Shown piece after piece: positions 1 to 64,000 of a DNA stretch of 64,000 nt (within the stretch, counting starts at the first letter, position 1; the number at the start of each line of letters is the position of its first letter). Location: NCBI GenBank assembly GCA_964524645.1, contig CAZGEC010000001.1, forward strand, positions 179,994-243,993, given 5' to 3'. The notes below the pieces were generated by a model. The model ran no database searches. It was not told the DNA's origin and saw only the letters and a list, made by a program, of their open reading frames with translations. The position numbers and the translations under genes are program-made. The DNA comes from an uncultured Fibrobacteraceae bacterium (GTDB lineage Bacteria > Krumholzibacteriota > Krumholzibacteriia > LZORAL124-64-63).

Positions 1-94
1 TCTGTACCCCGGCCAGCTCGCCCAGCTCGCGCTCGATGGTCCGGCCGCAGTGGGCGCAGCTGATGGTCGGTATGACGACCTTGCGGGTTTCCAT
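1..94 (-). CDS. Heavy-metal-associated (HMA/CopZ-like) domain protein, N-terminal fragment running off the window start
   Basis: Reverse-strand ATG at 92-94 is preceded by GAGGAGGA. Translation is METRKVVIPTISCAHCGRTIERELGELAGVQ, an MxCxxC-type metal-binding motif. Only ~31 aa are visible. Confidence 0.4.
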   Translation of the reverse strand, partial: METRKVVIPTISCAHCGRTIERELGELAGVQ

Positions 95-273
95 GCCTGC
101 ATCCTCCTCGACAGGGCTCACTGCCATGATACGCGGACCGCATCCGATCGCCAGGGCGGCCGGGCCGGCGACCGCGGATTCGTCTATCTTGTCGGCGCTG
201 GCATCCGTCGGAGCGGCGCGTCATGTCCCACGCCGTGGAGATGCCGGCCGCAAACTCGCTCTGGAGGTAGGCC

Positions 274-477
274 ATGGGCAAGAACATGGGATCCGCAGAC
301 CGCATCATCAGGATCCTGCTGGCGCTCGTCGTGGGCGTGCTCGTCCTGACCCATCAGCTGACCGGGGTCGCCGCCATCGTGCTCGGCGTGCTGGCCGTGA
401 TCTTCCTGCTGACCAGCTTCGTGGGCTTCTGCCCGGCCTACAAGCCCTTCGGCATCTCGACCTGCAGAAAGGCCTAG
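274..477 (+). CDS. DUF2892 (YgaP-like) small inner-membrane protein
   Basis: 67 aa, two hydrophobic helices (ILLALVVGVLVL...IVLGVLAVIFLL) and a C-terminal FCPAYKPFG motif typical of DUF2892. RBS GGAGGTAGGCC lies upstream of the ATG. Confidence 0.6.
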   Translation: MGKNMGSADRIIRILLALVVGVLVLTHQLTGVAAIVLGVLAVIFLLTSFVGFCPAYKPFGISTCRKA

Positions 478-483
478 GCCGGC

Positions 484-966
484 TCAGGTCGCGCGCTTCT
501 GCTCGAAGAAGGACTGCAGCAGGCGGGTGCAATCGGCGGCGGAGACGCCGCCGATCACCTCGATGCGCTGGCGGTAGGGGTTGCCCTGAAAAAGGCGCGC
601 GGTGCTGACCACGGCACCGGCGCGCTGATCGCTGGCGCCGTACACGACGCTGCCGACGCGGGCCAGCAGGATGGCACCACAGCACATCGTGCAGGGCTCG
701 AGCGTGACGTAGAGGGTCGCGTCATCGAGACGCCAGTCGTCGATCGCGGAGGCGGCGGCGCCGAGGGCCAGGATCTCCGCGTGCGCGGTCGGATCCCGCA
801 GGGACTCGACCTGGTTGTGTCCCCGGCCCAGCAGTGCCCCGTCGCGCACGATCACCGCGCCCACCGGGACCTCGCCCGCGCCGGCGGCGAGTTCGGCTTC
901 CTTCAGGGCCTCGGCCATCCAGCGCTCGTGCGTGCGGAAGGAGGCCAGCAGCCGCTCGCTGCTCAC
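484..966 (-). CDS. tadA: tRNA adenosine(34) deaminase
   Basis: 160 aa with CDA-fold motifs HAE(I) and PCxMC (TLEPCTMCCGAI), typical of TadA. Confidence 0.9.
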   Translation of the reverse strand: MSSERLLASFRTHERWMAEALKEAELAAGAGEVPVGAVIVRDGALLGRGHNQVESLRDPTAHAEILALGAAASAIDDWRLDDATLYVTLEPCTMCCGAILLARVGSVVYGASDQRAGAVVSTARLFQGNPYRQRIEVIGGVSAADCTRLLQSFFEQKRAT

Positions 967-3200
967 TTGGCCTCGCCTTCCTCGGCGGCGACGTTGCCCA
1001 GCCGGTCGGCGACCTCCACGCGCACCCGCCAGGGCTCGGGTGGTTCCGGTTCGCCCGCGGGCGGGAAGGGAATCTGCCGGTCGAAGCTCTCCTGGCGGCT
1101 GTCGCAGATGCCGTCCACCGGATCCAGCCTCTCCTGCGTCCCGTCGGGCAGCTCGAGCCTGGCCTCGCTCAGCGGGCTGCTGGCGTCGCGCGCCTCGAAG
1201 CTCAGCCGCAGGCCGGTGGGGATGCGGACCACCTGGAACTTGCGAATCTCGGGCGGCGTCGAGTCCACCTGCAGTGGCTCGCTGAGCTCCGAGGTGCAGA
1301 GGGCCTCGCCGAGCGGATTGTCCGGAGCATCGCTGGCCGTCAGGCGCACCACGTAGAGCCCGTCGGGCACGGTGGCCGTGTCCCAGGTCTGCACCGTTTC
1401 CTGCGTTTTCTCGCCGACCGGACGCCAGGTCTGCTCGTCCAGCCGCTGGTAGGCGAGCTGGTAGTCCAGCCGGTCCCCGTTGGGATCGTCGGCGCGCCAG
1501 AGGAAGGTGCGCAGAGGCCGGGCCGGCGCGGCCTCAAACAGGCCGGCCTTGCGCTGCTGCCGGCTGCTCATGCTGTATTCCACGCGCAGCCCGCTGGGGA
1601 ACGTCTCCGTGATGTTGTCGTCATGGCTCATCAGGCCGCCCTGGGACATCGGGCCCTCGGGCTGCAGCTCGAAGCGCAGGATGCGCGGCGGCAGGTTGGG
1701 TGAAAAGCCGCTCACGGTGACGCTGGAAACGGCCGTCAGGCTGCGGTCGCCCATGAACGCGAGCCGCCACTGCAGGAAACGCGACGGCGGCAGATCCAGG
1801 GCGTGGTCGGTCTCGGTCCAGGCGTCGCTCCAGTCGCTCCAGGTGTCGTCCGGCACCTCCCGCGCGCCGCCGCGCACCGAGATGCGCACCCTCCCCTCGC
1901 TGCCCGGCGCCCCCTCCCAGCGCAGGCGACCCCAGCGCACGGGCTGGTTGCCGTCGATGGGCGGGGAGATCGCCAGCGACTCCGCGGCCGGCGCATCCAC
2001 CAGACGAACCACGCGACCGGGATGAGCCAGGCAGGCGACGACCGCCTCCCGTCCCTTCGCGCCGCGCTCGACCAGCAGGTCCAGCACGTCGCCCGCCTCC
2101 CAGGTGGCCAGCGTGCGACCGGTCGTACCTCCCTCCAGGGTCAGCAGCGCCGCCTGGCTTCGCTTGCGATCGACGACGCCGGCGCCGAGCCAGCCCCAGG
2201 TCTTGCTCCAGGCCACGGCCAGCAAGGTGTACGGGCTGCGCCAGGCCTCGGTGGTGAGGCCGTCGCGGCCGATGCGGTAGAGCGCCGTGGCGGCCGGGGC
2301 CTTCTCCTTGCCCTTGCCCTCGCCGCTCCGGTTGTCGCCGGGCACGGTGGCCAGCGGGATGCCCTCCACCATCTGCGCCTGGGCGTCGTCCTCGTCGCTC
2401 CCGCCGCCGTTGCCCGCCTGCCGCGAGATGGCCAGCGCGTACCAGACGTTCTCCGGACCCGCCGCCAGCTCGCGGACCTCTTCCTGCGCCGTCTCGTAGA
2501 TCAGACGCGGCTTGTCCGGCTCGCGTGGATCGAGACGGTAGATCAACCCCGGACCCTGGGTGCAGACGAGCAGCGTACCATCGCTGTCGACGGCCACGCT
2601 CAGGGCGTTGGCCGCGGGCATCACCGCCAGACGGGTGACGTCCTGCCGTCCGCCCACCCGGTAGACCGCGGCGGGCGAGCCCACCGCCAGGTACAGGGCT
2701 CCCTGTCCCGCAGCCGCCAGGTCCCAGATGTAGCCCTCGGGCAGGTCCGCCCAGATCTCGGCCTGGCCCTTGTCGTCCAGGCGATAGAGGAGCCCGTCCG
2801 GGCCGCCGCCCGCGAACAGCTCGCCCTGGCGATGCAGGACCGCGAAGATCTCCGGCTCGGGCACGGTGGCGAACACCTGCCCCCGGCCCTCGGCATCCAG
2901 GTGCCAGATCTGTCCGTCATGACCGCTCCCCAGGTAGAGGCCGCCCTTGCCGTCGGCCGCGGCCTTCCAGATGATCTCGGGTCCGTTCTCCAGCAGCATC
3001 GTCGAGGCCAGCCCCGGGCTCAGCCGCCCGTAGCGGTCGAGCGCCGCGCCCCTGAGGTCGAACTCCTGGAACGCGACCCCCTCCGGGTAATCCCAGTAGA
3101 CCGGCCCCGCCGCTCTGGCCGGACCGACCAGGACGACCGCCAGCAGACCGAGGACCGGCCACAGCCGTCCCCACTTCCTCAGGCTCGCCAATCGCATCAT
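963..3200 (-). CDS. Secreted beta-propeller protein with C-terminal Ig/FN3-like region (hypothetical)
   Basis: Long ORF 963..3332. The preferred start is the MM codons at 3200, giving a signal peptide MMRLASLRKWGRLWPVLGLLAVVLVGPARAAGP. That start overlaps the upstream gene's stop (ATGA). Repeated 'G..LY..' / 'DG..W' blade-like segments are present. The stop overlaps the tadA start by 4 nt. Confidence 0.6.
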   Translation of the reverse strand: MMRLASLRKWGRLWPVLGLLAVVLVGPARAAGPVYWDYPEGVAFQEFDLRGAALDRYGRLSPGLASTMLLENGPEIIWKAAADGKGGLYLGSGHDGQIWHLDAEGRGQVFATVPEPEIFAVLHRQGELFAGGGPDGLLYRLDDKGQAEIWADLPEGYIWDLAAAGQGALYLAVGSPAAVYRVGGRQDVTRLAVMPAANALSVAVDSDGTLLVCTQGPGLIYRLDPREPDKPRLIYETAQEEVRELAAGPENVWYALAISRQAGNGGGSDEDDAQAQMVEGIPLATVPGDNRSGEGKGKEKAPAATALYRIGRDGLTTEAWRSPYTLLAVAWSKTWGWLGAGVVDRKRSQAALLTLEGGTTGRTLATWEAGDVLDLLVERGAKGREAVVACLAHPGRVVRLVDAPAAESLAISPPIDGNQPVRWGRLRWEGAPGSEGRVRISVRGGAREVPDDTWSDWSDAWTETDHALDLPPSRFLQWRLAFMGDRSLTAVSSVTVSGFSPNLPPRILRFELQPEGPMSQGGLMSHDDNITETFPSGLRVEYSMSSRQQRKAGLFEAAPARPLRTFLWRADDPNGDRLDYQLAYQRLDEQTWRPVGEKTQETVQTWDTATVPDGLYVVRLTASDAPDNPLGEALCTSELSEPLQVDSTPPEIRKFQVVRIPTGLRLSFEARDASSPLSEARLELPDGTQERLDPVDGICDSRQESFDRQIPFPPAGEPEPPEPWRVRVEVADRLGNVAAEEGEAK

Positions 3201-5104
3201 GGGCGCGTCTCCTTGCGGCTGGGCTCCATGGGCTTCTGGATGATGAGATCGCGCACCACGTGGCCCTGGAGCACCAGCTCCGTGGGGATGCGCTCGCTCA
3301 GGACGATGCCGGCGGCCGTCGGCTCCACGCAACCGCTGCCGTCCCGGCGCAGCAGGGCGTCGACGCTGCCCGGCAGATCCGGGAGCTCGAGCCCGTTCAC
3401 CAGGACTCCCCGGGAGCGGGAGATCAGCGCGAGCACCAGGGTGGCCGCGTCGCGCGGCGCACGGATGAGATCCAGCGTGGCGGCCAGGCTGCGGTCCTGG
3501 AAGCGGGCGGCGGCACGCTCGGCCTCCAGGGCGAACATGTCCCGCCCGTTGGCCACCACCAGGCGGTACAGGCCGGGCGGCAGGTAGTCGGGCAGGGCCA
3601 GCTCGCGCGTCACGGTGCGCGCCGGGGCCCGGCGCGGCTGCAGCGTCACCTCCACGTTCAGGCTCTGCCCGGCACGAGCGGCCTCCGGCGCGCTCGCCGC
3701 GGCCACGACCGCGGTCTCCATGCTCCGTTGCACCGACAGGACGGCCTCGACCGACTCCAGCGCCAGCGGCTCGTGGCGGTTGGTCATCAGGATCTGCAGC
3801 GGCGCCATCAGATCCGGCGCCAGGCTCATGGCGCTGCCCGGACCCGCCACCGCGCCGTTCAGATCCACCGGGGCCAGCTGCTCGCCGCCCGGACCGCGCC
3901 AGTGCGTCCGCAGCCGGTAGCGGATGCTCTGCAGGCTCAGGTCGTCGCCCCGCACCAGCAGGGCGTTGTAGAGAGCCCAGAAGGAGAGCGCCGGGGTCAG
4001 GCGCGGATCACTGATGAGCTCGAAGCTGTAGTCATCGGTTCCCTCCGGGCGCTCCAGCTTGACGTGCAGGGGCGTCAGCTCGGGGCCCGCGCCGAGACGC
4101 CCGGAGAGGCCGGCGCGCAGATCGTGGTACACGCTCCCCACCACCGGGCCCATGGTCCCCAGCTTGAAGGAGATCTGGCGGCTGGGAAAGACCCCGAAGA
4201 TCTCGGCCCCGGCCAGGGGCAGGCTCACCGCTCCCTGCTGCATGAACGGGTGCCCCATCAGGTAGACCTGGTCGCCATCCACCCAGGTGGCGGTGCCGAT
4301 GGCGCCCATCTGGGCGTCGCCCAGCACCAGGGGGACGGCGCAGGCGGAGCCGGGCACCAGGGTCGACGGAGCCGCTCCCGAGCTCGCGGCCGCGCCGGCG
4401 GCGGCCCCGGCGAATCCTCCCAGCGGCGAGTAGACCAGGCCCGTCGGCAACAGCTGCCAGCCCGTGCCGTTCTCGCGGCCCCCGGTGACCGCCTGCAGCA
4501 GCGCGGCCCCCAGCTCGGCCGGCTCGGGCCACGCGCTCGTCAGGCCCCAGGCCGGATGCGCGTCGCGGCCCATGGCGGGGGCACTGCCCGGCAGGCCGAG
4601 AACGTCACCGACCAGCTCCAGGCCCCGACCCTCGGGATCCAGCAAGGTGCGTGGATCGGCTGGGAGACCGCCGGCTGCGAGTTCGGTGGCGGCCGCGGCG
4701 GGGGTGGTGGCCGGCAGGTCCAGGATCTCCTCCGCGGGTGTCAATCCCGCGATGGGGCTGAGAGCCCCCGCCCAGCCGAAGGCCACGGCCCCGGCCAGCT
4801 TGCCCTCCAGGAACACCGGACTGCCGCTCATCCCCTGCGGAATGGCCGTGACCTCGAGGCCGAGGCCGGAGAGCTCCACGAGAATGATGCTGCCGGCCGG
4901 CCTCACCTTCTGCTGCACCCCCAGCACGCGGACGGCGAAGGTGTCGACCCGGGTGCCGTGCAGGACGGTCAGACCGTATCCCTGCATGCCCGGGTGGATG
5001 TCCGACACGGGAAGGTAGGCGCGCTCGGCGGACGGGGCGGCGCCGGCGGCCGCCGCGATCAGCAGGATCAGGGCGCCCGCGCAGAGAGACAGGCGGAGGA
5101 TCAT
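3197..5104 (-). CDS. SpoIVB-like (peptidase S55) serine peptidase domain protein, secreted
   Basis: ORF 3197..5299. The likely start is M66 (MILRLSLCAGALILLIAAAAGAAPS signal peptide). The GMSGSPVF motif resembles the catalytic-Ser motif of SpoIVB/S55 peptidases. There is a long low-complexity Ala/Gly-rich C-terminal part. Confidence 0.5.
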   Translation of the reverse strand: MILRLSLCAGALILLIAAAAGAAPSAERAYLPVSDIHPGMQGYGLTVLHGTRVDTFAVRVLGVQQKVRPAGSIILVELSGLGLEVTAIPQGMSGSPVFLEGKLAGAVAFGWAGALSPIAGLTPAEEILDLPATTPAAAATELAAGGLPADPRTLLDPEGRGLELVGDVLGLPGSAPAMGRDAHPAWGLTSAWPEPAELGAALLQAVTGGRENGTGWQLLPTGLVYSPLGGFAGAAAGAAASSGAAPSTLVPGSACAVPLVLGDAQMGAIGTATWVDGDQVYLMGHPFMQQGAVSLPLAGAEIFGVFPSRQISFKLGTMGPVVGSVYHDLRAGLSGRLGAGPELTPLHVKLERPEGTDDYSFELISDPRLTPALSFWALYNALLVRGDDLSLQSIRYRLRTHWRGPGGEQLAPVDLNGAVAGPGSAMSLAPDLMAPLQILMTNRHEPLALESVEAVLSVQRSMETAVVAAASAPEAARAGQSLNVEVTLQPRRAPARTVTRELALPDYLPPGLYRLVVANGRDMFALEAERAAARFQDRSLAATLDLIRAPRDAATLVLALISRSRGVLVNGLELPDLPGSVDALLRRDGSGCVEPTAAGIVLSERIPTELVLQGHVVRDLIIQKPMEPSRKETRP

Positions 5105-5325
5105 GGAGCTCCGATCTGTGGCAAGAGCCGGGCAGCCGGCAAAATTTGCCGCTTTCCCAGCGGGATGGTAACGACGGAGCGCAGAGCCGGCAAGCCATGC
5201 GCCCGCACCGCAATTCCAGCAACATCCAGCAGCAAGTTCGGTTCCCGCGGGCCCCGCTTCCCCCTGCGGCTGCCCCGGGGCACAAGCGTGGGGGCCCACT
5301 CGCCGAGCGGGCCCCCTATGGAGAT

Positions 5326-5402
5326 TGGTACGCCCAGGAGGATTCGAACCCCCAACCTTCTGGTCCGTAGCCAGACGCTCTATCCAGTTGAGCTATGGGC
5401 GC
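5326..5402 (-). tRNA. tRNA-Arg (anticodon ACG)
   Basis: Reverse-strand sequence is GCGCCCATAGCTCAACTGGATAGAGCGTCTGGCTACGGACCAGAAGGTTGGGGGTTCGAATCCTCCTGGGCGTACCA. It folds as a cloverleaf with TPsiC GGTTCGAATCC, anticodon loop CTACGGA and an encoded CCA. Confidence 0.85.
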
Positions 5403-5417
5403 CCCCAACGGCTTGGC

Positions 5418-5507
<90 letters not shown>

Positions 5508-5520
5508 GACGTGTGCTCTC

Positions 5521-5607
5521 GTGGCGGAGGGCGGGGGACTCGAACCCCCAAGGGTTTTCACCCGGCGGTTTTCAAGACCGCTGCCTTACCAGTTAGGACT
5601 AGCCCTC
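5521..5607 (-). tRNA. tRNA-Ser (anticodon TGA)
   Basis: Reverse-strand sequence is GGAGGGCTAGTCCTAACTGGTAAGGCAGCGGTCTTGAAAACCGCCGGGTGAAAACCCTTGGGGGTTCGAGTCCCCCGCCCTCCGCCA. It has a long variable arm, anticodon loop CTTGAAA and an encoded CCA. Confidence 0.8.
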
Positions 5608-5708
5608 CGTCCGGATCGGCGCGTCCGCAAGGCCTTGGGCTCTCCGCACATCGGCCTGGCGGCAGGCCGCCGCCACCGGCGGGAGCCGGAGGCGGAATCG
5701 GCACGGTA

Positions 5709-8435
5709 CTATTTGCGCTTGATATTGTCAAGCAGCCCCTTGACGCCCTTCTTGAGCGCATCCTGCACCTTGTCCCCCGCCTGTTCCTCGACCCGGGCCT
5801 TGGCCTCGCTCAGGTCGAGCTGGACCTTGGGCTGGGTGGCCCGCCCGGTCAGATGCAGGGCGAGCTCGATGCGCCCATCCTCCCCCCGCAAAGCCTGGGC
5901 CAGGAACGTCATGTTCCCCAGGTCGGGCTGGAAGCCGGCCGGCAGCTTGACCCGCAGGGCCAGGTCGATGCTGCCGTCGAAGCCGAGCCAGCCGTCCCCC
6001 GTCCAGTCGGTGTCCGGCCCCTGCAGCTTGAGATCCTCCACGTGATAGCGACCGTCCCGCACCGCGAAGTGCTGCAGAAAGCTCCGGAACTTGATGGTCT
6101 TCAGGTCCTGACGGGTCCCCAGGTACGGGCTGATGTCCGCCAGGAGCTTGTCCGCCTGGATCTTCCCGTTCGTCGACAGCGCCTCGCCGTTCAGGGCCAG
6201 GGAATGCAGCACCACCGCCTTGTCCTGCATGTGACAGGAGCCGGCGGCATCCGCGGACACCGCACCCTCCCACAGTGGAGCCACGCTGGATACGTACGGC
6301 TGGAGGAGGGCCGAGGCCGGCACGTCCTGAGCTTTGGCCTGGAAGCTGAGCAGCCCGTAGGGATCCTGGACGTAGTCGATCTTGCCCTTCCCGCTGATCT
6401 GGCCGGTGCCGCGCCTGGCGGTGACCTCATCGAAGGCCAGGACCTTGCCGGCCAGCTGACCCTTCAGGTGCACGTCGTCGTAGCGCGCCTTCTGCATCGT
6501 CACCTGCCGGGCCCGCGCCTCGTAGACGACCTCCAGCTTCTCGGGGATCTTCTGTCCCGGGGGTACGGCCGGCGCCCGGGCCGGGGCCGCCGCCCAGGCG
6601 GCGCCCACGAAGGCCGCGAGCAGGCGATCGGGCAGGCGCGGAGGTGCCAGTGCGGCGGTCTTTTCCGGCGGCGTGAAGGTGGCAACCAGCTTGTCCACGT
6701 CCAGCCGCTGCACCTGCAGATCCAGCACGACCCGCGGCTGCGGGAACAGCCGGGGCAGGCGGACCGTGGCGTCGCCGGCGACCACCGCGTGCTCCAGGCC
6801 GCGGCAGCTCAGCGTGGCGGTGGCGAGATCGCTGGCGAAGGTCACGGTGCCCAGGTTCCAGGGAGCGCCGGGCACCTCGCCGGAGAGCACCACCTGCGTG
6901 GCCTCGCCCTTCAGGCTGACGCCCGGCAGGCGGCCGGCCTCGAGCCGCTGCTGCCAGACCTCCCGCGCCGTCAGGGGCGGCGGTTCCTTCACGTCCGCTT
7001 GCAGCGCGAAGCTGAGCCGACCGCTGGCCCGTGGCAGGGGCGCGGCCCCCGCGGCCGGCGGTGGCGAGAAGGCCAGAGCCAGGGTCTGCAACGAGGCGAG
7101 ATCACCTTGCCCCGTGAGGTTGGCCTGCAGCGGTCCGGTCACGCCGGGCAGCGGCATGCTCAGGGCGCCCTGGGCCTGCAACGCCCCCCCGCTGGCGCCC
7201 AGGTTCAGCTCGCTCACCCGGACCGTTCCCCGGTCGAGAGCCACGGCCGCCGCCAGCGTCAGTTCGCCCTGCTTCCCGGGCAGGGCCAGCCGCCCGTCGC
7301 TCACGCGGCCATCCAGACCCAGCCCGGCCAGCAGCGCCTGTGGCGGCGTCCCGGACGGCAGCGGCCAGGGCAAGGCGATGCGGCCCGCCAGCACCAGGCG
7401 ACCGCCGCGCAGCGGCTGCTCGTTCAGCCAGGCTTCGACCTGGCCGGAAGGCGGGGGCCCCAGCGTGAGCAGGTCGGGGACGATTTCGGCCAGGGCGACC
7501 GGGGTGAGCTGCCAGCTCCCCTGCAGCTGCGAGGCACCGCCGGCCGCGGAACCCAGCTGCAGGTCGGCGTTCAGCTCCAGGTGCTTCCAGGTCAGGGACC
7601 GCACCGCCAGCGCCAGAGCGCTCCCGCCGGGAGGCGCCGAGAGGGCGCCGGACAGCTGCAGGTCCTGCAGGGTCAGCGGACGCGGACCGAAGCCTTGCAG
7701 GGCCAGCTCGCCGAGCCTGGTCTGCAGATCCAGACGCGGCGCCTGCCCCGCCCCGCTCCCGGCGGCCGCACCGGCCCCGGCCCCCGACTGGAAGGCCGTC
7801 AGCCGCTGCAGCAGGCCATTCAGGTCATCGATGTGGACCTCCTGCTGCCAGCCCGCGAGGACGACCTGCTTCGAACTGCCCGCCTCGCGCCAGGTCAGGC
7901 TCCCGTCGCGGACCTCGAGACCGGCCACGGCCAGCTGCCAGGGCATGGCCACGGGCGCCGGTCCAGCCGCGGAATCGGCTTCGCCGCCCGCGAGGGGGGC
8001 GGATCCGGACGCGGCGGCCACGGGGGCCGGCGTCGGTCGGGTCACCACCTGGATCTGCGGGCGGACCAGGCGGATCGCACCCGTCTCGAGCCGCTTCTTC
8101 AGCAGGGGCCAGAGGGCCACGTCCACCTCGAGCCGGTCCAGACCGACATCGTAGGATTCCAGGCTGCTGGCGACGCCGGCGGCGCGCTGCAGGGCTTCGC
8201 CGGTGCCCTGGACGCGACCATCGCCGATGACCACGCGCAGCCGCGGGAAGAGCGCGACCGAGGCCTCTCCGAGCGTCACCTTGGCGCCGGTGGCCGCCGC
8301 GATGCGCTGGGCCACCAGTTCCCGGAGCCGATCCGCGGGGACCAGGCGCGGCACCAGGAGCACCGCCAGGATCACGAGCGCCACCAGGCCGCTCAACACC
8401 CGCACGCTCCGACGACGCATCAGCTTCGCGGCCAT
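5709..8435 (-). CDS. AsmA-family outer-membrane assembly protein
   Basis: ORF 5709..8711. Start chosen at MAAKLMRRRSVRVLSGLVALVILAVLLV (N-terminal TM anchor) with GGAGG 4-8 nt upstream. The protein is 900+ aa, Gly/Ala/Leu-rich and repetitive, with an AsmA-like C-terminal region. Confidence 0.7.
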   Translation of the reverse strand: MAAKLMRRRSVRVLSGLVALVILAVLLVPRLVPADRLRELVAQRIAAATGAKVTLGEASVALFPRLRVVIGDGRVQGTGEALQRAAGVASSLESYDVGLDRLEVDVALWPLLKKRLETGAIRLVRPQIQVVTRPTPAPVAAASGSAPLAGGEADSAAGPAPVAMPWQLAVAGLEVRDGSLTWREAGSSKQVVLAGWQQEVHIDDLNGLLQRLTAFQSGAGAGAAAGSGAGQAPRLDLQTRLGELALQGFGPRPLTLQDLQLSGALSAPPGGSALALAVRSLTWKHLELNADLQLGSAAGGASQLQGSWQLTPVALAEIVPDLLTLGPPPSGQVEAWLNEQPLRGGRLVLAGRIALPWPLPSGTPPQALLAGLGLDGRVSDGRLALPGKQGELTLAAAVALDRGTVRVSELNLGASGGALQAQGALSMPLPGVTGPLQANLTGQGDLASLQTLALAFSPPPAAGAAPLPRASGRLSFALQADVKEPPPLTAREVWQQRLEAGRLPGVSLKGEATQVVLSGEVPGAPWNLGTVTFASDLATATLSCRGLEHAVVAGDATVRLPRLFPQPRVVLDLQVQRLDVDKLVATFTPPEKTAALAPPRLPDRLLAAFVGAAWAAAPARAPAVPPGQKIPEKLEVVYEARARQVTMQKARYDDVHLKGQLAGKVLAFDEVTARRGTGQISGKGKIDYVQDPYGLLSFQAKAQDVPASALLQPYVSSVAPLWEGAVSADAAGSCHMQDKAVVLHSLALNGEALSTNGKIQADKLLADISPYLGTRQDLKTIKFRSFLQHFAVRDGRYHVEDLKLQGPDTDWTGDGWLGFDGSIDLALRVKLPAGFQPDLGNMTFLAQALRGEDGRIELALHLTGRATQPKVQLDLSEAKARVEEQAGDKVQDALKKGVKGLLDNIKRK

Positions 8436-8463
8436 GCTCGAACCTCCTGCCAGAACAGCCGCC

Positions 8464-9603
8464 TCACGCGGCGGTCTCGACGATGCGGGCCCCTCCGAGC
8501 ACCAGGTCGTCCCGGTAGAGCACCAGCGACTGGCCCGGAGCCACCCCGCTGGCCGGCCGGGCCAGCACCACGGACAGATCGCCATCCTGCCGGGACCAGG
8601 CCGCCACCGGTGTCCCGGCGTGCCGGTAACGGATGCGGGCCAGCCATGGACCTTCAACACCGATCGGCGGCCCGGTGCCCGGGAAATCCGCCACCGCCGC
8701 GGTGAAATCATCGCAGATCACCCGGCGCACGGCCAGCTCCCGCCGGGGTCCGACCACCAGGCGGTTGCGCTTCCGGTCGAGAGCGAGGACGTAGCGCGGC
8801 TCCGGCGCGGCGATCCCCAGGCCCCGGCGCTGGCCGACCGTGTAGTGGATCAGCCCGGCATGCTCGCCCAGGACCCTGCCCTCCCGATCCACGATCTCCC
8901 CCGGCCCGCCCCCGGCTTCCGCGGCGAAGAGAAAGGAGCGGTCACCTCCGGGCACGAAGCAGATCTCCTGGCTCTCCCGCCTCTCGGCCGTGGGCAGTTC
9001 CAGGGCGCGGGCGGCCTCGCGCACCTGCGCCTTGCAGTACCAGCCGAGGGGGAACAGGACCCGCGGCAGCAGCTCGCGCCCAAGCCGATACAAAAAATAA
9101 GCCTGGTCCTTCTCCGGGTCGAGGCCGCGGCGCAGGCAGACCTCCCCGGCCAGGCTCTCCGTGCGGGCGTAATGACCCGTGGCCACCAGCTCCAGACCCA
9201 GCTGATCGGCTCGTTGCACGAGCGCGGGGAAACGCACGAGGGCGTTGCAGGACAGGCACGGGTTCGGGGTGTGCCCGGCCGCGTACTCGGCCACGAAGGG
9301 ATCGATCACACGGGTCCGGAACGTCGCCGAGACATCGGCCACCCAGTGCCGCACGCCGAAGCGATCGGCGACGCGGCGGGCCTCCGCGACGGCTTCCCGC
9401 GAGCAGCAGGACTTCCCAGCGGAGTCGCCCTCTTCGCCGTAGCAGAAGTTCTTGAAGGTGACCGCGTGGACCTCGCAGCCCAGGTGGTCCAGCAGGGCCA
9501 GCGCGACGCTGCTGTCGACCCCTCCGCTCAGGGCGATCAGCACGCCCGTGCCCGGGCGCGCCGCCTCCCGCAGGGGTGCCGGTATGGGCAAGGGGAACGG
9601 CAT
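8464..9603 (-). CDS. mnmA: tRNA-specific 2-thiouridylase
   Basis: Start M60 of the track ORF (GGAGGGAGG RBS). It has the PP-loop SGGVDSSV and conserved Cys residues (CLSCN...), with full-length similarity to MnmA/TrmU. Confidence 0.9.
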   Translation of the reverse strand: MPFPLPIPAPLREAARPGTGVLIALSGGVDSSVALALLDHLGCEVHAVTFKNFCYGEEGDSAGKSCCSREAVAEARRVADRFGVRHWVADVSATFRTRVIDPFVAEYAAGHTPNPCLSCNALVRFPALVQRADQLGLELVATGHYARTESLAGEVCLRRGLDPEKDQAYFLYRLGRELLPRVLFPLGWYCKAQVREAARALELPTAERRESQEICFVPGGDRSFLFAAEAGGGPGEIVDREGRVLGEHAGLIHYTVGQRRGLGIAAPEPRYVLALDRKRNRLVVGPRRELAVRRVICDDFTAAVADFPGTGPPIGVEGPWLARIRYRHAGTPVAAWSRQDGDLSVVLARPASGVAPGQSLVLYRDDLVLGGARIVETAA

Positions 9604-9656
9604 GGTCCTCCCTCCAGCCGGCCCGGAGGGCGCAGGGTGCGGCGGGACGACCGGGG

Positions 9657-10469
9657 CTAGGATTCGTCGCCCAGGTTCTCGGGCACCTTGGCGTTCAGGA
9701 GGTCCTGGACGATCTTGATGTTCGCGCGCGAGCGCTCGCCGATGTCTCCCTTGGGATCGGCCTTGGCCGCGGCTTCCCATTCGGTGATGGCCTCGCGGTA
9801 TATCTTCTCCTCGGCGAACATGATGGCCAGATTGTAGTGCGCAAGGGCGCTCTTCGGGTTCACGTCGAGCACGTGCAGGAAACGCGCCATGGCCTTGTCG
9901 TGCAGGGGCTGGTTCCCCTCGCGCATCTTGAGATAGAGCGCACCCAGGTTGCAGTTGGCCTTCTCGTCGTCGGGATCGATGGCGAGCGCCTTGAGGTACA
10001 TCCCCTCCGCCGTCTTCTGGAAGTCCTGCCGCTGGCGCTGCTCCTGGAACCCGTTGCCCAGCTGGGCGGATCGATCGTCCCAGAGGGAACCGAGGTTGAC
10101 GTAGGCCTCGATCAGCGTGGAATCGCGCGCCACGGCCAGCTCGAAGTTGCTCTGGGCCGAATCGAGCAGGGCGTAGACGGGATCGGCATCCCAGCCTGCA
10201 GCCTGGGCCGTCTCGGTCGCCGCGCTGTAGAACAGGTTGCCCAGCCCGTAGTACGCAAAGGCCGAATGCAGGCCCGGTCCCTGGGTCAGCACGCGGAGGC
10301 TCTCCTCACGAACCGCGACGGGCAAGTCCTCGTAGCGGGACAGGAAACGCCCCGCCGCGCTCTGCTCGGTCTGGGTCATGCATCCCCAGACGCCGGCCGC
10401 CAGCAAGCCCGTCAACCAGAGCGCGATCGCAGCGCGCCGCTCCGACCATGTCCTCGTCTCGATCTTCAT
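9657..10469 (-). CDS. TPR-repeat protein with lipoprotein-type signal (CpoB/YbgF-like size)
   Basis: 270 aa. Start MKIETRTWSERRAAIALWLTGLLAAGVWGC with GGGAG upstream. It contains several TPR-like AxxYxxLG helices. It is the last gene of the TonB-ExbB-ExbD cluster. Confidence 0.65.
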   Translation of the reverse strand: MKIETRTWSERRAAIALWLTGLLAAGVWGCMTQTEQSAAGRFLSRYEDLPVAVREESLRVLTQGPGLHSAFAYYGLGNLFYSAATETAQAAGWDADPVYALLDSAQSNFELAVARDSTLIEAYVNLGSLWDDRSAQLGNGFQEQRQRQDFQKTAEGMYLKALAIDPDDEKANCNLGALYLKMREGNQPLHDKAMARFLHVLDVNPKSALAHYNLAIMFAEEKIYREAITEWEAAAKADPKGDIGERSRANIKIVQDLLNAKVPENLGDES

Positions 10470-10508
10470 GATGACTCCCGAGCACACCCTGCAGGGTGTG
10501 CGGATGCG

Positions 10509-11774
10509 TTACCACCACTTTTCCATGCCGGTCACCGACAGCGAGAGGCGCCAGACCCTGTCTTCGAGGCCGTTCTCGCCGAGATCACCGATCCAGCCGT
10601 GGGACAGCGCGACATCAAGACTACCGGCATTTCCATGGAAGGGAAAGCCCGTTCCCACGGCGACCCTCAACTCGCGAATGTCCGCGCCCCCCACCTTGTA
10701 GGCCCAGCGGTGCAGGCTCGCGCCGAGACGCAATGGCAGATTGCCCCACGGGTTCCGCCGCGCGGTGCCGCGCAGCCTTTCGACGCCGCAGGAAAGATGC
10801 CACTCGTCCACCATGTCCTGCTGCCAGTCCTCCCGGCCCCGGAATCGTGAGAAGGCGCTGAACTGGTAATCCGCCCCGCAACGCCAGCGTTCCCCGATCC
10901 GGTAATCGGCGCCGGCGGCCCAGGCATAGGGCCAGTCCAGGTGATAGCTGGATTCGGCCTTCCGGGCCACGTTCTCGATCTGCACCGTGCGCTTCACGTC
11001 CACCCCATGGCCCGGGGTGAAGGTGGCACCCAGCCGCAGCCGCGTGTGGGGCTGCAGCTGCAGAGCCAGCGTGCTGGAGGTTCCGCTGAACTCGTCCTCC
11101 TGGATGTGGCTGGGCACGAGGAAATCGGGGACGCCGTTGCTGTCGGCATCGAAGATGAAGAAGTCGTTCAGCACTTCCCGGATATTGCCCCGCACGAGGT
11201 TCAGCCCTGCCGCCAGCCCCAGCCGGGACCAGGGACGCCAGGAGAGGATCAGCGGGATGTCGAACTGCGTGCCCTGGCGCACGAACTCCCTGTCGTACGG
11301 CACGAGCTGGCCCTCGAGGAGGGTGCTGTACCGGCTCACGGTCGTGTACTGCGTGGCGCGGCGGGCCTGAAAACCCGTCGAGAAGACGAGCCGCCCTCCC
11401 TGCAGTGGAATGGCCGCGCGCACGTTGGGGGTGAAGGTGCGGCGCGTCCTGCGCTCGGTGTCGGCCGTCCTGCTGTCGCTGCTCTCGGCGTAGCCGCTCA
11501 GCAGGATGGTCAGGGCGTTCAGCTCTGCCAGGCCCGCCGGGTTCTTGAAGGCCGGGTTCAGCGTGTCGTGCTCGGCCAGCCCCCAGCCGCCCCGGCCCTC
11601 CATGCGCGCATCGGTGCTGCGCACGTCGGCGCCGATGTTGACCAGAGCGAAGGGGCTCTGCCCCCTGGCCGTCGCCGGCGCCAGCAAGTCGCACGCGGCC
11701 CCCATCACCGCGAGGGTCAGCCCCCCCAGGAGCAGGGCTGTCGTCGATCCTCCCCTGCCGCTCCGCCCCCTCAC
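10509..11774 (-). CDS. Outer-membrane beta-barrel protein, PorV/PorQ-like N-terminal motif
   Basis: 421 aa with a signal peptide and alternating beta-strand pattern ending in aromatic W. The N-terminal motif ARMEGRGGWGLAEHDTLNPAFKNPAGLAEL matches the motif in the 442-aa OMP at 41772..43100. Start overlaps the upstream gene by 4 nt. Confidence 0.6.
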   Translation of the reverse strand: MRGRSGRGGSTTALLLGGLTLAVMGAACDLLAPATARGQSPFALVNIGADVRSTDARMEGRGGWGLAEHDTLNPAFKNPAGLAELNALTILLSGYAESSDSRTADTERRTRRTFTPNVRAAIPLQGGRLVFSTGFQARRATQYTTVSRYSTLLEGQLVPYDREFVRQGTQFDIPLILSWRPWSRLGLAAGLNLVRGNIREVLNDFFIFDADSNGVPDFLVPSHIQEDEFSGTSSTLALQLQPHTRLRLGATFTPGHGVDVKRTVQIENVARKAESSYHLDWPYAWAAGADYRIGERWRCGADYQFSAFSRFRGREDWQQDMVDEWHLSCGVERLRGTARRNPWGNLPLRLGASLHRWAYKVGGADIRELRVAVGTGFPFHGNAGSLDVALSHGWIGDLGENGLEDRVWRLSLSVTGMEKWW

Positions 11775-13087
11775 GGCGCACCTCCGGTCAGGTCGTCGGC
11801 CCGCGTGTAGACGATCTTCAGGTAGGGCCGCAGGCTGTCGGCCGCCCCGGTGCCGTGGAAGACGTACCGCATCAGGTAGAAATCGGGATTGGGACCGAGA
11901 TCCTCGGAGGGAAAGAAGCTCTCCCCGGCCGTCAGGATCAGGCGGGCCGGTCCCGCGAAAGCCCCGTTGACGGCCCGCTGCGCCGTCGAGGTCACGTTGA
12001 ACTCCAGGCGGGTCTCGGTGACCGGGTCGATGTTGGTCCGCCCCGTCACGCGGTCGACGGCCGCCCGCAGCTGGCTCAGCGTCACGGTGTCTTCCGGCGC
12101 AGGGGCGAAATCCGGCCCGATCTCGGAGATCACGATGCTCTGGAGGGGACCGTAGCTCCGCGCCGTGTCGTTGACGACGCCCAGGACGGCGCGCTCGATG
12201 AAGACGGCGGGCGGCAGCAGATCCAGGTCGAAGGCCAGGTAGGGATAGCTGCGCAGGTAGGTGCGCAGCGTGAAGTTCTCGGTGAAGTCCTGCGGGATTG
12301 GATCCAGCCGCTGCAGGGTGCTCAGGTCGACGCTCGGCAGCAGCCGCGCGAAGGTATTGGGTGGATCGCGGAACTCCACGTTCAGCGCGGGACCGACCAG
12401 GGTCCCTTGAAGGTCCGGGTCGATCAGGCTCCCGGCGTAGGGGAAGCCCTTGCCCGCGAAGCCCAGCAGGCCGGGATCGTTCCCCGGCACGTCCGCCTCC
12501 TGCACCAGGATGCCCTGATGCGAGGCCGGATCCTCGTACCAGTTCACGAACTTCTGCTTATCCAAGTAGAAGAACAGGATGGCGTTGGCGTCCCGCTCAT
12601 CGAGAACCGGATTCAGCGGATTCGGATTGACGGTCGGCGGCGGACCCGGGAACTGGTCCGTCGTGAACGGCTCGGTCACTTCCAGGATCTCGTAGTACTT
12701 CGAGATTCTCGTGCTGTCGGCGGTGAGTTCATGCTGATAGAAGTCGACCAGGTAGAGAAACAGCCTGAAGGACTTGATGTTGGCGGTGTCGACGACGGCC
12801 TGGCTGAAGGTGTCGGCGAAGGTCGCGAAGTCGTACCGGGCCAGGATGGAGGATTCCTCCGTACCCTGACGCCCGAAGTAGAGGATCTGGTGGTCCGCAT
12901 AGGGCACGTTCGGTTCCGTCACGCGGACGTTGCCATGGCCCGCGAGCTGCTCCACGCGGACGGGCACCAGCAGGCTGTCGAAATGAGCCTGGGGCAGCTC
13001 CGCCCCCACGATGTTGGAATGCTCGCTGGTGCAACCTCCGGCCAGCACCCCCGCTCCGGCGAGCAGCCCGGCCAGCAGGATGGCCAT
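11771..13087 (-). CDS. Lipoprotein, hypothetical
   Basis: ORF 11771..13327. Start chosen at M81 (MAILLAGLLAGAGVLAGGC, lipobox LAGGC). No recognisable domains. Lies between exbD and the PorV-like OMP. Confidence 0.55.
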   Translation of the reverse strand: MAILLAGLLAGAGVLAGGCTSEHSNIVGAELPQAHFDSLLVPVRVEQLAGHGNVRVTEPNVPYADHQILYFGRQGTEESSILARYDFATFADTFSQAVVDTANIKSFRLFLYLVDFYQHELTADSTRISKYYEILEVTEPFTTDQFPGPPPTVNPNPLNPVLDERDANAILFFYLDKQKFVNWYEDPASHQGILVQEADVPGNDPGLLGFAGKGFPYAGSLIDPDLQGTLVGPALNVEFRDPPNTFARLLPSVDLSTLQRLDPIPQDFTENFTLRTYLRSYPYLAFDLDLLPPAVFIERAVLGVVNDTARSYGPLQSIVISEIGPDFAPAPEDTVTLSQLRAAVDRVTGRTNIDPVTETRLEFNVTSTAQRAVNGAFAGPARLILTAGESFFPSEDLGPNPDFYLMRYVFHGTGAADSLRPYLKIVYTRADDLTGGAP

Positions 13088-13223
13088 CCGCCGCCGGGAC
13101 CGTCTTGCTGTGCGTCTTGCCCGTATCCGCAAGCTCTCTCCCCTCCGCGCCGGCGCGCGGCCGGACGCATCGAGCGGGAATTCTAGGTCCGGGTCGGGAC
13201 GGGCGTCAAGCCGCGCCGGCGAC

Positions 13224-13640
13224 TCAGGGGGTTTCCGGACGTCGCGCCGAGAGGCTGACCCGCGTGTAACCGCTCTCCTTGACCAGATCGATGAGCCGCA
13301 CGACGTCCCCGTGGCTGGCGCTGGCATCGGCGCGCAGGATGATGCGGTCGTCGCCGCCGGCGGCCAGGAGCTGCCGCAGGGCGGGCTCGAGCCGGTCCAG
13401 GTTCAGGGGCTGGTCGTTGAGATAAACGTCGCCTTCCGCGGTCAGGTACAACACCGCCGTCGTGACAGGAGTTTCCACCGCCGATGCGGAACGCGGCAGC
13501 ACGAGGTTGATGGCCGGCTGGTCACGGAACTGCGAGGTCACCATGAAGAAGATGAGCATCAGGAACATCACGTCGATCAGCGAGGTGACGTTGATGATCA
13601 GGCGGCTGCCCTTGCGTGGCGGCAGGAAGTCCATGGTCAT
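13224..13640 (-). CDS. exbD: Biopolymer transport protein ExbD/TolR
   Basis: MTMDFLPPRKGSRLIINVTSLIDVMFLMLIFFMV is a typical ExbD N-terminal TM. Start overlaps the exbB stop (ATGA). Confidence 0.85.
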   Translation of the reverse strand: MTMDFLPPRKGSRLIINVTSLIDVMFLMLIFFMVTSQFRDQPAINLVLPRSASAVETPVTTAVLYLTAEGDVYLNDQPLNLDRLEPALRQLLAAGGDDRIILRADASASHGDVVRLIDLVKESGYTRVSLSARRPETP

Positions 13641-14305
13641 CCCGCCTTGATCTCGACGCCGCTGCGGGAACGCTCGGCCCTGCCTTCGATCTGCTTGCGC
13701 CGCAACGTGTCGAGCACCTTGGTCGCATAGCACTCCAGATCGAAGACGATCCGCTTGGCGCGGGATTCAAGCCAGTTGTGGGCCACCAGGGCCGGGATGC
13801 CGATGGCCAGGCCGAAGGCCGTCGTGTACATGGCCTCGGAGATTCCGCCCGACAGGCTCTCGGCGTCACCCAGGCCCTGCGCCGAGATGGACGTGAACAC
13901 CCGGATCATGCCCGTGACGGTACCGAGCAGCCCCAGCAGCGGCGCCACGGCCGCCACCGTTTCCAGGATCCCTAGGTGGCGGGTCAGGCGCACCGACTCC
14001 TGCCGCCCGGCCTCCTGCAGAGCGTCCCGGATGATCTCCCATTCGTCTCCGGCGTGGTCCAGTCCGGTGCGCACCAGGTTCGCGAAGGGTCCCGGCTTGC
14101 GGTCCAGGATGGCGTAGGCCACGGAGAAATCGCTGGCCCGCTCGAGGGTTTCCACGGCCTCGACGATCTCGGGGATCACGATCCGGTGATGGCGGAGGGC
14201 CAGCAGGCGCTCCAGGAAGAAGGCCAGCCCCACGCAGGAGCAGAGAAGAATGGGGTAAATCAGGGGCCCCGCGGCGCGGATGATCTCCCACATGTCTGCA
14301 AGCAC
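13637..14305 (-). CDS. exbB: MotA/TolQ/ExbB proton-channel protein
   Basis: 222 aa, 3 TM, with the conserved C-terminal region ...LGLLGTVTGMIRVF...EAMYTTAFGLAIGIPAL. GGAGGGAGG RBS upstream. Confidence 0.85.
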   Translation of the reverse strand: MLADMWEIIRAAGPLIYPILLCSCVGLAFFLERLLALRHHRIVIPEIVEAVETLERASDFSVAYAILDRKPGPFANLVRTGLDHAGDEWEIIRDALQEAGRQESVRLTRHLGILETVAAVAPLLGLLGTVTGMIRVFTSISAQGLGDAESLSGGISEAMYTTAFGLAIGIPALVAHNWLESRAKRIVFDLECYATKVLDTLRRKQIEGRAERSRSGVEIKAG

Positions 14306-14338
14306 CTCCCTCCGCGCGGCCTGCGCGGAGCGTTGCGG

Positions 14339-15415
14339 TCACCGATGACGCCGGGAGCGGTCGGACTCGGAACGGACCTGACGCATGAGCCTCTCGTAGG
14401 CAGGGTATTCCAGGGTGTAGTAGATCACAAGATTCTCTTCCGGGAAGTCCGCCGGCAGCGGCGCAAAGGGAGCGGCCGCCTTGATGGCCGCCACGCTGGC
14501 CTGGTGCAAGGACTCGTGGCCCACCGTGTTCTTGACTTCGAGCTTCTGCACGGTCCCGTCCCGGTTGATCACCACCAGCAGCGAGGTCTCCCCGCTCAAC
14601 AGGCCGAGGGCATAGTATGCGTAGGGAGGGATCCAGTGGCGCTGGATGTCCTGCCCGAACCTCTTCATCCAGGGAGCCCAGTTCCACTCGTAGGTGTTGA
14701 GGCTGAACTCCCCGGTGCGTATGATGTTGCCCTCGACGTCGCCCGCCGAGAGCTGATCGAACTCGAATCCCTTGTCGCCCTCCCCGCTCGCATCCTGCTT
14801 GAGGATGGAGGGTGCCGGTCCCCCAACCAGGGCAGGCAGGTCCTCGTTCTCCTGGCGGGCGTCGCCCTCGGTTTCGCTCGGGCGGGCTTCGGTCTCCTGG
14901 CGGCTGTCAGCGACCAGCTGGTCGCCCACGGAGCTGGCCTCGGCCCCCCGCTGCTCGGTCTGCTCGTCCTCGCCCTCGGCCGGCCGTGCGGGGGACTCCT
15001 GGCCCGCGCGCGTGGATGGCGGGCTGTAGACCACGCCGCCGCCGCCCAGGACTTCCTTGCTTATGTCGACCTGGTTGTATTTCGACGGCACATCGGCTGC
15101 CGGTGCGGCGTCGGCCTCGCCGCCCTCGACCTGGTCGGCGGCCCGGCTGTCATGCAGGGCCAGGAAATCGGCGCGCTCCGGCGGGGTCTCCGACGCCAGG
15201 CGGTCCGGCAGGTCCACGTAGGTCGTTGGCTGCTCGGGCTCCTGCGCCGCGACCGCATCGGGCACCACGAACAGCTCCAGCTCGCCGGGCTGAGCCCGGG
15301 CCACTCCGCTCGCGGATTCGCCGACCAACCGGGCGTTCCAGGTCAGCAGGATCACCAGCAGGTGAACCACCAGGGAAGCACCGAGCGCCCCATAAATGGT
15401 TCTGCGGTCCGTCAC
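14339..15415 (-). CDS. tonB: TonB-family energy transducer
   Basis: TonB_C domain at the C-terminus (...TGEFSLNTYEW...LLVVINRDGTVQKLEVKNTVGHESLHQASVAAIKAAAPFAPLP). Acidic/Pro-rich linker and an N-terminal TM. Start is uncertain: GTG at 15415 with GGGAG upstream is preferred over the track start at 15529. Confidence 0.7.
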   Translation of the reverse strand: MTDRRTIYGALGASLVVHLLVILLTWNARLVGESASGVARAQPGELELFVVPDAVAAQEPEQPTTYVDLPDRLASETPPERADFLALHDSRAADQVEGGEADAAPAADVPSKYNQVDISKEVLGGGGVVYSPPSTRAGQESPARPAEGEDEQTEQRGAEASSVGDQLVADSRQETEARPSETEGDARQENEDLPALVGGPAPSILKQDASGEGDKGFEFDQLSAGDVEGNIIRTGEFSLNTYEWNWAPWMKRFGQDIQRHWIPPYAYYALGLLSGETSLLVVINRDGTVQKLEVKNTVGHESLHQASVAAIKAAAPFAPLPADFPEENLVIYYTLEYPAYERLMRQVRSESDRSRRHR

Positions 15416-15603
15416 AAGCGTGCTCCCGGCGGGCCGGCATGGCTCCCGGTCCACCTGCGGGCCTTCCGGCGGAGGCCCCGGCTGCAATGTACCCTGTCCG
15501 GTACAGAATAGCAAAGCCGCGCCGAGCAACCACTTGACGTCGCCCCCGGCAAGCTCGATCCTGACGACGACGTGTCCGGCAGTCCCCCGGGGAGGCGAGC
15601 TTC

Positions 15604-16608
15604 GTGCTGTATTCCCAACGCATCACGGGCGGCGATCCTGCGCCTGATCAGATACGGGCCGCCCTCGCTGAACTGGCGGCGGCGCATCCGGATATCATCG
15701 AGTGCCAGGTGCCCTTGCGCGAGCTCACGACCTTTCGCATCGGCGGCCCCGCCCTCGGCCTCGTGCGCGTGCATACTCCGGACGAGGCCCTCAGGTTCCA
15801 GCTCCTGGCCCGGGAGCACGGCCTGCCGCTCGTCGCCCTGGGCGGTGGCAGCAACATCCTGGCGGACGACCGCGGTTTCTGCGGGCTCGTCCTGCGCCTC
15901 GAGCTGGACAGCTTCGCCGTGCGCGGCCATGCCGTCACGGCCGGTGCGGGACTGGCCTTCGATGCTCTCGTGGAGCGCAGCCTGGAAGCGGGGCTCGTGG
16001 GCCTGGAGTTCGCCTCCGGCATCCCCGGCACCGTCGGCGGCGCCGTGGTCGGAAACGCGGGCTGCCACGGCCACGAGATCGGCGAGTTCCTGCGCGAGGC
16101 CGTCGTGTTGCGGCCGGATGGCCGGATCGAGATGGTCACCCCGGCATCCCTGCAGCTGGCCTATCGCAGCTCCGCTCTCAAGTCCAGCGGCGATCTGCTG
16201 TTGGAGGCCACGCTCGAGCTGCGGTCCGGCGACGTCGGGGTTGCCCGGCAGGTCCGCCAGGAGCACCTCGCCCTGCGTCGCCGGAAGCATCCCTGGCGGG
16301 AACCGAGCGCGGGCAGCTACTTCCGCAACCTGCCCCCGGCCTCACCGGAGGGGCGGCGGCAGGCCGCCGGCGAGCTCCTCGACAGGGCCGGGGTCAAGGG
16401 GATGCGCGTGGGCGGGGCCGCGGTCTACGAGCGGCACGCCAACATCATCATCAACACGGGGGGTGCCACCTGCGCCGACGTGCTGGCCCTGGCGGCGCGC
16501 ATGAAGGCCGCGGTCCGCGAGCGGTTCGGTGTCGAGCTGCAGGAGGAGGTCCGCCACCTGCCCTGGCGCTCTGCCGGCGACCCGGATCGGCCGCCCTTCC
16601 TCACTTGA
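15604..16608 (+). CDS. murB: UDP-N-acetylenolpyruvoylglucosamine reductase
   Basis: GTG start with GGGGAGG upstream. FAD-binding and MurB C-terminal motifs are present (GGGSNIL, SGIPGTVGGAVVGNAG, SAGSYFRNLP). Confidence 0.9.
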   Translation: MLYSQRITGGDPAPDQIRAALAELAAAHPDIIECQVPLRELTTFRIGGPALGLVRVHTPDEALRFQLLAREHGLPLVALGGGSNILADDRGFCGLVLRLELDSFAVRGHAVTAGAGLAFDALVERSLEAGLVGLEFASGIPGTVGGAVVGNAGCHGHEIGEFLREAVVLRPDGRIEMVTPASLQLAYRSSALKSSGDLLLEATLELRSGDVGVARQVRQEHLALRRRKHPWREPSAGSYFRNLPPASPEGRRQAAGELLDRAGVKGMRVGGAAVYERHANIIINTGGATCADVLALAARMKAAVRERFGVELQEEVRHLPWRSAGDPDRPPFLT

Positions 16609-19489
16609 GGAGCGTCACCTTGCGGCTGGCTGTCCGGCCCTCTACCGTGACGCTCACCAGGTAGGTCCCGGCGGCCGCGACGCCGTCACGGGCCCGGCCA
16701 TCCCACTCCAGATCGTGGTCGCCTGCGGAATACCAGCGACGCCCCAGATCCGCCACCTTGCGTCCGGCCAGATCCCAGACCGCCGCTTCCACCCAGGCGG
16801 GTCGCTCCAGGGAGAGGCTCATCCGGACGCGGGGGTTGAAGGGATTGGGGCGGGGCTCGTCCAGGCGGAAGCCCCGTGAGGGCTCGACATCCGGCCCTGC
16901 GGAACACCCTCCCGCCAGGGAGGTCAGGGCCAGCACCCCCCCATCTCCGGCCCGCAGCCGGAAGGCGATGCGGCCGTCGGCGCCCGCGGCCAGCCGCGAC
17001 GACGCCACCGCGGAGGCCGGCAGCTCGAGGACGCCCGTCTCGCCTGCCGCGCGCCAGGCTCCGCTCACGGCGACGCCGTCCTGCACGAGAACGCTCCAGC
17101 CCCCGGCCGTTTCCCCTTCCAGCCACCAGCCGCGCCCGGGTGGCAGATCGCAGGTCACGCGTATCGCGCCGTCGACGCAGGCGGCTGCGAGCGGGGCCGG
17201 CACGCTCGGCACGGGATTGGGCTCGATGTTCAGCATGGTCAGGGCCAGCTCGAGGGTGCGGTCCAGCGTGATCATGTCCAGGGTTCCGTCGCGATCCAGA
17301 TCTGCCGTGAGGATACGAGAAGGTTCCAGCGCCGAGCTGAAGGGCACCAAGGGGGAGAGAAACCAGTTAGGACCGGTGATGATGAGCCCGACGCTGTGGT
17401 TCGCCGGGAAGGTGATCAGAACGTCCGCAACCCCGTTCACGTCGATGTCGGCCGTCGTGATCGTGCCGGGTTGCATGTCCAGAACGCGATCATCCACCCT
17501 CAGCTGCATGGTCCCATCGCCCAGGTTTTCCAGATAGGCGAGGGTTCCCTGCTGCTCCTTCTGCACGACCAGGTCCAGGTCGCCGTCGGAATCGAAGTCC
17601 CCCGTTGCCAGGCTGGTGGGCGCGTTGCCCAGATTGTAGAAGCGGACGAGTCCGAACTCGCGACCACCCAGGTTGGCCAGCGTGGTCAGCCGTCCGGTGC
17701 CGTTGCTGACGACGATCTCGGGCAGGCCGTCGTGGCTGAGGTCCATGGCCACGACGTCGGAAACGGCGTCCACCAGGGGCAGGGTCTCGACCTGGGCAAA
17801 CGTGCCGTCGCCGGCCCCGTAGGCCAGGGTGATGTCGTCCGAGCCCTCGTTACCCACCACCAGGTCCTCGATGCCGTCCAGGTCCATGTCGACGGCCTGC
17901 AGGGCAAAGGGCCCGTTACCGGTCGTGAACTCGCTCAGGGGGGTGTATCCCCCGCCGGGCAGCCGCCGCAGGACGCGCACCCGGCGGACGCTCGGTTGAA
18001 CCACGGCCAGATCGCGCAGGGTATCGCCGTCGGCCAGAATCATGGCCAGGGCGCGCGGCTCGGCCGTGAGCGGCACCGGCACCGCGTCGCGCGTGAGATG
18101 GCCGGTGCCGTCGGAGCGCAGGATCTCCACCGTCGGGCTCCCCAGGCAAGCCACCAGCAGGTCCTCGTCTCCGTCCAGGTCCTCGTCGTACGTCAGCCCC
18201 TCGATGGGATTCGGGGGCAGCAGGGTGGCCAGGTATGCCCGGTAGCTGGGACCGTCGTTGCCGAAGAGCAGGGCCACGCTGCGGGACGTGCCGTTGGCGA
18301 CCAGGAGATCCAGGTACTGGTCGCCGTTCAGGCGGCATGACGCGACATCCTCGGCGTGGCCCCCGGTGTAGAAGGTCTCCAGGAGGCTCCAGTCGCCGGC
18401 CTGCCACCGGAAGTAATCCAGCACGCCGCGCTCCCTGCTCCAGCACCAGATGCCCCGGGTGCCGCCGGACATCTCGGCGGCGATCAGACCGTCGGCCTGA
18501 AAGCCGGTTCCGAGCCGGCCGGCCTCGACCAGGCCACCGGCCTGGGGTTCGAACAGGCTCACGTAGGCCGAGTCCGCATAGGTGACCAGCAGCTCCGTCA
18601 CCAGATCGCCGTCTTCGTCGAAGGGCACGCAGCACAGGGGATTGCCGTCGCAAACCGTCTGTGCGGTCAGCGAGTAGCGCCCGCCCGCGTCCCGCCGGAA
18701 GATGGAGAGATCCTCGGAAAGGTAGCCGCTGTCGGACGTGACGACCTCCGGGATCTGATCACCGTCCAGGTCGATGGCCGCCAGCGAGCTGGGATGATCG
18801 CCGCTGTCCACCTCCTGGGTGACCTCCCAGCCTGCTTCCGTCGGCTCCAGGAGCAACCAGCGATCGAAACCGGGCAGGGTCACGGCCAGGGCGATCGCCC
18901 CGTCCTGACCCAGGGGAGCGGCGAGGATGGCGCCGGGATCCTCGTCGAACTCCACGTGGGCCACCATCTCGAAGACCTCTGCACCACCTCGATACCGCAA
19001 GAGCACGACTTGGTCCGGATTGGCCGTCGCCACACCGAGCAGCTCCGCGTGGGTGCCGGGATCGGTGAAGACCTCCAGATCCACGATCGAGCCGCTGATC
19101 TGGAAGAACTCCGTGGGCCGGAATAGGCCGCCCCCGACATGCTCCACCTTGGCGAGAACTCCATCGCTGCGTCCGGCGATCGCCTCCATGATGCCGTCGC
19201 CGTCCACGTCGAAACAGACGATGGAATTCACGGGCTGCTGCAGGAAGACATTGATCTGGCCCGGGAAGTAGAGCCCCACGGCGGCGGCCGCGGCCAGGGG
19301 CGTCAGGAGGAGGCCTCCCACGAGCAGCCGGCAGAACCCCGAGAGCGAGCGGCGCCGGACCGCCCCCCCCGGCGGTGAAGCCGCCCTGCTGCCCGGCCGA
19401 CGATCGCCCGGGGGAGCCTCGAGGGAGAAGGGATGCTGTTGCGCGGACATGGATCCGGTGGCCCTTCGCCGGGGTGGGATACTCGCCAT
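16601..19489 (-). CDS. FG-GAP/VCBS repeat beta-propeller protein with C-terminal FlgD-Ig/T9SS-type sorting domain
   Basis: At least 9 FG-GAP-like DxDGDG repeats (FDVDGDGIMEA, DLDGDQIPEV, DEDGDLVTEL, DFDSDGDLDLVV ...). The last ~83 aa (RPNPFNPRVRMSLSL...EWDGRARDGVAAAGTYLVSVTVEGRTASRKVTLLK) form the CTD. Start is uncertain (19489 or 19450). Confidence 0.75.
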   Translation of the reverse strand: MASIPPRRRATGSMSAQQHPFSLEAPPGDRRPGSRAASPPGGAVRRRSLSGFCRLLVGGLLLTPLAAAAAVGLYFPGQINVFLQQPVNSIVCFDVDGDGIMEAIAGRSDGVLAKVEHVGGGLFRPTEFFQISGSIVDLEVFTDPGTHAELLGVATANPDQVVLLRYRGGAEVFEMVAHVEFDEDPGAILAAPLGQDGAIALAVTLPGFDRWLLLEPTEAGWEVTQEVDSGDHPSSLAAIDLDGDQIPEVVTSDSGYLSEDLSIFRRDAGGRYSLTAQTVCDGNPLCCVPFDEDGDLVTELLVTYADSAYVSLFEPQAGGLVEAGRLGTGFQADGLIAAEMSGGTRGIWCWSRERGVLDYFRWQAGDWSLLETFYTGGHAEDVASCRLNGDQYLDLLVANGTSRSVALLFGNDGPSYRAYLATLLPPNPIEGLTYDEDLDGDEDLLVACLGSPTVEILRSDGTGHLTRDAVPVPLTAEPRALAMILADGDTLRDLAVVQPSVRRVRVLRRLPGGGYTPLSEFTTGNGPFALQAVDMDLDGIEDLVVGNEGSDDITLAYGAGDGTFAQVETLPLVDAVSDVVAMDLSHDGLPEIVVSNGTGRLTTLANLGGREFGLVRFYNLGNAPTSLATGDFDSDGDLDLVVQKEQQGTLAYLENLGDGTMQLRVDDRVLDMQPGTITTADIDVNGVADVLITFPANHSVGLIITGPNWFLSPLVPFSSALEPSRILTADLDRDGTLDMITLDRTLELALTMLNIEPNPVPSVPAPLAAACVDGAIRVTCDLPPGRGWWLEGETAGGWSVLVQDGVAVSGAWRAAGETGVLELPASAVASSRLAAGADGRIAFRLRAGDGGVLALTSLAGGCSAGPDVEPSRGFRLDEPRPNPFNPRVRMSLSLERPAWVEAAVWDLAGRKVADLGRRWYSAGDHDLEWDGRARDGVAAAGTYLVSVTVEGRTASRKVTLLK

Positions 19490-19724
19490 CAGAATACGGG
19501 TCCAGGGACCTACTCCTCAAGCATGCACCTTTATGGGTTGACACTGCATCACCTACGCCTGAAATTTAATGATGTTTCGGCCCCGCGCGCCGGGCTGGGG
19601 CGGCAACTGTCGCGACAGGTTCGCGCCGGCGCCCGGCCTCGTGGATTCTCGACCCCTTGCGGAAGCGGCGCCACTCCGACCTCCTCCCCACAACACGGGT
19701 GGCGGAGCCGACAGGAGCAACTCC

Positions 19725-20657
19725 ATGTCCAAGAAGTGCCTGTTCGCACCGGCCCTTTTTCTGCTCTGCATCCTGATCCTGGGTTCGACTGTCGCCTGGG
19801 CGCAGACCCAGGAACAGGAGAAGAAGGAGAAGGAGAAGACCTACAAGCTGCAGCATCCCAGCAGCACGCTGGTGAAGGAGAAGCAGGAGGCGGAGGAGAA
19901 GGCGGCCAAGGCTTACGTTCCCGGCATTTACGGCGGGGAACTCGGGTGCAGCCTGACCATGGGCTTCCTGAACCTGGACACCACCCTCCTGCAGGGGAAT
20001 CAGCTGGTTTACAAGTACACGGACGCCGACACCTACTGGGGAGACATCAAGCTCCAGGGCCAGTCGGCCTTCAATCCCATCGTGAGCCTGGACTACAATC
20101 TGAACTCCTGGCTGGCCATCGAGCCCCACTTCAGCATCAGCTTCTCCGAGTACAGCGCCACGATCACGAACCGGCACTCCCGCCCCAACGACAATCCCGA
20201 TGCACCCATCGTCGACGACCCGCCGCTGGAGGAATACGACGCCGAGCACCGGTCCGTCGTGACCTGGCATCTGGGTCTGAACGGGATCGTTTATCCCTTC
20301 AACCTCGACGGCAACGGGGAGGGGCGCCTGCAACCGTTCCTGCTGGGAGGCACACAGCGCTCCTACTTCGATCTGAACTCCAGCTACACCGGCGACACCT
20401 CGGCGAGCTGGACTTATCGCCTGGGGGGCGGCATTCGCTACATCGCCGACGACCTGATCAGCGTGCGTTTTCAGGTGACCATGGACACGACGACCATCCA
20501 CTTCTTACCCTCCCCACGCTGGCTGGAACTCAACGACGGCACGCTCCAGATCCCGGTCTTCAAGGTCGTCAACGGGCAGTACGTCCTCCTGGATAGCTTC
20601 GCCAAGCAGAAGCTCTCCAGCCTGACCTGGGGCCTCGGTTTCACCGCCAGCTTCTGA
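19725..20657 (+). CDS. Outer-membrane beta-barrel protein (hypothetical porin-like)
   Basis: Start M53 of the track ORF (MSKKCLFAPALFLLCILILGSTVAWAQ signal peptide, GGAG upstream). Lys/Glu-rich linker, then amphipathic beta-strands ending in C-terminal F (GLGFTASF). Confidence 0.6.
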   Translation: MSKKCLFAPALFLLCILILGSTVAWAQTQEQEKKEKEKTYKLQHPSSTLVKEKQEAEEKAAKAYVPGIYGGELGCSLTMGFLNLDTTLLQGNQLVYKYTDADTYWGDIKLQGQSAFNPIVSLDYNLNSWLAIEPHFSISFSEYSATITNRHSRPNDNPDAPIVDDPPLEEYDAEHRSVVTWHLGLNGIVYPFNLDGNGEGRLQPFLLGGTQRSYFDLNSSYTGDTSASWTYRLGGGIRYIADDLISVRFQVTMDTTTIHFLPSPRWLELNDGTLQIPVFKVVNGQYVLLDSFAKQKLSSLTWGLGFTASF

Positions 20658-20710
20658 GCAAGCGGTTCCGGCCGGCCCGTGACCGCCCGGCAGGGGCGGC
20701 CGCCCGGCTT

Positions 20711-22312
20711 TCAGGGACGGGGAACGATCTGGCGGTCTTCTCCGAACCCGGCCAGCGCTTCGAGCCGGTAGCCGAGAGCTTCTCCCAGGTGGGATCTACT
20801 GACCACGCACTGCTCCTCGAGGATCGCGATGGTCCGCGCCACGCGAGCGCAGCGCAGCGTCCCGCGCAGCGAGAGTCCCAGGGAGCGCCGGGCCTCCTCC
20901 AGGAAGGCCACGGCTTCGGCCTCCAGGCCCAGCTCGCGCAGCAGATCGCGGGGATCCGCCTCGCCTCCGGCGGCAACCGGATGCGCCTGCAGCCAGCGTC
21001 GCGAGCGGGTGGCCCGCTCGCAAAGCGGTCGCCAGACGTCACCCCCGGCCCGCGCCTTCGTCCCGGCTTCCCCGTCGCGACGGATCAGCAGGGATTCCCG
21101 CGGCTCGCACATCTCGACGAAGAGGTCGATGCGGTCCAGAAAGGGTCCCGAGAGACGCCCCCGGTACTGGGCCAGCGCCGCCGGGGTGCAGCGACAGGAG
21201 CGGCGGCGACTGCCCAGGAAGCCGCAGCGGCAGGGGTTCATGGCGGCCACGAGCTGGAAGGAGGCGGGAAAGGTGCGCGCGCCGCTCCCCCGTGCCACGA
21301 CGATCCGTCCCTCTTCCAGGGGCTCCCGCAGGACGTCCAGGACGGCCGGCGAGAACTCCCCCAGCTCGTCCAGGAAGAGCAGTCCCAGATGGGCCAGCGT
21401 CACTTCCCCCGGGCGCAAGGCGGCGCCGCCGCCGATCAGGCCCGCCCGGGTGATGGTGTGATGCGGGGCGCGGAAGGGAGGCCGCCTCAGCAGGTCGCCG
21501 CCGCGCAGGCCGCCGACCGCACTGTGGATGCGGCTGACCTCCAGCGACTCGGCGGCGGTCAGCGACGGGAGCAGGCCGGCCACGGCGCGAGCGAGACGGG
21601 TTTTCCCGGCCCCGGGAGGGCCCACCAGGAGCAGGTTGTGACGCCCGGCGGCGGCGATCAGAGCGGCGCGCTGCGCGGCCGGCTGTCCGAGCAGCCCCAG
21701 GAAGGCCGCCGCGCTCGCCGCGGTGCCGGGGAGGGAGGCCGGACGCGCCGGCGGTGAGGCCGGCGGCCCGCCGCCGGCGGTCCGGGGCATGATCCCGCGA
21801 CGCCACCAGGCCACCACCTGCGACAGGTTGTCGGCGCCGATCGCCTCCACGCTCTCCACCAGCCGGGCTTCCCAGGCCTGGCAGGCCGGGACCACCACCA
21901 GGCGCTCGCCGCGGCGTGCCGCATCCAAAACGATGGCCAGCAGCCCGCGCACGGGGCGCAGCTCGCCGAACAGGCTGAGCTCGCCGAGCAGCAGGGCTCG
22001 CTGCCGGACCGGCGGCACCGCGGCGGCGGCCTCGTCCTGGGCCGCGATCACCCCCAGGGCGATCGCCAGGTCGAAGGCGGCCCCTTCCTTGCGCACATCG
22101 GCCGGTGCCAGGTTGACGGTGATGCGGCCGAGGGGAAAGCCGAAGCCGCTGTTGCGGATGGCCGAGAGCACGCGCTCCCGGCTCTCGCGCACCGCAGCGC
22201 TGGGCAGGCCGACAATGTGGAAGGCGGGCAGACCGCGCCCGACGTCGACCTCCACCCCCACCGTGTAGCCCTCGATGCCGTCCACGGCGCCGCTGCGAAA
22301 CCTCGTGGGCAT
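20711..22312 (-). CDS. YifB/ComM-family Mg-chelatase-like AAA+ ATPase
   Basis: Start M51 of the track ORF (GGAGG upstream). N-terminal Lon-like/ChlI-type domain, Walker A GPPGAGKT and a C-terminal Mg-chelatase subunit-like region. Confidence 0.85.
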   Translation of the reverse strand: MPTRFRSGAVDGIEGYTVGVEVDVGRGLPAFHIVGLPSAAVRESRERVLSAIRNSGFGFPLGRITVNLAPADVRKEGAAFDLAIALGVIAAQDEAAAAVPPVRQRALLLGELSLFGELRPVRGLLAIVLDAARRGERLVVVPACQAWEARLVESVEAIGADNLSQVVAWWRRGIMPRTAGGGPPASPPARPASLPGTAASAAAFLGLLGQPAAQRAALIAAAGRHNLLLVGPPGAGKTRLARAVAGLLPSLTAAESLEVSRIHSAVGGLRGGDLLRRPPFRAPHHTITRAGLIGGGAALRPGEVTLAHLGLLFLDELGEFSPAVLDVLREPLEEGRIVVARGSGARTFPASFQLVAAMNPCRCGFLGSRRRSCRCTPAALAQYRGRLSGPFLDRIDLFVEMCEPRESLLIRRDGEAGTKARAGGDVWRPLCERATRSRRWLQAHPVAAGGEADPRDLLRELGLEAEAVAFLEEARRSLGLSLRGTLRCARVARTIAILEEQCVVSRSHLGEALGYRLEALAGFGEDRQIVPRP

Positions 22313-22599
22313 GCCCCTGCCTGCTCCTCCCGCCCGCTGGTCGCGCGGGCGGCTAGCAAGCGGCGAGCCGCAGGATGCCCCCGTTCCGTCTTCCCGGCGT
22401 TTGGCGCCCGGCAGCCGCAGAGCGGCGCCCCGCGGGGTCGCGGACACGCGGCCCCGGGTCACGCCGGTCCCCGGAGGTCGTCGCCGCCGGGGATGCCCGT
22501 CCTCGGAGGTTCACGGATAATGGCGGGAGGGACCGGCGCCGACACGACGAGGGGAGACTCCGCCGCGGAGTCCCCCCTCGCTCTATCCAGGCGCCGGGG

Positions 22600-23307
22600 C
22601 TAGTGGTACAGATCCTTGATCTTGCCCCAAGTCGAGTTCTCGCTGGCCGTCGGGTCGTTCGGCGGCGTCAGCTTGGTCTTGAAGCTGCGGTCGAAGCCGT
22701 CGGGCACCGGCGTGACCGGCGGATTCGGGTCGGAGATGTCCAGCCCGAGGAAGTTCCAGTCGTTCAAGAAGTACTCCGCCAGGCTGAGGTCGCCGACCCG
22801 CGTGCCTCCGATGAAGTCGCAGGTGCCGGCGCCGGAACCGGTGAACACACCAGGCGGCGTGATGCTGCCGTCCATGAGGTTCAGGGTCCAGCCGTCGTCC
22901 ACGCTCGCGAAGAGGATCAGCTCGCCATCCACGAAGGTGCTGACATCCCCGTAATCGGCGGCCGTACCGCCCGCGATGGGGTCGGAGTATATATGGACCA
23001 TTCCGCCGTTGAAGATGGAGCTCATGCGCGGGAACGGCGGCGGGGGGTAGCTGCTCTGCCCGCCGATGGTCATGCCCTCGACATGAACCGTGTACTGGTA
23101 ATTGTCCATGTCGACGGCGATCGGCGTCGGCACACCACCCACCGTGCTCAGAATCCCGTACACGTCCATGGTCGCGCCCAGCTGATCCGGCGCGGGCGTG
23201 TACGTGGCGTACCCGTTGAAGAGGAACTCGCTCCCCGCCAGCGCTTGCGCAGTCATGAGCAAGGCGATGAGCAACGCTGCAGGAGCCAGGACTTTCTTGA
23301 GCTTCAT
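22600..23307 (-). CDS. Secreted protein, paralogue A, ending in the conserved motif STWGKIKDLYH
   Basis: Signal peptide MKLKKVLAPAALLIALLMTAQALA with GGAGGA RBS. Paralogous to the next gene (DNYQYTVHVEG vs DDYQYTIVIS, VPDGFD vs VPDGYD, same C-terminal motif). Confidence 0.6.
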   Translation of the reverse strand: MKLKKVLAPAALLIALLMTAQALAGSEFLFNGYATYTPAPDQLGATMDVYGILSTVGGVPTPIAVDMDNYQYTVHVEGMTIGGQSSYPPPPFPRMSSIFNGGMVHIYSDPIAGGTAADYGDVSTFVDGELILFASVDDGWTLNLMDGSITPPGVFTGSGAGTCDFIGGTRVGDLSLAEYFLNDWNFLGLDISDPNPPVTPVPDGFDRSFKTKLTPPNDPTASENSTWGKIKDLYH

Positions 23308-23340
23308 GACGTGCATCCTCCTATCCATTGTTGCCCGGCA

Positions 23341-24030
23341 CTAGCGGTACAGGTTCTTGACCTGGCCCCAGGATCCCGGCTCGACGGGGATGGTCGGGTT
23401 GAAGGTCACGTGCCCGTCCATCTCGAGATCGTAGCCGTCAGGCACTTGCGCAGCCAGCGGATCGACCGTACCGGAGAAGATGTTCCCCAGCGGATCGAAC
23501 AGCTCGCCAATATCCGGATGGATGGTCCAGTTGATGTAGCCCTCGAAGCTGCCGACGTGCATCGCCGGGTAGTAGATCATGTAGAAGCTGCTGAAGACGC
23601 CGTGGAGGTAGATGGCCCCGTCGGCGAAGGTCAGCGGAGCGGTCGCGTTCGGCGGTTCGAGCCCGAAGTCGGGAGCCGTGTAAGCGAAGTCGTCGTACCG
23701 CTGGGCCACGATGTCCACCGCACCGCCGGTGTAGCTGATGTAGAACATCCCGCCGCCGAAGTCCGTTTCACCCATGGAAACGAGGTCGGAGATGACAATC
23801 GTGTACTGGTAGTCGTCCGGGCTCCAGACCAAGGGCTCGCTCATGCTCTCGATGAAGCCGACGCCCTCCAGCACGTCGCCGACATTGCTCGGAGGATACC
23901 CCACCACGCCGGGGGTGTTGTCCGACTCGTACATGAATCCCGTGAAGTCCAGGATCGTCTGCGGCTGCGCGAACGCGGAGACGGCCACGAGGCACAGCGC
24001 AAACGACCACAGCATGATGACTCGCTTCAT
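23341..24030 (-). CDS. Secreted protein, paralogue B, ending in the conserved motif GSWGQVKNLYR
   Basis: Signal peptide MKRVIMLWSFALCLVAVSAFAQP with GGGAGGG RBS. Tandem paralogue of 22600..23307. Confidence 0.6.
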   Translation of the reverse strand: MKRVIMLWSFALCLVAVSAFAQPQTILDFTGFMYESDNTPGVVGYPPSNVGDVLEGVGFIESMSEPLVWSPDDYQYTIVISDLVSMGETDFGGGMFYISYTGGAVDIVAQRYDDFAYTAPDFGLEPPNATAPLTFADGAIYLHGVFSSFYMIYYPAMHVGSFEGYINWTIHPDIGELFDPLGNIFSGTVDPLAAQVPDGYDLEMDGHVTFNPTIPVEPGSWGQVKNLYR

Positions 24031-24320
24031 CACACCCTCCCGAGTTATCCTGAATGCAAGCAACGCATGATTCGGAATGGACCTTGTATCATTTCCCAGA
24101 AACGTAATCAGTACCTCCTCCATGAGAGGTCACGGGCGAGTCGATAGCACCAAACCAGATCCGTTGAGGAAAGATGACGGACGATTTTTCCCCTCTTTAT
24201 GTCGCAGTATACCACATGCCCCTGCATGTTGCAATCGGGATTTGCGGTCTGGCTTGCACTCCGCCCGGCTTGTCGCGTGCGGAACGATCGAACCGCCGTG
24301 CGGGCTGCCCGGGGGACGTG

Positions 24321-24352
24321 CAAAAGACACGGAAGCCCCCTGAGGGGCTTCC
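24321..24352 (-). terminator. Rho-independent terminator downstream of the histone-fold gene
   Basis: Plus-strand GGAAGCCCC-CTGA-GGGGCTTCC gives a 9-bp GC stem. On the minus-strand transcript it is followed by GUGUCUUUUG. Confidence 0.5.
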
Positions 24353-24428
24353 GCACAATACCCTGTCACGGTCGTCGGCTCCCGCCAAGAGGGCCGGCGG
24401 CCGCCGGAAGCGGATGCGTCCGGGTTAT

Positions 24429-24599
24429 CTACAGATCCTGGGGGCGAACCGTCTTGCGGCCGTTGGCCAGGGCGCGCTGCTCGGCCTTGGCGATCAGCTC
24501 GCGGACCTTCCCATCCAGGGCACCGTAGAACTCGCCCGAAACGTTGCACTTCTTGACGGCTTCCTTCGTCTTGCTCTTGCTGATGATCATGTCGGCCAT
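24429..24599 (-). CDS. Bacterial histone-fold protein (DUF1931 / HBb-like)
   Basis: 56 aa, MADMIISKSKTKEAVKKCNVSGEFYGALDGKVRELIAKAEQRALANGRKTVRPQDL. The C-terminal ...AKAEQRAxANGRKTV..DL matches the histone alpha3 'GRKTI/V' signature of archaeal HMf and bacterial HBb proteins. GGAGGAG RBS 4 nt upstream. A terminator hairpin lies downstream. Confidence 0.7.
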   Translation of the reverse strand: MADMIISKSKTKEAVKKCNVSGEFYGALDGKVRELIAKAEQRALANGRKTVRPQDL

Positions 24600-24861
24600 G
24601 GCTCCTCCAACCGAAGAAGGGTCCAAACCACGAATGCGGGGCCCCATCGTCCCGAAGGCATCCCCCGCTGTCAACCCCCGAAATCGCTCCACGCAAGCTG
24701 TCCTCACGCCGGGAAAGCGCGTCCGGGCGCCCTGGCGCACCCCTTGTCGGGGCTGCGACACAATCGCCTCGACACGGAATGCTGTCAAGACTAGTTTTTG
24801 CGGGTACGGCACCGGCAGCACGCGCACGCCGGCCTTTTCCACTCCCATCAAGGAGGGCGGC

Positions 24862-26229
24862 ATGAGCCGCGACCGGGTCCTCGCCTACCTCGACGCGCAC
24901 CGCGATCGGCACGTGGAACAGCTCTGCGACTGGCTGCGCATCCCCAGCATCAGCGCCCTCACCGCGCGGAAGCGCGACATCGCCAGGGCCGCGGAGTTCG
25001 TGGCCGCCGAGCTGCGTGACCTCGGGCTCGCGGCCGAGTCGATCGACCTGGGCGGCAATCCCCTGATCTACGCCGAATCGGAGATCCGGCTCGACCGCCG
25101 GACGCTGCTCTTCTACGGCCACTACGACGTGCAGCCGGTGGACCCGCTCGACCTGTGGCAGAGTCCCCCCTTCGAGCCGAGGCTCGCGGACGGCGTCCTC
25201 TACGCCCGCGGCGCCAGCGACGACAAGGGGCAGGTCTACGCTCATCTGAAGGCCCTCGAGGCCTACGTGAAGCAGGGCCTGGAGCTGCCCGTCAACGTCA
25301 AGTTCATCATCGAGGGCGAGGAGGAGTGCGGCGGGCACAGCATCTACGAGTACACGGAGAAGAATCCCGAGAGGCTGGCCTGCGATGCCGTGATCATCAG
25401 CGACACCACCCTCTACAACGAGACCACCCCCGGCATCTGCTACAGCCTCAAGGGCATCGCTTTCATGGAGATCCGGGTGAGCGGTCCGGCGGCGGACCTG
25501 CACTCGGGCAGCTACGGCGGGGTGGTCCAGAACCCCGGCAACGCCATCTGCGAGATCGTGGCCGCCCTGAGGGACGCGGATGGTCGCTGCCGGATCCCCG
25601 GTTTCTACGACGACGTCCTGGAGCTGGACGACGCCGAGCGGGCCGCCTTCGCCTCGCTGGGCTACACCGACCAGATCCTGCGGCAGGAGACCGGCGCCCC
25701 GGCCCCCTTCGGCGAGAAGGGCTATACCACTCTCGAGCGTATGTGGGCCCGGCCCACCTGCGACGTCAACGGTCTGGTGAGCGGCTACGGCGGTGAGGGT
25801 GGAAAGACGATCATCCCCGCCACGGCCACGGCCAAGGTGAGCATGCGCCTGGTCCCCGACCAGGTTCCGGAGAAGATCGCCGCCGCCTTCAAGGCCTACG
25901 TCGAGCGGATCGCACCGCCGGGGGTCCGGATCGAGGTGCTCAACCTGCACAAGGCGAACCCGGTGCTGGTCCCCCGAGATTCGGAGATGATGCAGGCCGG
26001 GATGCGCGCCCTCGCGGCGGGCTTCGGGGCCCAACCTGTCTTCATCCGCGAGGGGGGCTCGATCCCCATCGTGGGCACCTTCCAGAGCTGCCTCCGCGCG
26101 CCGGTCCTGCTCCTGGGCTACGGTCTGAGCACCGACAACATCCACTCGCCGAACGAGAAGTTCCATCTGGCCAACTTCTGGAACGGCGCCCGCACGACCG
26201 CGATCCTCCTGGAGGAAGCGGCCAAGTAG
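24862..26229 (+). CDS. M20-family dipeptidase/peptidase (ArgE/DapE/CPG2 superfamily)
   Basis: Start M107 of the track ORF (AGGAGGG 4 nt upstream). Motifs HYDVQP, GASDDKG, EGEEECGG and the dimerisation domain are present. Confidence 0.85.
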   Translation: MSRDRVLAYLDAHRDRHVEQLCDWLRIPSISALTARKRDIARAAEFVAAELRDLGLAAESIDLGGNPLIYAESEIRLDRRTLLFYGHYDVQPVDPLDLWQSPPFEPRLADGVLYARGASDDKGQVYAHLKALEAYVKQGLELPVNVKFIIEGEEECGGHSIYEYTEKNPERLACDAVIISDTTLYNETTPGICYSLKGIAFMEIRVSGPAADLHSGSYGGVVQNPGNAICEIVAALRDADGRCRIPGFYDDVLELDDAERAAFASLGYTDQILRQETGAPAPFGEKGYTTLERMWARPTCDVNGLVSGYGGEGGKTIIPATATAKVSMRLVPDQVPEKIAAAFKAYVERIAPPGVRIEVLNLHKANPVLVPRDSEMMQAGMRALAAGFGAQPVFIREGGSIPIVGTFQSCLRAPVLLLGYGLSTDNIHSPNEKFHLANFWNGARTTAILLEEAAK

Positions 26230-26312
26230 ATCGAACAGGAGCGGGGCCCCGCTCGGCAGGGCCCCGCGTTGACATATCCCGTCGCAGCAGATAGCTTCTA
26301 CCCGCTTCCGGC

Positions 26313-26387
26313 GTCCCCATCGTCTAGTGGTCAGGACACCGCCCTTTCACGGCGGCAACACGGGTTCGACTCCCGTTGGGGACGCCA
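26313..26387 (+). tRNA. tRNA-Glu (anticodon TTC)
   Basis: GTCCCCATCGTCTAGTGGTCAGGACACCGCCCTTTCACGGCGGCAACACGGGTTCGACTCCCGTTGGGGACGCCA. Near-identical architecture to proteobacterial tRNA-Glu, with an encoded CCA. Confidence 0.85.
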
Positions 26388-26439
26388 CGCTGCACCGGCC
26401 TCGCCTGTCAGCCGGGCCCACCGGCCTTCACGAACGGCC

Positions 26440-26850
26440 TCACCTCCGGGCGGCCACATCCGGATCGGGGTGGAACATCCTCGGTGTGAGGGTGTGGTAC
26501 AGGATCACGACGACGACGGGAACCAGGACCAACGAGTAGTACCATTGCGGCGAGCTCCGGACGATCTCCAGCGTGCGGACCTCGTCGCGTCCGAAGCTCA
26601 GCCTCGCCCGGTTCACTCCGGACACGAGGATGGAGTCGGCCGGCGATTCGAGATAGCGGCCGAGGAAGACCCGGCCGTCCCGGAGGGTGATCCTCAACTT
26701 TTCGCCGGCGAGCAGCTGCGGGCCGCATCCTCCGATCTCCTGGCCATGGTCCGCCCCGTCGTCCCGCAGCGGGACGTCCAGGTAGCCAGCGCAGCCCGAC
26801 AAAAAACCGCACAGCGCCAGCAGCCCGACGAGCCTGTGTCGCGTCCTCAT
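26440..26850 (-). CDS. Small lipoprotein with C-terminal TM helix (hypothetical)
   Basis: MRTRHRLVGLLALCGFLSGCAG (lipobox LSGC) with GGAGG 7 nt upstream. Hydrophobic stretch near the C-terminus (YYSLVLVPVVVVILY). Confidence 0.5.
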   Translation of the reverse strand: MRTRHRLVGLLALCGFLSGCAGYLDVPLRDDGADHGQEIGGCGPQLLAGEKLRITLRDGRVFLGRYLESPADSILVSGVNRARLSFGRDEVRTLEIVRSSPQWYYSLVLVPVVVVILYHTLTPRMFHPDPDVAARR

Positions 26851-27345
26851 GGCATGCCTCCGAGACGGGGCGAGATACGGGCGGGGCGGCGCGTGCCGGA
26901 GTGGAAAGGACCTTCATTCTAGTCCCCGCCGTCCGCTCTGTCCATGGGCCATTGCGGCCGGTCGAGGTGAATCCCCTGCTCGCCTGGGGCGTGGCGGCTT
27001 GCCACAATGGGGCAGAAAGCCCCAGATCCTTATCTTGTAAGTTGTTAATTTACAATATATTACACGTGGCACGCTTTCTGCGAGAAGAGGAGCGGATGGA
27101 ACCAGAGGTCCGGGGCGTGAGGCCCCCGGGCAAGAGGAGTCCGGGCAGCAGGGAGTCGCGGTTATGAGGTCCGGTGAGCTCAGCAGGCGACCGGAGAGAA
27201 GCCGGGTTCCCGCTGCCCGCTTCCCCCAGACTCCTCCGCAAAATAACGAGGCGGGCGGCGGCGAGCACGAGGAGCGCCGCCGTCCCGCTCTTCATCATAG
27301 AGGTGGAGCGCTGGCGGGCCGGGCTGGCTCGAGGAGATGACTGTC

Positions 27346-27693
27346 ATGCAGAAGGTGCTGATCGTCGAGGACGAGCCCAACGTCCGACGCCTGTACGAGA
27401 TGGAACTGAAGCGCGAGGGTTTCCGTGTCGAGTCCGTGGCGAGTGGCGAGCAGTGCCTGGCCTGCCTGGATCAGACGGACCCCGACCTGGTCGTGCTGGA
27501 CGTCCTGATGCCGGGCATGGACGGCATCGAGACCCTCCAGCAGCTGCGAACACGCAAAAGGTCGGTGCGCGTCGTCCTGAATACGGCCTGTACCGCCTGT
27601 TCCAGCAACTACCTGGCGTGGGCTGCGGACGAGTTCCTGATCAAGTCGTCCGACACGAGCGAGCTGATCGAGACCGTCAAGCGCCTGGCCTGA
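27346..27693 (+). CDS. Single-domain response regulator (CheY-like receiver)
   Basis: MQKVLIVEDEPNVRRLYE...DLVVLDVLMPGMDG...VVLNTA. Conserved DD/D/T/K receiver residues and no output domain. Start at 27346 is preferred (GAGGAG 9 nt upstream). Confidence 0.8.
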   Translation: MQKVLIVEDEPNVRRLYEMELKREGFRVESVASGEQCLACLDQTDPDLVVLDVLMPGMDGIETLQQLRTRKRSVRVVLNTACTACSSNYLAWAADEFLIKSSDTSELIETVKRLA

Positions 27694-27740
27694 GCGATCC
27701 CTGATCTCGCCCAGCAAAGTGCACCGGGGGTGCCCCTTGG

Positions 27741-30182
27741 TCAATCGGGGGCTCCCGGTGTTCCCTTGCTTCCGGCGGGCTTGGTGAAGGCCTTGACCCG
27801 CTCGGCCAGCTCCCGCAAGCGCTCCTGCACCGCCCGGTTGACGGTGCCCTCGGGCCAGGTGCCGTCGGGCCGCCGTTCCCCGGCTTCTCGGCCGGTCAGA
27901 AGCGCGATGCCCTCGTCGATGGTCTCCACGGAATGGATGTGGAACTTCCCCTGCTTCGCCGCCTCCACGACGTCCTCGCGCAGCATCAGGTGCGGCACGT
28001 TGCTCCGGGGGATGAGCACGCCCTGCCGGCCGGTCAGCCCCCGCGCGCGACAGACGTCGAAGAAACCCTCGATCTTCTCGTTGACGCCACCGATGGCCTG
28101 AACCTGCCCGTGCTGGTTCACCGAGCCGGTGACGGCCAGATCCTGGCGGATCGGCAGGTCCGCCAGGCTGGACAGCAGGGCATACAGCTCGGTGGAGGAC
28201 GCGCTGTCGCCCTCGACCTCCTCGTATAGCTGCTCGAAGGTCAGGCTGGCCGACAGGGCCAGCGGATGCTCCTCCGCGTACTTGCCGCCCAGGTAGCCGG
28301 CCAGGATCAGGGCCCCCTTGTTGTGGATGGGCCCGCCCAGCTCGGTCTCGCGGTCGATGCTCACCACCCCGGCATGCCCGACATGGGTGCGCGCGGTCAC
28401 GCGGGACGGCTTGCCGAAGCTGTAATCGCCCAGGCCGAGCACGGCCAGGCCGTTGACCTGGCCGACGTGTTCCCCCTCGCAGGCGATGAGCAGGGTGCCC
28501 TCGGTGATCAGCTCCTGCAGCCGCTGCTCGATGCGGTTGCTGCGGTAGATCTTCTCCTCGACGGCCTGGGCGACGTCCGCATCCTGCACCAGGTCGTGAC
28601 CGTTCTTGCCGGCCCAGTAGCTGGCCTGGCGGATCAGATCGGCGATGTCCCCGAACTGCGTCGCCAGCTTGCGCTGGTGGGCCGCCATCCGTGCGCTGTG
28701 CTCGATCATCTTGCGCACGCCCGCGGCGTCGAAGTGCCGCAGGTCCTCCTCGCGGCAGATGGAGCCGATGAAGCGGGCGTACTGCTGCAGGGCCTCCTCG
28801 GAGCGATCCATCTGCAGGTCGAAGTCCGCCTTGACCTTGAACAGTTCGTGGAAATCGGGGTCGCGCTGGTAGAGCAGGTAGTAGACCATCGGATCGCCGA
28901 CCACGATGACCTTGATGTCCAGCGGGATCGGTTCGGGATCGAGCGTGCGGGTGGTGATGTAGCCGTAGGCCTCGCCCATGCTCTCGATCTTGATCTCCTT
29001 GTTCCGCAGGGCGCGCTTGAGGGCGTCCCAGGCCAGCGGGCGGGTCAGGATGTCGAAGGCGTTGACCATCAGGAAACCACCGTTGGCCCGGTGCAGGGCG
29101 CCGCACTTGATCATGTGAAAGTTGGTGACCAGGGTCCCGAAGCGTCCCATGTGCTCGATGCGCCCCACCAGGTTGGGGTGGGTGGGATTGGTCTCCTGCA
29201 CCACCGGTGCGCCGCGCATCTCCTGGCAGTCCACCAGCAGGTTGACCCTGTACTGCTCGAAGCTGGGCTCCTGGCCCGCCTGGAACATGGCCGACGCCAG
29301 CTGCTGCTTGTCCGAGAGCTGTTCCATCTCCTTCAGGCGCTTGAAGGCCGGCACGTTTTCCAGCAGATCGCGGCGGGCGTTGTCCAGGTACTCGCCGACG
29401 GCGGGTAGTTCCTCGTAGCGTTCCTTCAGGTCGTCGATGAGATGGTTGATAGCGAAGCCGATGACCTGCCGGTCCAGCGCCTCGGCGCGCTCCTTGCCTT
29501 CCTTCTGCAGCTGCTGCACCCGGCGCATGGTGTCGCGTAGCTCCCCCTGCATGTGCTCCTGGCGCCGTTCGATGTCCTTCTGCTCCTGCTCCGACAGGTC
29601 GCTCATCTGGTCCGGGGTGACGATGTCGCCGCCCTTGATGGGGGCGATGATCAAGCCCTGGGGCGTCTGGAGCAACCGCACGCCGGTTTCATCGGCCTTC
29701 TTCTCCAGCTCCTCGAACATCTCCCTGCGGCGGCGCTGCAGTTCGCTCTCGATGCGCTCCTGCTCCTGGGTGTACTGCTTGCCCTCGAAGGCCTGCGGCA
29801 CCTCCTTGCGCAGCTCCTCCACCAGACGGTTCATGTCGTCGCGGAAGCGGCGCCCCTGGCCGGCGGGCAGGCACAGGGCCCGCGGCTTGTCCGGATCCTC
29901 GAAGTTGTTGACGTAGAGCCAATCGTCGGGGACCGGCTGGTCGGCGGCCTTGCGCTCGAGGAACTTGCGGATGATGGAGGCCTTGCCGGTTCCCGCGGGA
30001 CCGAGGGCGAACATGTGATAGCCCGGGCTCTCCATGTCCATCCCGAACTCCACCGCTCGCATGGCTCGCGCCTGGCCGATCACGTCTTCCAGCGGGGCAA
30101 GGTCGGCGGTGCTGGCGAAATCGAAGCAATCGGGCGAACAGAGCAGTCTCATGCGCTCGGGGGATACTTCCTCGCTGGCCAT
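27741..30182 (-). CDS. Lon-like ATP-dependent protease (AAA+ ATPase fused to Lon S16 proteolytic domain; LonC/YcbZ-like)
   Basis: 813 aa. Walker A GPAGTGKAS near the N-terminus, a long coiled/alpha region, and a C-terminal Lon protease domain (...TGSVNQHGQVQAIGGVNEKIEGFFDVCRARGLTGRQGVLIP, catalytic Ser-Lys pattern). GGAGGAG RBS upstream. Confidence 0.8.
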   Translation of the reverse strand: MASEEVSPERMRLLCSPDCFDFASTADLAPLEDVIGQARAMRAVEFGMDMESPGYHMFALGPAGTGKASIIRKFLERKAADQPVPDDWLYVNNFEDPDKPRALCLPAGQGRRFRDDMNRLVEELRKEVPQAFEGKQYTQEQERIESELQRRRREMFEELEKKADETGVRLLQTPQGLIIAPIKGGDIVTPDQMSDLSEQEQKDIERRQEHMQGELRDTMRRVQQLQKEGKERAEALDRQVIGFAINHLIDDLKERYEELPAVGEYLDNARRDLLENVPAFKRLKEMEQLSDKQQLASAMFQAGQEPSFEQYRVNLLVDCQEMRGAPVVQETNPTHPNLVGRIEHMGRFGTLVTNFHMIKCGALHRANGGFLMVNAFDILTRPLAWDALKRALRNKEIKIESMGEAYGYITTRTLDPEPIPLDIKVIVVGDPMVYYLLYQRDPDFHELFKVKADFDLQMDRSEEALQQYARFIGSICREEDLRHFDAAGVRKMIEHSARMAAHQRKLATQFGDIADLIRQASYWAGKNGHDLVQDADVAQAVEEKIYRSNRIEQRLQELITEGTLLIACEGEHVGQVNGLAVLGLGDYSFGKPSRVTARTHVGHAGVVSIDRETELGGPIHNKGALILAGYLGGKYAEEHPLALSASLTFEQLYEEVEGDSASSTELYALLSSLADLPIRQDLAVTGSVNQHGQVQAIGGVNEKIEGFFDVCRARGLTGRQGVLIPRSNVPHLMLREDVVEAAKQGKFHIHSVETIDEGIALLTGREAGERRPDGTWPEGTVNRAVQERLRELAERVKAFTKPAGSKGTPGAPD

Positions 30183-30307
30183 GCTCTCCTCCTGGAATGC
30201 GGTGCGCGAGCCCGCGACCCTGCAGGTTCCGGCGACCGCGGCCCCGGTCGTCGTCAGGGGAGAACGTAAGCACAGCTGCCCCGGGTCGCATCCGGAACCG
30301 CGGATCT

Positions 30308-30670
30308 TCAGGCGGCCGGATCGGGGTCGGCCGGGGCCGCCCGCCGGGCTCGCCGACCGCGGAGAACGGACAGCACACCCAGCGTCAGCACGAGGCCGCC
30401 GGCCGCCGGGATCTTGTAGCCCACGGGCACGACCACGATGCAGAGGAGCACACCACCGGAGCGGGGTCGGAAGAGCGCATAGACGATCAGGATCCCGGCC
30501 AGGCAGATCAGCACACAGATGCCGGTGTTCTGGGCCAGATAAGCAGGGGGAACGTCCGGGTGAACGAGATTGGCGATTCCCAGGAGCAGCAGGAGCGCGG
30601 CGACCACGGCCCCCAGGACGATGGTCAGAACCGTCAGCAGATCAGGACGACGCAGGTACGGTAAGCGCAT
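30308..30670 (-). CDS. Small multi-pass membrane protein (hypothetical; partner of the XRE regulator)
   Basis: 120 aa with 3-4 hydrophobic helices. Immediately downstream of the XRE HTH gene on the same strand. Confidence 0.5.
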   Translation of the reverse strand: MRLPYLRRPDLLTVLTIVLGAVVAALLLLLGIANLVHPDVPPAYLAQNTGICVLICLAGILIVYALFRPRSGGVLLCIVVVPVGYKIPAAGGLVLTLGVLSVLRGRRARRAAPADPDPAA

Positions 30671-30779
30671 GTCGGACCTCCGGTATCATGATTCGTCCGA
30701 GCCCCGCCGGGGCCCGCATGTTCCCTGAAGGCGGAACTCTGTCCCTATGCGATATTTCATGGAGGGCCGGAGCGGGACT

Positions 30780-31010
30780 TCAGCCATCGTGCCCGCCTTC
30801 CTCGAGCTCGAAGAGACCCTCGACGGGAACTCCGAGCGTGCAGGACAGGCGCAGGGCCAGGCCGACGCTGGGGCTGTACTTCCCCTTCTCGATGGACAGG
30901 ATCGTCTGGCGGGTGACGCCCACCCGATCGGCCAGCTCCTGCTGGGTCATGCCATCCCCCAGCAGGCGGTACCGCCGCAGGTGACTGCGGATGTCATGGC
31001 GGGTTTTCAT
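30780..31010 (-). CDS. XRE-family (Cro/C1-type) helix-turn-helix transcriptional regulator
   Basis: 76 aa, LGDGMTQQELADRVGVTRQTILSIEKGKYSPSVGLALRLSCTLGVPVEGLFELEE is a canonical HTH_XRE. Confidence 0.8.
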   Translation of the reverse strand: MKTRHDIRSHLRRYRLLGDGMTQQELADRVGVTRQTILSIEKGKYSPSVGLALRLSCTLGVPVEGLFELEEGGHDG

Positions 31011-31405
31011 GGACCCAATGTACAGTTAGATATACATAATGTCAATCTTATTTTACACAGCCCGTGGCCCCGGCGAAGGCACGGAAGTGCAGGATCGCGC
31101 CGCTCCCCTGGAAACCCGAGGCTCGCCCGCAAAAGCCAAAGATGCAGGTCACGCCCTCGGCTCCCCGCTTCCTGCTCTCGGCTGCCAGCCAGGACAGGAC
31201 CTCGGGCGGGTAGGCCGGGGCTCCGGTCGCATCGCTGCAGGTATCCCCCCAGCGCGACCGCGGACAGAAGCTGGTAGTCGGTCCCCCGGGCCGTCACCAC
31301 CGCCCCGGCCGGGGCCGGCTCCCGCACCACCACCACCGTGCGCTCCTCCCGCAGTAGCGCCAGAGCCGTCATGAGCAGCAGGCAGAGCGAGATGAGCAGC
31401 CGCAT
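31007..31405 (-). CDS. Hypothetical small secreted protein (uncertain)
   Basis: ORF with signal-peptide-like N-terminus MRLLISLCLLLMTALALL. The rest is low-complexity and could be a non-coding spacer. Confidence 0.25.
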   Translation of the reverse strand: MRLLISLCLLLMTALALLREERTVVVVREPAPAGAVVTARGTDYQLLSAVALGGYLQRCDRSPGLPARGPVLAGSREQEAGSRGRDLHLWLLRASLGFPGERRDPALPCLRRGHGLCKIRLTLCISNCTLGP

Positions 31406-31442
31406 GGCGTCTTCTCCCGCTCCCGCACCTCCGCGCGGGAAG

Positions 31443-32561
31443 CTAGGCCACGTCGTCTCCGGCCGGCGGCAGCGCGGCGGCGCCGCCGTCCTTGCCGAAG
31501 GCCGTCAGACCGCCCAGAGCGCCCAGCCCCATGGTCTCGACGGCCGTCGACGGCACGATGATCATGGAGCCCTTCTGGCGCAGCCCCTCGTAGACCATGT
31601 TCATGGCTCGCAGGTGCAGAGCCACGGGATTGTCCCGGTAGTGAAGCGATGCCGTCGCGAACTTCTCGGCGATCTCGGTTTCGGCCGTGCCGAGGATGAT
31701 CCGGCTCTGGCGCTCGCGCTCGGCCTGGGCCTGGCGGGACATGGCGTCCTCGAGTCCCTTGGGGATTATGATGTCGCGGATCTCCACCGCCTGGGTCGTG
31801 ATCCCCCAGGCCGACATCTTCTCCTCCAGCACGGTCTGGATCTCGTGCCCCAGCCGCTCGCGCTCGGAGAGCAGCATCGCCAGGTTGTTCTTGCCGATGG
31901 CGTTCCGCAGCGCCGTCTGGGCAGAGAGCGTGACCGCTTCCTCGAACTGCTCCACCTCCAGCACGGCCTTCTGGGCATCCCACACCATCCAGAAGGCGAT
32001 CGCATCCACGTTCACGGGCACCGTATCCGCGGTCAGCGTGGTCTCGGCGCTGAAATCGGTGACCCGGATCCGCTGATCCACGAACTGCGCCACCTTGTCG
32101 ACGACGGGCAGGACCAAGAAGAGGCCGGATTTGCGGAGGCCGCGGAACCTGCCGAAGCGCAGCAGAACCGCCCGCTCCCACTGGTAGGCGATCTGAATCG
32201 CGGGGGCGATCAGCAACGCGATCAGAACGGTCGCCAGGAACACCTCGCTCTGCGGTCGCAGCTCCAGGTAGCCGATCAGGCAGGCGGCCGTCCCCAGGAT
32301 GACGACGGCCTCCCAGACCTGGCTCAGGCGAAAGAGCCAGGCGAGGAAGACCGCTGAACCCAGGAACAGCAGGACCGCCGCCAGGGAGAACGAGTGCTGG
32401 CTCAGGTGCACCACGAGGCCGCCCACGAAGATCCCCACCAGCAGCAACACGTTCAAGGGCGCGAACCTGAAGTCCGCCCGCAGGGTGGTGGCGAACTTCT
32501 CCAGGGAGATCTCTCGCAGGGCCTTGCCGAGGCCGGTTGCGGACTTTCCGGAACTCATCAC
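31443..32561 (-). CDS. SPFH/band-7 (stomatin/prohibitin-like) domain membrane protein
   Basis: 372 aa with two N-terminal TM helices then an SPFH domain (LRFGRFRGLRKSGLFLVLPVVDKV...TADTVPVNVDAIAFWMV) and a coiled-coil region. AAGGAGAG RBS. Confidence 0.8.
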   Translation of the reverse strand: MMSSGKSATGLGKALREISLEKFATTLRADFRFAPLNVLLLVGIFVGGLVVHLSQHSFSLAAVLLFLGSAVFLAWLFRLSQVWEAVVILGTAACLIGYLELRPQSEVFLATVLIALLIAPAIQIAYQWERAVLLRFGRFRGLRKSGLFLVLPVVDKVAQFVDQRIRVTDFSAETTLTADTVPVNVDAIAFWMVWDAQKAVLEVEQFEEAVTLSAQTALRNAIGKNNLAMLLSERERLGHEIQTVLEEKMSAWGITTQAVEIRDIIIPKGLEDAMSRQAQAERERQSRIILGTAETEIAEKFATASLHYRDNPVALHLRAMNMVYEGLRQKGSMIIVPSTAVETMGLGALGGLTAFGKDGGAAALPPAGDDVA

Positions 32562-32932
32562 GCACTCTCCTTTCGCTGCCGCAGCCCCTCCAGCACGTCA
32601 TCGAGGGAGAACCCGTAGGACGAGGCGCGGGCCAGCAGGTCGGTCAGGATCTGGTCCAGCATCCGCTGCCGCTCGATCCGGTCGATCGTGGGCGGCTGGT
32701 GGCTGAGGAAGGTGCCCGTCCCCTGCTGGGTCTCGAGCACGCCCTCGATCTCCAGCTCCCGGTAGGCACGGACGACCGTGTTGGGATTGACGGAGAGATC
32801 CACGGCGAGCTGGCGGACCGTCGGCAGCCGGTCGCCGGGATCCAGGTCGCCCCGGGCCATGGCGAACTTGATCTGCTCGATGATCTGCCGGTAGAAGGGC
32901 ACGCCGCTCTTCAGGTCGAGGCGTATCTCCAT
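32558..32932 (-). CDS. GntR-family transcriptional regulator, YtrA-like short subfamily
   Basis: 124 aa, winged HTH (GDRLPTVRQLAVDLSVNPNTVVRAYRELEIEGVLETQQGTGTFL) plus a short C-terminal dimerisation helix. 4-nt overlap with the SPFH gene. Confidence 0.85.
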   Translation of the reverse strand: MEIRLDLKSGVPFYRQIIEQIKFAMARGDLDPGDRLPTVRQLAVDLSVNPNTVVRAYRELEIEGVLETQQGTGTFLSHQPPTIDRIERQRMLDQILTDLLARASSYGFSLDDVLEGLRQRKESA

Positions 32933-32962
32933 GGTCCTTGTCCCTCGGTGATTTAATAATAT

Positions 32963-32986
32963 AGTGTACTATTACTATAGTACACT
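32963..32986. promoter_or_regulatory. Perfect inverted repeat AGTGTACTAT-tact-ATAGTACACT; putative GntR operator in an AT-rich promoter island
   Basis: 10-bp arms with a 4-bp spacer, 31 bp upstream of the GntR start codon. It contains the GT-N-AC core typical of GntR-family operators. The surrounding 60 bp are about 25 % GC in a 68 % GC genome. Confidence 0.55.
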
Positions 32987-33136
32987 GTTGCAATGGTTCT
33001 GTCAAGCCGTTTTTGCGGCCGGCGAAATCTCGCCGTGGGTCCAGAATGGCCGTCAGAGGCCGGCCAGGAAGGCCCAGGCCAGGGTGAGGCCCAGGATCTC
33101 AGGCGGCACGAGGGATAACCCTCGGGACTGGTGGTC

Positions 33137-33598
33137 TCAGTCCCGGGTTGCCCGCAGCCAGGCCAGCAGGCCACAGCCCCGGTCGTCCGGCTCCGGCGCG
33201 TAGATCCGCTTCCCGAGGTGCTCGGCCAGCTCAGCTTCGCGGCCGGCGGACTTGAAGTAGAAGGCCGCCATGTCGTCGGCATACCACCAGTCGCCGTCTC
33301 GCTCGATCTCCTCGGCCCGCCGGTCGGGATCCCGGACCAGGTCCACGTGTTCACGGAACCACGTCTCGTCCTGGAACGCGCCTTCGCAGAGTTTGAAGAC
33401 GGTTCCCCGGCCGTCCGGCGCCTGGCCCTGCTTCTCCAGCAGGCGCACGGTCTTGACGGCACCGCCGATGCAGACGAGGCGCGTGAACCCGCAGCGGCGG
33501 ATCGTGCGTTCGAGCGTGCCCTCGGCCAGCGCCGGTTTCACGCAGCCTGTCTCCGCACCCAGCACGGTGCCGTCGATGTCGAAGTAGAGGATCTTCAT
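33137..33598 (-). CDS. HAD-superfamily hydrolase-like small protein
   Basis: Start M35 of the track ORF. MKILYFDIDGTVLG contains the HAD motif I DxDGT. 153 aa. Start overlaps the upstream gene's stop (ATGA). Confidence 0.55.
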   Translation of the reverse strand: MKILYFDIDGTVLGAETGCVKPALAEGTLERTIRRCGFTRLVCIGGAVKTVRLLEKQGQAPDGRGTVFKLCEGAFQDETWFREHVDLVRDPDRRAEEIERDGDWWYADDMAAFYFKSAGREAELAEHLGKRIYAPEPDDRGCGLLAWLRATRD

Positions 33599-34059
33599 GG
33601 GCGGATCCCGGACCAGCGATAACGCTCCTTGAGCGCTCCCCAGGACCTCCGGGTGGTGGCCGTGACACCGGGTTTGAGGATCAGGGTCTCGGTGTTCCAT
33701 TCTGCCGACGGGCAGATGCCGAACTGGATCAGGATGGTGCCGTTCCGCTCCGGATCGACCAGGTTCCCCTCGATCGGGATCAGCATCTGCTCCCCCTCGG
33801 CGATGGTCGCGGTGCAGAAGCCGTCCATCATGATCTGGCCGATGTCGGTGTTGTCATGTCCATCGAGATTCTGGAAGGCGAACTGGGCATCGCCGGGACC
33901 GGCCGTGAAGAGCGCCGTGAAATCGAAGTGCCCGGTGGCGTCGCTCTGCACCTGGGCCGGAGCATCGAAGGTATGAGCCATGGCCGCGGTGGCTCCCAGG
34001 AGAATGGCCAGGATCAGGCCCGGCAGACCCGGGCGCAGGATGGATGGCCGACGAGACAT
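33595..34059 (-). CDS. Small secreted protein with C-terminal SWGALKERYR motif
   Basis: Signal peptide MSRRPSILRPGLPGLILAILLGATAAMA. The C-terminal ...TTRRSWGALKERYRWSGIRP resembles the C-termini of the tandem paralogues at 22600..24030. Confidence 0.55.
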   Translation of the reverse strand: MSRRPSILRPGLPGLILAILLGATAAMAHTFDAPAQVQSDATGHFDFTALFTAGPGDAQFAFQNLDGHDNTDIGQIMMDGFCTATIAEGEQMLIPIEGNLVDPERNGTILIQFGICPSAEWNTETLILKPGVTATTRRSWGALKERYRWSGIRP

Positions 34060-34415
34060 CGCGTCTCCCTCCCGTGTGCGGTCGGTCGAACCGGGGGCGG
34101 CTGATCGAACTCCAAGTCAAGTGTAGCCCGCAGCTGGAGACCAGGGCAAGGGTTCCTGTTCCGGCTTGCGCCCGGATGTTTCCACGGCGACTCCCCGGTC
34201 CTGTCATGCTCGGATCTAGCACGAGAGCGCCCACAAGAATCCCCGGGCCGGAGGCGATCATGAATGGGAGGCCGAAGGCGGAATTCTGCGGAGGGACAGC
34301 CCCGGTCGGCTCCACAGGATATCTGCAGGCCGGCTGCACGGCCGTCGAGGCTGCAAGCTGAAGGCAGGTGAAGTCCCTCTACCGGCGCTGCCGAAATCGT
34401 CGCCGCGCCCCGCTG

Positions 34416-34646
34416 TCAGCTCAGGTCCCGGAACTGCTGCCACAGGCGGCTGAACCGGCTGGCGTAGACCATCTCGAACAGCTCCAGGCGATCGGGCAGA
34501 TTTTCCGCGCACCAGCGGCGCAGGTTGCGGATCTCGATCTCGATGTCGATGTCCGGGTAGTCGGTGGCGACGATCAAGAAGGCGATGCGATCGGCCCGCC
34601 GCTGCAGCACGCGGGCCGGTTCTTCGACGAGGTCGAGTCGGGTCAT
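34416..34646 (-). CDS. Small acidic hypothetical protein (76 aa)
   Basis: MTRLDLVEEPARVLQRRADRIAFLIVATDYPDIDIEIEIRNLRRWCAENLPDRLELFEMVYASRFSRLWQQFRDLS, with GAGAGGA RBS 8 nt upstream. The remainder of the 487-aa track ORF is antisense to the neighbouring gene. Confidence 0.4.
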   Translation of the reverse strand: MTRLDLVEEPARVLQRRADRIAFLIVATDYPDIDIEIEIRNLRRWCAENLPDRLELFEMVYASRFSRLWQQFRDLS

Positions 34647-34852
34647 CTCGTTGTCCTCTCGCGTGGCCGCTGGCGGCCGGCATGCAGCTCCGCGGCCATG
34701 TCGTTCCACAGGACAGCATAACCCGTGCGCGGGGCCGGGGCCAGGGATATGCAGGAGGATGGCGAGAATCGGCAGCGCCGGTCGGTTCCCCACCGGCCGG
34801 CGCCACATCGTCCTGAAGATTGCTCCCGGCGGGAGTGGGCCTGCGCCGGCGC

Positions 34853-35851
34853 TCAGTCCGCGTGCTCGATGACGATCCGCACGGTCCCGTCCAGCTCCGC
34901 CCGCAGGTCGGGTTTCTGCTCGGCCGCCGTCTCCACCTGCTCGCGCGGCAGGATCATGTTGGTGGCCAGGCAGCTGGCCACCGCGTCGGCGCGCTGCTCG
35001 GCCAGCGGCAGCGACTCGGCCACCACGACCACGCGGACCGGCGAATAGGGATGGCACCGGATCTCGTCGGTGGCGCGGATCACCCAGTCGCGACCGCGGT
35101 CGGTCAGCTTGGCTTGTTCCCGATTGAACAGCTCGCCGCCGGCCAGCTCCAGGCGGCGGTCGCCGTCCTGGCGGTAGTCCAGCGCCGGCAGGCGGAAGCT
35201 GACGCCGGCGTAGTTGTAGCTGTTGGTCCCCTTGTCGGTGATGCCGAAGACGTAGCTGTAGGGATAACCGACCTGGAGCATATCGCCGCGGTCGCCCCGG
35301 CCGTCCCAGGCCAGGCTGGCGGGCGGGGTTCCGCCGCCGGTGAAGGTCTTGAAGGGCGCGCCGCGGTAATCGGTGATGGTCAGCTGCCAGGACTGGACCT
35401 GGTGGCCCTCGGGATCCTGGGGGAAGAAGGTGACCATCGGGGCACGCGACATCGACCGCAGCCAGCAGTGCGGCGGCTGGTCGCTGGCCAGCTTCTCCAG
35501 GTTGTTCAGGTGGGGCTTCAGACCGCTCACCGGGCTGATGCCAAGGGCCTCCTCGTCCATCGCCGTGAAGAAGGAGTCCACCAGGGCGGCATCCAGATCG
35601 AAGCTGAAGGACCCCTTCTGGATCTGCTGCCGCACCTTGTTCTCGGCCTCGACGGTGATCTCGGGCAGGGCGGCTCCGCCCTCTCCCGCCTGGGTGAACT
35701 CCTGACCATCGGCCGGGCCGCCCGCGGCCGTCTGGTCCGCGGTCTGCGCCGCGGTGGAGCCGGCCAGCAGGACCAGCAGCGCCAGGATGTTCAGCAGGCC
35801 CGCCGCCCGCAGCCGGGCGTCCTCGGTGATTGCATGGCTCGAACTGCGCAT
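34853..35851 (-). CDS. Secreted protein with degenerate OmpA/MotB-like peptidoglycan-binding C-terminal domain (Pal-like position)
   Basis: Start M21 of the track ORF (signal peptide MRSSSHAITEDARLRAAGLLNILALLVLLAGSTAAQ). C-terminal ...FNREQAKLTDRGRDWV...RVVVVAESLPLAEQRADAVASCLATNMILP...RIVIEHAD resembles OmpA_C. Lies directly downstream of tonB. Confidence 0.5.
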   Translation of the reverse strand: MRSSSHAITEDARLRAAGLLNILALLVLLAGSTAAQTADQTAAGGPADGQEFTQAGEGGAALPEITVEAENKVRQQIQKGSFSFDLDAALVDSFFTAMDEEALGISPVSGLKPHLNNLEKLASDQPPHCWLRSMSRAPMVTFFPQDPEGHQVQSWQLTITDYRGAPFKTFTGGGTPPASLAWDGRGDRGDMLQVGYPYSYVFGITDKGTNSYNYAGVSFRLPALDYRQDGDRRLELAGGELFNREQAKLTDRGRDWVIRATDEIRCHPYSPVRVVVVAESLPLAEQRADAVASCLATNMILPREQVETAAEQKPDLRAELDGTVRIVIEHAD

Positions 35852-35879
35852 GGTCGTTCCTCGCTCCCCCGGGCCGCAC

Positions 35880-37133
35880 TCAATGCAGCCGGAAGACGAT
35901 GGTGATGACACCCCACTGCTCCACCGCCGCCTGTTCGGCGCGCAGAGGGGCGAAGCGGAACTGCTTGAGAGCCTCCATGGCGGAGCGGTTCAGGTCGCGG
36001 TGCACCGAGCTCTGCTCGAAGTACATGTTGTCCTTGACCCGGCCGTCGGCCAGCACGGTGAAGTGCACTGCCACGACCCCCTCCCAGCCATGCCGGCGGG
36101 CCTCGTCGGGGTACACCGGCGTCACGCTGGAGAGGATCTTGCGGCCCTGGATCTGACCGGAGATGGTCATGCTCACGCCCTGGCCGGAGGCCGGCACCTC
36201 GGCCACGGACTGCGGGGCGCTCTCCTGCTTCTGCTCCTGCTGGACGATGGTCCGGGTGTCGACGACCTCGGCCAGCCGGCCGCGCCGCCCCGCCAGGGCG
36301 CCGCCACCGCCCCCGCTGCCCGTCCCGTAGTCGAGGATCGTCTTGCGGGCGGAGCTCTCGCTGCCGCCGCCGCCGCTCGGGCCTCCCACGTCCACGACGC
36401 CGGAGCCGCCGGAGTCGTGCGTCGTGCGGGTCGCGGGCGCGAGGCCCGCCACCACGGCGGGCGCCGTTCCCTGAGCCGCGCGCAGGGCACCCCCGCCCAG
36501 GTTGGCCGGCACATCGGCCACGGTTCCCCGCGACCCGCCGCTCGGCGCGGCCACGGGCTTGTCGGTGATGATGATCTTGCCGCTGCGGCTCTGCAGGCTG
36601 GCGCTGGCCGGCCGGAAGGCATCGGCGGCCGGCGCACCGGCGGCCGGCGTCAGCCTGGCCGTCGCGTCCGCGACCTGCTGGGCGCGCAGCTCCCGCTGGT
36701 CCAGGACGGGCTGGACCGCGGCCTGGAAGTCCTTGGCTTCCAGCTTGCTGCTCGCCTCGAGCATCTGCGGCTGGGCCTTGGGCGCTATCTGCGGCGCCGC
36801 CACGTCCATCACGGCCGGCTTGGACTCCGGCCGCGGCGGCTCCGGCGATTTCGACTTCGGCTTGATGGCCGAATCGGTGCTGATCCCCCGCCCCGGTTCT
36901 TCCGCCAGCTGCGGCCGGAGGGGCATCTGCTTGAGCTTCACCTTGGCGGCGACGTCCTCGCCATAGGTGGCCTCGATGTACGAGATCTCGGTCAGCTCTC
37001 CCACCTTGTCCAGCAAACCCGTCTGACGGCCCACCTGGTAGAGGAGCAGCAGGAAGAGCAGCGCATGGAGAGCCGTGCTGGCCACCAGGCTGCCCCGCGT
37101 GGGGCGGCTGCGGTCCACGGCGGTCCTGATCAT
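35880..37133 (-). CDS. tonB: TonB-family energy transducer (second copy)
   Basis: N-terminal TM (LVASTALHALLFLLLLY), Pro/Ala/Gly-rich linker and a TonB_C domain (ILSSVTPVYPDEARRHGWEGVVAVHFTVLADGRVKD...AMEALKQFRFAPL). Start overlaps the exbD stop (ATGA). Confidence 0.75.
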   Translation of the reverse strand: MIRTAVDRSRPTRGSLVASTALHALLFLLLLYQVGRQTGLLDKVGELTEISYIEATYGEDVAAKVKLKQMPLRPQLAEEPGRGISTDSAIKPKSKSPEPPRPESKPAVMDVAAPQIAPKAQPQMLEASSKLEAKDFQAAVQPVLDQRELRAQQVADATARLTPAAGAPAADAFRPASASLQSRSGKIIITDKPVAAPSGGSRGTVADVPANLGGGALRAAQGTAPAVVAGLAPATRTTHDSGGSGVVDVGGPSGGGGSESSARKTILDYGTGSGGGGGALAGRRGRLAEVVDTRTIVQQEQKQESAPQSVAEVPASGQGVSMTISGQIQGRKILSSVTPVYPDEARRHGWEGVVAVHFTVLADGRVKDNMYFEQSSVHRDLNRSAMEALKQFRFAPLRAEQAAVEQWGVITIVFRLH

Positions 37134-37543
37134 TGCTCCCCCCCTTCGTCCTTCTGCCGGGTCGCCAGGGCGATGCGCGGCGCCTGGGCCGCTTCCACCT
37201 TGGCGATCAGCTGCTCGACGTCCCCGTAGATCAGGGCCTTGTCGGCCTTCACCACCGCCACGCCGTCCGGAGCCGCCTCGAACAGCTCCTTCAGGAAGGG
37301 CTGCAGCTCCTCGGGCTCCACCTGGAAGTCCCCCACGAAGATCTCGTGGTCCAGGGTGTAGGTGATCTCGATGTTGTCCGCGTCGTCCACCTCGCTGGCC
37401 CGTGCCTCCGGCAGATCGACGCCCTGCTCGTTCTCGCTCAGGAAGGGAGCGATCAGCATGAGGGTCAGCACGACCACCAGCGAGACGTTGATGATCGGTG
37501 ACACGTCGATCGTGTTCTCGTAGTTGAAGCCGTGCGGGATCAT
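37130..37543 (-). CDS. exbD: ExbD/TolR biopolymer transport protein (copy 2 of 2 in this cluster)
   Basis: Start M32 of the track ORF. MIPHGFNYENTIDVSPIINVSLVVVLTLMLIAPF. Confidence 0.8.
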   Translation of the reverse strand: MIPHGFNYENTIDVSPIINVSLVVVLTLMLIAPFLSENEQGVDLPEARASEVDDADNIEITYTLDHEIFVGDFQVEPEELQPFLKELFEAAPDGVAVVKADKALIYGDVEQLIAKVEAAQAPRIALATRQKDEGGEQ

Positions 37544-37974
37544 GGCCGCCCTCCCAGCTCGTTCAGGAGGGCCAGGGCCCCGGCGCCGCTCGCCTTGGCG
37601 ATGTCCAGGACCGTGACCACCTGGCCATAGAGGCACTGATCGACCGGCACGATGACGACCGTCTTGTCGTCACGGGCCGCCAGCCGAGCCCGCAGCTTCC
37701 CCTCCAGCTCGGCCAGGGTCACCGTCTCGCCCGCCAGGACGATCCGATCCGGCTCCACGCGGATGGTCGTGATCTCGTCCTTGGCCTTGACGGTGGGCGT
37801 GATCACCTGCTCCTCGGAGCTGGCCTCGGCGGAGTTCACCTGGATGCCGTTCCACATGATGGCCGGCATGGTGATGAGGAAGACGACGATGAGCGTCGTC
37901 GTCACGTCCGCCAGCGGCGTGACGTTGGCCCGGGTGATCGCGGCGGTGAAGCGTCCTTGCTTACTGATGGACAT
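37540..37974 (-). CDS. exbD: ExbD/TolR biopolymer transport protein (copy 1 of 2)
   Basis: MSISKQGRFTAAITRANVTPLADVTTTLIVVFLITMP. GGAGAGG RBS. Stop overlaps the next exbD start. Confidence 0.8.
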   Translation of the reverse strand: MSISKQGRFTAAITRANVTPLADVTTTLIVVFLITMPAIMWNGIQVNSAEASSEEQVITPTVKAKDEITTIRVEPDRIVLAGETVTLAELEGKLRARLAARDDKTVVIVPVDQCLYGQVVTVLDIAKASGAGALALLNELGGRP

Positions 37975-37995
37975 GTTGCTACCTCGCCTCTCCGC

Positions 37996-38721
37996 CTACT
38001 TGAGGATGTCGGCCAGGACCGGCTCCAGATCCATGTTGGTCTTGGCCGGCTTGCGCGACGCCGGAGCCTTGGCGGCGGTCTCCTGCGCCGGCGCGACCTT
38101 GCGGAGCAGGTTGGCGCGCAGGATGAAGAACTCCTCGCGCGCGTCCTCCATGTCCACCACGCGGCAGCGAATCTGCCGCACGAAGGTGTTGAAGAACACC
38201 GTGGCGATCACCGCGACGATGATGCCGGCGGCCGTGGTCATGAGGGCCTCGGAAACGCCCATGGCCACCACGGAGCTGCCCCCGGAACCGGTGCGGGCGA
38301 TATCCGCGAAGGCGCGGATGATCCCGACCACCGTGCCGAAGAGGCCGAGCAGGGGCGCGATGTTGCTCATGGTCCCCAGCAGGCTGAGGTGGCGCTCCAT
38401 CTCCACCTGCTCCACCTCGATGGCGGTGTTGATGCGCTGCTGCAGGTCCTCGCGGCTGCGGTGCATGTTGGTCACGGCCTGGGCCATGACCCGGGCGACC
38501 GCCCCCTTGCCTTTCCGGCAGTACTCCAGCGCGCCCTTGGCATTGTTCGCGTTCACCAGCGGGCCCAGCTCCTTCATGAAGCGCCCGACGTTCTGGCGGG
38601 TGGCGCGGAAGTAGAAGGTCCGCTCGAGGGCGAAGCCGACCGTGATGATGGAGCAGACGAGCAGCACCACCATGGTCGGCGAGGCCAGGAACAGATCGAT
38701 GAGCGACAGTTCGCCAAACAT
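37996..38721 (-). CDS. exbB: MotA/TolQ/ExbB proton-channel protein (second copy)
   Basis: 241 aa, 3 TM, conserved ...APLLGLFGTVVGIIRAF...EALMTTAAGIIVAVIATVFFN. AGGAGAGG RBS. Confidence 0.85.
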   Translation of the reverse strand: MFGELSLIDLFLASPTMVVLLVCSIITVGFALERTFYFRATRQNVGRFMKELGPLVNANNAKGALEYCRKGKGAVARVMAQAVTNMHRSREDLQQRINTAIEVEQVEMERHLSLLGTMSNIAPLLGLFGTVVGIIRAFADIARTGSGGSSVVAMGVSEALMTTAAGIIVAVIATVFFNTFVRQIRCRVVDMEDAREEFFILRANLLRKVAPAQETAAKAPASRKPAKTNMDLEPVLADILK

Positions 38722-38751
38722 TTCCCTCTCCTTACTCTCCCGTTGTGCCGG

Positions 38752-41700
38752 CTAGCCGCCGGCGACCTCCATTTCCCTCAGGGCGGCGATCCGGCCTTGG
38801 GCCATCTCGGTCCATTCGGGTTTCCCGTGGGCATCGACGATCTTTTGGTAGGCGGTGATGGCCCCCGCCCAGTCCCCCCGCTTCTCCAGGATCTGGCCGA
38901 TCTGGGCCAGGCTGGCGATCCGGAAGGGATCGACGGCGGAACCGGCATCCGCCTTGCGGTAGCTGGCCAGGGCCTGCTCGAGGTCTCCGGCCTTCTCCCA
39001 GCACTCACCCTGGCGGAAGCGGATCTCCGCCGGGTTGGTCCCGTCCTGGGCCAGCGCCTTCTCGTAGGCGTCGACCGCATGGGGATAATCCCCGAGCTCC
39101 TCCTGATAAAGCGCACCGACCTGCTGCCAGAGGCCCTTGGCGTTCTCGTGGTTCGGGTACTGGGCCAGGAAGCGCTCGTAGCCGCCGACCGCGGCCGTCC
39201 AGTCCTCCAGCTCCTGGTAGCAGATGGCGGCGTTGTAGGCCGCCAGCGCCGCGTACTCCCCTTCCGGGAAGAGGTCCATCATCGCCTCGTAGGCGGCGGC
39301 GGACTCGGTGAAGCGCTCCAGCTTGAAGAGCACCGTGGCGGCGCGGAAGTGCGCCAGCTCCGCCAGGTCGTTCTCGGGATGGGTGGTCGTGAAGTTGCGG
39401 TACCCGGCCAGAGCCGGCTCCAGCTCCTCCTGCCGGTAGTAGCTCTCCGCCAGGTAGAACAGGGCGCCGGGACCGCTCTCGCTGTCCGGGTAGTCCAGGG
39501 TCACCTTCTCGAAGGCCTTGGCGGCCGTCGTGTAGTCGCCGGCCGCAAAGGCCTCCTGGCCCTTGTTCCAGTAGACGTCCGCGGCCAGGGCGCTGTCGGG
39601 ATGGCGATCCAGGTACTGCGTCATGTCCTTGCCGCTGCGGTAGTAGCAGGACTGGATCCCCAGCTCGGCGTCCTCGACGCGCTCGTCGTCCGGATAGGTC
39701 TCGGCGAAGGAGGAGAAGGCCGCGATCGCCGCCTCGTCCTCGCCCAGGTTGTATGCGCAGCTGGCGATGCCGAAGGCGGCATCGGCAACGTGCGCGCCCT
39801 GCGGGTAGCTGCTCTGCAAGCGCCGGTAGCTGGTCCGGGCCTCGGCGAAGCGCGCCAGTCCGAACTGGGTGTCGGCGATGCGATAGAGCGCTTCCGCGGC
39901 CTCGGCCGACTGGGGAAAGCGGGCCAGCAGGTCGGACCAGGTCTGCAAGGCCTGCTCGTAGTACTGGAGGCGGTAGTAGCATGCGCCGAGGTTCTGGAGC
40001 GCCGCCGGGGCCTCGGGGCTGTTCGGGTGCTTCTCCAGAAAGCCCGTGAACTGCTGCAGGGCCTCCTGGTAGTTGTGCTGGTTGAAGTGGATGCTGCCGA
40101 CCGCCAGAGCGTTGTTGCCCTCCTCGCTGTCCGCGTTGCCGAGCGCGAGCAGGAACTTCTGCTGCTCCGCCAGGGCCAGCTCGTAATCTCCGCACCGGCT
40201 GAGGCTGGCCACCAGCCCCTGCAAGGCGGGCGCGGCCACGTTGCTGCGCGGGTAGCCCGTCAGCACCAGCCGGTACATGTCACCGGCCTGCTGGTACAGG
40301 CCCTGGGCGTAGTAGGCCTCGCCGAGATAGTAGTAGGTCCGGGCCCGCCAGTAGCTCGGCGTGGGCAGCAGGCGGCTGGCGATGTAGTTGTAGTTGGTGA
40401 TCACGCGATCGAGCTGACCCTGTTCCGTGTAGGCCAGCGTCGAGAGGAAGAGAGCGCGCTCGGCGACGTCGGTGTTGACGTTCTTGTCCAGCACGTTCTG
40501 ATAGGCCATGACGGCCTCGTTGTACTCGCCGAGCTTGTAGTGGCTGAAGCCCTTCAGCACGTGCACGCGGGCGGCCAGGGGATCGCCGGGGAATCGCTTC
40601 AGGAACTCCTGGGCCATGAGGACGGCCTGGCCGTAGTTGCCCTCGGAGACGTAGGCATAGCAGATCTTGTGCAGGGCAGCGCTGGCCACGTGACTCTCGC
40701 CGAACCCGTGCACGACCTCGGTGTACGCGAAGATGGCCTCGGCGGTGCGCTCCAGCTGCATGTAGCAATCGCCGATCAGGTACTGGGCGTAGGCGCAGAC
40801 CATGTCGCCGGCGAAGCTCTTGCAGATCTCCTCCAGCTGACGGATGCTCTCGTCGAAACGCCCCTCGCTGTAGGTCACGCACGCCATCTTGTAGCGCGCG
40901 TTGGGCACGAACGGGCTCTCCGGGAAGTCGTCGATGAAGGAGCGGTAGCTGCGCACGGCCACGGCGTTCTGACCGCTGCGATAGAAGGCCTCGGCGATGC
41001 TGAAGGCGACGTCGTCCGCCAGGGGGCTGTCGGGATACTGCCGCAGCACCTGCTTGTAGCGCTGGATGGCGAGGATGTACTTGCCCGTGTCCTCGTAGCA
41101 GCGTCCCAGGTAGTAGAGCCCGCGGTCGCTCGGCACCTCCTCGAAGTAGGCCGTTGCGTCCTCGTAGCGCTGCTCCTGGTAGGCGAACAGGCCGAGGGCG
41201 AACTTGACCTGGGGCAGTTCCTTGTAGCCGGGGCGCGACTCCAGCAGCTCGCGATAGGCCGCGCGCAGCTTCAACCAGTTGCCCTGCACGATGTAGGTCA
41301 GGCCGCTCTCGTAGAGCGCCTCGGCCAGCAGGAAGGTGTCGTCGTACTTGTCCACCAGCCTGTCGTAGGAAGCGATCGCTGCGTCGAAATCACCCAGGTT
41401 GAAGTGGCACTCGCCCCGGCGCAGGAGCACGCTGGCCGCGAGGTAGTCGTCCCGCCCCTTGTACTTTTCCACGCGGTCGTACTCCTGCAGAGCCGCCTTG
41501 TAGTCGCCCACGGCGAAGTAGCACTCGCCCAGCATGTACTGAGCCCGGGCCGCGCGGTTGCTCTTGTGATAGGTCTGCACGAAGAGACGGTACTGCTGCA
41601 TGGCGGCCGATTTGTCCACGCCGGCGGCGTAGGCCGCACCGGCCGCTTGCCACAGAGCGTCCTCGGTGGGCACCTCGCTATCCTTGGCGAGGACCGGGCC

Positions 41701-41775
41701 GGTCCAGGTCAGGCTCAAGCCCAGCAGCAAGAGCAGGACTGCGGCGCCGCGGCGTCCGCTGGCTGCGGATCTCAT
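38752..41775 (-). CDS. Large TPR-repeat protein (about 20+ TPR units), secreted
   Basis: 1007 aa with a signal peptide (AAVLLLLLGLSLTWTGPVLA), then tandem 34-aa TPR units (A..Y.LG.CYF..G.Y..A...Y). 4-nt overlap with the upstream PorV-like gene. Confidence 0.8.
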   Translation of the reverse strand: MRSAASGRRGAAVLLLLLGLSLTWTGPVLAKDSEVPTEDALWQAAGAAYAAGVDKSAAMQQYRLFVQTYHKSNRAARAQYMLGECYFAVGDYKAALQEYDRVEKYKGRDDYLAASVLLRRGECHFNLGDFDAAIASYDRLVDKYDDTFLLAEALYESGLTYIVQGNWLKLRAAYRELLESRPGYKELPQVKFALGLFAYQEQRYEDATAYFEEVPSDRGLYYLGRCYEDTGKYILAIQRYKQVLRQYPDSPLADDVAFSIAEAFYRSGQNAVAVRSYRSFIDDFPESPFVPNARYKMACVTYSEGRFDESIRQLEEICKSFAGDMVCAYAQYLIGDCYMQLERTAEAIFAYTEVVHGFGESHVASAALHKICYAYVSEGNYGQAVLMAQEFLKRFPGDPLAARVHVLKGFSHYKLGEYNEAVMAYQNVLDKNVNTDVAERALFLSTLAYTEQGQLDRVITNYNYIASRLLPTPSYWRARTYYYLGEAYYAQGLYQQAGDMYRLVLTGYPRSNVAAPALQGLVASLSRCGDYELALAEQQKFLLALGNADSEEGNNALAVGSIHFNQHNYQEALQQFTGFLEKHPNSPEAPAALQNLGACYYRLQYYEQALQTWSDLLARFPQSAEAAEALYRIADTQFGLARFAEARTSYRRLQSSYPQGAHVADAAFGIASCAYNLGEDEAAIAAFSSFAETYPDDERVEDAELGIQSCYYRSGKDMTQYLDRHPDSALAADVYWNKGQEAFAAGDYTTAAKAFEKVTLDYPDSESGPGALFYLAESYYRQEELEPALAGYRNFTTTHPENDLAELAHFRAATVLFKLERFTESAAAYEAMMDLFPEGEYAALAAYNAAICYQELEDWTAAVGGYERFLAQYPNHENAKGLWQQVGALYQEELGDYPHAVDAYEKALAQDGTNPAEIRFRQGECWEKAGDLEQALASYRKADAGSAVDPFRIASLAQIGQILEKRGDWAGAITAYQKIVDAHGKPEWTEMAQGRIAALREMEVAGG

Positions 41776-43100
41776 CGCTGATCCCCCTCCGTAGAGTTGT
41801 CCGAACCGCCGTTGATCTCCACCCGGATGGGGACCCGGGTGCGGTCACGGAAGCCCAGCACCTCGACGCTGGTCTCGTAGTCCCATTCCTGGCCGAGGTC
41901 GTCCAGGATGATCACCTGGGCCGCATAGTCGCCGTCCGCCACCAGGCGGCCCTGGTCGTCGTCGCCGTTCCAGGCGATGCCCTCGGGCGGCTCGCCATTC
42001 CCCTGCAGGCGCCGCACGACGTTGCCGTCGCCGTCGCGGATCAGAAGCTGCCAGGATTCCACGTGGCCGCGGACGGCCGTGTCGATGGTGAAGTTCACCG
42101 AGCGCTCCGCGCCCGAGGGGCTGAACAGCTCGCGGTCGCGGTGCATCTTGACGCCGTACGGGACACCGAAACGGAAGGTGGCGCTCACGACGTTGGACGC
42201 TCCCAGCTCGTGGTCGATGAAGGCGTAGTCCAGCTGCCAGTTCTCCCAGCGCACGCCGAGGCCGGCGCTGAACTGCTCCTTGCCGGTGTCGTAGCCGCCG
42301 CGCACGCCGATGGCGCGCGTGGGCCAGACCTCGAGACCGGTGTGGAAGCTGGCGTCCATGTACTCGGTCTTGACCAGATCGGCCAGGGCCAGCAATCGGT
42401 TGTTGAAGAAGCGCAGGGCCAATCCTCCGCGCACGCTGCGCACCAGCTTCTCCGCGTCCTCCTCCAGCGTGATCTCCGGCGCCACCAGGTTCTGCACTGC
42501 CGCTCCCAGGCTGAGGTTGCGGTGCGGGCGCAGGTAGACGCCAACGTCGACGCCTGTGCCGCTGCCCTTGCTGCCGCCCACGTTCTGCGAGACCGACTTG
42601 AGGTTCAGTCCCCAGGCGAAACGGCCGCTGCCACGCGCGAAGCTGAGACAGAAGGCCCCCTCCCGCTCGCTGAAGGACTCGTCCAGATCCTCGAAGATCG
42701 TGGCGCGCTCGAACTCGCCGCTCGAGACCAGCGAGCCGCTCAGGGCGAAGGTCCCCCAGTGCTCGGTGGGCAACCCCAGCGCGAAGAAGGTGTAGCGAGT
42801 GTCCTCGAAGAGGATGGCCTCCATGCCCGTCAGCTCCATGGTGCGCAACTGGGACAGGCCCGCCGGATTCCAGTAAGCCGTGGCCACGTCGTCGGCCAGC
42901 CCCGCCACGGCGTTGCCCAGGCCCAGGCTGCGCGCGCTGGAGCCGTAGCGCAGGTAGCTGCCGGGGATGCCGGCGTCGTCGGCGGCCCTAACCGGTCCGG
43001 CTGCGAGCAAGAAGGCCAGGCCGCAGACCGGCAGGAGCGGGATCGCGCGGGGACGGCGGCCGCCGCGCGGGATGCGAGGTGCTGTGCGTCGTTGCCTCAT
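41772..43100 (-). CDS. PorV/PorQ- (or PorP/SprF-) like outer-membrane beta-barrel with extra C-terminal FlgD-Ig-like domain
   Basis: 442 aa with a signal peptide. The N-terminal motif ARSLGLGNAVAGLADDVATAYWNPAGLSQL matches the OMP at 10509..11774 and the T9SS shuttle-protein family signature. The C-terminal ~100 aa (GIAWNGDDDQGRLVADGDYAAQVIILD) resembles a FlgD-Ig fold. It lies immediately downstream of the giant CTD-bearing protein. Confidence 0.65.
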   Translation of the reverse strand: MRQRRTAPRIPRGGRRPRAIPLLPVCGLAFLLAAGPVRAADDAGIPGSYLRYGSSARSLGLGNAVAGLADDVATAYWNPAGLSQLRTMELTGMEAILFEDTRYTFFALGLPTEHWGTFALSGSLVSSGEFERATIFEDLDESFSEREGAFCLSFARGSGRFAWGLNLKSVSQNVGGSKGSGTGVDVGVYLRPHRNLSLGAAVQNLVAPEITLEEDAEKLVRSVRGGLALRFFNNRLLALADLVKTEYMDASFHTGLEVWPTRAIGVRGGYDTGKEQFSAGLGVRWENWQLDYAFIDHELGASNVVSATFRFGVPYGVKMHRDRELFSPSGAERSVNFTIDTAVRGHVESWQLLIRDGDGNVVRRLQGNGEPPEGIAWNGDDDQGRLVADGDYAAQVIILDDLGQEWDYETSVEVLGFRDRTRVPIRVEINGGSDNSTEGDQR

Positions 43101-43109
43101 GCTGTTCCC

Positions 43110-46100
43110 CTACTTGATCACGGCGATCTTGCGCCGCAGATCGATGCCGTTGCCATGGATCCGACAGATGTAGCCGCCGTTGGCCACGACCCTGTCATTG
43201 CCGTTGCGACCGTCCCAGACGAACTGCGTCAGCTCCCCGGCCTGCGCGTACTCCTGGTGGCTGTGGACCACGTCGCCGTACAGGTCGTAGATCGTCACCG
43301 TCACGGTGCCGCTCCGGGGAGCCCGGAAAAGGATCAGCGTGTTCTCGTGGCCGGCCCGGAACGGGTTGGGCCGGTTGGTGATGTCCCGATCCGTGTCCAG
43401 GTCCCTGCCGGTGTGCAGGGTCACGGTCCGCACCGATTCGGCAACGCCCGAGACCTCCTCCGCGTAGAAGCGCAGGCGGTGATCACCCGGCGTGTCCAGA
43501 CCGAGCTGCGCGAGGCTGAAGTCTCCGGTGTAGACCTGGCCGGGATACGGCGGATCCACCTGGTCCACGTCGAAGAAGATGGCCTGGATGCCCTGGGATT
43601 CCTCCGTCGTGGCGGTCAGACTGATCCGGGTGCTGGAGGTGACGTAGTAGCCATCGCCGAAGGGCGGGGCCTCCGGATCGAAGCGGACGACCGTCCGGGG
43701 CGGTCCGATGACATCGACGAGGAGCTGCACCGAGCTGACCAGGCTCGCCGCGGCCTCCAGCAGGATGTCCGTGCTGCCGTACTGGGTCACGGTGAGGCTC
43801 ACCATGGCCAGGCCGTCGCTGGCGGTCTGGGTGCTGTACGTGGTCTGGTGGGCGGCGCCCAGCACCCCGTCCCCCGCCAGGACCCTGAACTGGACGGGCT
43901 CCCCGATGATGGCGTTGCCCGAGGCATCCGTGGCCCGTGCCAGCGCGGTCACGATCTGACCGGGGCGCACGGGCGTGGCGAGACGCTGGCCCGGCAGGCG
44001 CTCCGCCCACAGCTCGAGACTGCTGACCGCGGCGGGCAGGACCGTGATCACGTCGCTGAAAGCCAGCTCACCGCTGTCGTCCGAGACCCGCAGGTAGATG
44101 GTCTCGGCGCGATCGTAGCTCTGGTGGTCGAAGGTCTTGACGCCCAGCGCGGTCGTCCCGACGGTATCGGCCAGCACTCCCATGGGCCGCAGGCTGAGAT
44201 CCGGTCGCGGCGAGTTGCCGCTGAGGGCCCGCAGCAGGAAGGTGCGGTCGTCGTTGGTCACCAGCTGTCCGGTCACGATGTCGACGCGCCGGACGCTCAT
44301 GGACCAGGACTCTCCCGCCACCACCGTGTCCGGCACGTCCACGGCGTAGCGCACGCCCACCGGCACCACGGTCAGGACCTCGCTGAAGGCCTCCCGGCCG
44401 CGGGCGTCGCTCACCCTGATGACGATCTGCTCGCTGGTGGCGTAGTACTGGCCGCCGATGATGGCCTCTCCCGCCACCAGAGTGGCGCCGCCGATGCCCA
44501 GCGCCGAGCTTGCCGGGGTGCGGTCGGGGTGCAGGGCCGTCATGGTGAAGGCGTTGCCGGCGTTGATCCGCTCCTCCGTCTCCGGATTCACCAGGCGGAT
44601 GGTGAGGGTGAAGGTGGCCGGCGGTCCCGCCACGACCTGGGGTGGTGTCGGCAGGATGATGCGGTACTCGGCCTCATTCACCGGGATGTCCACGCGTCCG
44701 GTGTTGACCGTGGGATGCTGGGGATCGGTGGCGAAGAGGGCCACCAGACCGGGATCGCCCAGCACGATCTCGATATCCCGGCTGCCGTTGATGAACGGCG
44801 CGTCCTGATCCACGGGATCGACGATGTCGAGGGCCCCGCCCGAGCTGGACAGGTGGATCGTTCCGCTGTTCAGCGAGTGCATCAGGTTGAAGTACTGATC
44901 CACGGCCCGCACGGTGACCGTGAACGGAACCTCGGCCTGCTGGGTCAGCACCTCGCCGATCTTGCCGGTGCCGGTGACGGCGCCGGGCTGGGGCGTCTCG
45001 CCCGGAGCCACGATCTGGATGCGCTTGAACCCGTCGGCCAACATGCGGCAGGTATTGCTGATGCCGACCACACCGACGGTATCGCTGACCTCGATGAAGA
45101 TGTCCTCGGCCTTGGTGTAGGCCTGAGCGATGTTGCGCAGTCCGCTCACCAGCAGCCCCTGACGGACCTCGAGCTGTCCGGTCCCGACCAGACCGGTGGT
45201 GGCGCTCATGACCTCGATGGCAAAGAGGCGATCCTGGGTGGTGACCCGTTCGCCGGTGTTGCTGTCGATCAGCTCGATCCGCAGGGGGAAGGTCGCCGGC
45301 GGACCGACCGTCGCACTGTCGGGGATGGTCACAGCGTAGTAGAGGCCACCTGTGTCCATGTGGATCACGCTGCTGATGGCCTCGCGTCCGAAGTCGTCGG
45401 TGACCCGGATGACGATGTCCTCGACGGTGCTGTAGCTCTCATGGTTGATCACGCTCACGCCGCCCACCAGCTGCGACTGGGTGATGCCCAAGGTGCCGTT
45501 AGCGGCGCCCTGGTTGGGCAGGAGCGGCGTCAGGGTGAAGCGGTTCATCGCCGTGGGCACGACGTTCCCTGTGACCGGATCGATGAGCTTCACCGTCACC
45601 TGGAAGCCGGGTACGGGACCGGTCGAGGCGGTCGCCGGCACCGTGATCTCGTAGATGAACGGCGGATCCACGGGAATGGGCACGGACTGGGAAGGCCGCG
45701 AGATGTCCGCCTCATCGAAGGCCGAGACGGTCACGATGCCCTCGTCCGTCAGGAAGCCGTTGAAGGTCCGCCGCCCGTTCACGAAAGGCACGTAGTTTTC
45801 CGCCGGGTTCCCCGGCAGCGAGAACGAGTTGTCGCTGGCGACCAGCCGCACCACGCCGGAGTTGGTGGTGTCGGCCAGGTTCCAGTACTGGTCCACGGCT
45901 CGCACCGTGATGGGGAACGGTTCGCCGGAGCGCTGCGAGACGGCCGTGCCGGACTTGCCGGTCGTGGCGTAGATCGGGATGCCGGCCTCGACAACCTCGC
46001 CCGGCGCCACGATCTGCAGCTTCTTGTAGCCGTCCGAGACCAGGCCGAAGATGGGACTGGAACCCGCAAGACCGGTGGAGTCCGTCACCGTGACGTAGAC

Positions 46101-49100
46101 GTTGCCGGCCCGGGTGTAGCTCTGCTGGAAGTTGATGGTGCCGCGGTCTAGACGCTGCGACGTGACACCGACCGCCCCGAGCGCCGTACCGGTGACGACG
46201 TCGCGCACGTCCACCGTGATCCGACGGTCGTCGTCGATGACGGTCTGGGTGTCCACGTCCCGCAGGCGCACGTTCACGGGGAAGGTGGCGGGCGGACCGA
46301 CCCGCGGTGTCGGGGTCGTCGTCACCGCAACCACATACTCCATGCCGTTGCTCTGCATCTGGATGGTCGAGCTGTAGCTGAGACGTCCTGAGGCGTCGCC
46401 GATCCGCAGGACAATATCCTCGACAGTGTCGTAGGCCTGGTTGTTGATGGTCACCGAGCCCGCATTGAGCTGCGCCTGGGTAACGAACGGCGCGCTGCTG
46501 GCCGGTTCGAGGTTGCTGAGCAGGGCCGAGATCGTAACCCAGTTGTTGGCGGCTGGCAGCGGCGCACCATTGCTGTCCACCAGAGCAATGGTCATCGAGA
46601 AGGTGCTGGGCGGCCCCACGAAGGCCGTGGGCGGGGTGGTGATCTGGTACATCGCCCCCTGTTCCACCTCGACCGTCACCGCCTGACCCACAATATCAGT
46701 GTGGTCCAGGGCCGAGGCCGCCAGGGTGACGAAGCCGGTGCTGGTCAGAAACAGCGGGAGGATGATCTCGCCGTTGACCAGCGATTGGTCGTTGTTGAGC
46801 GGATTCGTCGGCGTGATGGAGCCGTCGTCGCTGGCCAGGTGGATGTGCTCGCTGCTGTTGTCCACCAGGTTCCAGAATTGGTCCACCGAACGCACATGCA
46901 CGTCGAACTCGAGGCTGGCGGTCTGGGTCAGCGGCGCCCCTACCTTGCCGTCCGCCTCGGGTCCGCCGGGCAGCGGCGTCTCACCCGGCAGCAGGATCAT
47001 CAGGCGATCGACGGATCCCGGGGTCACCAGGATGGTGCTGGTATCCGTCTTGGCAGGCGCGATCAGGTCTCTGACGGACAGCTGCTGCGTCTGCGCCGCC
47101 TTGAAGTAGAGATCGAAGGTGCCCGTCCCGTTCGGATCCAGCTGCTGATCGTTGGCCGAGATCATCTGGAAGTAACTGCTGCTCCCGAAGTGAACCGTGG
47201 GCTGAGCCGCGATGGGGTTCCATTCGCTGTCGGTGGCGATGACCGTCGCCACCACGGGGTTTCCAGCCACCACCGGCAACGGCGTCCCCACTTTCCCGGG
47301 CGCGATGCCCGGTGTGTGGGTCTCGCCCGGCAGCAGAAGGACCAGGTCTTCGTAGGTCCCTGCGAAGACCGTAAATGCATTGCTGCTGTCCGTCTTGGCG
47401 AACAGGTCCTCCCGCACGAACAGGCGCACGTTCTGACCCGCCCTGGTGATCCGGATCGAACCGCGCCAGACGCCGTGGTAGGTGCCGGTTCCGAAGCCGT
47501 CGCCCAGGCTGACCCGGACGGGCGTGAGCACGTTGGTGCCGTGGTTGACGTACAGCGAGACGCTGTCGGCGTAGTCCGCGATGTGGTTGTTGAAGATGTC
47601 GCGCGCCACGATGGTCACGTTCGGCAGGGAGGAGCCGGCCTGGTGGTCGGGGATCGGCGCGAGCACGTCGCCCGGGGTCGGGTTCGTGCGGTTGTTGATG
47701 CCGATGTCGAAGTGGTCGATGGCGCCGGCCTTCAGGGGAATCGTCGTGTAGGCGAACACGGCACTGCCGTTGTCGTCGACGCGGATCGTCTGCTGGTTGG
47801 GATCGGCCAGGGTGATCAGGGTCACCGAGAAATCGGTGGTGTTGTCGGCCAGCTGCTGCGGATTGGCCGGCAGGACGGCGGCTGCGTCGCTGCTGCTGAA
47901 GTCGACGCTCAGGGGCAGCCGCGGGTCCACGTCGGTGATGGGATTCCAGTAGGAGTCCGTGGCATACACCCGCACCTGGAACGGTACGCCGGCGTCCTGG
48001 GTGCTGGGATCGCCGATCTTGCCGTCGTCCTCGATGCTGTCGAAGATGCCAGGCTCCAGCTGCTCGCCCGGCGCCGCCACCACCATGCGCGCGAAGGGGG
48101 CGGGCGAAACGTACACCGCGCTCGAGTTGTTGGGGTTCACGCCGCTGGCGTCGGCCGTCAGGGTCTGGTTCAAGTAGGTGCGGAAGATCACCCGCACGTC
48201 CACGGGATTGTTGAGGCTGATCAGGTTGGTGGGGTAGTCCGGCAGCTCGAAGTAGCCGGTGCCGCAGCTGATGGTGACGTTGCGCTGCCCCGAGACGATG
48301 TTGCCGTAGCGGTCCACGGGACGGACGGTCACCGGGTCGACGATCTGGCCGGCCACGACGCTGTTGGGCACCCCCATGTTGCCGCTGAAGTTCGGATCGT
48401 TGAGCCCCGGGACCCAGGTCTCGCCGGGGAAGGTCAGGAGGATGCGGTTGAGGGGGCCCGAGTTGACCTGGAAGTGGCCGGAAACGCCCACGACGTCGGC
48501 GTTGCTGTCCACGATGACCCGGGCGCTGAAGGCGCGCTTGGTCACCTGCACGAGGGCATCCAGCTGGCCGTTGACGAAGGTGGCGTTGTTGGTGATGAGG
48601 TAATCCTCGGACTCGTCCGACGTGCCCAGCCGGGCCCGCAGGGTCACCTGGCCGTTGTAGGGGAAGGGGTTGTTGTTGCTGTCCTGCGCGCGCACGCGGA
48701 GCTGGAAGGGAATGGTGGTCACCTGGACGTCGAGGGTGTCCCAGACGGAGTAGTCGAAGACGAAGTGATCGAGACCTTCCGGGTTGACGATGACGTTGCT
48801 CTCGTTGCTGGAGCTGATGGGCCCGGAGGCCGAGACCGTGACCCGGCGCAGGCCGGACTGGATGAGCGTGACGGCCTCGTCCAGCTCGGCGTTGCTGGCC
48901 ATGGCGCCGCCCGCCGGCAGCGAGACGCCCGGGCTGGGATCGTCGCTGCTCCAGCTCAGGGTCGGATAGGGCCCGGATTCCACCGGGTTCCAGTGCTGGT
49001 CGGTGGCGTACACGTCCACGCCGTTGAAGCTGTTGCCGGAGATCTGGGGCTGGGGCACGCCGGTCTTACCGGGGCTGACGCCGGGGTTCAGGCTCTCGCC

Positions 49101-49871
49101 CGGCAGCAGCAGCACCACGGTGGCCAGCGGACCGGGCCGCAGGGGCGAGACGACCACGGAGCCGGTCGCCGGTCCAGCCTGGCCGGGATAGGTAATGGTG
49201 TTCCTGGCCGTCAGGGTGTTCTCGCGCGTCACCGGATTCGTGCCCCAGAAGATCACGGGCAGAGTGGCCTGGCCCATGGCGAAGGAGGTGCCGGGCACGG
49301 TCACGGTGGGTCCGCCGGAGAAATCACCGACGAGGGCGTCGAGGATCACGTCGTCGCCGAAGTTGGCCACGGTCTGGCTCTGGTAGTCCGTGGCCACCAG
49401 CGTGACGTTCACCGCCTGGTCCACGAACTTGTCGCCGGCCGGAACGGTCAACAGGAAATGATCCACGGGATTGTAGCAGTCGATGAGGACCTCGGCATGC
49501 GGCACCGAGGCGTCGTCGGCGTCGCGGACCCGCAACCGCACCGGCTGTCCCGCGGCCAGGAACGTGATGCCGTCGAACTGCCGCTCGCCGTTGTGCAGGT
49601 AGTCGTGCGGCGGCAGATTCGCCGGCACGTCGGGCGAGTATAGCTCGGCATTGATGAAGTCCGCCGTCAGGTCCGTCGTGCCATCCGCATTGACCGCGCG
49701 CACCCTCGCGCTGAAGGCGACCTGAACCGTGACCGCCGGCCGCCCGGCCACGATGTGCGGGTTGACCACCGTGATTTCCAGATGGTCGAAGGCCAGCGCG
49801 GTCGCCGGCAGGCAGCCGATCAGCGCGAGAAAACAGGCGATTCTGAAGATGAGATTCAAATGTCGCAGCAT
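43110..49871 (-). CDS. Giant (about 2250 aa) cell-surface multi-repeat protein with C-terminal FlgD-Ig/T9SS-type sorting domain (adhesin-like)
   Basis: ORF 43110..49985. Start chosen at MLRHLNLIFRIACFLALIGCLPATALA. There are at least 7 copies of a ~100-aa 'LLPGE..PG...GK.G.P..Q.AG.PF.V.V.A.D..WN' module and at least 6 copies of a second Ig-like ~100-aa module. The terminal 87 aa (RPNPFRAGHENTLILF...FVWDGRNGNDRVVANGGYICRIHGNGIDLRRKIAVIK) form the CTD. Confidence 0.8.
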   Translation of the reverse strand: MLRHLNLIFRIACFLALIGCLPATALAFDHLEITVVNPHIVAGRPAVTVQVAFSARVRAVNADGTTDLTADFINAELYSPDVPANLPPHDYLHNGERQFDGITFLAAGQPVRLRVRDADDASVPHAEVLIDCYNPVDHFLLTVPAGDKFVDQAVNVTLVATDYQSQTVANFGDDVILDALVGDFSGGPTVTVPGTSFAMGQATLPVIFWGTNPVTRENTLTARNTITYPGQAGPATGSVVVSPLRPGPLATVVLLLPGESLNPGVSPGKTGVPQPQISGNSFNGVDVYATDQHWNPVESGPYPTLSWSSDDPSPGVSLPAGGAMASNAELDEAVTLIQSGLRRVTVSASGPISSSNESNVIVNPEGLDHFVFDYSVWDTLDVQVTTIPFQLRVRAQDSNNNPFPYNGQVTLRARLGTSDESEDYLITNNATFVNGQLDALVQVTKRAFSARVIVDSNADVVGVSGHFQVNSGPLNRILLTFPGETWVPGLNDPNFSGNMGVPNSVVAGQIVDPVTVRPVDRYGNIVSGQRNVTISCGTGYFELPDYPTNLISLNNPVDVRVIFRTYLNQTLTADASGVNPNNSSAVYVSPAPFARMVVAAPGEQLEPGIFDSIEDDGKIGDPSTQDAGVPFQVRVYATDSYWNPITDVDPRLPLSVDFSSSDAAAVLPANPQQLADNTTDFSVTLITLADPNQQTIRVDDNGSAVFAYTTIPLKAGAIDHFDIGINNRTNPTPGDVLAPIPDHQAGSSLPNVTIVARDIFNNHIADYADSVSLYVNHGTNVLTPVRVSLGDGFGTGTYHGVWRGSIRITRAGQNVRLFVREDLFAKTDSSNAFTVFAGTYEDLVLLLPGETHTPGIAPGKVGTPLPVVAGNPVVATVIATDSEWNPIAAQPTVHFGSSSYFQMISANDQQLDPNGTGTFDLYFKAAQTQQLSVRDLIAPAKTDTSTILVTPGSVDRLMILLPGETPLPGGPEADGKVGAPLTQTASLEFDVHVRSVDQFWNLVDNSSEHIHLASDDGSITPTNPLNNDQSLVNGEIILPLFLTSTGFVTLAASALDHTDIVGQAVTVEVEQGAMYQITTPPTAFVGPPSTFSMTIALVDSNGAPLPAANNWVTISALLSNLEPASSAPFVTQAQLNAGSVTINNQAYDTVEDIVLRIGDASGRLSYSSTIQMQSNGMEYVVAVTTTPTPRVGPPATFPVNVRLRDVDTQTVIDDDRRITVDVRDVVTGTALGAVGVTSQRLDRGTINFQQSYTRAGNVYVTVTDSTGLAGSSPIFGLVSDGYKKLQIVAPGEVVEAGIPIYATTGKSGTAVSQRSGEPFPITVRAVDQYWNLADTTNSGVVRLVASDNSFSLPGNPAENYVPFVNGRRTFNGFLTDEGIVTVSAFDEADISRPSQSVPIPVDPPFIYEITVPATASTGPVPGFQVTVKLIDPVTGNVVPTAMNRFTLTPLLPNQGAANGTLGITQSQLVGGVSVINHESYSTVEDIVIRVTDDFGREAISSVIHMDTGGLYYAVTIPDSATVGPPATFPLRIELIDSNTGERVTTQDRLFAIEVMSATTGLVGTGQLEVRQGLLVSGLRNIAQAYTKAEDIFIEVSDTVGVVGISNTCRMLADGFKRIQIVAPGETPQPGAVTGTGKIGEVLTQQAEVPFTVTVRAVDQYFNLMHSLNSGTIHLSSSGGALDIVDPVDQDAPFINGSRDIEIVLGDPGLVALFATDPQHPTVNTGRVDIPVNEAEYRIILPTPPQVVAGPPATFTLTIRLVNPETEERINAGNAFTMTALHPDRTPASSALGIGGATLVAGEAIIGGQYYATSEQIVIRVSDARGREAFSEVLTVVPVGVRYAVDVPDTVVAGESWSMSVRRVDIVTGQLVTNDDRTFLLRALSGNSPRPDLSLRPMGVLADTVGTTALGVKTFDHQSYDRAETIYLRVSDDSGELAFSDVITVLPAAVSSLELWAERLPGQRLATPVRPGQIVTALARATDASGNAIIGEPVQFRVLAGDGVLGAAHQTTYSTQTASDGLAMVSLTVTQYGSTDILLEAAASLVSSVQLLVDVIGPPRTVVRFDPEAPPFGDGYYVTSSTRISLTATTEESQGIQAIFFDVDQVDPPYPGQVYTGDFSLAQLGLDTPGDHRLRFYAEEVSGVAESVRTVTLHTGRDLDTDRDITNRPNPFRAGHENTLILFRAPRSGTVTVTIYDLYGDVVHSHQEYAQAGELTQFVWDGRNGNDRVVANGGYICRIHGNGIDLRRKIAVIK
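44015..49118 (-). repeat. Intragenic tandem-domain repeat region of the giant surface protein (coordinates approximate)
   Basis: Protein-level periodicity of ~100-110 aa across residues ~290-1990: two alternating module types, diverged at DNA level. Confidence 0.5.
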
Positions 49872-50202
49872 GGGTACCCGCGCCTCGTCGTGGTGATTTG
49901 CACCCTTCTCCGGGGCGGCTTCGCAATATGCGACGTCGGCTGGCTCGCCCGGAGGACTTTCCGTGGTTCGGAAGGCGGGCCGCAAGGCGCATGCCAGGGG
50001 GTGGTGCGGTCGGTGATTTCCAGTGAGGGGGCGGAATACCCGGTCGTGGGGCAGCGAGATGCGAGCGCCTCAGGTATCCTGCCACGCTCGTTCCCGGCCA
50101 CCGGATGAGCAGGGCGAAGACCGGCGGCCACCGGAGGCGGGCAGCCAGCCATCCCGTTTTCGTGATCGATTATGACAAGAACATTCAATATTTAGAACTT
50201 GG

Positions 50203-50232
50203 TTGATCATTATCTGCTCATCGTGGTAAGAT
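50203..50232 (+). promoter_or_regulatory. Putative sigma70-like promoter in AT-rich island upstream of the cytochrome gene
   Basis: TTGATC - 18 nt - TAAGAT within a ~90-bp AT-rich island (50160-50245), 100 bp upstream of the ATG at 50339. Speculative. Confidence 0.3.
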
Positions 50233-50338
50233 CTGCCCACTGGACACCCGCTCGTGCGACCCGCCGCGGTTGTGGCACGCCGGTTATTCGGGCCCTCCGG
50301 GACGAGCCGCGGCGCATCAGCTCTTCCGGAGGTGACAA

Positions 50339-52999
50339 ATGCAATTCAGGACATTCTGCATCCTGCTGATGAGCTGCCTGCTGTTAGCTCTCGCAGCGGC
50401 CACGGCGCAGGCGCGCCCGCCCATACGCCGCGCCTTCTTCAACGTCTATCCTTCGGCCGAGGGCACCCGCCTGGACGACCTGCCCAGCAACGCCGGGCAC
50501 TGCGGGGTCTGCCACTTCGACTTCGACGGTGGCGGCACGCGCAATCCCTACGGGCTGACGGTGCAGGTGGCCCTGAGCAGCGGGAACTACGGCACGGACG
50601 AGGAGGCCATCCTCTCCCTCGACGGCCAGGACGCGGACGCGGACGGCTTCAGCAACGGCGTGGAGATCACCGATACCATCGACTTCACCAACACCCCCAC
50701 CTTTCCCGGCTTGACGAGCGGCAACGTGTCGAACGTGTTGAACGTGGATCCCGCGGACCTGACGGGCCATCTCACGCCCAGCGGCAGCCTCGACACGACA
50801 CCACCTACGGTCCTCGTTACCGCGCCCGACGGCGGCGAGATCTACCCGGCCAATACCCTGCAGAACGTCAGCTGGACCGCCAGCGACGCCAGCGGGATCT
50901 CCCACGTGGATCTCTACCTCTCCGACGACGGGGGCCTGAACTTCAAGCCCGTGGCCAAGGGCCTGGCGGATACGGGCACTTACAGCTGGTTCGTTCCCAA
51001 CCGACCCGGCTCCCAGAGCCTGCTGCAGGTCGTGGCGTGGGATAACGCCGGCAACGACGGGAGCGACGTCAGCAACGGCAGCTTCGACATCGAGCCCGTG
51101 AGCGGGGGGACCGTGCCGACGACCTTGCGGGACTTCGACCTGCCGGGCAGCCAGCCCCTCGAGGCGGGGATCCTGGACGATCCCGGTGTCACCTGCGTCA
51201 CCTGCCACGGGAATTACAGCACGGCCGTGGAGCCCTGGTACAACTGGCGCGGCAGCATGATGGCGAACGCCCTGCGCGATCCCCTGTACCTGGCCACGCT
51301 GGCCGTGGCGGAGCAGGACGCGCCGTCGGTGGGCGATCTCTGCCTGCGCTGCCACACTCCGGGCGGCTGGCTCGAGGGGCGCTCGCCGGACACCAGCGCC
51401 GGCCTGATGAACGCCAAGGACCGGCACAGCGTGCAGTGCGACTTCTGCCACCGCCAGGTCGATCCGCACTACGTCGAGGGCGTCAGCCCGGCCGCCGACC
51501 TGGCGATCCTGGACGCGTTGGCCGCTCTGCCACTCGCCACCGCCAACGGACAGTACGTCACCGACCCGGCACCTGTGCGGCGCGGCCCCTACGCGGACGC
51601 CCAGGCCGATCACCAGTTCCTGGAATCACCGTTTCACCGGGAAGGGGACATCTGCGGCACCTGCCACGACGTGAGCAATCCCGTGTTCGTGCAGGGCGCC
51701 TCGCCCTCCGTCTACGAGGTGCAGGCGCTCGACAGCCCCCACCCCGACGGCGACCTGCGCAACATGTTCCCGATCGAGCGCACTTTCAGCGAGTGGTCGG
51801 CCAGCACTTACGCCGCGACCGGGGTCTACGCGCCCCAGTTCGCCGGCAACAAGCCCGACGGCATCGTCTCCACCTGCCAGGACTGCCACATGCCCGACGT
51901 GTCGGGCAAGGGCGCGGACGGGGGGCCCAACCGCTCGGACCTGCCGCTGCACGACCTGACCGGGGGGAATCACTTCGTGCCCGATATTCTGCCCTCGTTC
52001 TACGCGTCCGAAGTGGATCCGACCCAGCTGGCCGCCGGGAAGAGCCGCGCCATCAGCATGCTGACCCGGGCAGCGACCCTGGAGCTGACGAGCAGCCCGG
52101 TGCAGGGTCAGCCGGCGGTCACCGTCCGGGTGATCAACGAGACGGGTCACAAGCTGCCCTCCGGCTATCCCGAGGGACGTCGCATCTGGCTGAACGTCAA
52201 GGCCTACGACGCTGCCACCAGCCTGGTCTACGAATCGGGTGCCTACGATCCCGGCACGGGGGAGCTGACCCACGACGAGGACGCCAAGATCTACCACGTC
52301 GAGCCCGGCATCTCGTCGCGCCTGGCGACGGCCCTGGGCGTGCCCGCCGGACCCTCCTTCCACTTCGCCCTGAACGACTCGACCTATCTGGACAACCGAA
52401 TTCCGCCCCGGGGCTACACCAATGCCGGCTTCGCGGCCGTGCAGGCTGCGCCGGCGGGCTACGCTTACGCCGACGGCCAGTACTGGGACGACACGGTCTA
52501 CGTCCTGCCGATCGAGGCCCGTTCGGTGGAGGTCACCCTGTACTACCAGTCCACGTCCAAGGAGTACGTGGAGTTCCTGCGCGATGAGAACGTGACCAAC
52601 ACCCTGGGTCAGGAGCTGCACGACGCCTGGGTGGCCCAAGGCCGGGCGGCCCCGGTGGTCATGGCCACGGCCAGCCTCGGTCTGGATCTCAGCGATGTGC
52701 GGGCGGGAGGTATCCCGCAGGCGGTGAACCGCCTGGGTGCGGCCGTGCCGAATCCTTTCAACCCGCAGACCAGGATCGAGTACGAGCTGGCGGCCACCGG
52801 CCCGACCAGCCTGCGAATCTTCGATGCGACCGGAAGGCTGGTGCGAACGCTGGCGGAGGGCCTGCGGCCGGCCGGCACGCATGTGGCGATCTGGGACGGC
52901 CGTAACGACGCGGGCAGGGTCCTCGCCTCCGGCGTCTACTTCTGCCGGCTCGAGGCGCCTGGATTCTTGACCACCCGCAAGCTGATGTTGCTCAAGTGA
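50339..52999 (+). CDS. Secreted multihaem c-type cytochrome (6 CxxCH) with C-terminal FlgD-Ig/T9SS-type sorting domain
   Basis: Signal peptide MQFRTFCILLMSCLLLALAAATAQA with GGAGG 7 nt upstream. Haem motifs CGVCH, CVTCH, CLRCH, CDFCH, CGTCH, CQDCH. The last 83 aa (VPNPFNPQTRIEYELAATGPTSLRIFDATGRLVRTL...IWDGRNDAGRVLASGVYFCRLEAPGFLTTRKLMLLK) form the CTD. Confidence 0.8.
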   Translation: MQFRTFCILLMSCLLLALAAATAQARPPIRRAFFNVYPSAEGTRLDDLPSNAGHCGVCHFDFDGGGTRNPYGLTVQVALSSGNYGTDEEAILSLDGQDADADGFSNGVEITDTIDFTNTPTFPGLTSGNVSNVLNVDPADLTGHLTPSGSLDTTPPTVLVTAPDGGEIYPANTLQNVSWTASDASGISHVDLYLSDDGGLNFKPVAKGLADTGTYSWFVPNRPGSQSLLQVVAWDNAGNDGSDVSNGSFDIEPVSGGTVPTTLRDFDLPGSQPLEAGILDDPGVTCVTCHGNYSTAVEPWYNWRGSMMANALRDPLYLATLAVAEQDAPSVGDLCLRCHTPGGWLEGRSPDTSAGLMNAKDRHSVQCDFCHRQVDPHYVEGVSPAADLAILDALAALPLATANGQYVTDPAPVRRGPYADAQADHQFLESPFHREGDICGTCHDVSNPVFVQGASPSVYEVQALDSPHPDGDLRNMFPIERTFSEWSASTYAATGVYAPQFAGNKPDGIVSTCQDCHMPDVSGKGADGGPNRSDLPLHDLTGGNHFVPDILPSFYASEVDPTQLAAGKSRAISMLTRAATLELTSSPVQGQPAVTVRVINETGHKLPSGYPEGRRIWLNVKAYDAATSLVYESGAYDPGTGELTHDEDAKIYHVEPGISSRLATALGVPAGPSFHFALNDSTYLDNRIPPRGYTNAGFAAVQAAPAGYAYADGQYWDDTVYVLPIEARSVEVTLYYQSTSKEYVEFLRDENVTNTLGQELHDAWVAQGRAAPVVMATASLGLDLSDVRAGGIPQAVNRLGAAVPNPFNPQTRIEYELAATGPTSLRIFDATGRLVRTLAEGLRPAGTHVAIWDGRNDAGRVLASGVYFCRLEAPGFLTTRKLMLLK

Positions 53000-53003
53000 C
53001 AGC

Positions 53004-53027
53004 GTCGCCGGGAGGCCTTCCGGCGAC
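53004..53027 (+). terminator. Putative terminator hairpin after the cytochrome gene
   Basis: GTCGCCGG-gaggcctt-CCGGCGAC gives an 8-bp GC stem 5 nt after the stop. There is no U-tract, so this is weak. Confidence 0.3.
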
Positions 53028-53133
53028 CGAACGCACAGCTGACGAGGATCCGGTGGGGAGGCAGGCCCTGCGGTCCCGGGCTCCTGACGCCCATGACTGC
53101 GGGGCCTGCCGCGTCGCGGCGCCGGGCCGCCGC

Positions 53134-53466
53134 TCAGGCGGTCGGCAGGTCGTCGATCTTGGCGGCCAGGATGAAGTCGCTCTCGGTCAGGCCGTCGATC
53201 TTGTGCGTCCAGATCTCGATGCGGACCCGGCCCCAGCTCAGGTACAGATCAGGATGGTGATTCTCCGTCTCGGCCAGCTCCCCCACCCGGTCGACGAAGG
53301 CCAGGGCCTGCCGGAAATCGGGGAAGCTGAAGCTGCGGCTCAGATGGTGATCGTTCACCACCTCCCAGTCCGGGACCTCGGGATGTAGCTCGGCGATCTG
53401 CGGCGCCGACAGGGGCGGAACGCCCCCCCGGCAGGGGATGCAGGACTTGCGCGCCAGCTGGTTCAT
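53134..53466 (-). CDS. phhB: Pterin-4a-carbinolamine dehydratase
   Basis: 110 aa. CIPCRGGVPPL...W.......L.R.F.F.DF..A..F...V...AE...HHPDL...W..V.I.L.TH is the PCD/DCoH signature. Confidence 0.85.
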   Translation of the reverse strand: MNQLARKSCIPCRGGVPPLSAPQIAELHPEVPDWEVVNDHHLSRSFSFPDFRQALAFVDRVGELAETENHHPDLYLSWGRVRIEIWTHKIDGLTESDFILAAKIDDLPTA

Positions 53467-53807
53467 GAGGGCATCCTCCTCGCGTCATGTCCAGGATCCG
53501 CAGCGGCCGCGGTGGGCCGGCTCCCGCTGCAGATTGCAATGGCCTGTTCGTCTTCGTGTGCCGGCCGGATGAATCGATCGTGACCGGCGGCCGCCGAGCG
53601 GCTGCCGGACCTCGCATGGGCCGGACCGCAAAGAATAGAGGCGATCGGCAGCCTCGGCAAGCCGCACGGAGCGAAGGCGTAGCGCCGGCGGATCGATAAA
53701 GTCGGCAGCCCCGCGACTTGCACGATGTGCTATATTGGAGGGTGATCCGCCCGCCTGGACCGGCCGGGCGAGCGGGAGACGCCGGACGAGAAGTGATCGG
53801 AAGGGAC

Positions 53808-54923
53808 ATGGACGAGCACACACAGCCAGAGGCCGCAGGGTCTTCCGAGAACCAGGAAGAGGATTTCGCCCAGCTGCTGGAGCAGAGCGGCGAGACGGCC
53901 GAGCTGAGCCCGGGCGCACCGGTGACCGGGGTCATCATACAGATCGGGGAGAACGATGCCTTCGTGGACTGCGGAGGACGCAGCGAGCTGCCCATCGCCA
54001 CGGCGGAGCTGCAGGACGAGAACGGCAAGCTGCTGTACCAGGTGGGCGACCAGCTGACCGCGCACGTCCAGGCGGTCGGCGAGGAGCTACGCCTGACCCT
54101 CTCCCTGGATCTGCGGGACGGCGACCTGACCGCCCTGCTGAAGGCCCAGGAGGACGGCACGCCGGTCACCGGAACGGTCCGCGAGATCAACAAGGGCGGG
54201 CTCAGCGTGGACCTGGCCGGCCGGCGCGCCTTCTGCCCCTACTCGCAGATCGAGCTGCGCCGTGTGGACAACGCCGAGCAGTACGTCGGACGCAGCCTGA
54301 GCTTCCGCATCCTGGAGATGAGCGAGGACGGCCGGAACATCGTGATCTCCCGTCGCGCGCTGCTTCAGGAGGAACGCGACCAGATCGCCCAGGAAACGCG
54401 ATCCAGCCTGGCCGTGGGCGACGTGCGCGAGGGCGTGGTGACCCGCCTGGCTCCCTTCGGCGCCTTCGTGGACATCGGCGGCATCGAGGGGCTGGTCCAC
54501 ATCTCCCAGATCTCCTACGCCCGCATCGACGATCCCGCGTCCATCTTGCAGGTGGGACAGATCGTCAAGGTCAAGGTGCTCGAGATCCAGAACCTGGGCG
54601 GCGGACGCCGCGAGCGGATCAGCCTCTCCATGAAGGCGCTGGCCGATGATCCCTGGCCGGCCACGGCACGCGCGCTCAAGGTGGGGGAAGAAGTTCTGGG
54701 CCAGGTCGTGCGCCTGACCGACTTCGGCGCCTTCGTCGAGTTGCAGCCGGGCGTTCAGGGTTTGATCCACATCTCGGAGCTCGCCCCGCACCGCATCCAC
54801 CATCCCGACGAGATCGTCCAGCCGGGTCAGGAGGTCCGGGTGCGCATTCTGGACGTGGACACCGCGCGCCGTCGCATCTCTCTCTCCCTCAAGGACACCG
54901 TCCAGGGCGACGCGGAGGATTGA
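53808..54923 (+). CDS. S1 RNA-binding domain protein (four S1-like domains)
   Basis: Start M31 of the track ORF. Repeated G..V.G.V......G.FV.....GL.H.S..... S1 motifs (GTVREINKGGLSVDL, GVVTRLAPFGAFVDIGGIEGLVHISQIS, GQVVRLTDFGAFVELQPGVQGLIHISEL). Acidic N-terminus. Confidence 0.75.
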   Translation: MDEHTQPEAAGSSENQEEDFAQLLEQSGETAELSPGAPVTGVIIQIGENDAFVDCGGRSELPIATAELQDENGKLLYQVGDQLTAHVQAVGEELRLTLSLDLRDGDLTALLKAQEDGTPVTGTVREINKGGLSVDLAGRRAFCPYSQIELRRVDNAEQYVGRSLSFRILEMSEDGRNIVISRRALLQEERDQIAQETRSSLAVGDVREGVVTRLAPFGAFVDIGGIEGLVHISQISYARIDDPASILQVGQIVKVKVLEIQNLGGGRRERISLSMKALADDPWPATARALKVGEEVLGQVVRLTDFGAFVELQPGVQGLIHISELAPHRIHHPDEIVQPGQEVRVRILDVDTARRRISLSLKDTVQGDAED

Positions 54924-54953
54924 GCCGGCCGGCCACCGCGGGCGTCGGCGATC

Positions 54954-56156
54954 TCAGCCTGCGGCCTCGCGCCGCAAGTCGGTGACCACGGCCACGATGC
55001 GTTCGGCGGCGAAATCGACTTCCTCCTGCGTCGTGAAACGACCGAGGCTGACGCGCAGGCTGGCCCGCGCGAGCTCCTCCGGCAAGCCCAGGGCCGTCAG
55101 GATCGGCGAGGGTTCCGTCGCGCTGCTGGAGCAGGCCGAACTCGAGCTGACGGCCAGCACCGTGAGCGCGCCGAGCAGGCGGTGGGCCCGCACCCCCGCG
55201 AAGCTGAAATTCAGATATCCCGGGAGCCGCCGCCGCGGGCAACCGTTCAGGTGCACCCCCTCCAGGGCGCCGGTGACGGCCGCCAGCAGGCGGTCCCGCA
55301 GCCGGGCGAGACGCACCCCCTCCGCCGCCATTTCCTGCCGGGCCAGGCGGCAGGCCTCGCCCAGGGCGACGATGCCGGGCACGTTGAGCGTCCCCGCTCT
55401 CAGTCCCCGCTCCTGGCCTCCCCCTTCCTGCAGCGGAGACAGGGCAACCCGGGGATCCCGGCGCCGGACGTAGAGAGCCCCCACTCCCTTGGGCGCGTAG
55501 ATCTTGTGCCCCGAGAGTGAGAGCAGGTCGATCCCGTCGGCCGCGACGTCCAGCGGCACCTTGCCGGCCGCCTGCGCCGCGTCCGCATGGAAGAGCACAC
55601 CCCGCTCCTTGCAGAGCCGGCCGATCTCCCGGACGGGCTGGAGGGTCCCCAGCTCGTTCTGGGCCGCGAGGACCGAGACCAGGACCGTTTGCGGGGTGAG
55701 CGCGGCGGTGAGCGCCGCCGGTTCCAGCACGCCGTCCGGGCCTACCGGGACGCGCGTTACGCGCCAGCCTTCGCGCTCCAACCGCGCCGCGGGCGCGGCC
55801 ACCGACGCATGCTCCACGTTGCTGATGACCATGCGGCGTCCCTTCCCGGCGTAACGCTCCGCCACGCCCCGCAGGGCCAGGTTGTTGGACTCGGTGGCGC
55901 CAGAGGTGAAGACGATCTCGCGGGCCGTCGCGCCGATCAGCCCGGCCACCTCCTCGCGCGCCTCCTCCACCAGACGGGCGGCGGCCCAGCCGTAGGCGTG
56001 CGTGTTGCTGGCCGGATTGCCGAAGTGCGTGCGCAGCACCTCGACGAGCCTGGCCAGCACCCGCTCGTCGACGGGAGTGGTGGCGGCGTGATCGAGATAG
56101 ACAGGGGTTTGCAGTGTTCCGCTCCTGGACAGGGTCTCGCGCGCCGGGATGCGCAT
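54954..56156 (-). CDS. Cysteine desulfurase (NifS/IscS-like, class V aminotransferase)
   Basis: Start M262 of the 661-aa track ORF; the upstream part is antisense to the SDR gene. Motifs YLDHAATTP, TSGATESNN, PLP-Lys region SLSGHKIYAPKGVGALYVRR and catalytic-Cys loop. Confidence 0.85.
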   Translation of the reverse strand: MRIPARETLSRSGTLQTPVYLDHAATTPVDERVLARLVEVLRTHFGNPASNTHAYGWAAARLVEEAREEVAGLIGATAREIVFTSGATESNNLALRGVAERYAGKGRRMVISNVEHASVAAPAARLEREGWRVTRVPVGPDGVLEPAALTAALTPQTVLVSVLAAQNELGTLQPVREIGRLCKERGVLFHADAAQAAGKVPLDVAADGIDLLSLSGHKIYAPKGVGALYVRRRDPRVALSPLQEGGGQERGLRAGTLNVPGIVALGEACRLARQEMAAEGVRLARLRDRLLAAVTGALEGVHLNGCPRRRLPGYLNFSFAGVRAHRLLGALTVLAVSSSSACSSSATEPSPILTALGLPEELARASLRVSLGRFTTQEEVDFAAERIVAVVTDLRREAAG

Positions 56157-56279
56157 TCGCGCACAATCTAGCACGGATCGGCCCGCCGGCCGCGACGTTC
56201 GTGGCGGCATCGCCGCCGCTGCGGTATCCATGTGGGCGGTGCAACGTGCAGGTGGTCGTACTGGAAGGAGGACTGCAGC

Positions 56280-56879
56280 ATGCGCGTCGTCCTGATCGGT
56301 GCCTCCGGCACCATCGGCAGCGCGGTCGGGAAGCTCCTGGCCGAGCGACACGAGATCGTCGCGGTGGGGCGCAAGAGCGGCGACATCCACGCCGACATCA
56401 CCGTACCGGCCTCCCTGCGCGAGATGTACGAGCGGGTCGGTTCCTGTGACGCCGTGGTGGTGGCCGCGGGCGAGGCCCGCTTCGGCGAGATGAAGGATCT
56501 GGACGAGGAGGGCTACCTGTTCTGCCTGACACACAAGCTGCTCGGCCAGGTCAACGTGGTCCGGCTCGGGCTCGACGCGGTCCAGCGCGGCGGCTCGTTC
56601 ACGCTGACCAGCGGGGTGCTGGCCAGCGAGCCCACGCGCGGCAGCACAGGGATCAGCCTGGTCAACGCGGCCCTCGAGGGCTTCACGCGGGCGGCCATGC
56701 TGGAACTCGAGGGACGGCGCATCAACGTGGTCAGCCCGCCCTGGGTGAGCGAGACTCTGCAGGCGCTGGGGCGGGATTCGGCCCGGGGCCTGCCGGCCGC
56801 CACGGTGGCGCGCGCCTACCGCGAGTCCGTCGAGGGCAAGCGCAATGGCGAGGCGATCGACGCACGGAAGTTCGCCTGA
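56280..56879 (+). CDS. Short atypical SDR / NAD(P)-binding Rossmann-fold oxidoreductase
   Basis: Start M17 of the track ORF with GGAAGGAGGA RBS. MRVVLIGASGTIGSAVGKLL is a glycine-rich dinucleotide-binding motif. ~199 aa. Confidence 0.7.
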   Translation: MRVVLIGASGTIGSAVGKLLAERHEIVAVGRKSGDIHADITVPASLREMYERVGSCDAVVVAAGEARFGEMKDLDEEGYLFCLTHKLLGQVNVVRLGLDAVQRGGSFTLTSGVLASEPTRGSTGISLVNAALEGFTRAAMLELEGRRINVVSPPWVSETLQALGRDSARGLPAATVARAYRESVEGKRNGEAIDARKFA

Positions 56880-56913
56880 GCGGACGCGTGCCGAGGTCGC
56901 AGCCGCCGGATGG

Positions 56914-58305
56914 TCAGCGGCGGGATTCCAGGAAGGCAATGATGGCGTCGAGCTCTCCGGGAGCCAGGATCGCCCCGTAGGCCGGCATGTTGTAGCCGCC
57001 GTTGAGGATGCGGATCACCAACTCGTCCTTGGTGAGCAGGGCGCCGATGTGGCTGAGGTCCGGCCCTCGCCGGCCGCCCTGGCCCGAGATGCGGTGGCAG
57101 AAGATGCAGGCGCGGTCGTGGAAGAGCACCGCTCCCTGCTGCACCGTGCCATTGCTCGACGCGACGACCGACGCCGGCAAGGGCTTGGCGTCGAAGTGCG
57201 GCGACCAGTCGGCGTGCACGCCCGAGACGGTCAAGGCCCCCCAGATGGTCACCCCCGCCACAACCGTGCCGACGGCCCACGGCCGCCGCCGCACGGCGCG
57301 TTCGCCGGCCGGGGCCAGCAACGGCACCAGGAGCAGGATCGCCCCCAGCAGCAGCGGGCCCAGGATGATGACGTAGCTCTCCAGCCCGTGCGGCATCAGG
57401 GCCAGCAGCGCGAAGTAGAACAGGAAATACCAGTCCGGCCGCGGCTCGGCTTGGACGATCGTCGGGTCGGCCGGCCGCGACAGCTCCGGCGCGCCGACCA
57501 GCCAGGCCAGCAGCACGATGACGCCCACGACCAGCATGCCAAACACGGCATCGCGCCAGATAGCGTCGGGCCAGAAGGGCACACCCCGCTCCCCCAGCAT
57601 GCGGTGATACCAGCCGCGATACACCGTCGGGTCCACCGGCCGGCCTGCGCGGGGCGGCTCGGAAACCCCGTTGCGTAGCACCAGGTGGAGATGCAGGCCC
57701 AGCAGCGCCAGCAGCAGGCCCGGCAGGACGAACACGTGCAGGCTGAAGAAGCGGCTCAGCGTGTCGCTCCCCAGCGTCGGACCGCCCAGCAGCAACCGAC
57801 CCATCCAGGTGCCGATGAAGGGTGTCCGGCCCGCCTGCTCCGCGCCCACGACCACCGTCCAGATGGCGTTCTGATCGAAGCGCAGCAGCTGGCCGGTGAA
57901 ACCCATGCCGAGCGTGAAGAGCAGCAGGAAGCTGCCGGACAGCCAGCTCACCTCGCGCGGGAACTTGAAGGACCCGGTCAGAAAGACGCGGATCATGTGC
58001 AGGACGGCCAGGCCGACCATCGCTGAGGCGCCGAAGAAGTGCATTCCGCGCAGCAGGTGCCCCACCGGCGCACCGTCGTCGATGAAGCGCAGGCTCTCGT
58101 AGGCCTCGTTGGTGCCGGGAACGTAGAGGGCGGCCAGGGCGGCCCCGGTCACGATCTGCACCAGGAACGCCGTCAGTGTCGCGCTGCCGAAGACGTAGAG
58201 CCAGGTCGCCTCGGGCGGAACGGGGTGCTTCAGGAGCGGTCCCAGCTGGCCGGCCAGGCCGGTACGGTCCTCGAACCAGCGTCCGATGGCGCGCAAGGAA
58301 AACAT
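56914..58305 (-). CDS. Cytochrome b (bc complex) fused to C-terminal monohaem cytochrome c domain
   Basis: Start M14 of the track ORF (GGAGAGGA RBS). Cytochrome b N-terminal (haem-ligand His in GAS..VGLAVLHMIRVF and LHVFVLPGLLLALLGLHLHLV) plus subunit-IV-like helices. The C-terminal domain carries CIFCH and ...GGYNMPAYG. Confidence 0.8.
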   Translation of the reverse strand: MFSLRAIGRWFEDRTGLAGQLGPLLKHPVPPEATWLYVFGSATLTAFLVQIVTGAALAALYVPGTNEAYESLRFIDDGAPVGHLLRGMHFFGASAMVGLAVLHMIRVFLTGSFKFPREVSWLSGSFLLLFTLGMGFTGQLLRFDQNAIWTVVVGAEQAGRTPFIGTWMGRLLLGGPTLGSDTLSRFFSLHVFVLPGLLLALLGLHLHLVLRNGVSEPPRAGRPVDPTVYRGWYHRMLGERGVPFWPDAIWRDAVFGMLVVGVIVLLAWLVGAPELSRPADPTIVQAEPRPDWYFLFYFALLALMPHGLESYVIILGPLLLGAILLLVPLLAPAGERAVRRRPWAVGTVVAGVTIWGALTVSGVHADWSPHFDAKPLPASVVASSNGTVQQGAVLFHDRACIFCHRISGQGGRRGPDLSHIGALLTKDELVIRILNGGYNMPAYGAILAPGELDAIIAFLESRR

Positions 58306-58366
58306 GCCGTCCTCTCCTGTCCGCCGCCGGCGGCTGCGGCGCACCGGGCCGCCGCGGCCGGAGGGC

Positions 58367-58957
58367 TTACATGATGGGCAACGGCGCGGTCCTGATCTCG
58401 ACCTGCCCCTTCTTGACCCGCACCTGGTAGCGGATCAGCGGGTGCGGCGGCGGACCGCCGGCCACCTTGCCGTCCGCATAGTAGACCCCGCCGTGGCAGG
58501 GACACATGAACAGCTGCGCGCTCGCCTCCCACCGCACCGGGCAGCCGAGGTGCGTGCAGTCCAGGGCGAAGGCCGTGAACTCGTCCTGGCCGTCCCGCCG
58601 CAGCCAGGCGCCGCTCTTGCCGATGGGTCCGGCCCAGGAGCGGGCGTCCGCATCCCGGAAGCTGATCTCCACCGTCTCGCCCACGCTGAACTTGTCCACC
58701 GGTCCGACGGCGCGCCACACGTGGCGCGGACGGCGGAAGACCGGAGCCAGGACGAACGTCACCACCGGCGCGGCGACGACCAGGCTCACCAGCCCGCCGA
58801 GGCCGACGCACAGGCGGGAAAGAAAACGGCGGCGATCCAGCTCGGCCGCCGAGCCCGGACCCGGATCCGGTTCACCCACTCCGCCCGCTCCGCCGCCAGC
58901 CTCCCCCGCGGCCGCCGCGAGGTGCCGGCAGCGGCAGTCCTCATTCGCTCTCGTCAT
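58367..58957 (-). CDS. Rieske [2Fe-2S] subunit of cytochrome bc complex, Tat signal
   Basis: Twin-arginine motif RRRFLSRL. Rieske boxes CTHLGC and CPCHGG. Confidence 0.85.
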   Translation of the reverse strand: MTRANEDCRCRHLAAAAGEAGGGAGGVGEPDPGPGSAAELDRRRFLSRLCVGLGGLVSLVVAAPVVTFVLAPVFRRPRHVWRAVGPVDKFSVGETVEISFRDADARSWAGPIGKSGAWLRRDGQDEFTAFALDCTHLGCPVRWEASAQLFMCPCHGGVYYADGKVAGGPPPHPLIRYQVRVKKGQVEIRTAPLPIM

Positions 58958-59201
58958 GGCGCACGTCTCCGAGCCAGCCGGCGGCCGCCAGCAGGACGGC
59001 CGCCGATCCCACCACGATCAGCCAGACGGAGGTCAGCACGCCCCACAGGCCGAAGCAGATCCCCGCGGCCAGCACCGAGGGCCAGTAGGTCGGCCGGGGC
59101 ACCACCCCCGGCCGTGGCGGACGCCATTCCACCGGCAACCCTTCGCGCTCCGAACCGTCCGGCGGGGAACCGCTGCGTCCGGTCGTCTGGTCAGCCGTCA
59201 T
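58941..59201 (-). CDS. Small two-TM membrane protein (hypothetical; possibly oxidase/bc accessory subunit)
   Basis: 86 aa, hydrophobic core SVLAAGICFGLWGVLTSVWLIVVGSAAVLLAAAGWL. Embedded in the respiratory operon. Confidence 0.4.
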   Translation of the reverse strand: MTADQTTGRSGSPPDGSEREGLPVEWRPPRPGVVPRPTYWPSVLAAGICFGLWGVLTSVWLIVVGSAAVLLAAAGWLGDVRHDESE

Positions 59202-59223
59202 CGTCGACTCCTTCGCTCCGCGT

Positions 59224-60033
59224 TCACGGGGTTCCCTCCCGGCCCGACTCGCGGTACCAGCGCCAGTACGCCGCCAGGAGAGCCCACAGGAAGAAGATCA
59301 TGCCGACCACCCACATGACCAGCCCGCCCAGCTGCTGATCCGCCGCGGGATCCAGATCCCAGTCCCGGCGCAGGAACGCCAGCACGGTCGAATGGCCGAT
59401 CGGTCGATCGTACAGGGGATAAAGGCCCGGTGAAGTGAAGGTCAGCACGGCCCCGAGCACCGAATTCGCCGTTCCGGCCAGAAACAGGTAGATCAGGGCC
59501 GTCGGGGCCCGCAGCCGATGCTCCGGAAGCGGCGAGAGGATCGGCCACCAGAAGATCGTGGCCGTCACCAGGAAGCTCAGATGCTGGCAGATGTGCACCT
59601 TCTCGTGCGCCAGCGCGAGATTGTAGAGCACGGGCAGATGCCAAGCGTAGAGGGTGATCACGGCGATCAACCAGGCCAGCACCGGCCGGCCCAGCACCCG
59701 TTCCACCGCCGCGGCGGGCCGCCAGGCCAGCAGCTCTCGGGCCGCGCGTCCAGTCAGTCCCAGCAGCAGCAGCGGCGGTACCGCGACCAGCAGCAGCATG
59801 TGCTCGAGCATGTGGGCGCTGAACAGATAATCGTCGCCCAGGACGTCCAGGGGGCCGACCAGCGTCAGCATCAGCACGAGGACGCCGGCCGAGTAAAGCA
59901 GCAGCTTCGCCGGCCGCAGCGGCCGTACCAGCGCGATGTAGAGCGCCTCCAGCAGCCCACAGCCGATCGGGATGGACGGAGACCATTCCCAGGACGAGCG
60001 CAAGAGCTCTCCGGTCGTCACAGGAACGCCCAC
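59224..60033 (-). CDS. Caa3-type cytochrome oxidase assembly factor CtaG-like membrane protein
   Basis: 269 aa, 6-7 TM, conserved His residues (SAHMLEHMLLL, HICQHLSFL). Positioned directly after ctaE as in Bacillus ctaCDEFG. Assignment is tentative. Confidence 0.45.
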   Translation of the reverse strand: MGVPVTTGELLRSSWEWSPSIPIGCGLLEALYIALVRPLRPAKLLLYSAGVLVLMLTLVGPLDVLGDDYLFSAHMLEHMLLLVAVPPLLLLGLTGRAARELLAWRPAAAVERVLGRPVLAWLIAVITLYAWHLPVLYNLALAHEKVHICQHLSFLVTATIFWWPILSPLPEHRLRAPTALIYLFLAGTANSVLGAVLTFTSPGLYPLYDRPIGHSTVLAFLRRDWDLDPAADQQLGGLVMWVVGMIFFLWALLAAYWRWYRESGREGTP

Positions 60034-60575
60034 AGGTACACGACGGAAAAGATCACGACCCAGACTCCGTCGACGAAGTGCCAGTAGATGGAGACCGCCT
60101 CCATCTGACCCGGCCGCGGATCGTCCCGACCGCCGGCCAGGCTCAGGCCGAGCATGATGGCGATCAGGACCAGCCCCCCCAGGACGTGCAGCCCGTGGAA
60201 GCCGGTCAGGGTGAAGAAGGTGGTGCCGAACAGGTCCCGGCTGATGGTCACGTCCTTCCTGATCAGCGAGGCGTACTCCAGGCCCTGGCCGGTCAGGAAG
60301 GCCGCCCCCAGCAAGAAGCTGCCCGCCAGTCCGCCGACCAGCTGGCGCGGCGCGCCCCGCCGGAAGCCACGGATGGCCAGGGCCATGGTGGCGCTGCTGC
60401 TGAACAGGAACACCGAGAAGATGCCGGTCTTGAGCAGGTCCAGGCTGTTGGCCGCCGTCGGACCGTTTCCCTGCTGCCGGTGATAAGTCACGTAGGCCAG
60501 CACGAGCAGCAGGAAGAAGACCCCCTCCGACAGGATGAACAGGAGCATGGCCATGCGGGTCTTGTCGCCTCTCAC
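60018..60575 (-). CDS. ctaE: Cytochrome c oxidase subunit III (short form)
   Basis: The conserved part starts at MAMLLFILSEGVFFLLLVLAYVTYH and ends ...EAVSIYWHFVDGVWVVIFSVVYLWAFL. The preferred start is GTG at 60575 (GGAGG 7 nt upstream, GTGA overlap with the ctaD stop); ATG at 60554 is the alternative. The N-terminal part of the track ORF is out-of-frame overlap with ctaD. Confidence 0.75.
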   Translation of the reverse strand: MRGDKTRMAMLLFILSEGVFFLLLVLAYVTYHRQQGNGPTAANSLDLLKTGIFSVFLFSSSATMALAIRGFRRGAPRQLVGGLAGSFLLGAAFLTGQGLEYASLIRKDVTISRDLFGTTFFTLTGFHGLHVLGGLVLIAIMLGLSLAGGRDDPRPGQMEAVSIYWHFVDGVWVVIFSVVYLWAFL

Positions 60576-62266
60576 GTCGCCGCCTCCGTCGCTGGCTTCA
60601 TCGCCGCCCTGCCCTTCCGCGCCCAGTCCGGATCCTCCGGGTGTTCCAGGTCCCACAGCGGCCGCCGGCCGCGCACCGGCGGTACCAGGTCGAAGTTCTC
60701 CGGCGGCGGGGGCGAGCTGACGGCCCACTCCAGCGTCCAGCCGCCCCAGGGATTGGCCGTGGCTGCCCGGCCCCGGCGCAGGCTCCAGACCAGGTTGAAG
60801 AAGAAGAGCAAGATCGAGCTGACCAGCACGTACGCCCCCAGCGAGGCGATCAGGTTCAGCGTGGCGTAGTACGGCAGCGGCAGGTAGGTGAACACCCGCC
60901 GCGGCATCCCCAGCAGCCCCAGAAAGTGCATGCCGAAGAAGGTGGTGTTGAAGCCGACCACCGCCAGCCAGAAGTGGAACTTGCCGATCCGCTCGGAGAG
61001 GTGGCGGCCCGTCATCTTGGGGAACCAGTAGTAGAAGGCCGCGAAGATGGAGAAAACGGTCCCGCCGAAGAGCACGTAATGCAGGTGAGCGACCACGAAG
61101 TAACTGTCGGTCACCTGCCAGTCGATGGGCACGGCGGCGAAGGCCACCCCGCTCAGCCCCCCGATGGTGAACTGGATCAGGAAGGCCGTGGCGAACAGCA
61201 TGCTGGTGGTGAAGCGGATCGATCCACCCCACATGGTGGCGATCCAGTTGAAGATCTTCACGCCGGTGGGAACCGCGATGAGCATGCTGGCCCCGGCGAA
61301 CACGTAGAAGACCGGAAAGCCCAGGCCCGTCGCGAACATGTGGTGGATCCAGACCCCGAAGCTCAGGAAGCCGATCGCCAGGGTGGAGGCGGCCAGGAAG
61401 CCGTAGCCGTAGATGATCTTGCGCGAGAAGACCGGAATCACCTCGCTGATGATCCCGAAGCCGGGCAGGATCAGGATGTAGACCTCCGGGTGCCCGAAGA
61501 TCCAGAAGTAGTTCTGCCAGAGCAGGGCCGAGCCCCCCGCCTGTGGCTCGAAGAAGAGGGCGTTGAGCTGGCGGTCGGCCAGCAGCATGACCAGGGCGGT
61601 GTTCAGGGCCGGCAGCGCCAGGACGATCAGGACGCCGTTGATCAGCACCATCCAGACGAACAGCGGCAGGCGCCGGATGCTCATGCCCGGCACCCGCAGC
61701 TTCATGATGGTCACGATGAGGTTGAGGCCGGCCAGGACCGTGCCGATGCCATTGGCCAGCAAGGCCAGGGCCCAGTAGTCCATGCCGGTGTTGAACGAGT
61801 AGGCCTTCTCGGTCAGCGGCGCGTAGGCGAACCAGCCGGCCGCCGGCGAGCCGCCGGCCAGGAAGCTGAAGTAGAGCATCAGGCCGCTGAAGAAGAACAG
61901 CCAGAATCCCAGCGCGTTGAGCCGCGGAAAGGCCATGTCCCGGGCCCCGATCATCAACGGTACCAGGTACATGGACAGGCCGATGAGCAGCGGCATGGCC
62001 ACCAGGAAGATCATGGTGGTGCCGTGCATGGTGAACAGCTCGTTGTAGGTGTTGGGGGACAGCCAGTGGTTCTCCGGCCTGATCAGCTGGGTCCGCATCA
62101 GGAGCGCGAGCAGCGCCCCCGCCAGGAAGAACATCAGGCTGGTTGCGATGTACATCAGCCCGATCTGCTTGTGGTCGACCGAACTGACCCAGCTGAGGAT
62201 GCCCTTGTACTCCGGGATGCTGAAGACGGTCCGCGCGCGCTCGCGGAGCGCCGTCGCGTCGCTCAT
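60572..62266 (-). CDS. ctaD: Cytochrome c oxidase subunit I
   Basis: Start at MSDATALRERARTVFS (residue 203 of the track ORF). ATGA overlap with the ctaC stop. Classic haem-copper oxidase motifs (WFFGHPEVY, HHMF, HYVL..G). Confidence 0.9.
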   Translation of the reverse strand: MSDATALRERARTVFSIPEYKGILSWVSSVDHKQIGLMYIATSLMFFLAGALLALLMRTQLIRPENHWLSPNTYNELFTMHGTTMIFLVAMPLLIGLSMYLVPLMIGARDMAFPRLNALGFWLFFFSGLMLYFSFLAGGSPAAGWFAYAPLTEKAYSFNTGMDYWALALLANGIGTVLAGLNLIVTIMKLRVPGMSIRRLPLFVWMVLINGVLIVLALPALNTALVMLLADRQLNALFFEPQAGGSALLWQNYFWIFGHPEVYILILPGFGIISEVIPVFSRKIIYGYGFLAASTLAIGFLSFGVWIHHMFATGLGFPVFYVFAGASMLIAVPTGVKIFNWIATMWGGSIRFTTSMLFATAFLIQFTIGGLSGVAFAAVPIDWQVTDSYFVVAHLHYVLFGGTVFSIFAAFYYWFPKMTGRHLSERIGKFHFWLAVVGFNTTFFGMHFLGLLGMPRRVFTYLPLPYYATLNLIASLGAYVLVSSILLFFFNLVWSLRRGRAATANPWGGWTLEWAVSSPPPPENFDLVPPVRGRRPLWDLEHPEDPDWARKGRAAMKPATEAAT

Positions 62267-63192
62267 TTCAGACCCTCCAGGTAGGCGGCGATCTGGGCCG
62301 ACTGCTGCCGGCTGAGATCCAGGTCGGGCATGTGGCAGTCCGGCTTGATAGCCTGGGCGTTCTCGACCCAGCGCGTCAGATTCTCCAGGTTGTTGACCAG
62401 GATGCCGGCGCCGATGGTCTCGCGGCTGCCCACGTGCGTCAGGTTGGGGCCGATGGTTGCCGTGGAGAAGCCCTCGATGGTGTGGCAGTTCACGCACGTG
62501 TGCGAGAGGTAGAGCCCGGCGCCCTCGCCCGCGGCCGCGGTCGTCGGCGGTGCCGGCGGCTGCAGCTGGTGCTGGATCCAGGCCGCGAAGTCGGCGGGAC
62601 TCTCGGCGATGACCCGGATGCGCATCCAGGCGTGCTCGGGGCCGCAGAACTCGTCGCAGGTCCCGAGGTAGGTGCCCGGCCTGTCGATCTTCGTCCAGAG
62701 ATGCGTGATGTGGTTGGGGAAGACGTCGATCTTGCGGCCGAGCTGCGGCACCCACCAGTCGTGCACGACGTCCGCCGAGTGAAAGCGCAGCAGCAGGGTC
62801 TTGCCCACCGGCAGGTGGAACTCGTTGGCCGTCACCGCACCCGAGGGATGATAGTGCCCCTCCCACCACCACTGATGGGCGATCACCTCGAGGTCGGGCT
62901 GGCGATCGTGAACCGGCGGGGAGATGATCCTCATCGCGTGCACCGTCACCCCGAACAGCACCGTGACGATCAGCAAGGGCACCACCGTCCAGATGATCTC
63001 CAGACGGGTATCCCCCTCCATCTGGCGCGGCATCCCGTCGCCCTGGCGGTGCCGGAAGCGGACGATGTTGGTGACGACGAAGCCGGTGACCACCAGGAAG
63101 ATGAACCCGGCGATCCCGAGCATGAACCAGAAGAGGTTCAGGACCTCCTGTGCCTGCGGCGATTCAGGGCTGAGTACGGACGGAAGATTCAT
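62263..63192 (-). CDS. ctaC: Cytochrome c oxidase subunit II with fused cytochrome c domain (caa3-type)
   Basis: Two N-terminal TM helices. CuA site H...CDEFCGPEHAWM. C-terminal c-type haem motif CVNCH. Confidence 0.85.
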   Translation of the reverse strand: MNLPSVLSPESPQAQEVLNLFWFMLGIAGFIFLVVTGFVVTNIVRFRHRQGDGMPRQMEGDTRLEIIWTVVPLLIVTVLFGVTVHAMRIISPPVHDRQPDLEVIAHQWWWEGHYHPSGAVTANEFHLPVGKTLLLRFHSADVVHDWWVPQLGRKIDVFPNHITHLWTKIDRPGTYLGTCDEFCGPEHAWMRIRVIAESPADFAAWIQHQLQPPAPPTTAAAGEGAGLYLSHTCVNCHTIEGFSTATIGPNLTHVGSRETIGAGILVNNLENLTRWVENAQAIKPDCHMPDLDLSRQQSAQIAAYLEGLK

Positions 63193-63423
63193 GAGCCTCC
63201 GATTCCGTCTCGGAGCCGGGGCGGAACCCGACCGGTCTCGGCGCTCCGGTCGCGGCCGCAGCCTGGCGGCCCACTGGTCACCGAATTTTCACATGATAGA
63301 TACATTCCACACGGCCGCACCCTCAACCCGGTCACGGTCCGGCCGGCGGCGTCCAGAGTCCCATCCTATCCTGTAGTCCGTACAACGGCACGTGAGATTT
63401 TCGCCGATTTCAGCGGAGGGACC

Positions 63424-64000
63424 ATGAACGAGGATGCACGCGTCACCAGCCCGATCCACGCCTTTCTGCCCTTCGAGGTCGAGGGCTTCGCCTCGCTGGC
63501 CGAGCTGGCCCTGGACCTGCGCTGGTCCTTCGACCATCGCGCCGACGAGATCTGGCGCCGGCTCGACCCCGGACTCTGGGAGCTCACCCACAACCCGTGG
63601 GTGGTCCTGCAGACGATCGCCCGCGACAGGCTCGCGGCTGCGCTGGCGGACCGGACGTTCCGGAGCACGGTCGAGGATCTCGCGCGGACCAGGCGACAAA
63701 AGGCTGAGGAGCCCTCGTGGTTCCAGCGGAGCCACGCCGCGTCTCCGCTCGGCTGCGTCGCCTACTTCAGCATGGAGTTCATGCTGAGCGAGGCCCTCCC
63801 CAACTACTCGGGCGGGCTCGGCAATGTGGCGGGGGACCAGCTCAAGGCCGCCAGCGACCTGGGCGTGCCGGTGATCGGCGTGGGGCTCCTCTACCAGCAG
63901 GGTTACTTCCGGCAGATGATCGACCGGGAAGGCGGGCAGCAGGCCCTCTATCCCTACAACGATCCGGGCCAGCTGCCGATCGCGCCGCTGCGCGAGCCGA
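63424..64000 (+). CDS. glgP: Alpha-glucan (glycogen/maltodextrin) phosphorylase, GT35, N-terminal fragment running off the window end
   Basis: ATG at 63424 with GGAGGG 3 nt upstream. Conserved FSMEFMLSEALPNYSGGLGNVAGDQLKAASDLGVPVIGVGLLYQQGYFRQ region of alpha-glucan phosphorylases. The ORF is open to the end of the window. Confidence 0.8.
   Translation, partial: MNEDARVTSPIHAFLPFEVEGFASLAELALDLRWSFDHRADEIWRRLDPGLWELTHNPWVVLQTIARDRLAAALADRTFRSTVEDLARTRRQKAEEPSWFQRSHAASPLGCVAYFSMEFMLSEALPNYSGGLGNVAGDQLKAASDLGVPVIGVGLLYQQGYFRQMIDREGGQQALYPYNDPGQLPIAPLREP

Follow-up and report, generated by a model that had tools for sequence, protein, structure and literature searches.

The 442-aa outer-membrane protein encoded at 41772..43100 (minus strand, hereafter (-)) belongs firmly to the FadL/PorV/PorQ barrel superfamily, carries an appended FlgD-Ig-like domain, and is part of a conserved gene cluster that points to an undescribed envelope-spanning machine, not to an ordinary type IX secretion (T9SS) shuttle. 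In the reading that best explains the data, to which we give a probability of about 0.5, the barrel is a specialised member of its superfamily rather than a general T9SS shuttle, and would be the outer-membrane anchor for a rod-like protein with a T9SS C-terminal domain (CTD), docked on its periplasmic side to a module of TPR, OmpA-like and TonB-type proteins; the mechanism is one that we infer. The window is the whole 64-kb stretch of DNA that was analysed.

The barrel and its hatch motif

The 442-aa protein consists of a predicted signal peptide (residues 1-39), a FadL-type hatch (residues 54-86, SSARSLGLGNAVAGLADDVATAYWNPAGLSQLR; 42843..42941 (-)), a PorV/PorQ-family beta-barrel (residues 89-311; 42168..42836 (-), placed by DSSP of the AF2 model and by fold matches), the FlgD-Ig-like domain and a conserved tail. 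It passes the broad NCBIfam model of the PorV/PorQ family (NF033709, 119.6 bits with the cutoff at 90, residues 49-314), but falls far below the cutoffs of the PorV (NF033710, 28.8 against 250 bits), PorQ (NF033711, 61.9 against 220) and PorV2 (NF052325, 59.5 against 325) equivalogs, of which PorQ scores highest. The Pfam family Toluene_X (PF03349) matches the N-terminal motif region only, below its gathering threshold (14.2 against 29.7 bits), and the PorP/SprF-type model TIGR03519, whose cutoff is 90.55, reaches 17 bits. Foldseek searches with the AF2 model (pLDDT 77.9 overall, low confidence at residues 36-69) return FadL 2r89_A (E = 1.1e-8), TodX 3brz and PorV 8gl6_F (E = 3e-8) as top matches. 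Among solved structures the family profile matches PorV at E = 1.5e-6, and the profile is needed for this, the single-sequence PDB search giving a marginal PorV match (E = 0.37). The barrel has 14 or 16 strands as read from the DSSP string of the model, and its last strand, ...SATFRF, resembles an internal beta-signal.

The hatch is the most conserved region of the protein (mean column conservation 0.85). It lies about 39 residues past the predicted signal-peptide cut, and S55, A56, R57, D70, D71, N78 and P79 are invariant, with A80 conserved at 96%. It aligns to the N-terminus of PorV 6h3i_F and to positions 22-57 of the Toluene_X profile, and its FadL counterpart is N33-P34-A35, for which "delta NPA", N33A and P34A structure entries are among the Foldseek matches. 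The NPA hatch motif is documented in FadL, where it is required for the conformational change linked to transport (PMC8407342).

The earlier note on this DNA had described an N-terminal signature common to the 442-aa protein and a second barrel of 421 aa (10509..11774 (-)) and had taken it as typical of the T9SS shuttles PorV and PorQ. Both reading frames lie at these coordinates with the peptides that had been quoted, and the signature is indeed shared: residues 54-83 of the two proteins align without gaps and in the same numbering, with 12 of the 30 residues identical (AR..G.G.......D....A..NPAGL..L), and NPAGL falls at residues 78-82 in both. The string as given, 'AR..G.G......A..D.......NPAGL', is mis-spaced, because the N stands at position 23 of the stretch rather than 25 and 'A..D' does not line up between the two; AR, G.G, one D, one A and NPAGL..L can be relied on as common to both proteins. 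Six-frame translation yields three NPAGL sites, where residue shuffles would lead one to expect 0.075; the N78-L82 sites of the two barrels account for two of them. BLASTP of the whole barrels against each other gives local matches only (the motif at E = 0.045 and one other short match; E about 0.02-0.05), indicating that the two are not close or recent paralogues. The specificity for PorV/PorQ did not survive comparison, as the N-terminal R...G...NPA region is also found in BamG. On the alignments, the shared motif is the hatch (NPA) motif of the FadL superfamily, and NPAGL in both barrels reflects common ancestry within it. Since a motif of this type marks the whole superfamily, it is unfit as a T9SS marker in annotation.

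The PorV/PorQ likeness holds for one barrel of the two. For the 442-aa protein it stands at the level of the broad family and of the fold, which is that of PorV and FadL, and fails at the level of the equivalogs. The 421-aa protein (motif at 11517..11615 (-)) scores 11.5 bits on NF033709, under the cutoff of 90, and by its profile and structure-sequence matches is a BamG-like, not a PorV-like, member of the FadL family. BamG, of the Bacteroidota/FCB BAM complex, is its closest match, over almost the full profile (NF053685, residues 37-421, profile positions 4-393 of 397), although the score of 107.7 bits misses the equivalog cutoff of 250; solved structures give E = 6.4e-7 for 9hiv_F (residues 56-421) and E = 0.0023 for 9n2d_B, 'Bam G'. 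The 442-aa protein, on the other hand, is not BamG-like. BamG is reported to be conserved in most FCB phyla (PMC12611786). A 518-aa lipoprotein adjoining the BamG-like barrel was considered as a candidate BamH; it has no Pfam, NCBIfam or PDB similarity.

The appended Ig domain and tail

The C-terminal segment of the 442-aa protein had been described as an FlgD-Ig-like sandwich resembling the CTDs of T9SS cargo, and the first half of this description is borne out. Residues 317-414 (41859..42152 (-)) are predicted as a seven-strand beta-sandwich (pLDDT 88-97, core above 90), Pfam FlgD_ig matches residues 334-396 (PF13860, 30.8 bits against a cutoff of 27), and the family profile matches solved FlgD structures (E = 0.004-0.018). 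A Foldseek search with the domain alone returns Ig/Fn3-like folds that include PorZ, PorU and FlgD, and scores these, C5a-peptidase Fn3 and macroglobulin alike, so that FlgD-type and CTD-type domains are inseparable by this search. The likeness to cargo CTDs holds as far as the FlgD_ig superfamily, of which the cargo CTDs nearby are members too. The domain itself is not a cargo-type CTD, because TIGR04183 gives no match on the protein at E <= 1, the domain begins LFSPSG without PNPF, has no terminal K/R, and is not C-terminal, ending at about residue 414 of 442 with the conserved tail after it. In hhalign comparisons, the Ig domain found in an OmpA-like protein of 352 aa from the same operon is matched with 96-97% probability (E = 4e-9 and, over 90 columns, 7e-11), whereas the cargo CTDs align over 45-46 columns with 49-92% probability. 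By these profile comparisons, the nearest relative of the barrel's Ig domain is that of the 352-aa protein. It follows for annotation that FlgD_ig matches are not automatically secretion CTDs.

The tail (residues 415-431, LGFRDRTRVPIRVEING; 41808..41858 (-)) is predicted to be disordered (pLDDT < 50) and has a mean conservation of 0.84, with G416, F417, R420, T421 and P424 invariant. Its conservation is loose outside Krumholzibacteriota, and distant homologues keep just a short [VI][PQ]I[ERS] element. We considered the tail as a TonB box and rejected this, as it aligns with the first strand of the OmpA-like domain of the 352-aa protein; no TonB-box-like motif is evident elsewhere on the barrel either, such a motif being located on the 352-aa protein.

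By topology, the Ig domain and tail should be periplasmic, because the domain lies after the last strand of a barrel with an even number of strands. Related architectures agree with this placement. In the one example scanned (P0131), tandem copies of the barrel-type Ig domain are followed by an OmpA domain at the end, and in two homologues (P0177 and P0213) the barrel is fused C-terminally to TPR repeats. The C-tail of BamG contacts periplasmic BamD (PMC12611786), and FadL-like barrels of Treponema pallidum have C-terminal TPR extensions that are presumptively periplasmic (PMC8407342). A barrel with its own Ig domain, which had been thought unusual, is the rule in this family: 116 of the 120 best homologues and about 38 further clusters at 50% identity share the fusion, and NCBI and JGI already label members as 'PorV/PorQ family protein', 'UPF0164 family protein' or 'FlgD Ig-like domain'.

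These observations bear on the reading suggested by the earlier note, in which the protein is a PorV/PorQ shuttle with its own cargo-like CTD, either auto-inhibitory or self-targeting, filling the CTD-binding site or routing the barrel through the T9SS. Such a shuttle would account for the PorV/PorQ family score with PorQ as the top equivalog, the superfamily shared by the Ig domain and the cargo CTDs, the appearance of PorZ and PorU among the fold matches, and the many CTD-bearing proteins in the window. We nevertheless consider it highly improbable. The three equivalogs are missed by a wide margin; the Ig domain lacks the marks of a sorting CTD, and some 45 residues, the conserved tail included, come after it; its closest relatives are joined to OmpA-like modules; and by topology it should lie in the periplasm, while the loops of PorV that bind CTDs are extracellular (PMC10994853).

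A conserved cluster and the machine it may encode

The barrel is the second of eight genes, in the order Ig-rod with type-A-like CTD, barrel-Ig, TPR protein of about 1000 aa, ExbB, ExbD, ExbD, TonB and Ig-OmpA-like protein. The first gene (43110..49985 (-), likely start at M39, nt 49871) encodes a 2291-aa Ig-repeat "rod" protein with Big_1 and FlgD_ig matches and a TIGR04183 score of 18.2, below the cutoff of 23. Its C-terminal domain (residues 2190-2291; 43113..43418 (-)) has the pattern of a type-A-like T9SS CTD (PNPF...WDGRN...RRKIAVIK-end), and shares 33% identity over 86 aa with that of an 886-aa cytochrome, which passes TIGR04183. The same type-A CTD pattern ends the first gene in six distant loci, in which the gene encodes 584-3116 aa. 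CTD-bearing proteins are frequent in the window. No T9SS core genes were found within these 64 kb, so export of the rod by a T9SS is assumed from CTD similarity only.

Downstream of the barrel are a 1007-aa secreted TPR protein (38752..41775 (-); TPR_6, TPR_2, TPR_16 and YfiO matches), an ExbB/TolQ-type proton channel (37996..38721 (-); PF01618, 104.5 bits), two ExbD/TolR proteins (37540..37974 (-) and 37130..37636 (-); PF02472, 66.3 and 65.9 bits), the second probably starting further in than listed because the listed start overlaps the previous gene, and a TonB-like protein of 417 aa that has a TonB_C domain at its C-terminus (35880..37133 (-); PF03544, 58.7 bits; TIGR01352, 62.5 bits). The last gene (34853..35911 (-), likely start at M21, nt 35851) encodes the 352-aa secreted protein, which has a TonB-box-like N-terminal motif, the FlgD-Ig domain and an OmpA-like C-terminal domain; the profile of its family matches the OmpA-like YiaD 2k1s (E = 0.0028). 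We take this frame to be correct because it is 62-69% identical in 33 loci and has a GC3 of 0.91; a 487-aa ORF at 34416..35879, a candidate for the last cluster gene, was rejected as an off-frame artefact of high-GC DNA.

The barrel-Ig gene always lies in this cluster. The order of the eight genes recurs in about 35 loci of Krumholzibacteriota, as well as in Zixibacteriota, Gemmatimonadota and distant metagenome loci, and the TPR gene is syntenic in every locus long enough to show its position. All members are highly conserved, including the rod over its full length (64-69% in Krumholzibacteriota, 37-38% in Zixibacteriota and Gemmatimonadota loci). The fusion of barrel and TPR genes is seen in one lineage, and the fusion P0177 fills the barrel and TPR slot of the same cluster, in the manner of a Rosetta stone. 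One locus (L056) has a separate PorV-type gene near the cluster, which fits the 442-aa barrel as a specialised paralogue.

In the anchoring reading that we prefer, the rod would be exported and kept on the cell surface by its dedicated barrel through the rod CTD, by analogy with PorQ-PorZ, PorV-PorU and the PorP/SprF barrels with linked cargo. On the periplasmic side, the Ig domain and tail of the barrel would dock on the TPR scaffold, the Ig-OmpA-like paralogue, or both, and through this docking the rod outside would be coupled both to the cell wall and to an ExbB, ExbD and TonB unit driven by the proton-motive force. There are precedents both for barrel-cargo anchoring and for a barrel with a peptidoglycan-binding partner (PMC7463736, PMC12618676). 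Against this stand several observations. PorV grips the cargo CTD with long extracellular loops, inside SprA (PMC10994853), whereas the hatch and barrel of the 442-aa protein measure about 275 aa against 402 aa for Flavobacterium johnsoniae PorV and all modelled inter-strand turns have at most five residues (DSSP of the AF2 model), which argues, as far as the model goes, that loops of this type are largely absent. The pairing of barrel and rod is drawn from gene order only, the tail motif is loose outside Krumholzibacteriota, and a Firestonebacteria locus keeps the cluster without TPR and ExbB at this position.

The same gene content could be read as a Tol-Pal-like system for envelope integrity or division, in which the barrel is the outer-membrane tether and the rod a periplasmic or wall-associated structural element. 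ExbB, ExbD and the TonB-like protein would then take the place of TolQRA, the part of CpoB/YbgF would fall to the TPR protein, and the Ig-OmpA-like protein would represent a TolB-box merged with Pal. TolQ, TolR, TolA and YbgF models are among the top NCBIfam matches, the OmpA-like domain and the conservation of all members including the rod would suit such a role, and the TonB-box-like N-terminus of the 352-aa protein recalls the N-terminus of TolB, which binds TolA. We regard this as unlikely, however, because TolQ (108.8 against 221 bits), TolR (43.6-56.2 against 127.3) and TolA (29.3 against 59.45) all score well under their cutoffs, no TolB-like beta-propeller was found, and no Pal lipobox was found on the 352-aa protein. 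Moreover, the rod CTD is type-A-like and shared with an obviously secreted multihaem cytochrome, and the rod, with some 20 Ig-like domains as estimated from its length, would far exceed the width of the periplasm.

We also consider it quite improbable that the barrel takes up a hydrophobic or polymeric substrate as a FadL-type channel, with the Ig domain and tail passing the substrate to periplasmic partners and ExbB-ExbD-TonB powering import. The FadL fold, the highly conserved NPA hatch with its role in FadL transport, and the tight linkage to the TonB system are what such a channel would predict, and a similarly ordered TPR/ExbB/ExbD/TonB cluster of Fibrobacter succinogenes, alike by gene order only, has been proposed to act in import (PMC6851124). 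Yet it is the 352-aa protein, not the barrel, that has the TonB-box-like motif, the Toluene_X score is far under its threshold, and the obligatory giant CTD-bearing first gene and OmpA-like last gene would be left unexplained.

Within the anchoring reading, we propose more tentatively that the cluster might encode a trans-envelope machine, so far undescribed, in which ExbB-ExbD-TonB, powered by the proton-motive force, pulls the Ig-OmpA-like protein and the TPR scaffold, these being docked to the Ig domain of a barrel that holds the T9SS-exported rod. Speculatively, the pulling would act through the TonB-box-like strand, with the TPR protein as a giant scaffold, and such a machine may possibly extend over Krumholzibacteriota, Zixibacteriota, Gemmatimonadota, Firestonebacteria and related uncultured lineages. 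If so, it would be a powered filament or adhesin of the cell surface, with a function comparable to that of the SprB/SprF gliding adhesins or the myxobacterial Agl-Glt complex, and might be a counterpart of the Fibrobacter cellulose-adhesion complex. If the coupling is real, surface display of the T9SS type would be linked to an energy source like that of TonB/Tol, and this would provide a concrete, testable candidate for anchoring or moving large surface structures in uncultured FCB-related bacteria.

Comparison with known systems

We found no literature joining Krumholzibacteriota with type IX secretion, or PorV with FlgD and Ig-like domains, and the closest parallels come from individual components. 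In the T9SS attachment complex of Porphyromonas gingivalis, a FadL-like barrel of the PorV/PorQ family anchors a CTD-bearing surface protein in the pairs PorQ-PorZ and PorV-PorU (PMC7463736), and the 442-aa barrel resembles these in its NF033709 membership and its top equivalog. It appears to differ in missing the equivalogs, in its much smaller size and short loops, and in its extra periplasmic Ig domain and tail; the TPR, ExbBD and TonB linkage is also absent from the attachment complex, and the pairing here is taken from gene order only. With barrels of the PorP/SprF type (SprF-SprB; PorP-PorE-PG1035), our cluster shares a dedicated barrel gene adjoining a CTD cargo gene, of type B in their case (PMC12618676), and the P. 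gingivalis barrel of this type also binds a periplasmic TPR/OmpA-type protein that binds peptidoglycan (PMC7463736). Here, however, the barrel is of another family, the cargo CTD is type-A-like, and the periplasmic link is built in as an Ig domain.

The T. pallidum barrels TP0548, TP0859 and TP0865 (UPF0164) combine a FadL-like barrel and NPA hatch with an appended, presumptively periplasmic protein-interaction domain (PMC8407342), and some members of our family are labelled UPF0164 or fused to TPR repeats. The appended domain of the 442-aa protein is an FlgD-Ig sandwich instead of a small helical TPR bundle, and its genomic context is different. With the Ig domain of FlgD (PF13860) this sandwich aligns over the core ...I.D..G..V..L....G.....W.G.D..G..V..G.Y..., though with no flagellar context here, and it has the superfamily core of T9SS type A CTDs without the ends of a sorting CTD and away from the C-terminus.

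The cluster FSU_2396-FSU_2403 of F. succinogenes (OmpA, TPR, TPR, ExbB, ExbD, ExbD, TonB) is similar in gene content and order, as compared by the published gene order only; no barrel-Ig or giant CTD gene is reported for it in PMC6851124. Its TPR genes (FSU_2397/2398) and ExbB/ExbD/ExbD/TonB genes (FSU_2400-2403) are up on cellulose and have been hypothesised to drive cellodextrin import, and a multiprotein complex of the outer membrane contained its OmpA and TPR proteins (PMC6851124). Barrels of the FadL/PorV type are coming to be seen as adaptable platforms, serving as lipid channel, as T9SS cargo carrier and, in BamG, as a subunit of BAM. The family of the 442-aa protein contributes a variant in which a periplasmic Ig domain is built in and which, in several phyla that are little known, is genetically tied to the genes of a CTD-bearing surface rod, a giant TPR protein, a TonB-type motor and an OmpA-like paralogue.

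The two barrels and their shared N-terminal motif

In this DNA of about 68% G+C, both barrel genes named in the earlier note are in place and their translations contain the peptides quoted from them, a 442-aa protein at 41772..43100 (-) and a 421-aa protein at 10509..11774 (-). The motif they share is real, falling at residues 54-83 of both proteins, where the 30-residue stretches align without gaps and match at 12 of 30 positions; the string first typed for it had the wrong spacing, and the common pattern is AR..G.G.......D....A..NPAGL..L. The six-frame translation of the window contains NPAGL three times against 0.075 expected, and two of these occurrences are the barrels' sites. BLASTP between the two proteins detected no significant similarity beyond the motif region.

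The hatch, the N-terminal segment that carries the NPA motif, is the best-conserved part of the 442-aa family (residues 44-88), with S55, A56, R57, D70, D71, N78 and P79 invariant. It aligns with the N-terminus of PorV (ARAAGLGDQGVATSSDVFSQQWNPA), and also with BamG and with the N-terminal region of both the Toluene_X profile and the FilD/FadL profile. The FadL hatch motif N33-P34-A35 is required for the conformational change of that protein (PMC8407342), FadL NPA mutant structures are among the Foldseek matches of the 442-aa model, and PorV and BamG have both been described as FadL homologues (PMC12578637). Because PorV, BamG and the Toluene_X and FadL profiles align at this place, and FadL itself has an NPA hatch, the signature is a mark of the entire FadL superfamily and not of T9SS shuttles specifically, and its earlier association with PorV/PorQ was too narrow.

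Assignment to the PorV/PorQ family holds for the 442-aa barrel, which passes NF033709 (NCBIfam PorV/PorQ family; 119.6 bits over residues 49-314, where the cutoff is 90) and fails the equivalog models for PorV (28.8 against 250), PorQ (61.9 against 220) and PorV2 (59.5 against 325). An AlphaFold2 model built from 47 homologues (pLDDT 77.9) has a compact barrel at residues 89-310; its top-ranking Foldseek matches are FadL (E 1e-8) and F. johnsoniae PorV (8gl6_F, E 3e-8; also 6h3i_F), with BamG (9n2d_B) lower in the ranking. The family profile reaches PorV as well (E 1.5e-6), the aligned parts being the N-terminal motif and the final strands. The assignment does not hold for the 421-aa barrel, whose best model is BamG (NF053685; 107.7 bits along the whole protein, short of the 250 cutoff) and whose PorV_fam match of 11.5 bits is confined to the motif. 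Among solved BAM subunits this protein matches 9hiv_F (E 6.4e-7) and 9n2d_B, named 'Bam G'. BamG is a 14-strand FadL-family outer-membrane protein that is essential in Bacteroidota and reportedly conserved across most FCB phyla (PMC12611786, PMC12578637).

The BamG-like barrel belongs to a motor-linked cluster (9657..15529, all (-)) of TonB-like (396 aa, 14339..15529), ExbB (222 aa, 13637..14305), ExbD (169 aa, 13224..13733), putative lipoprotein (518 aa, 11771..13327), barrel and TPR (276 aa, 9657..10487) genes. The putative lipoprotein has an LAGGC lipobox, its gene shares 4 nt with the barrel gene, and no similarity to any solved structure was detected for it; BamG2 and BamH2 of B. thetaiotaomicron are encoded in a putative operon (PMC12578637). 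Downstream of this cluster and of mnmA lies a 1000-aa AsmA-like protein (5709..8711, (-)), whose C-terminus matches Leptospira-type GspN (TIGR04411, 34 bits, cutoff 50). The window's two FadL-type barrels both have ExbB, ExbD, TonB and TPR genes for neighbours.

The appended Ig-like domain

The C-terminal segment to which the earlier note drew attention (GIAWNGDDDQGRLVADGDY...) is found in the 442-aa protein, and its description as an Ig-like sandwich stands. It passes Pfam FlgD_ig (30.8 bits against 27), the family profile reaches solved FlgD proteins, and AlphaFold2 predicts a seven-strand beta-sandwich (pLDDT ~90-97) in the full-length and domain-only models alike. A fold search with the domain returned generic Ig/Fn3-like domains, PorZ, PorU and FlgD among them. 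Its likening to a cargo sorting domain (CTD) does not stand: TIGR04183, the type A CTD model, gives no match, the domain starts with LFSPSG and lacks PNPF, and it is followed by a conserved tail, LGFxDRTRxPIRVEISG, predicted to be disordered. The CTDs of two neighbouring proteins, a 2291-aa Ig-repeat protein (the rod; 43110..49985, (-); CTD at residues 2190-2291) and an 886-aa multihaem c-type cytochrome (50339..52999, (+)), share 33% identity over 86 residues, start with PNPF and have ...RK(I/L)xx(I/L)K at the extreme C-terminus; with the appended domain they have only the FlgD-Ig core in common, over 45-46 columns at 49-92% probability.

The cytochrome, transcribed divergently from the barrel's cluster, has MtrC/MtrF-like and cytochrome c7/c554 matches, and its C-terminus scores 28.4 against a cutoff of 23 for TIGR04183 and 44.4 bits for FlgD_ig; judged from its sequence, it is a secreted or surface protein. 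A 962-aa FG-GAP repeat protein (16601..19489, (-)) ends in a FlgD_ig-like domain (25.7 against the Pfam cutoff of 27) and is a candidate for a third CTD cargo of the window.

The nearest relative of the appended domain is the central domain of a 352-aa protein of the same operon (34853..35911, (-)), with hhalign probabilities of 96-97% (E 4e-9 and 7e-11), and the C-terminal part of that protein matches OmpA-like domains (YiaD 2k1s, E 0.0028). hhalign carries the alignment of the barrel tail (DRTRVPIRVEINGG) onto YRQDGDRRLELAGG, the first strand of the OmpA-like domain, which gives the barrel's extension the look of a truncated Ig-OmpA module.

The fusion had been thought unusual, but it is not rare: PF13860 is present in 116 of the top 120 homologues, all of 416-467 aa, and when 1.84 billion cluster representatives were searched with a profile, about 38 further 50%-identity clusters (370-490 aa) matched across both barrel and Ig domain, so that the barrel-Ig fusion is the norm in a widespread family. 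NCBI names the top homologues 'PorV/PorQ family protein [Candidatus Krumholzibacteria]', and other source names are 'UPF0164 family protein', 'FlgD Ig-like domain/UPF0164' and 'PorV/PorQ family protein [Candidatus Firestonebacteria]'; a literature search found no published description of the fusion. The same profile search also found barrels with other C-terminal extensions. Among the cluster representatives, barrels of 500-660 aa carry uncharacterised extensions (P0190, P0227, P0253, P0258, P0266), and P0213 (611 aa) is a natural fusion of a PorV-like barrel with a long C-terminal TPR array. In many large proteins the same FlgD_ig subtype is repeated 8-33 times in tandem (P0131, P0136, P0139, P0143, P0149 and others), and these proteins are among the best family-profile matches; P0131 (1048 aa), the one such protein scanned, has an OmpA domain at its end as well as CHU_C and Big_13 matches.

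In a FadL-type barrel, a domain that follows the final strand should lie in the periplasm. We infer this side because the C-tail of BamG is in contact with BamD, a periplasmic protein (PMC12611786), the FadL-like barrels of T. pallidum have presumptively periplasmic C-terminal TPR extensions (PMC8407342), homologous Ig domains in our data are joined to OmpA-like modules, and P0177 and P0213 have the same barrel with TPR repeats fused at the C-terminus. Both this topology and the tests for CTD membership contradict the earlier suggestion of a shuttle that carries its own CTD, which is highly improbable.

A conserved eight-gene cluster

The barrel-Ig gene is the second of eight on the (-) strand, in the order rod with type-A-like CTD (2291 aa), barrel-Ig (442 aa), TPR (1007 aa), ExbB (241 aa), ExbD (144 aa), ExbD (168 aa), TonB-like (417 aa) and Ig-OmpA-like (352 aa). 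The TonB_C domain of the TonB-like protein lies at residues 339-416. In tblastn of the cluster proteins against 54 related loci, this order is kept in essentially every long-enough locus, including a Zixibacteriota and a Gemmatimonadota MAG (37-54% identity), and more distant loci also retain it. A Firestonebacteria genome has rod, barrel-Ig, ExbD, ExbD, TonB and a ~309-aa protein, with no TPR or ExbB gene at the cluster position. In one locus (L055, 10001..14086) barrel and TPR form a single 1361-aa gene at the same position, a Rosetta-stone fusion. The product of the first gene may be as short as 584 or as long as 3116 aa, and it invariably ends in N[YF]PNPF...WDG[RK]N..G..V..G.Y...R[RK][IL][AG]V[IV][KR]. 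This conserved module appears to be the new element here, and undescribed. Three Krumholzibacteriota loci (L005, L007, L010; ~14400..18900) have an insert of ~4.5 kb between the TPR gene and exbB. Another locus (L056) has a separate 309-aa PorV-type gene (19633..20562, (-); PF19572 weak) next to lptE and ~8 kb from the cluster, which suggests that these lineages keep a canonical PorV alongside the barrel-Ig paralogue.

The 352-aa frame is the true gene downstream of the TonB-like gene (62-69% identity, GC3 0.91). A 487-aa ORF overlapping it (34416..35879, (-)) was rejected as an off-frame artefact of high-GC DNA; this frame still gives ~46-54% tblastn identity in related loci and could mislead. 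A conserved motif, LPEITVEAENKV, directly follows the signal peptide of the 352-aa protein, near residues 80-92 of the ORF as listed. It is LDDVTVTGEDKL in Firestonebacteria L057 and LKSLTIEAENRV in L060, with the stretch LPEITVEAEN in the window and LDDVTVTGEDK and LKSLTIEAENR in the distant loci. As a lead, we take it to resemble a TonB box, and it could be a docking site for the adjacent TonB-like protein.

That the genes form a Tol-Pal-like integrity system would fit the TolQ/TolR/TolA/YbgF-like matches, but every Tol-type match is below cutoff, no TolB or Pal lipoprotein was found and the rod has a secreted look, and we consider it unlikely. The barrel could instead be a FadL-type importer energised by TonB, in line with the import hypothesised for the F. 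succinogenes FSU_2397-2403 cluster, which resembles ours in gene order (PMC6851124) and for which there is proteomic evidence of a surface complex; this reading would leave the obligatory rod gene and the OmpA-like gene unexplained, and seems quite improbable.

A possible anchor for the rod

The best fit to these observations is that barrel-Ig would act as a dedicated anchor for the rod. On the outside, the barrel would keep the neighbouring rod at the cell surface by its CTD; in the periplasm, the barrel's Ig domain and tail would dock onto the TPR scaffold, the Ig-OmpA-like paralogue or both. Such docking would connect the rod with the wall and with the ExbB-ExbD-TonB unit, and the TonB-box-like motif of the 352-aa protein may be the target of the TonB-like protein.

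PorV uses long loops on the CTD (PMC10994853), whereas barrel-Ig is small and all of its modelled turns have at most 5 residues, which disfavours a PorV-style grip; no T9SS core gene lies within the window. Precedent for the proposed anchoring comes from PorQ-PorZ and PorV-PorU, in which a barrel holds a CTD-bearing partner, and for a barrel with two partners from PorP, which binds CTD cargo and the peptidoglycan-binding PorE (PMC7463736). PorP/SprF genes adjoin cargo genes (PMC12618676), just as the barrel-Ig gene adjoins that of the rod.
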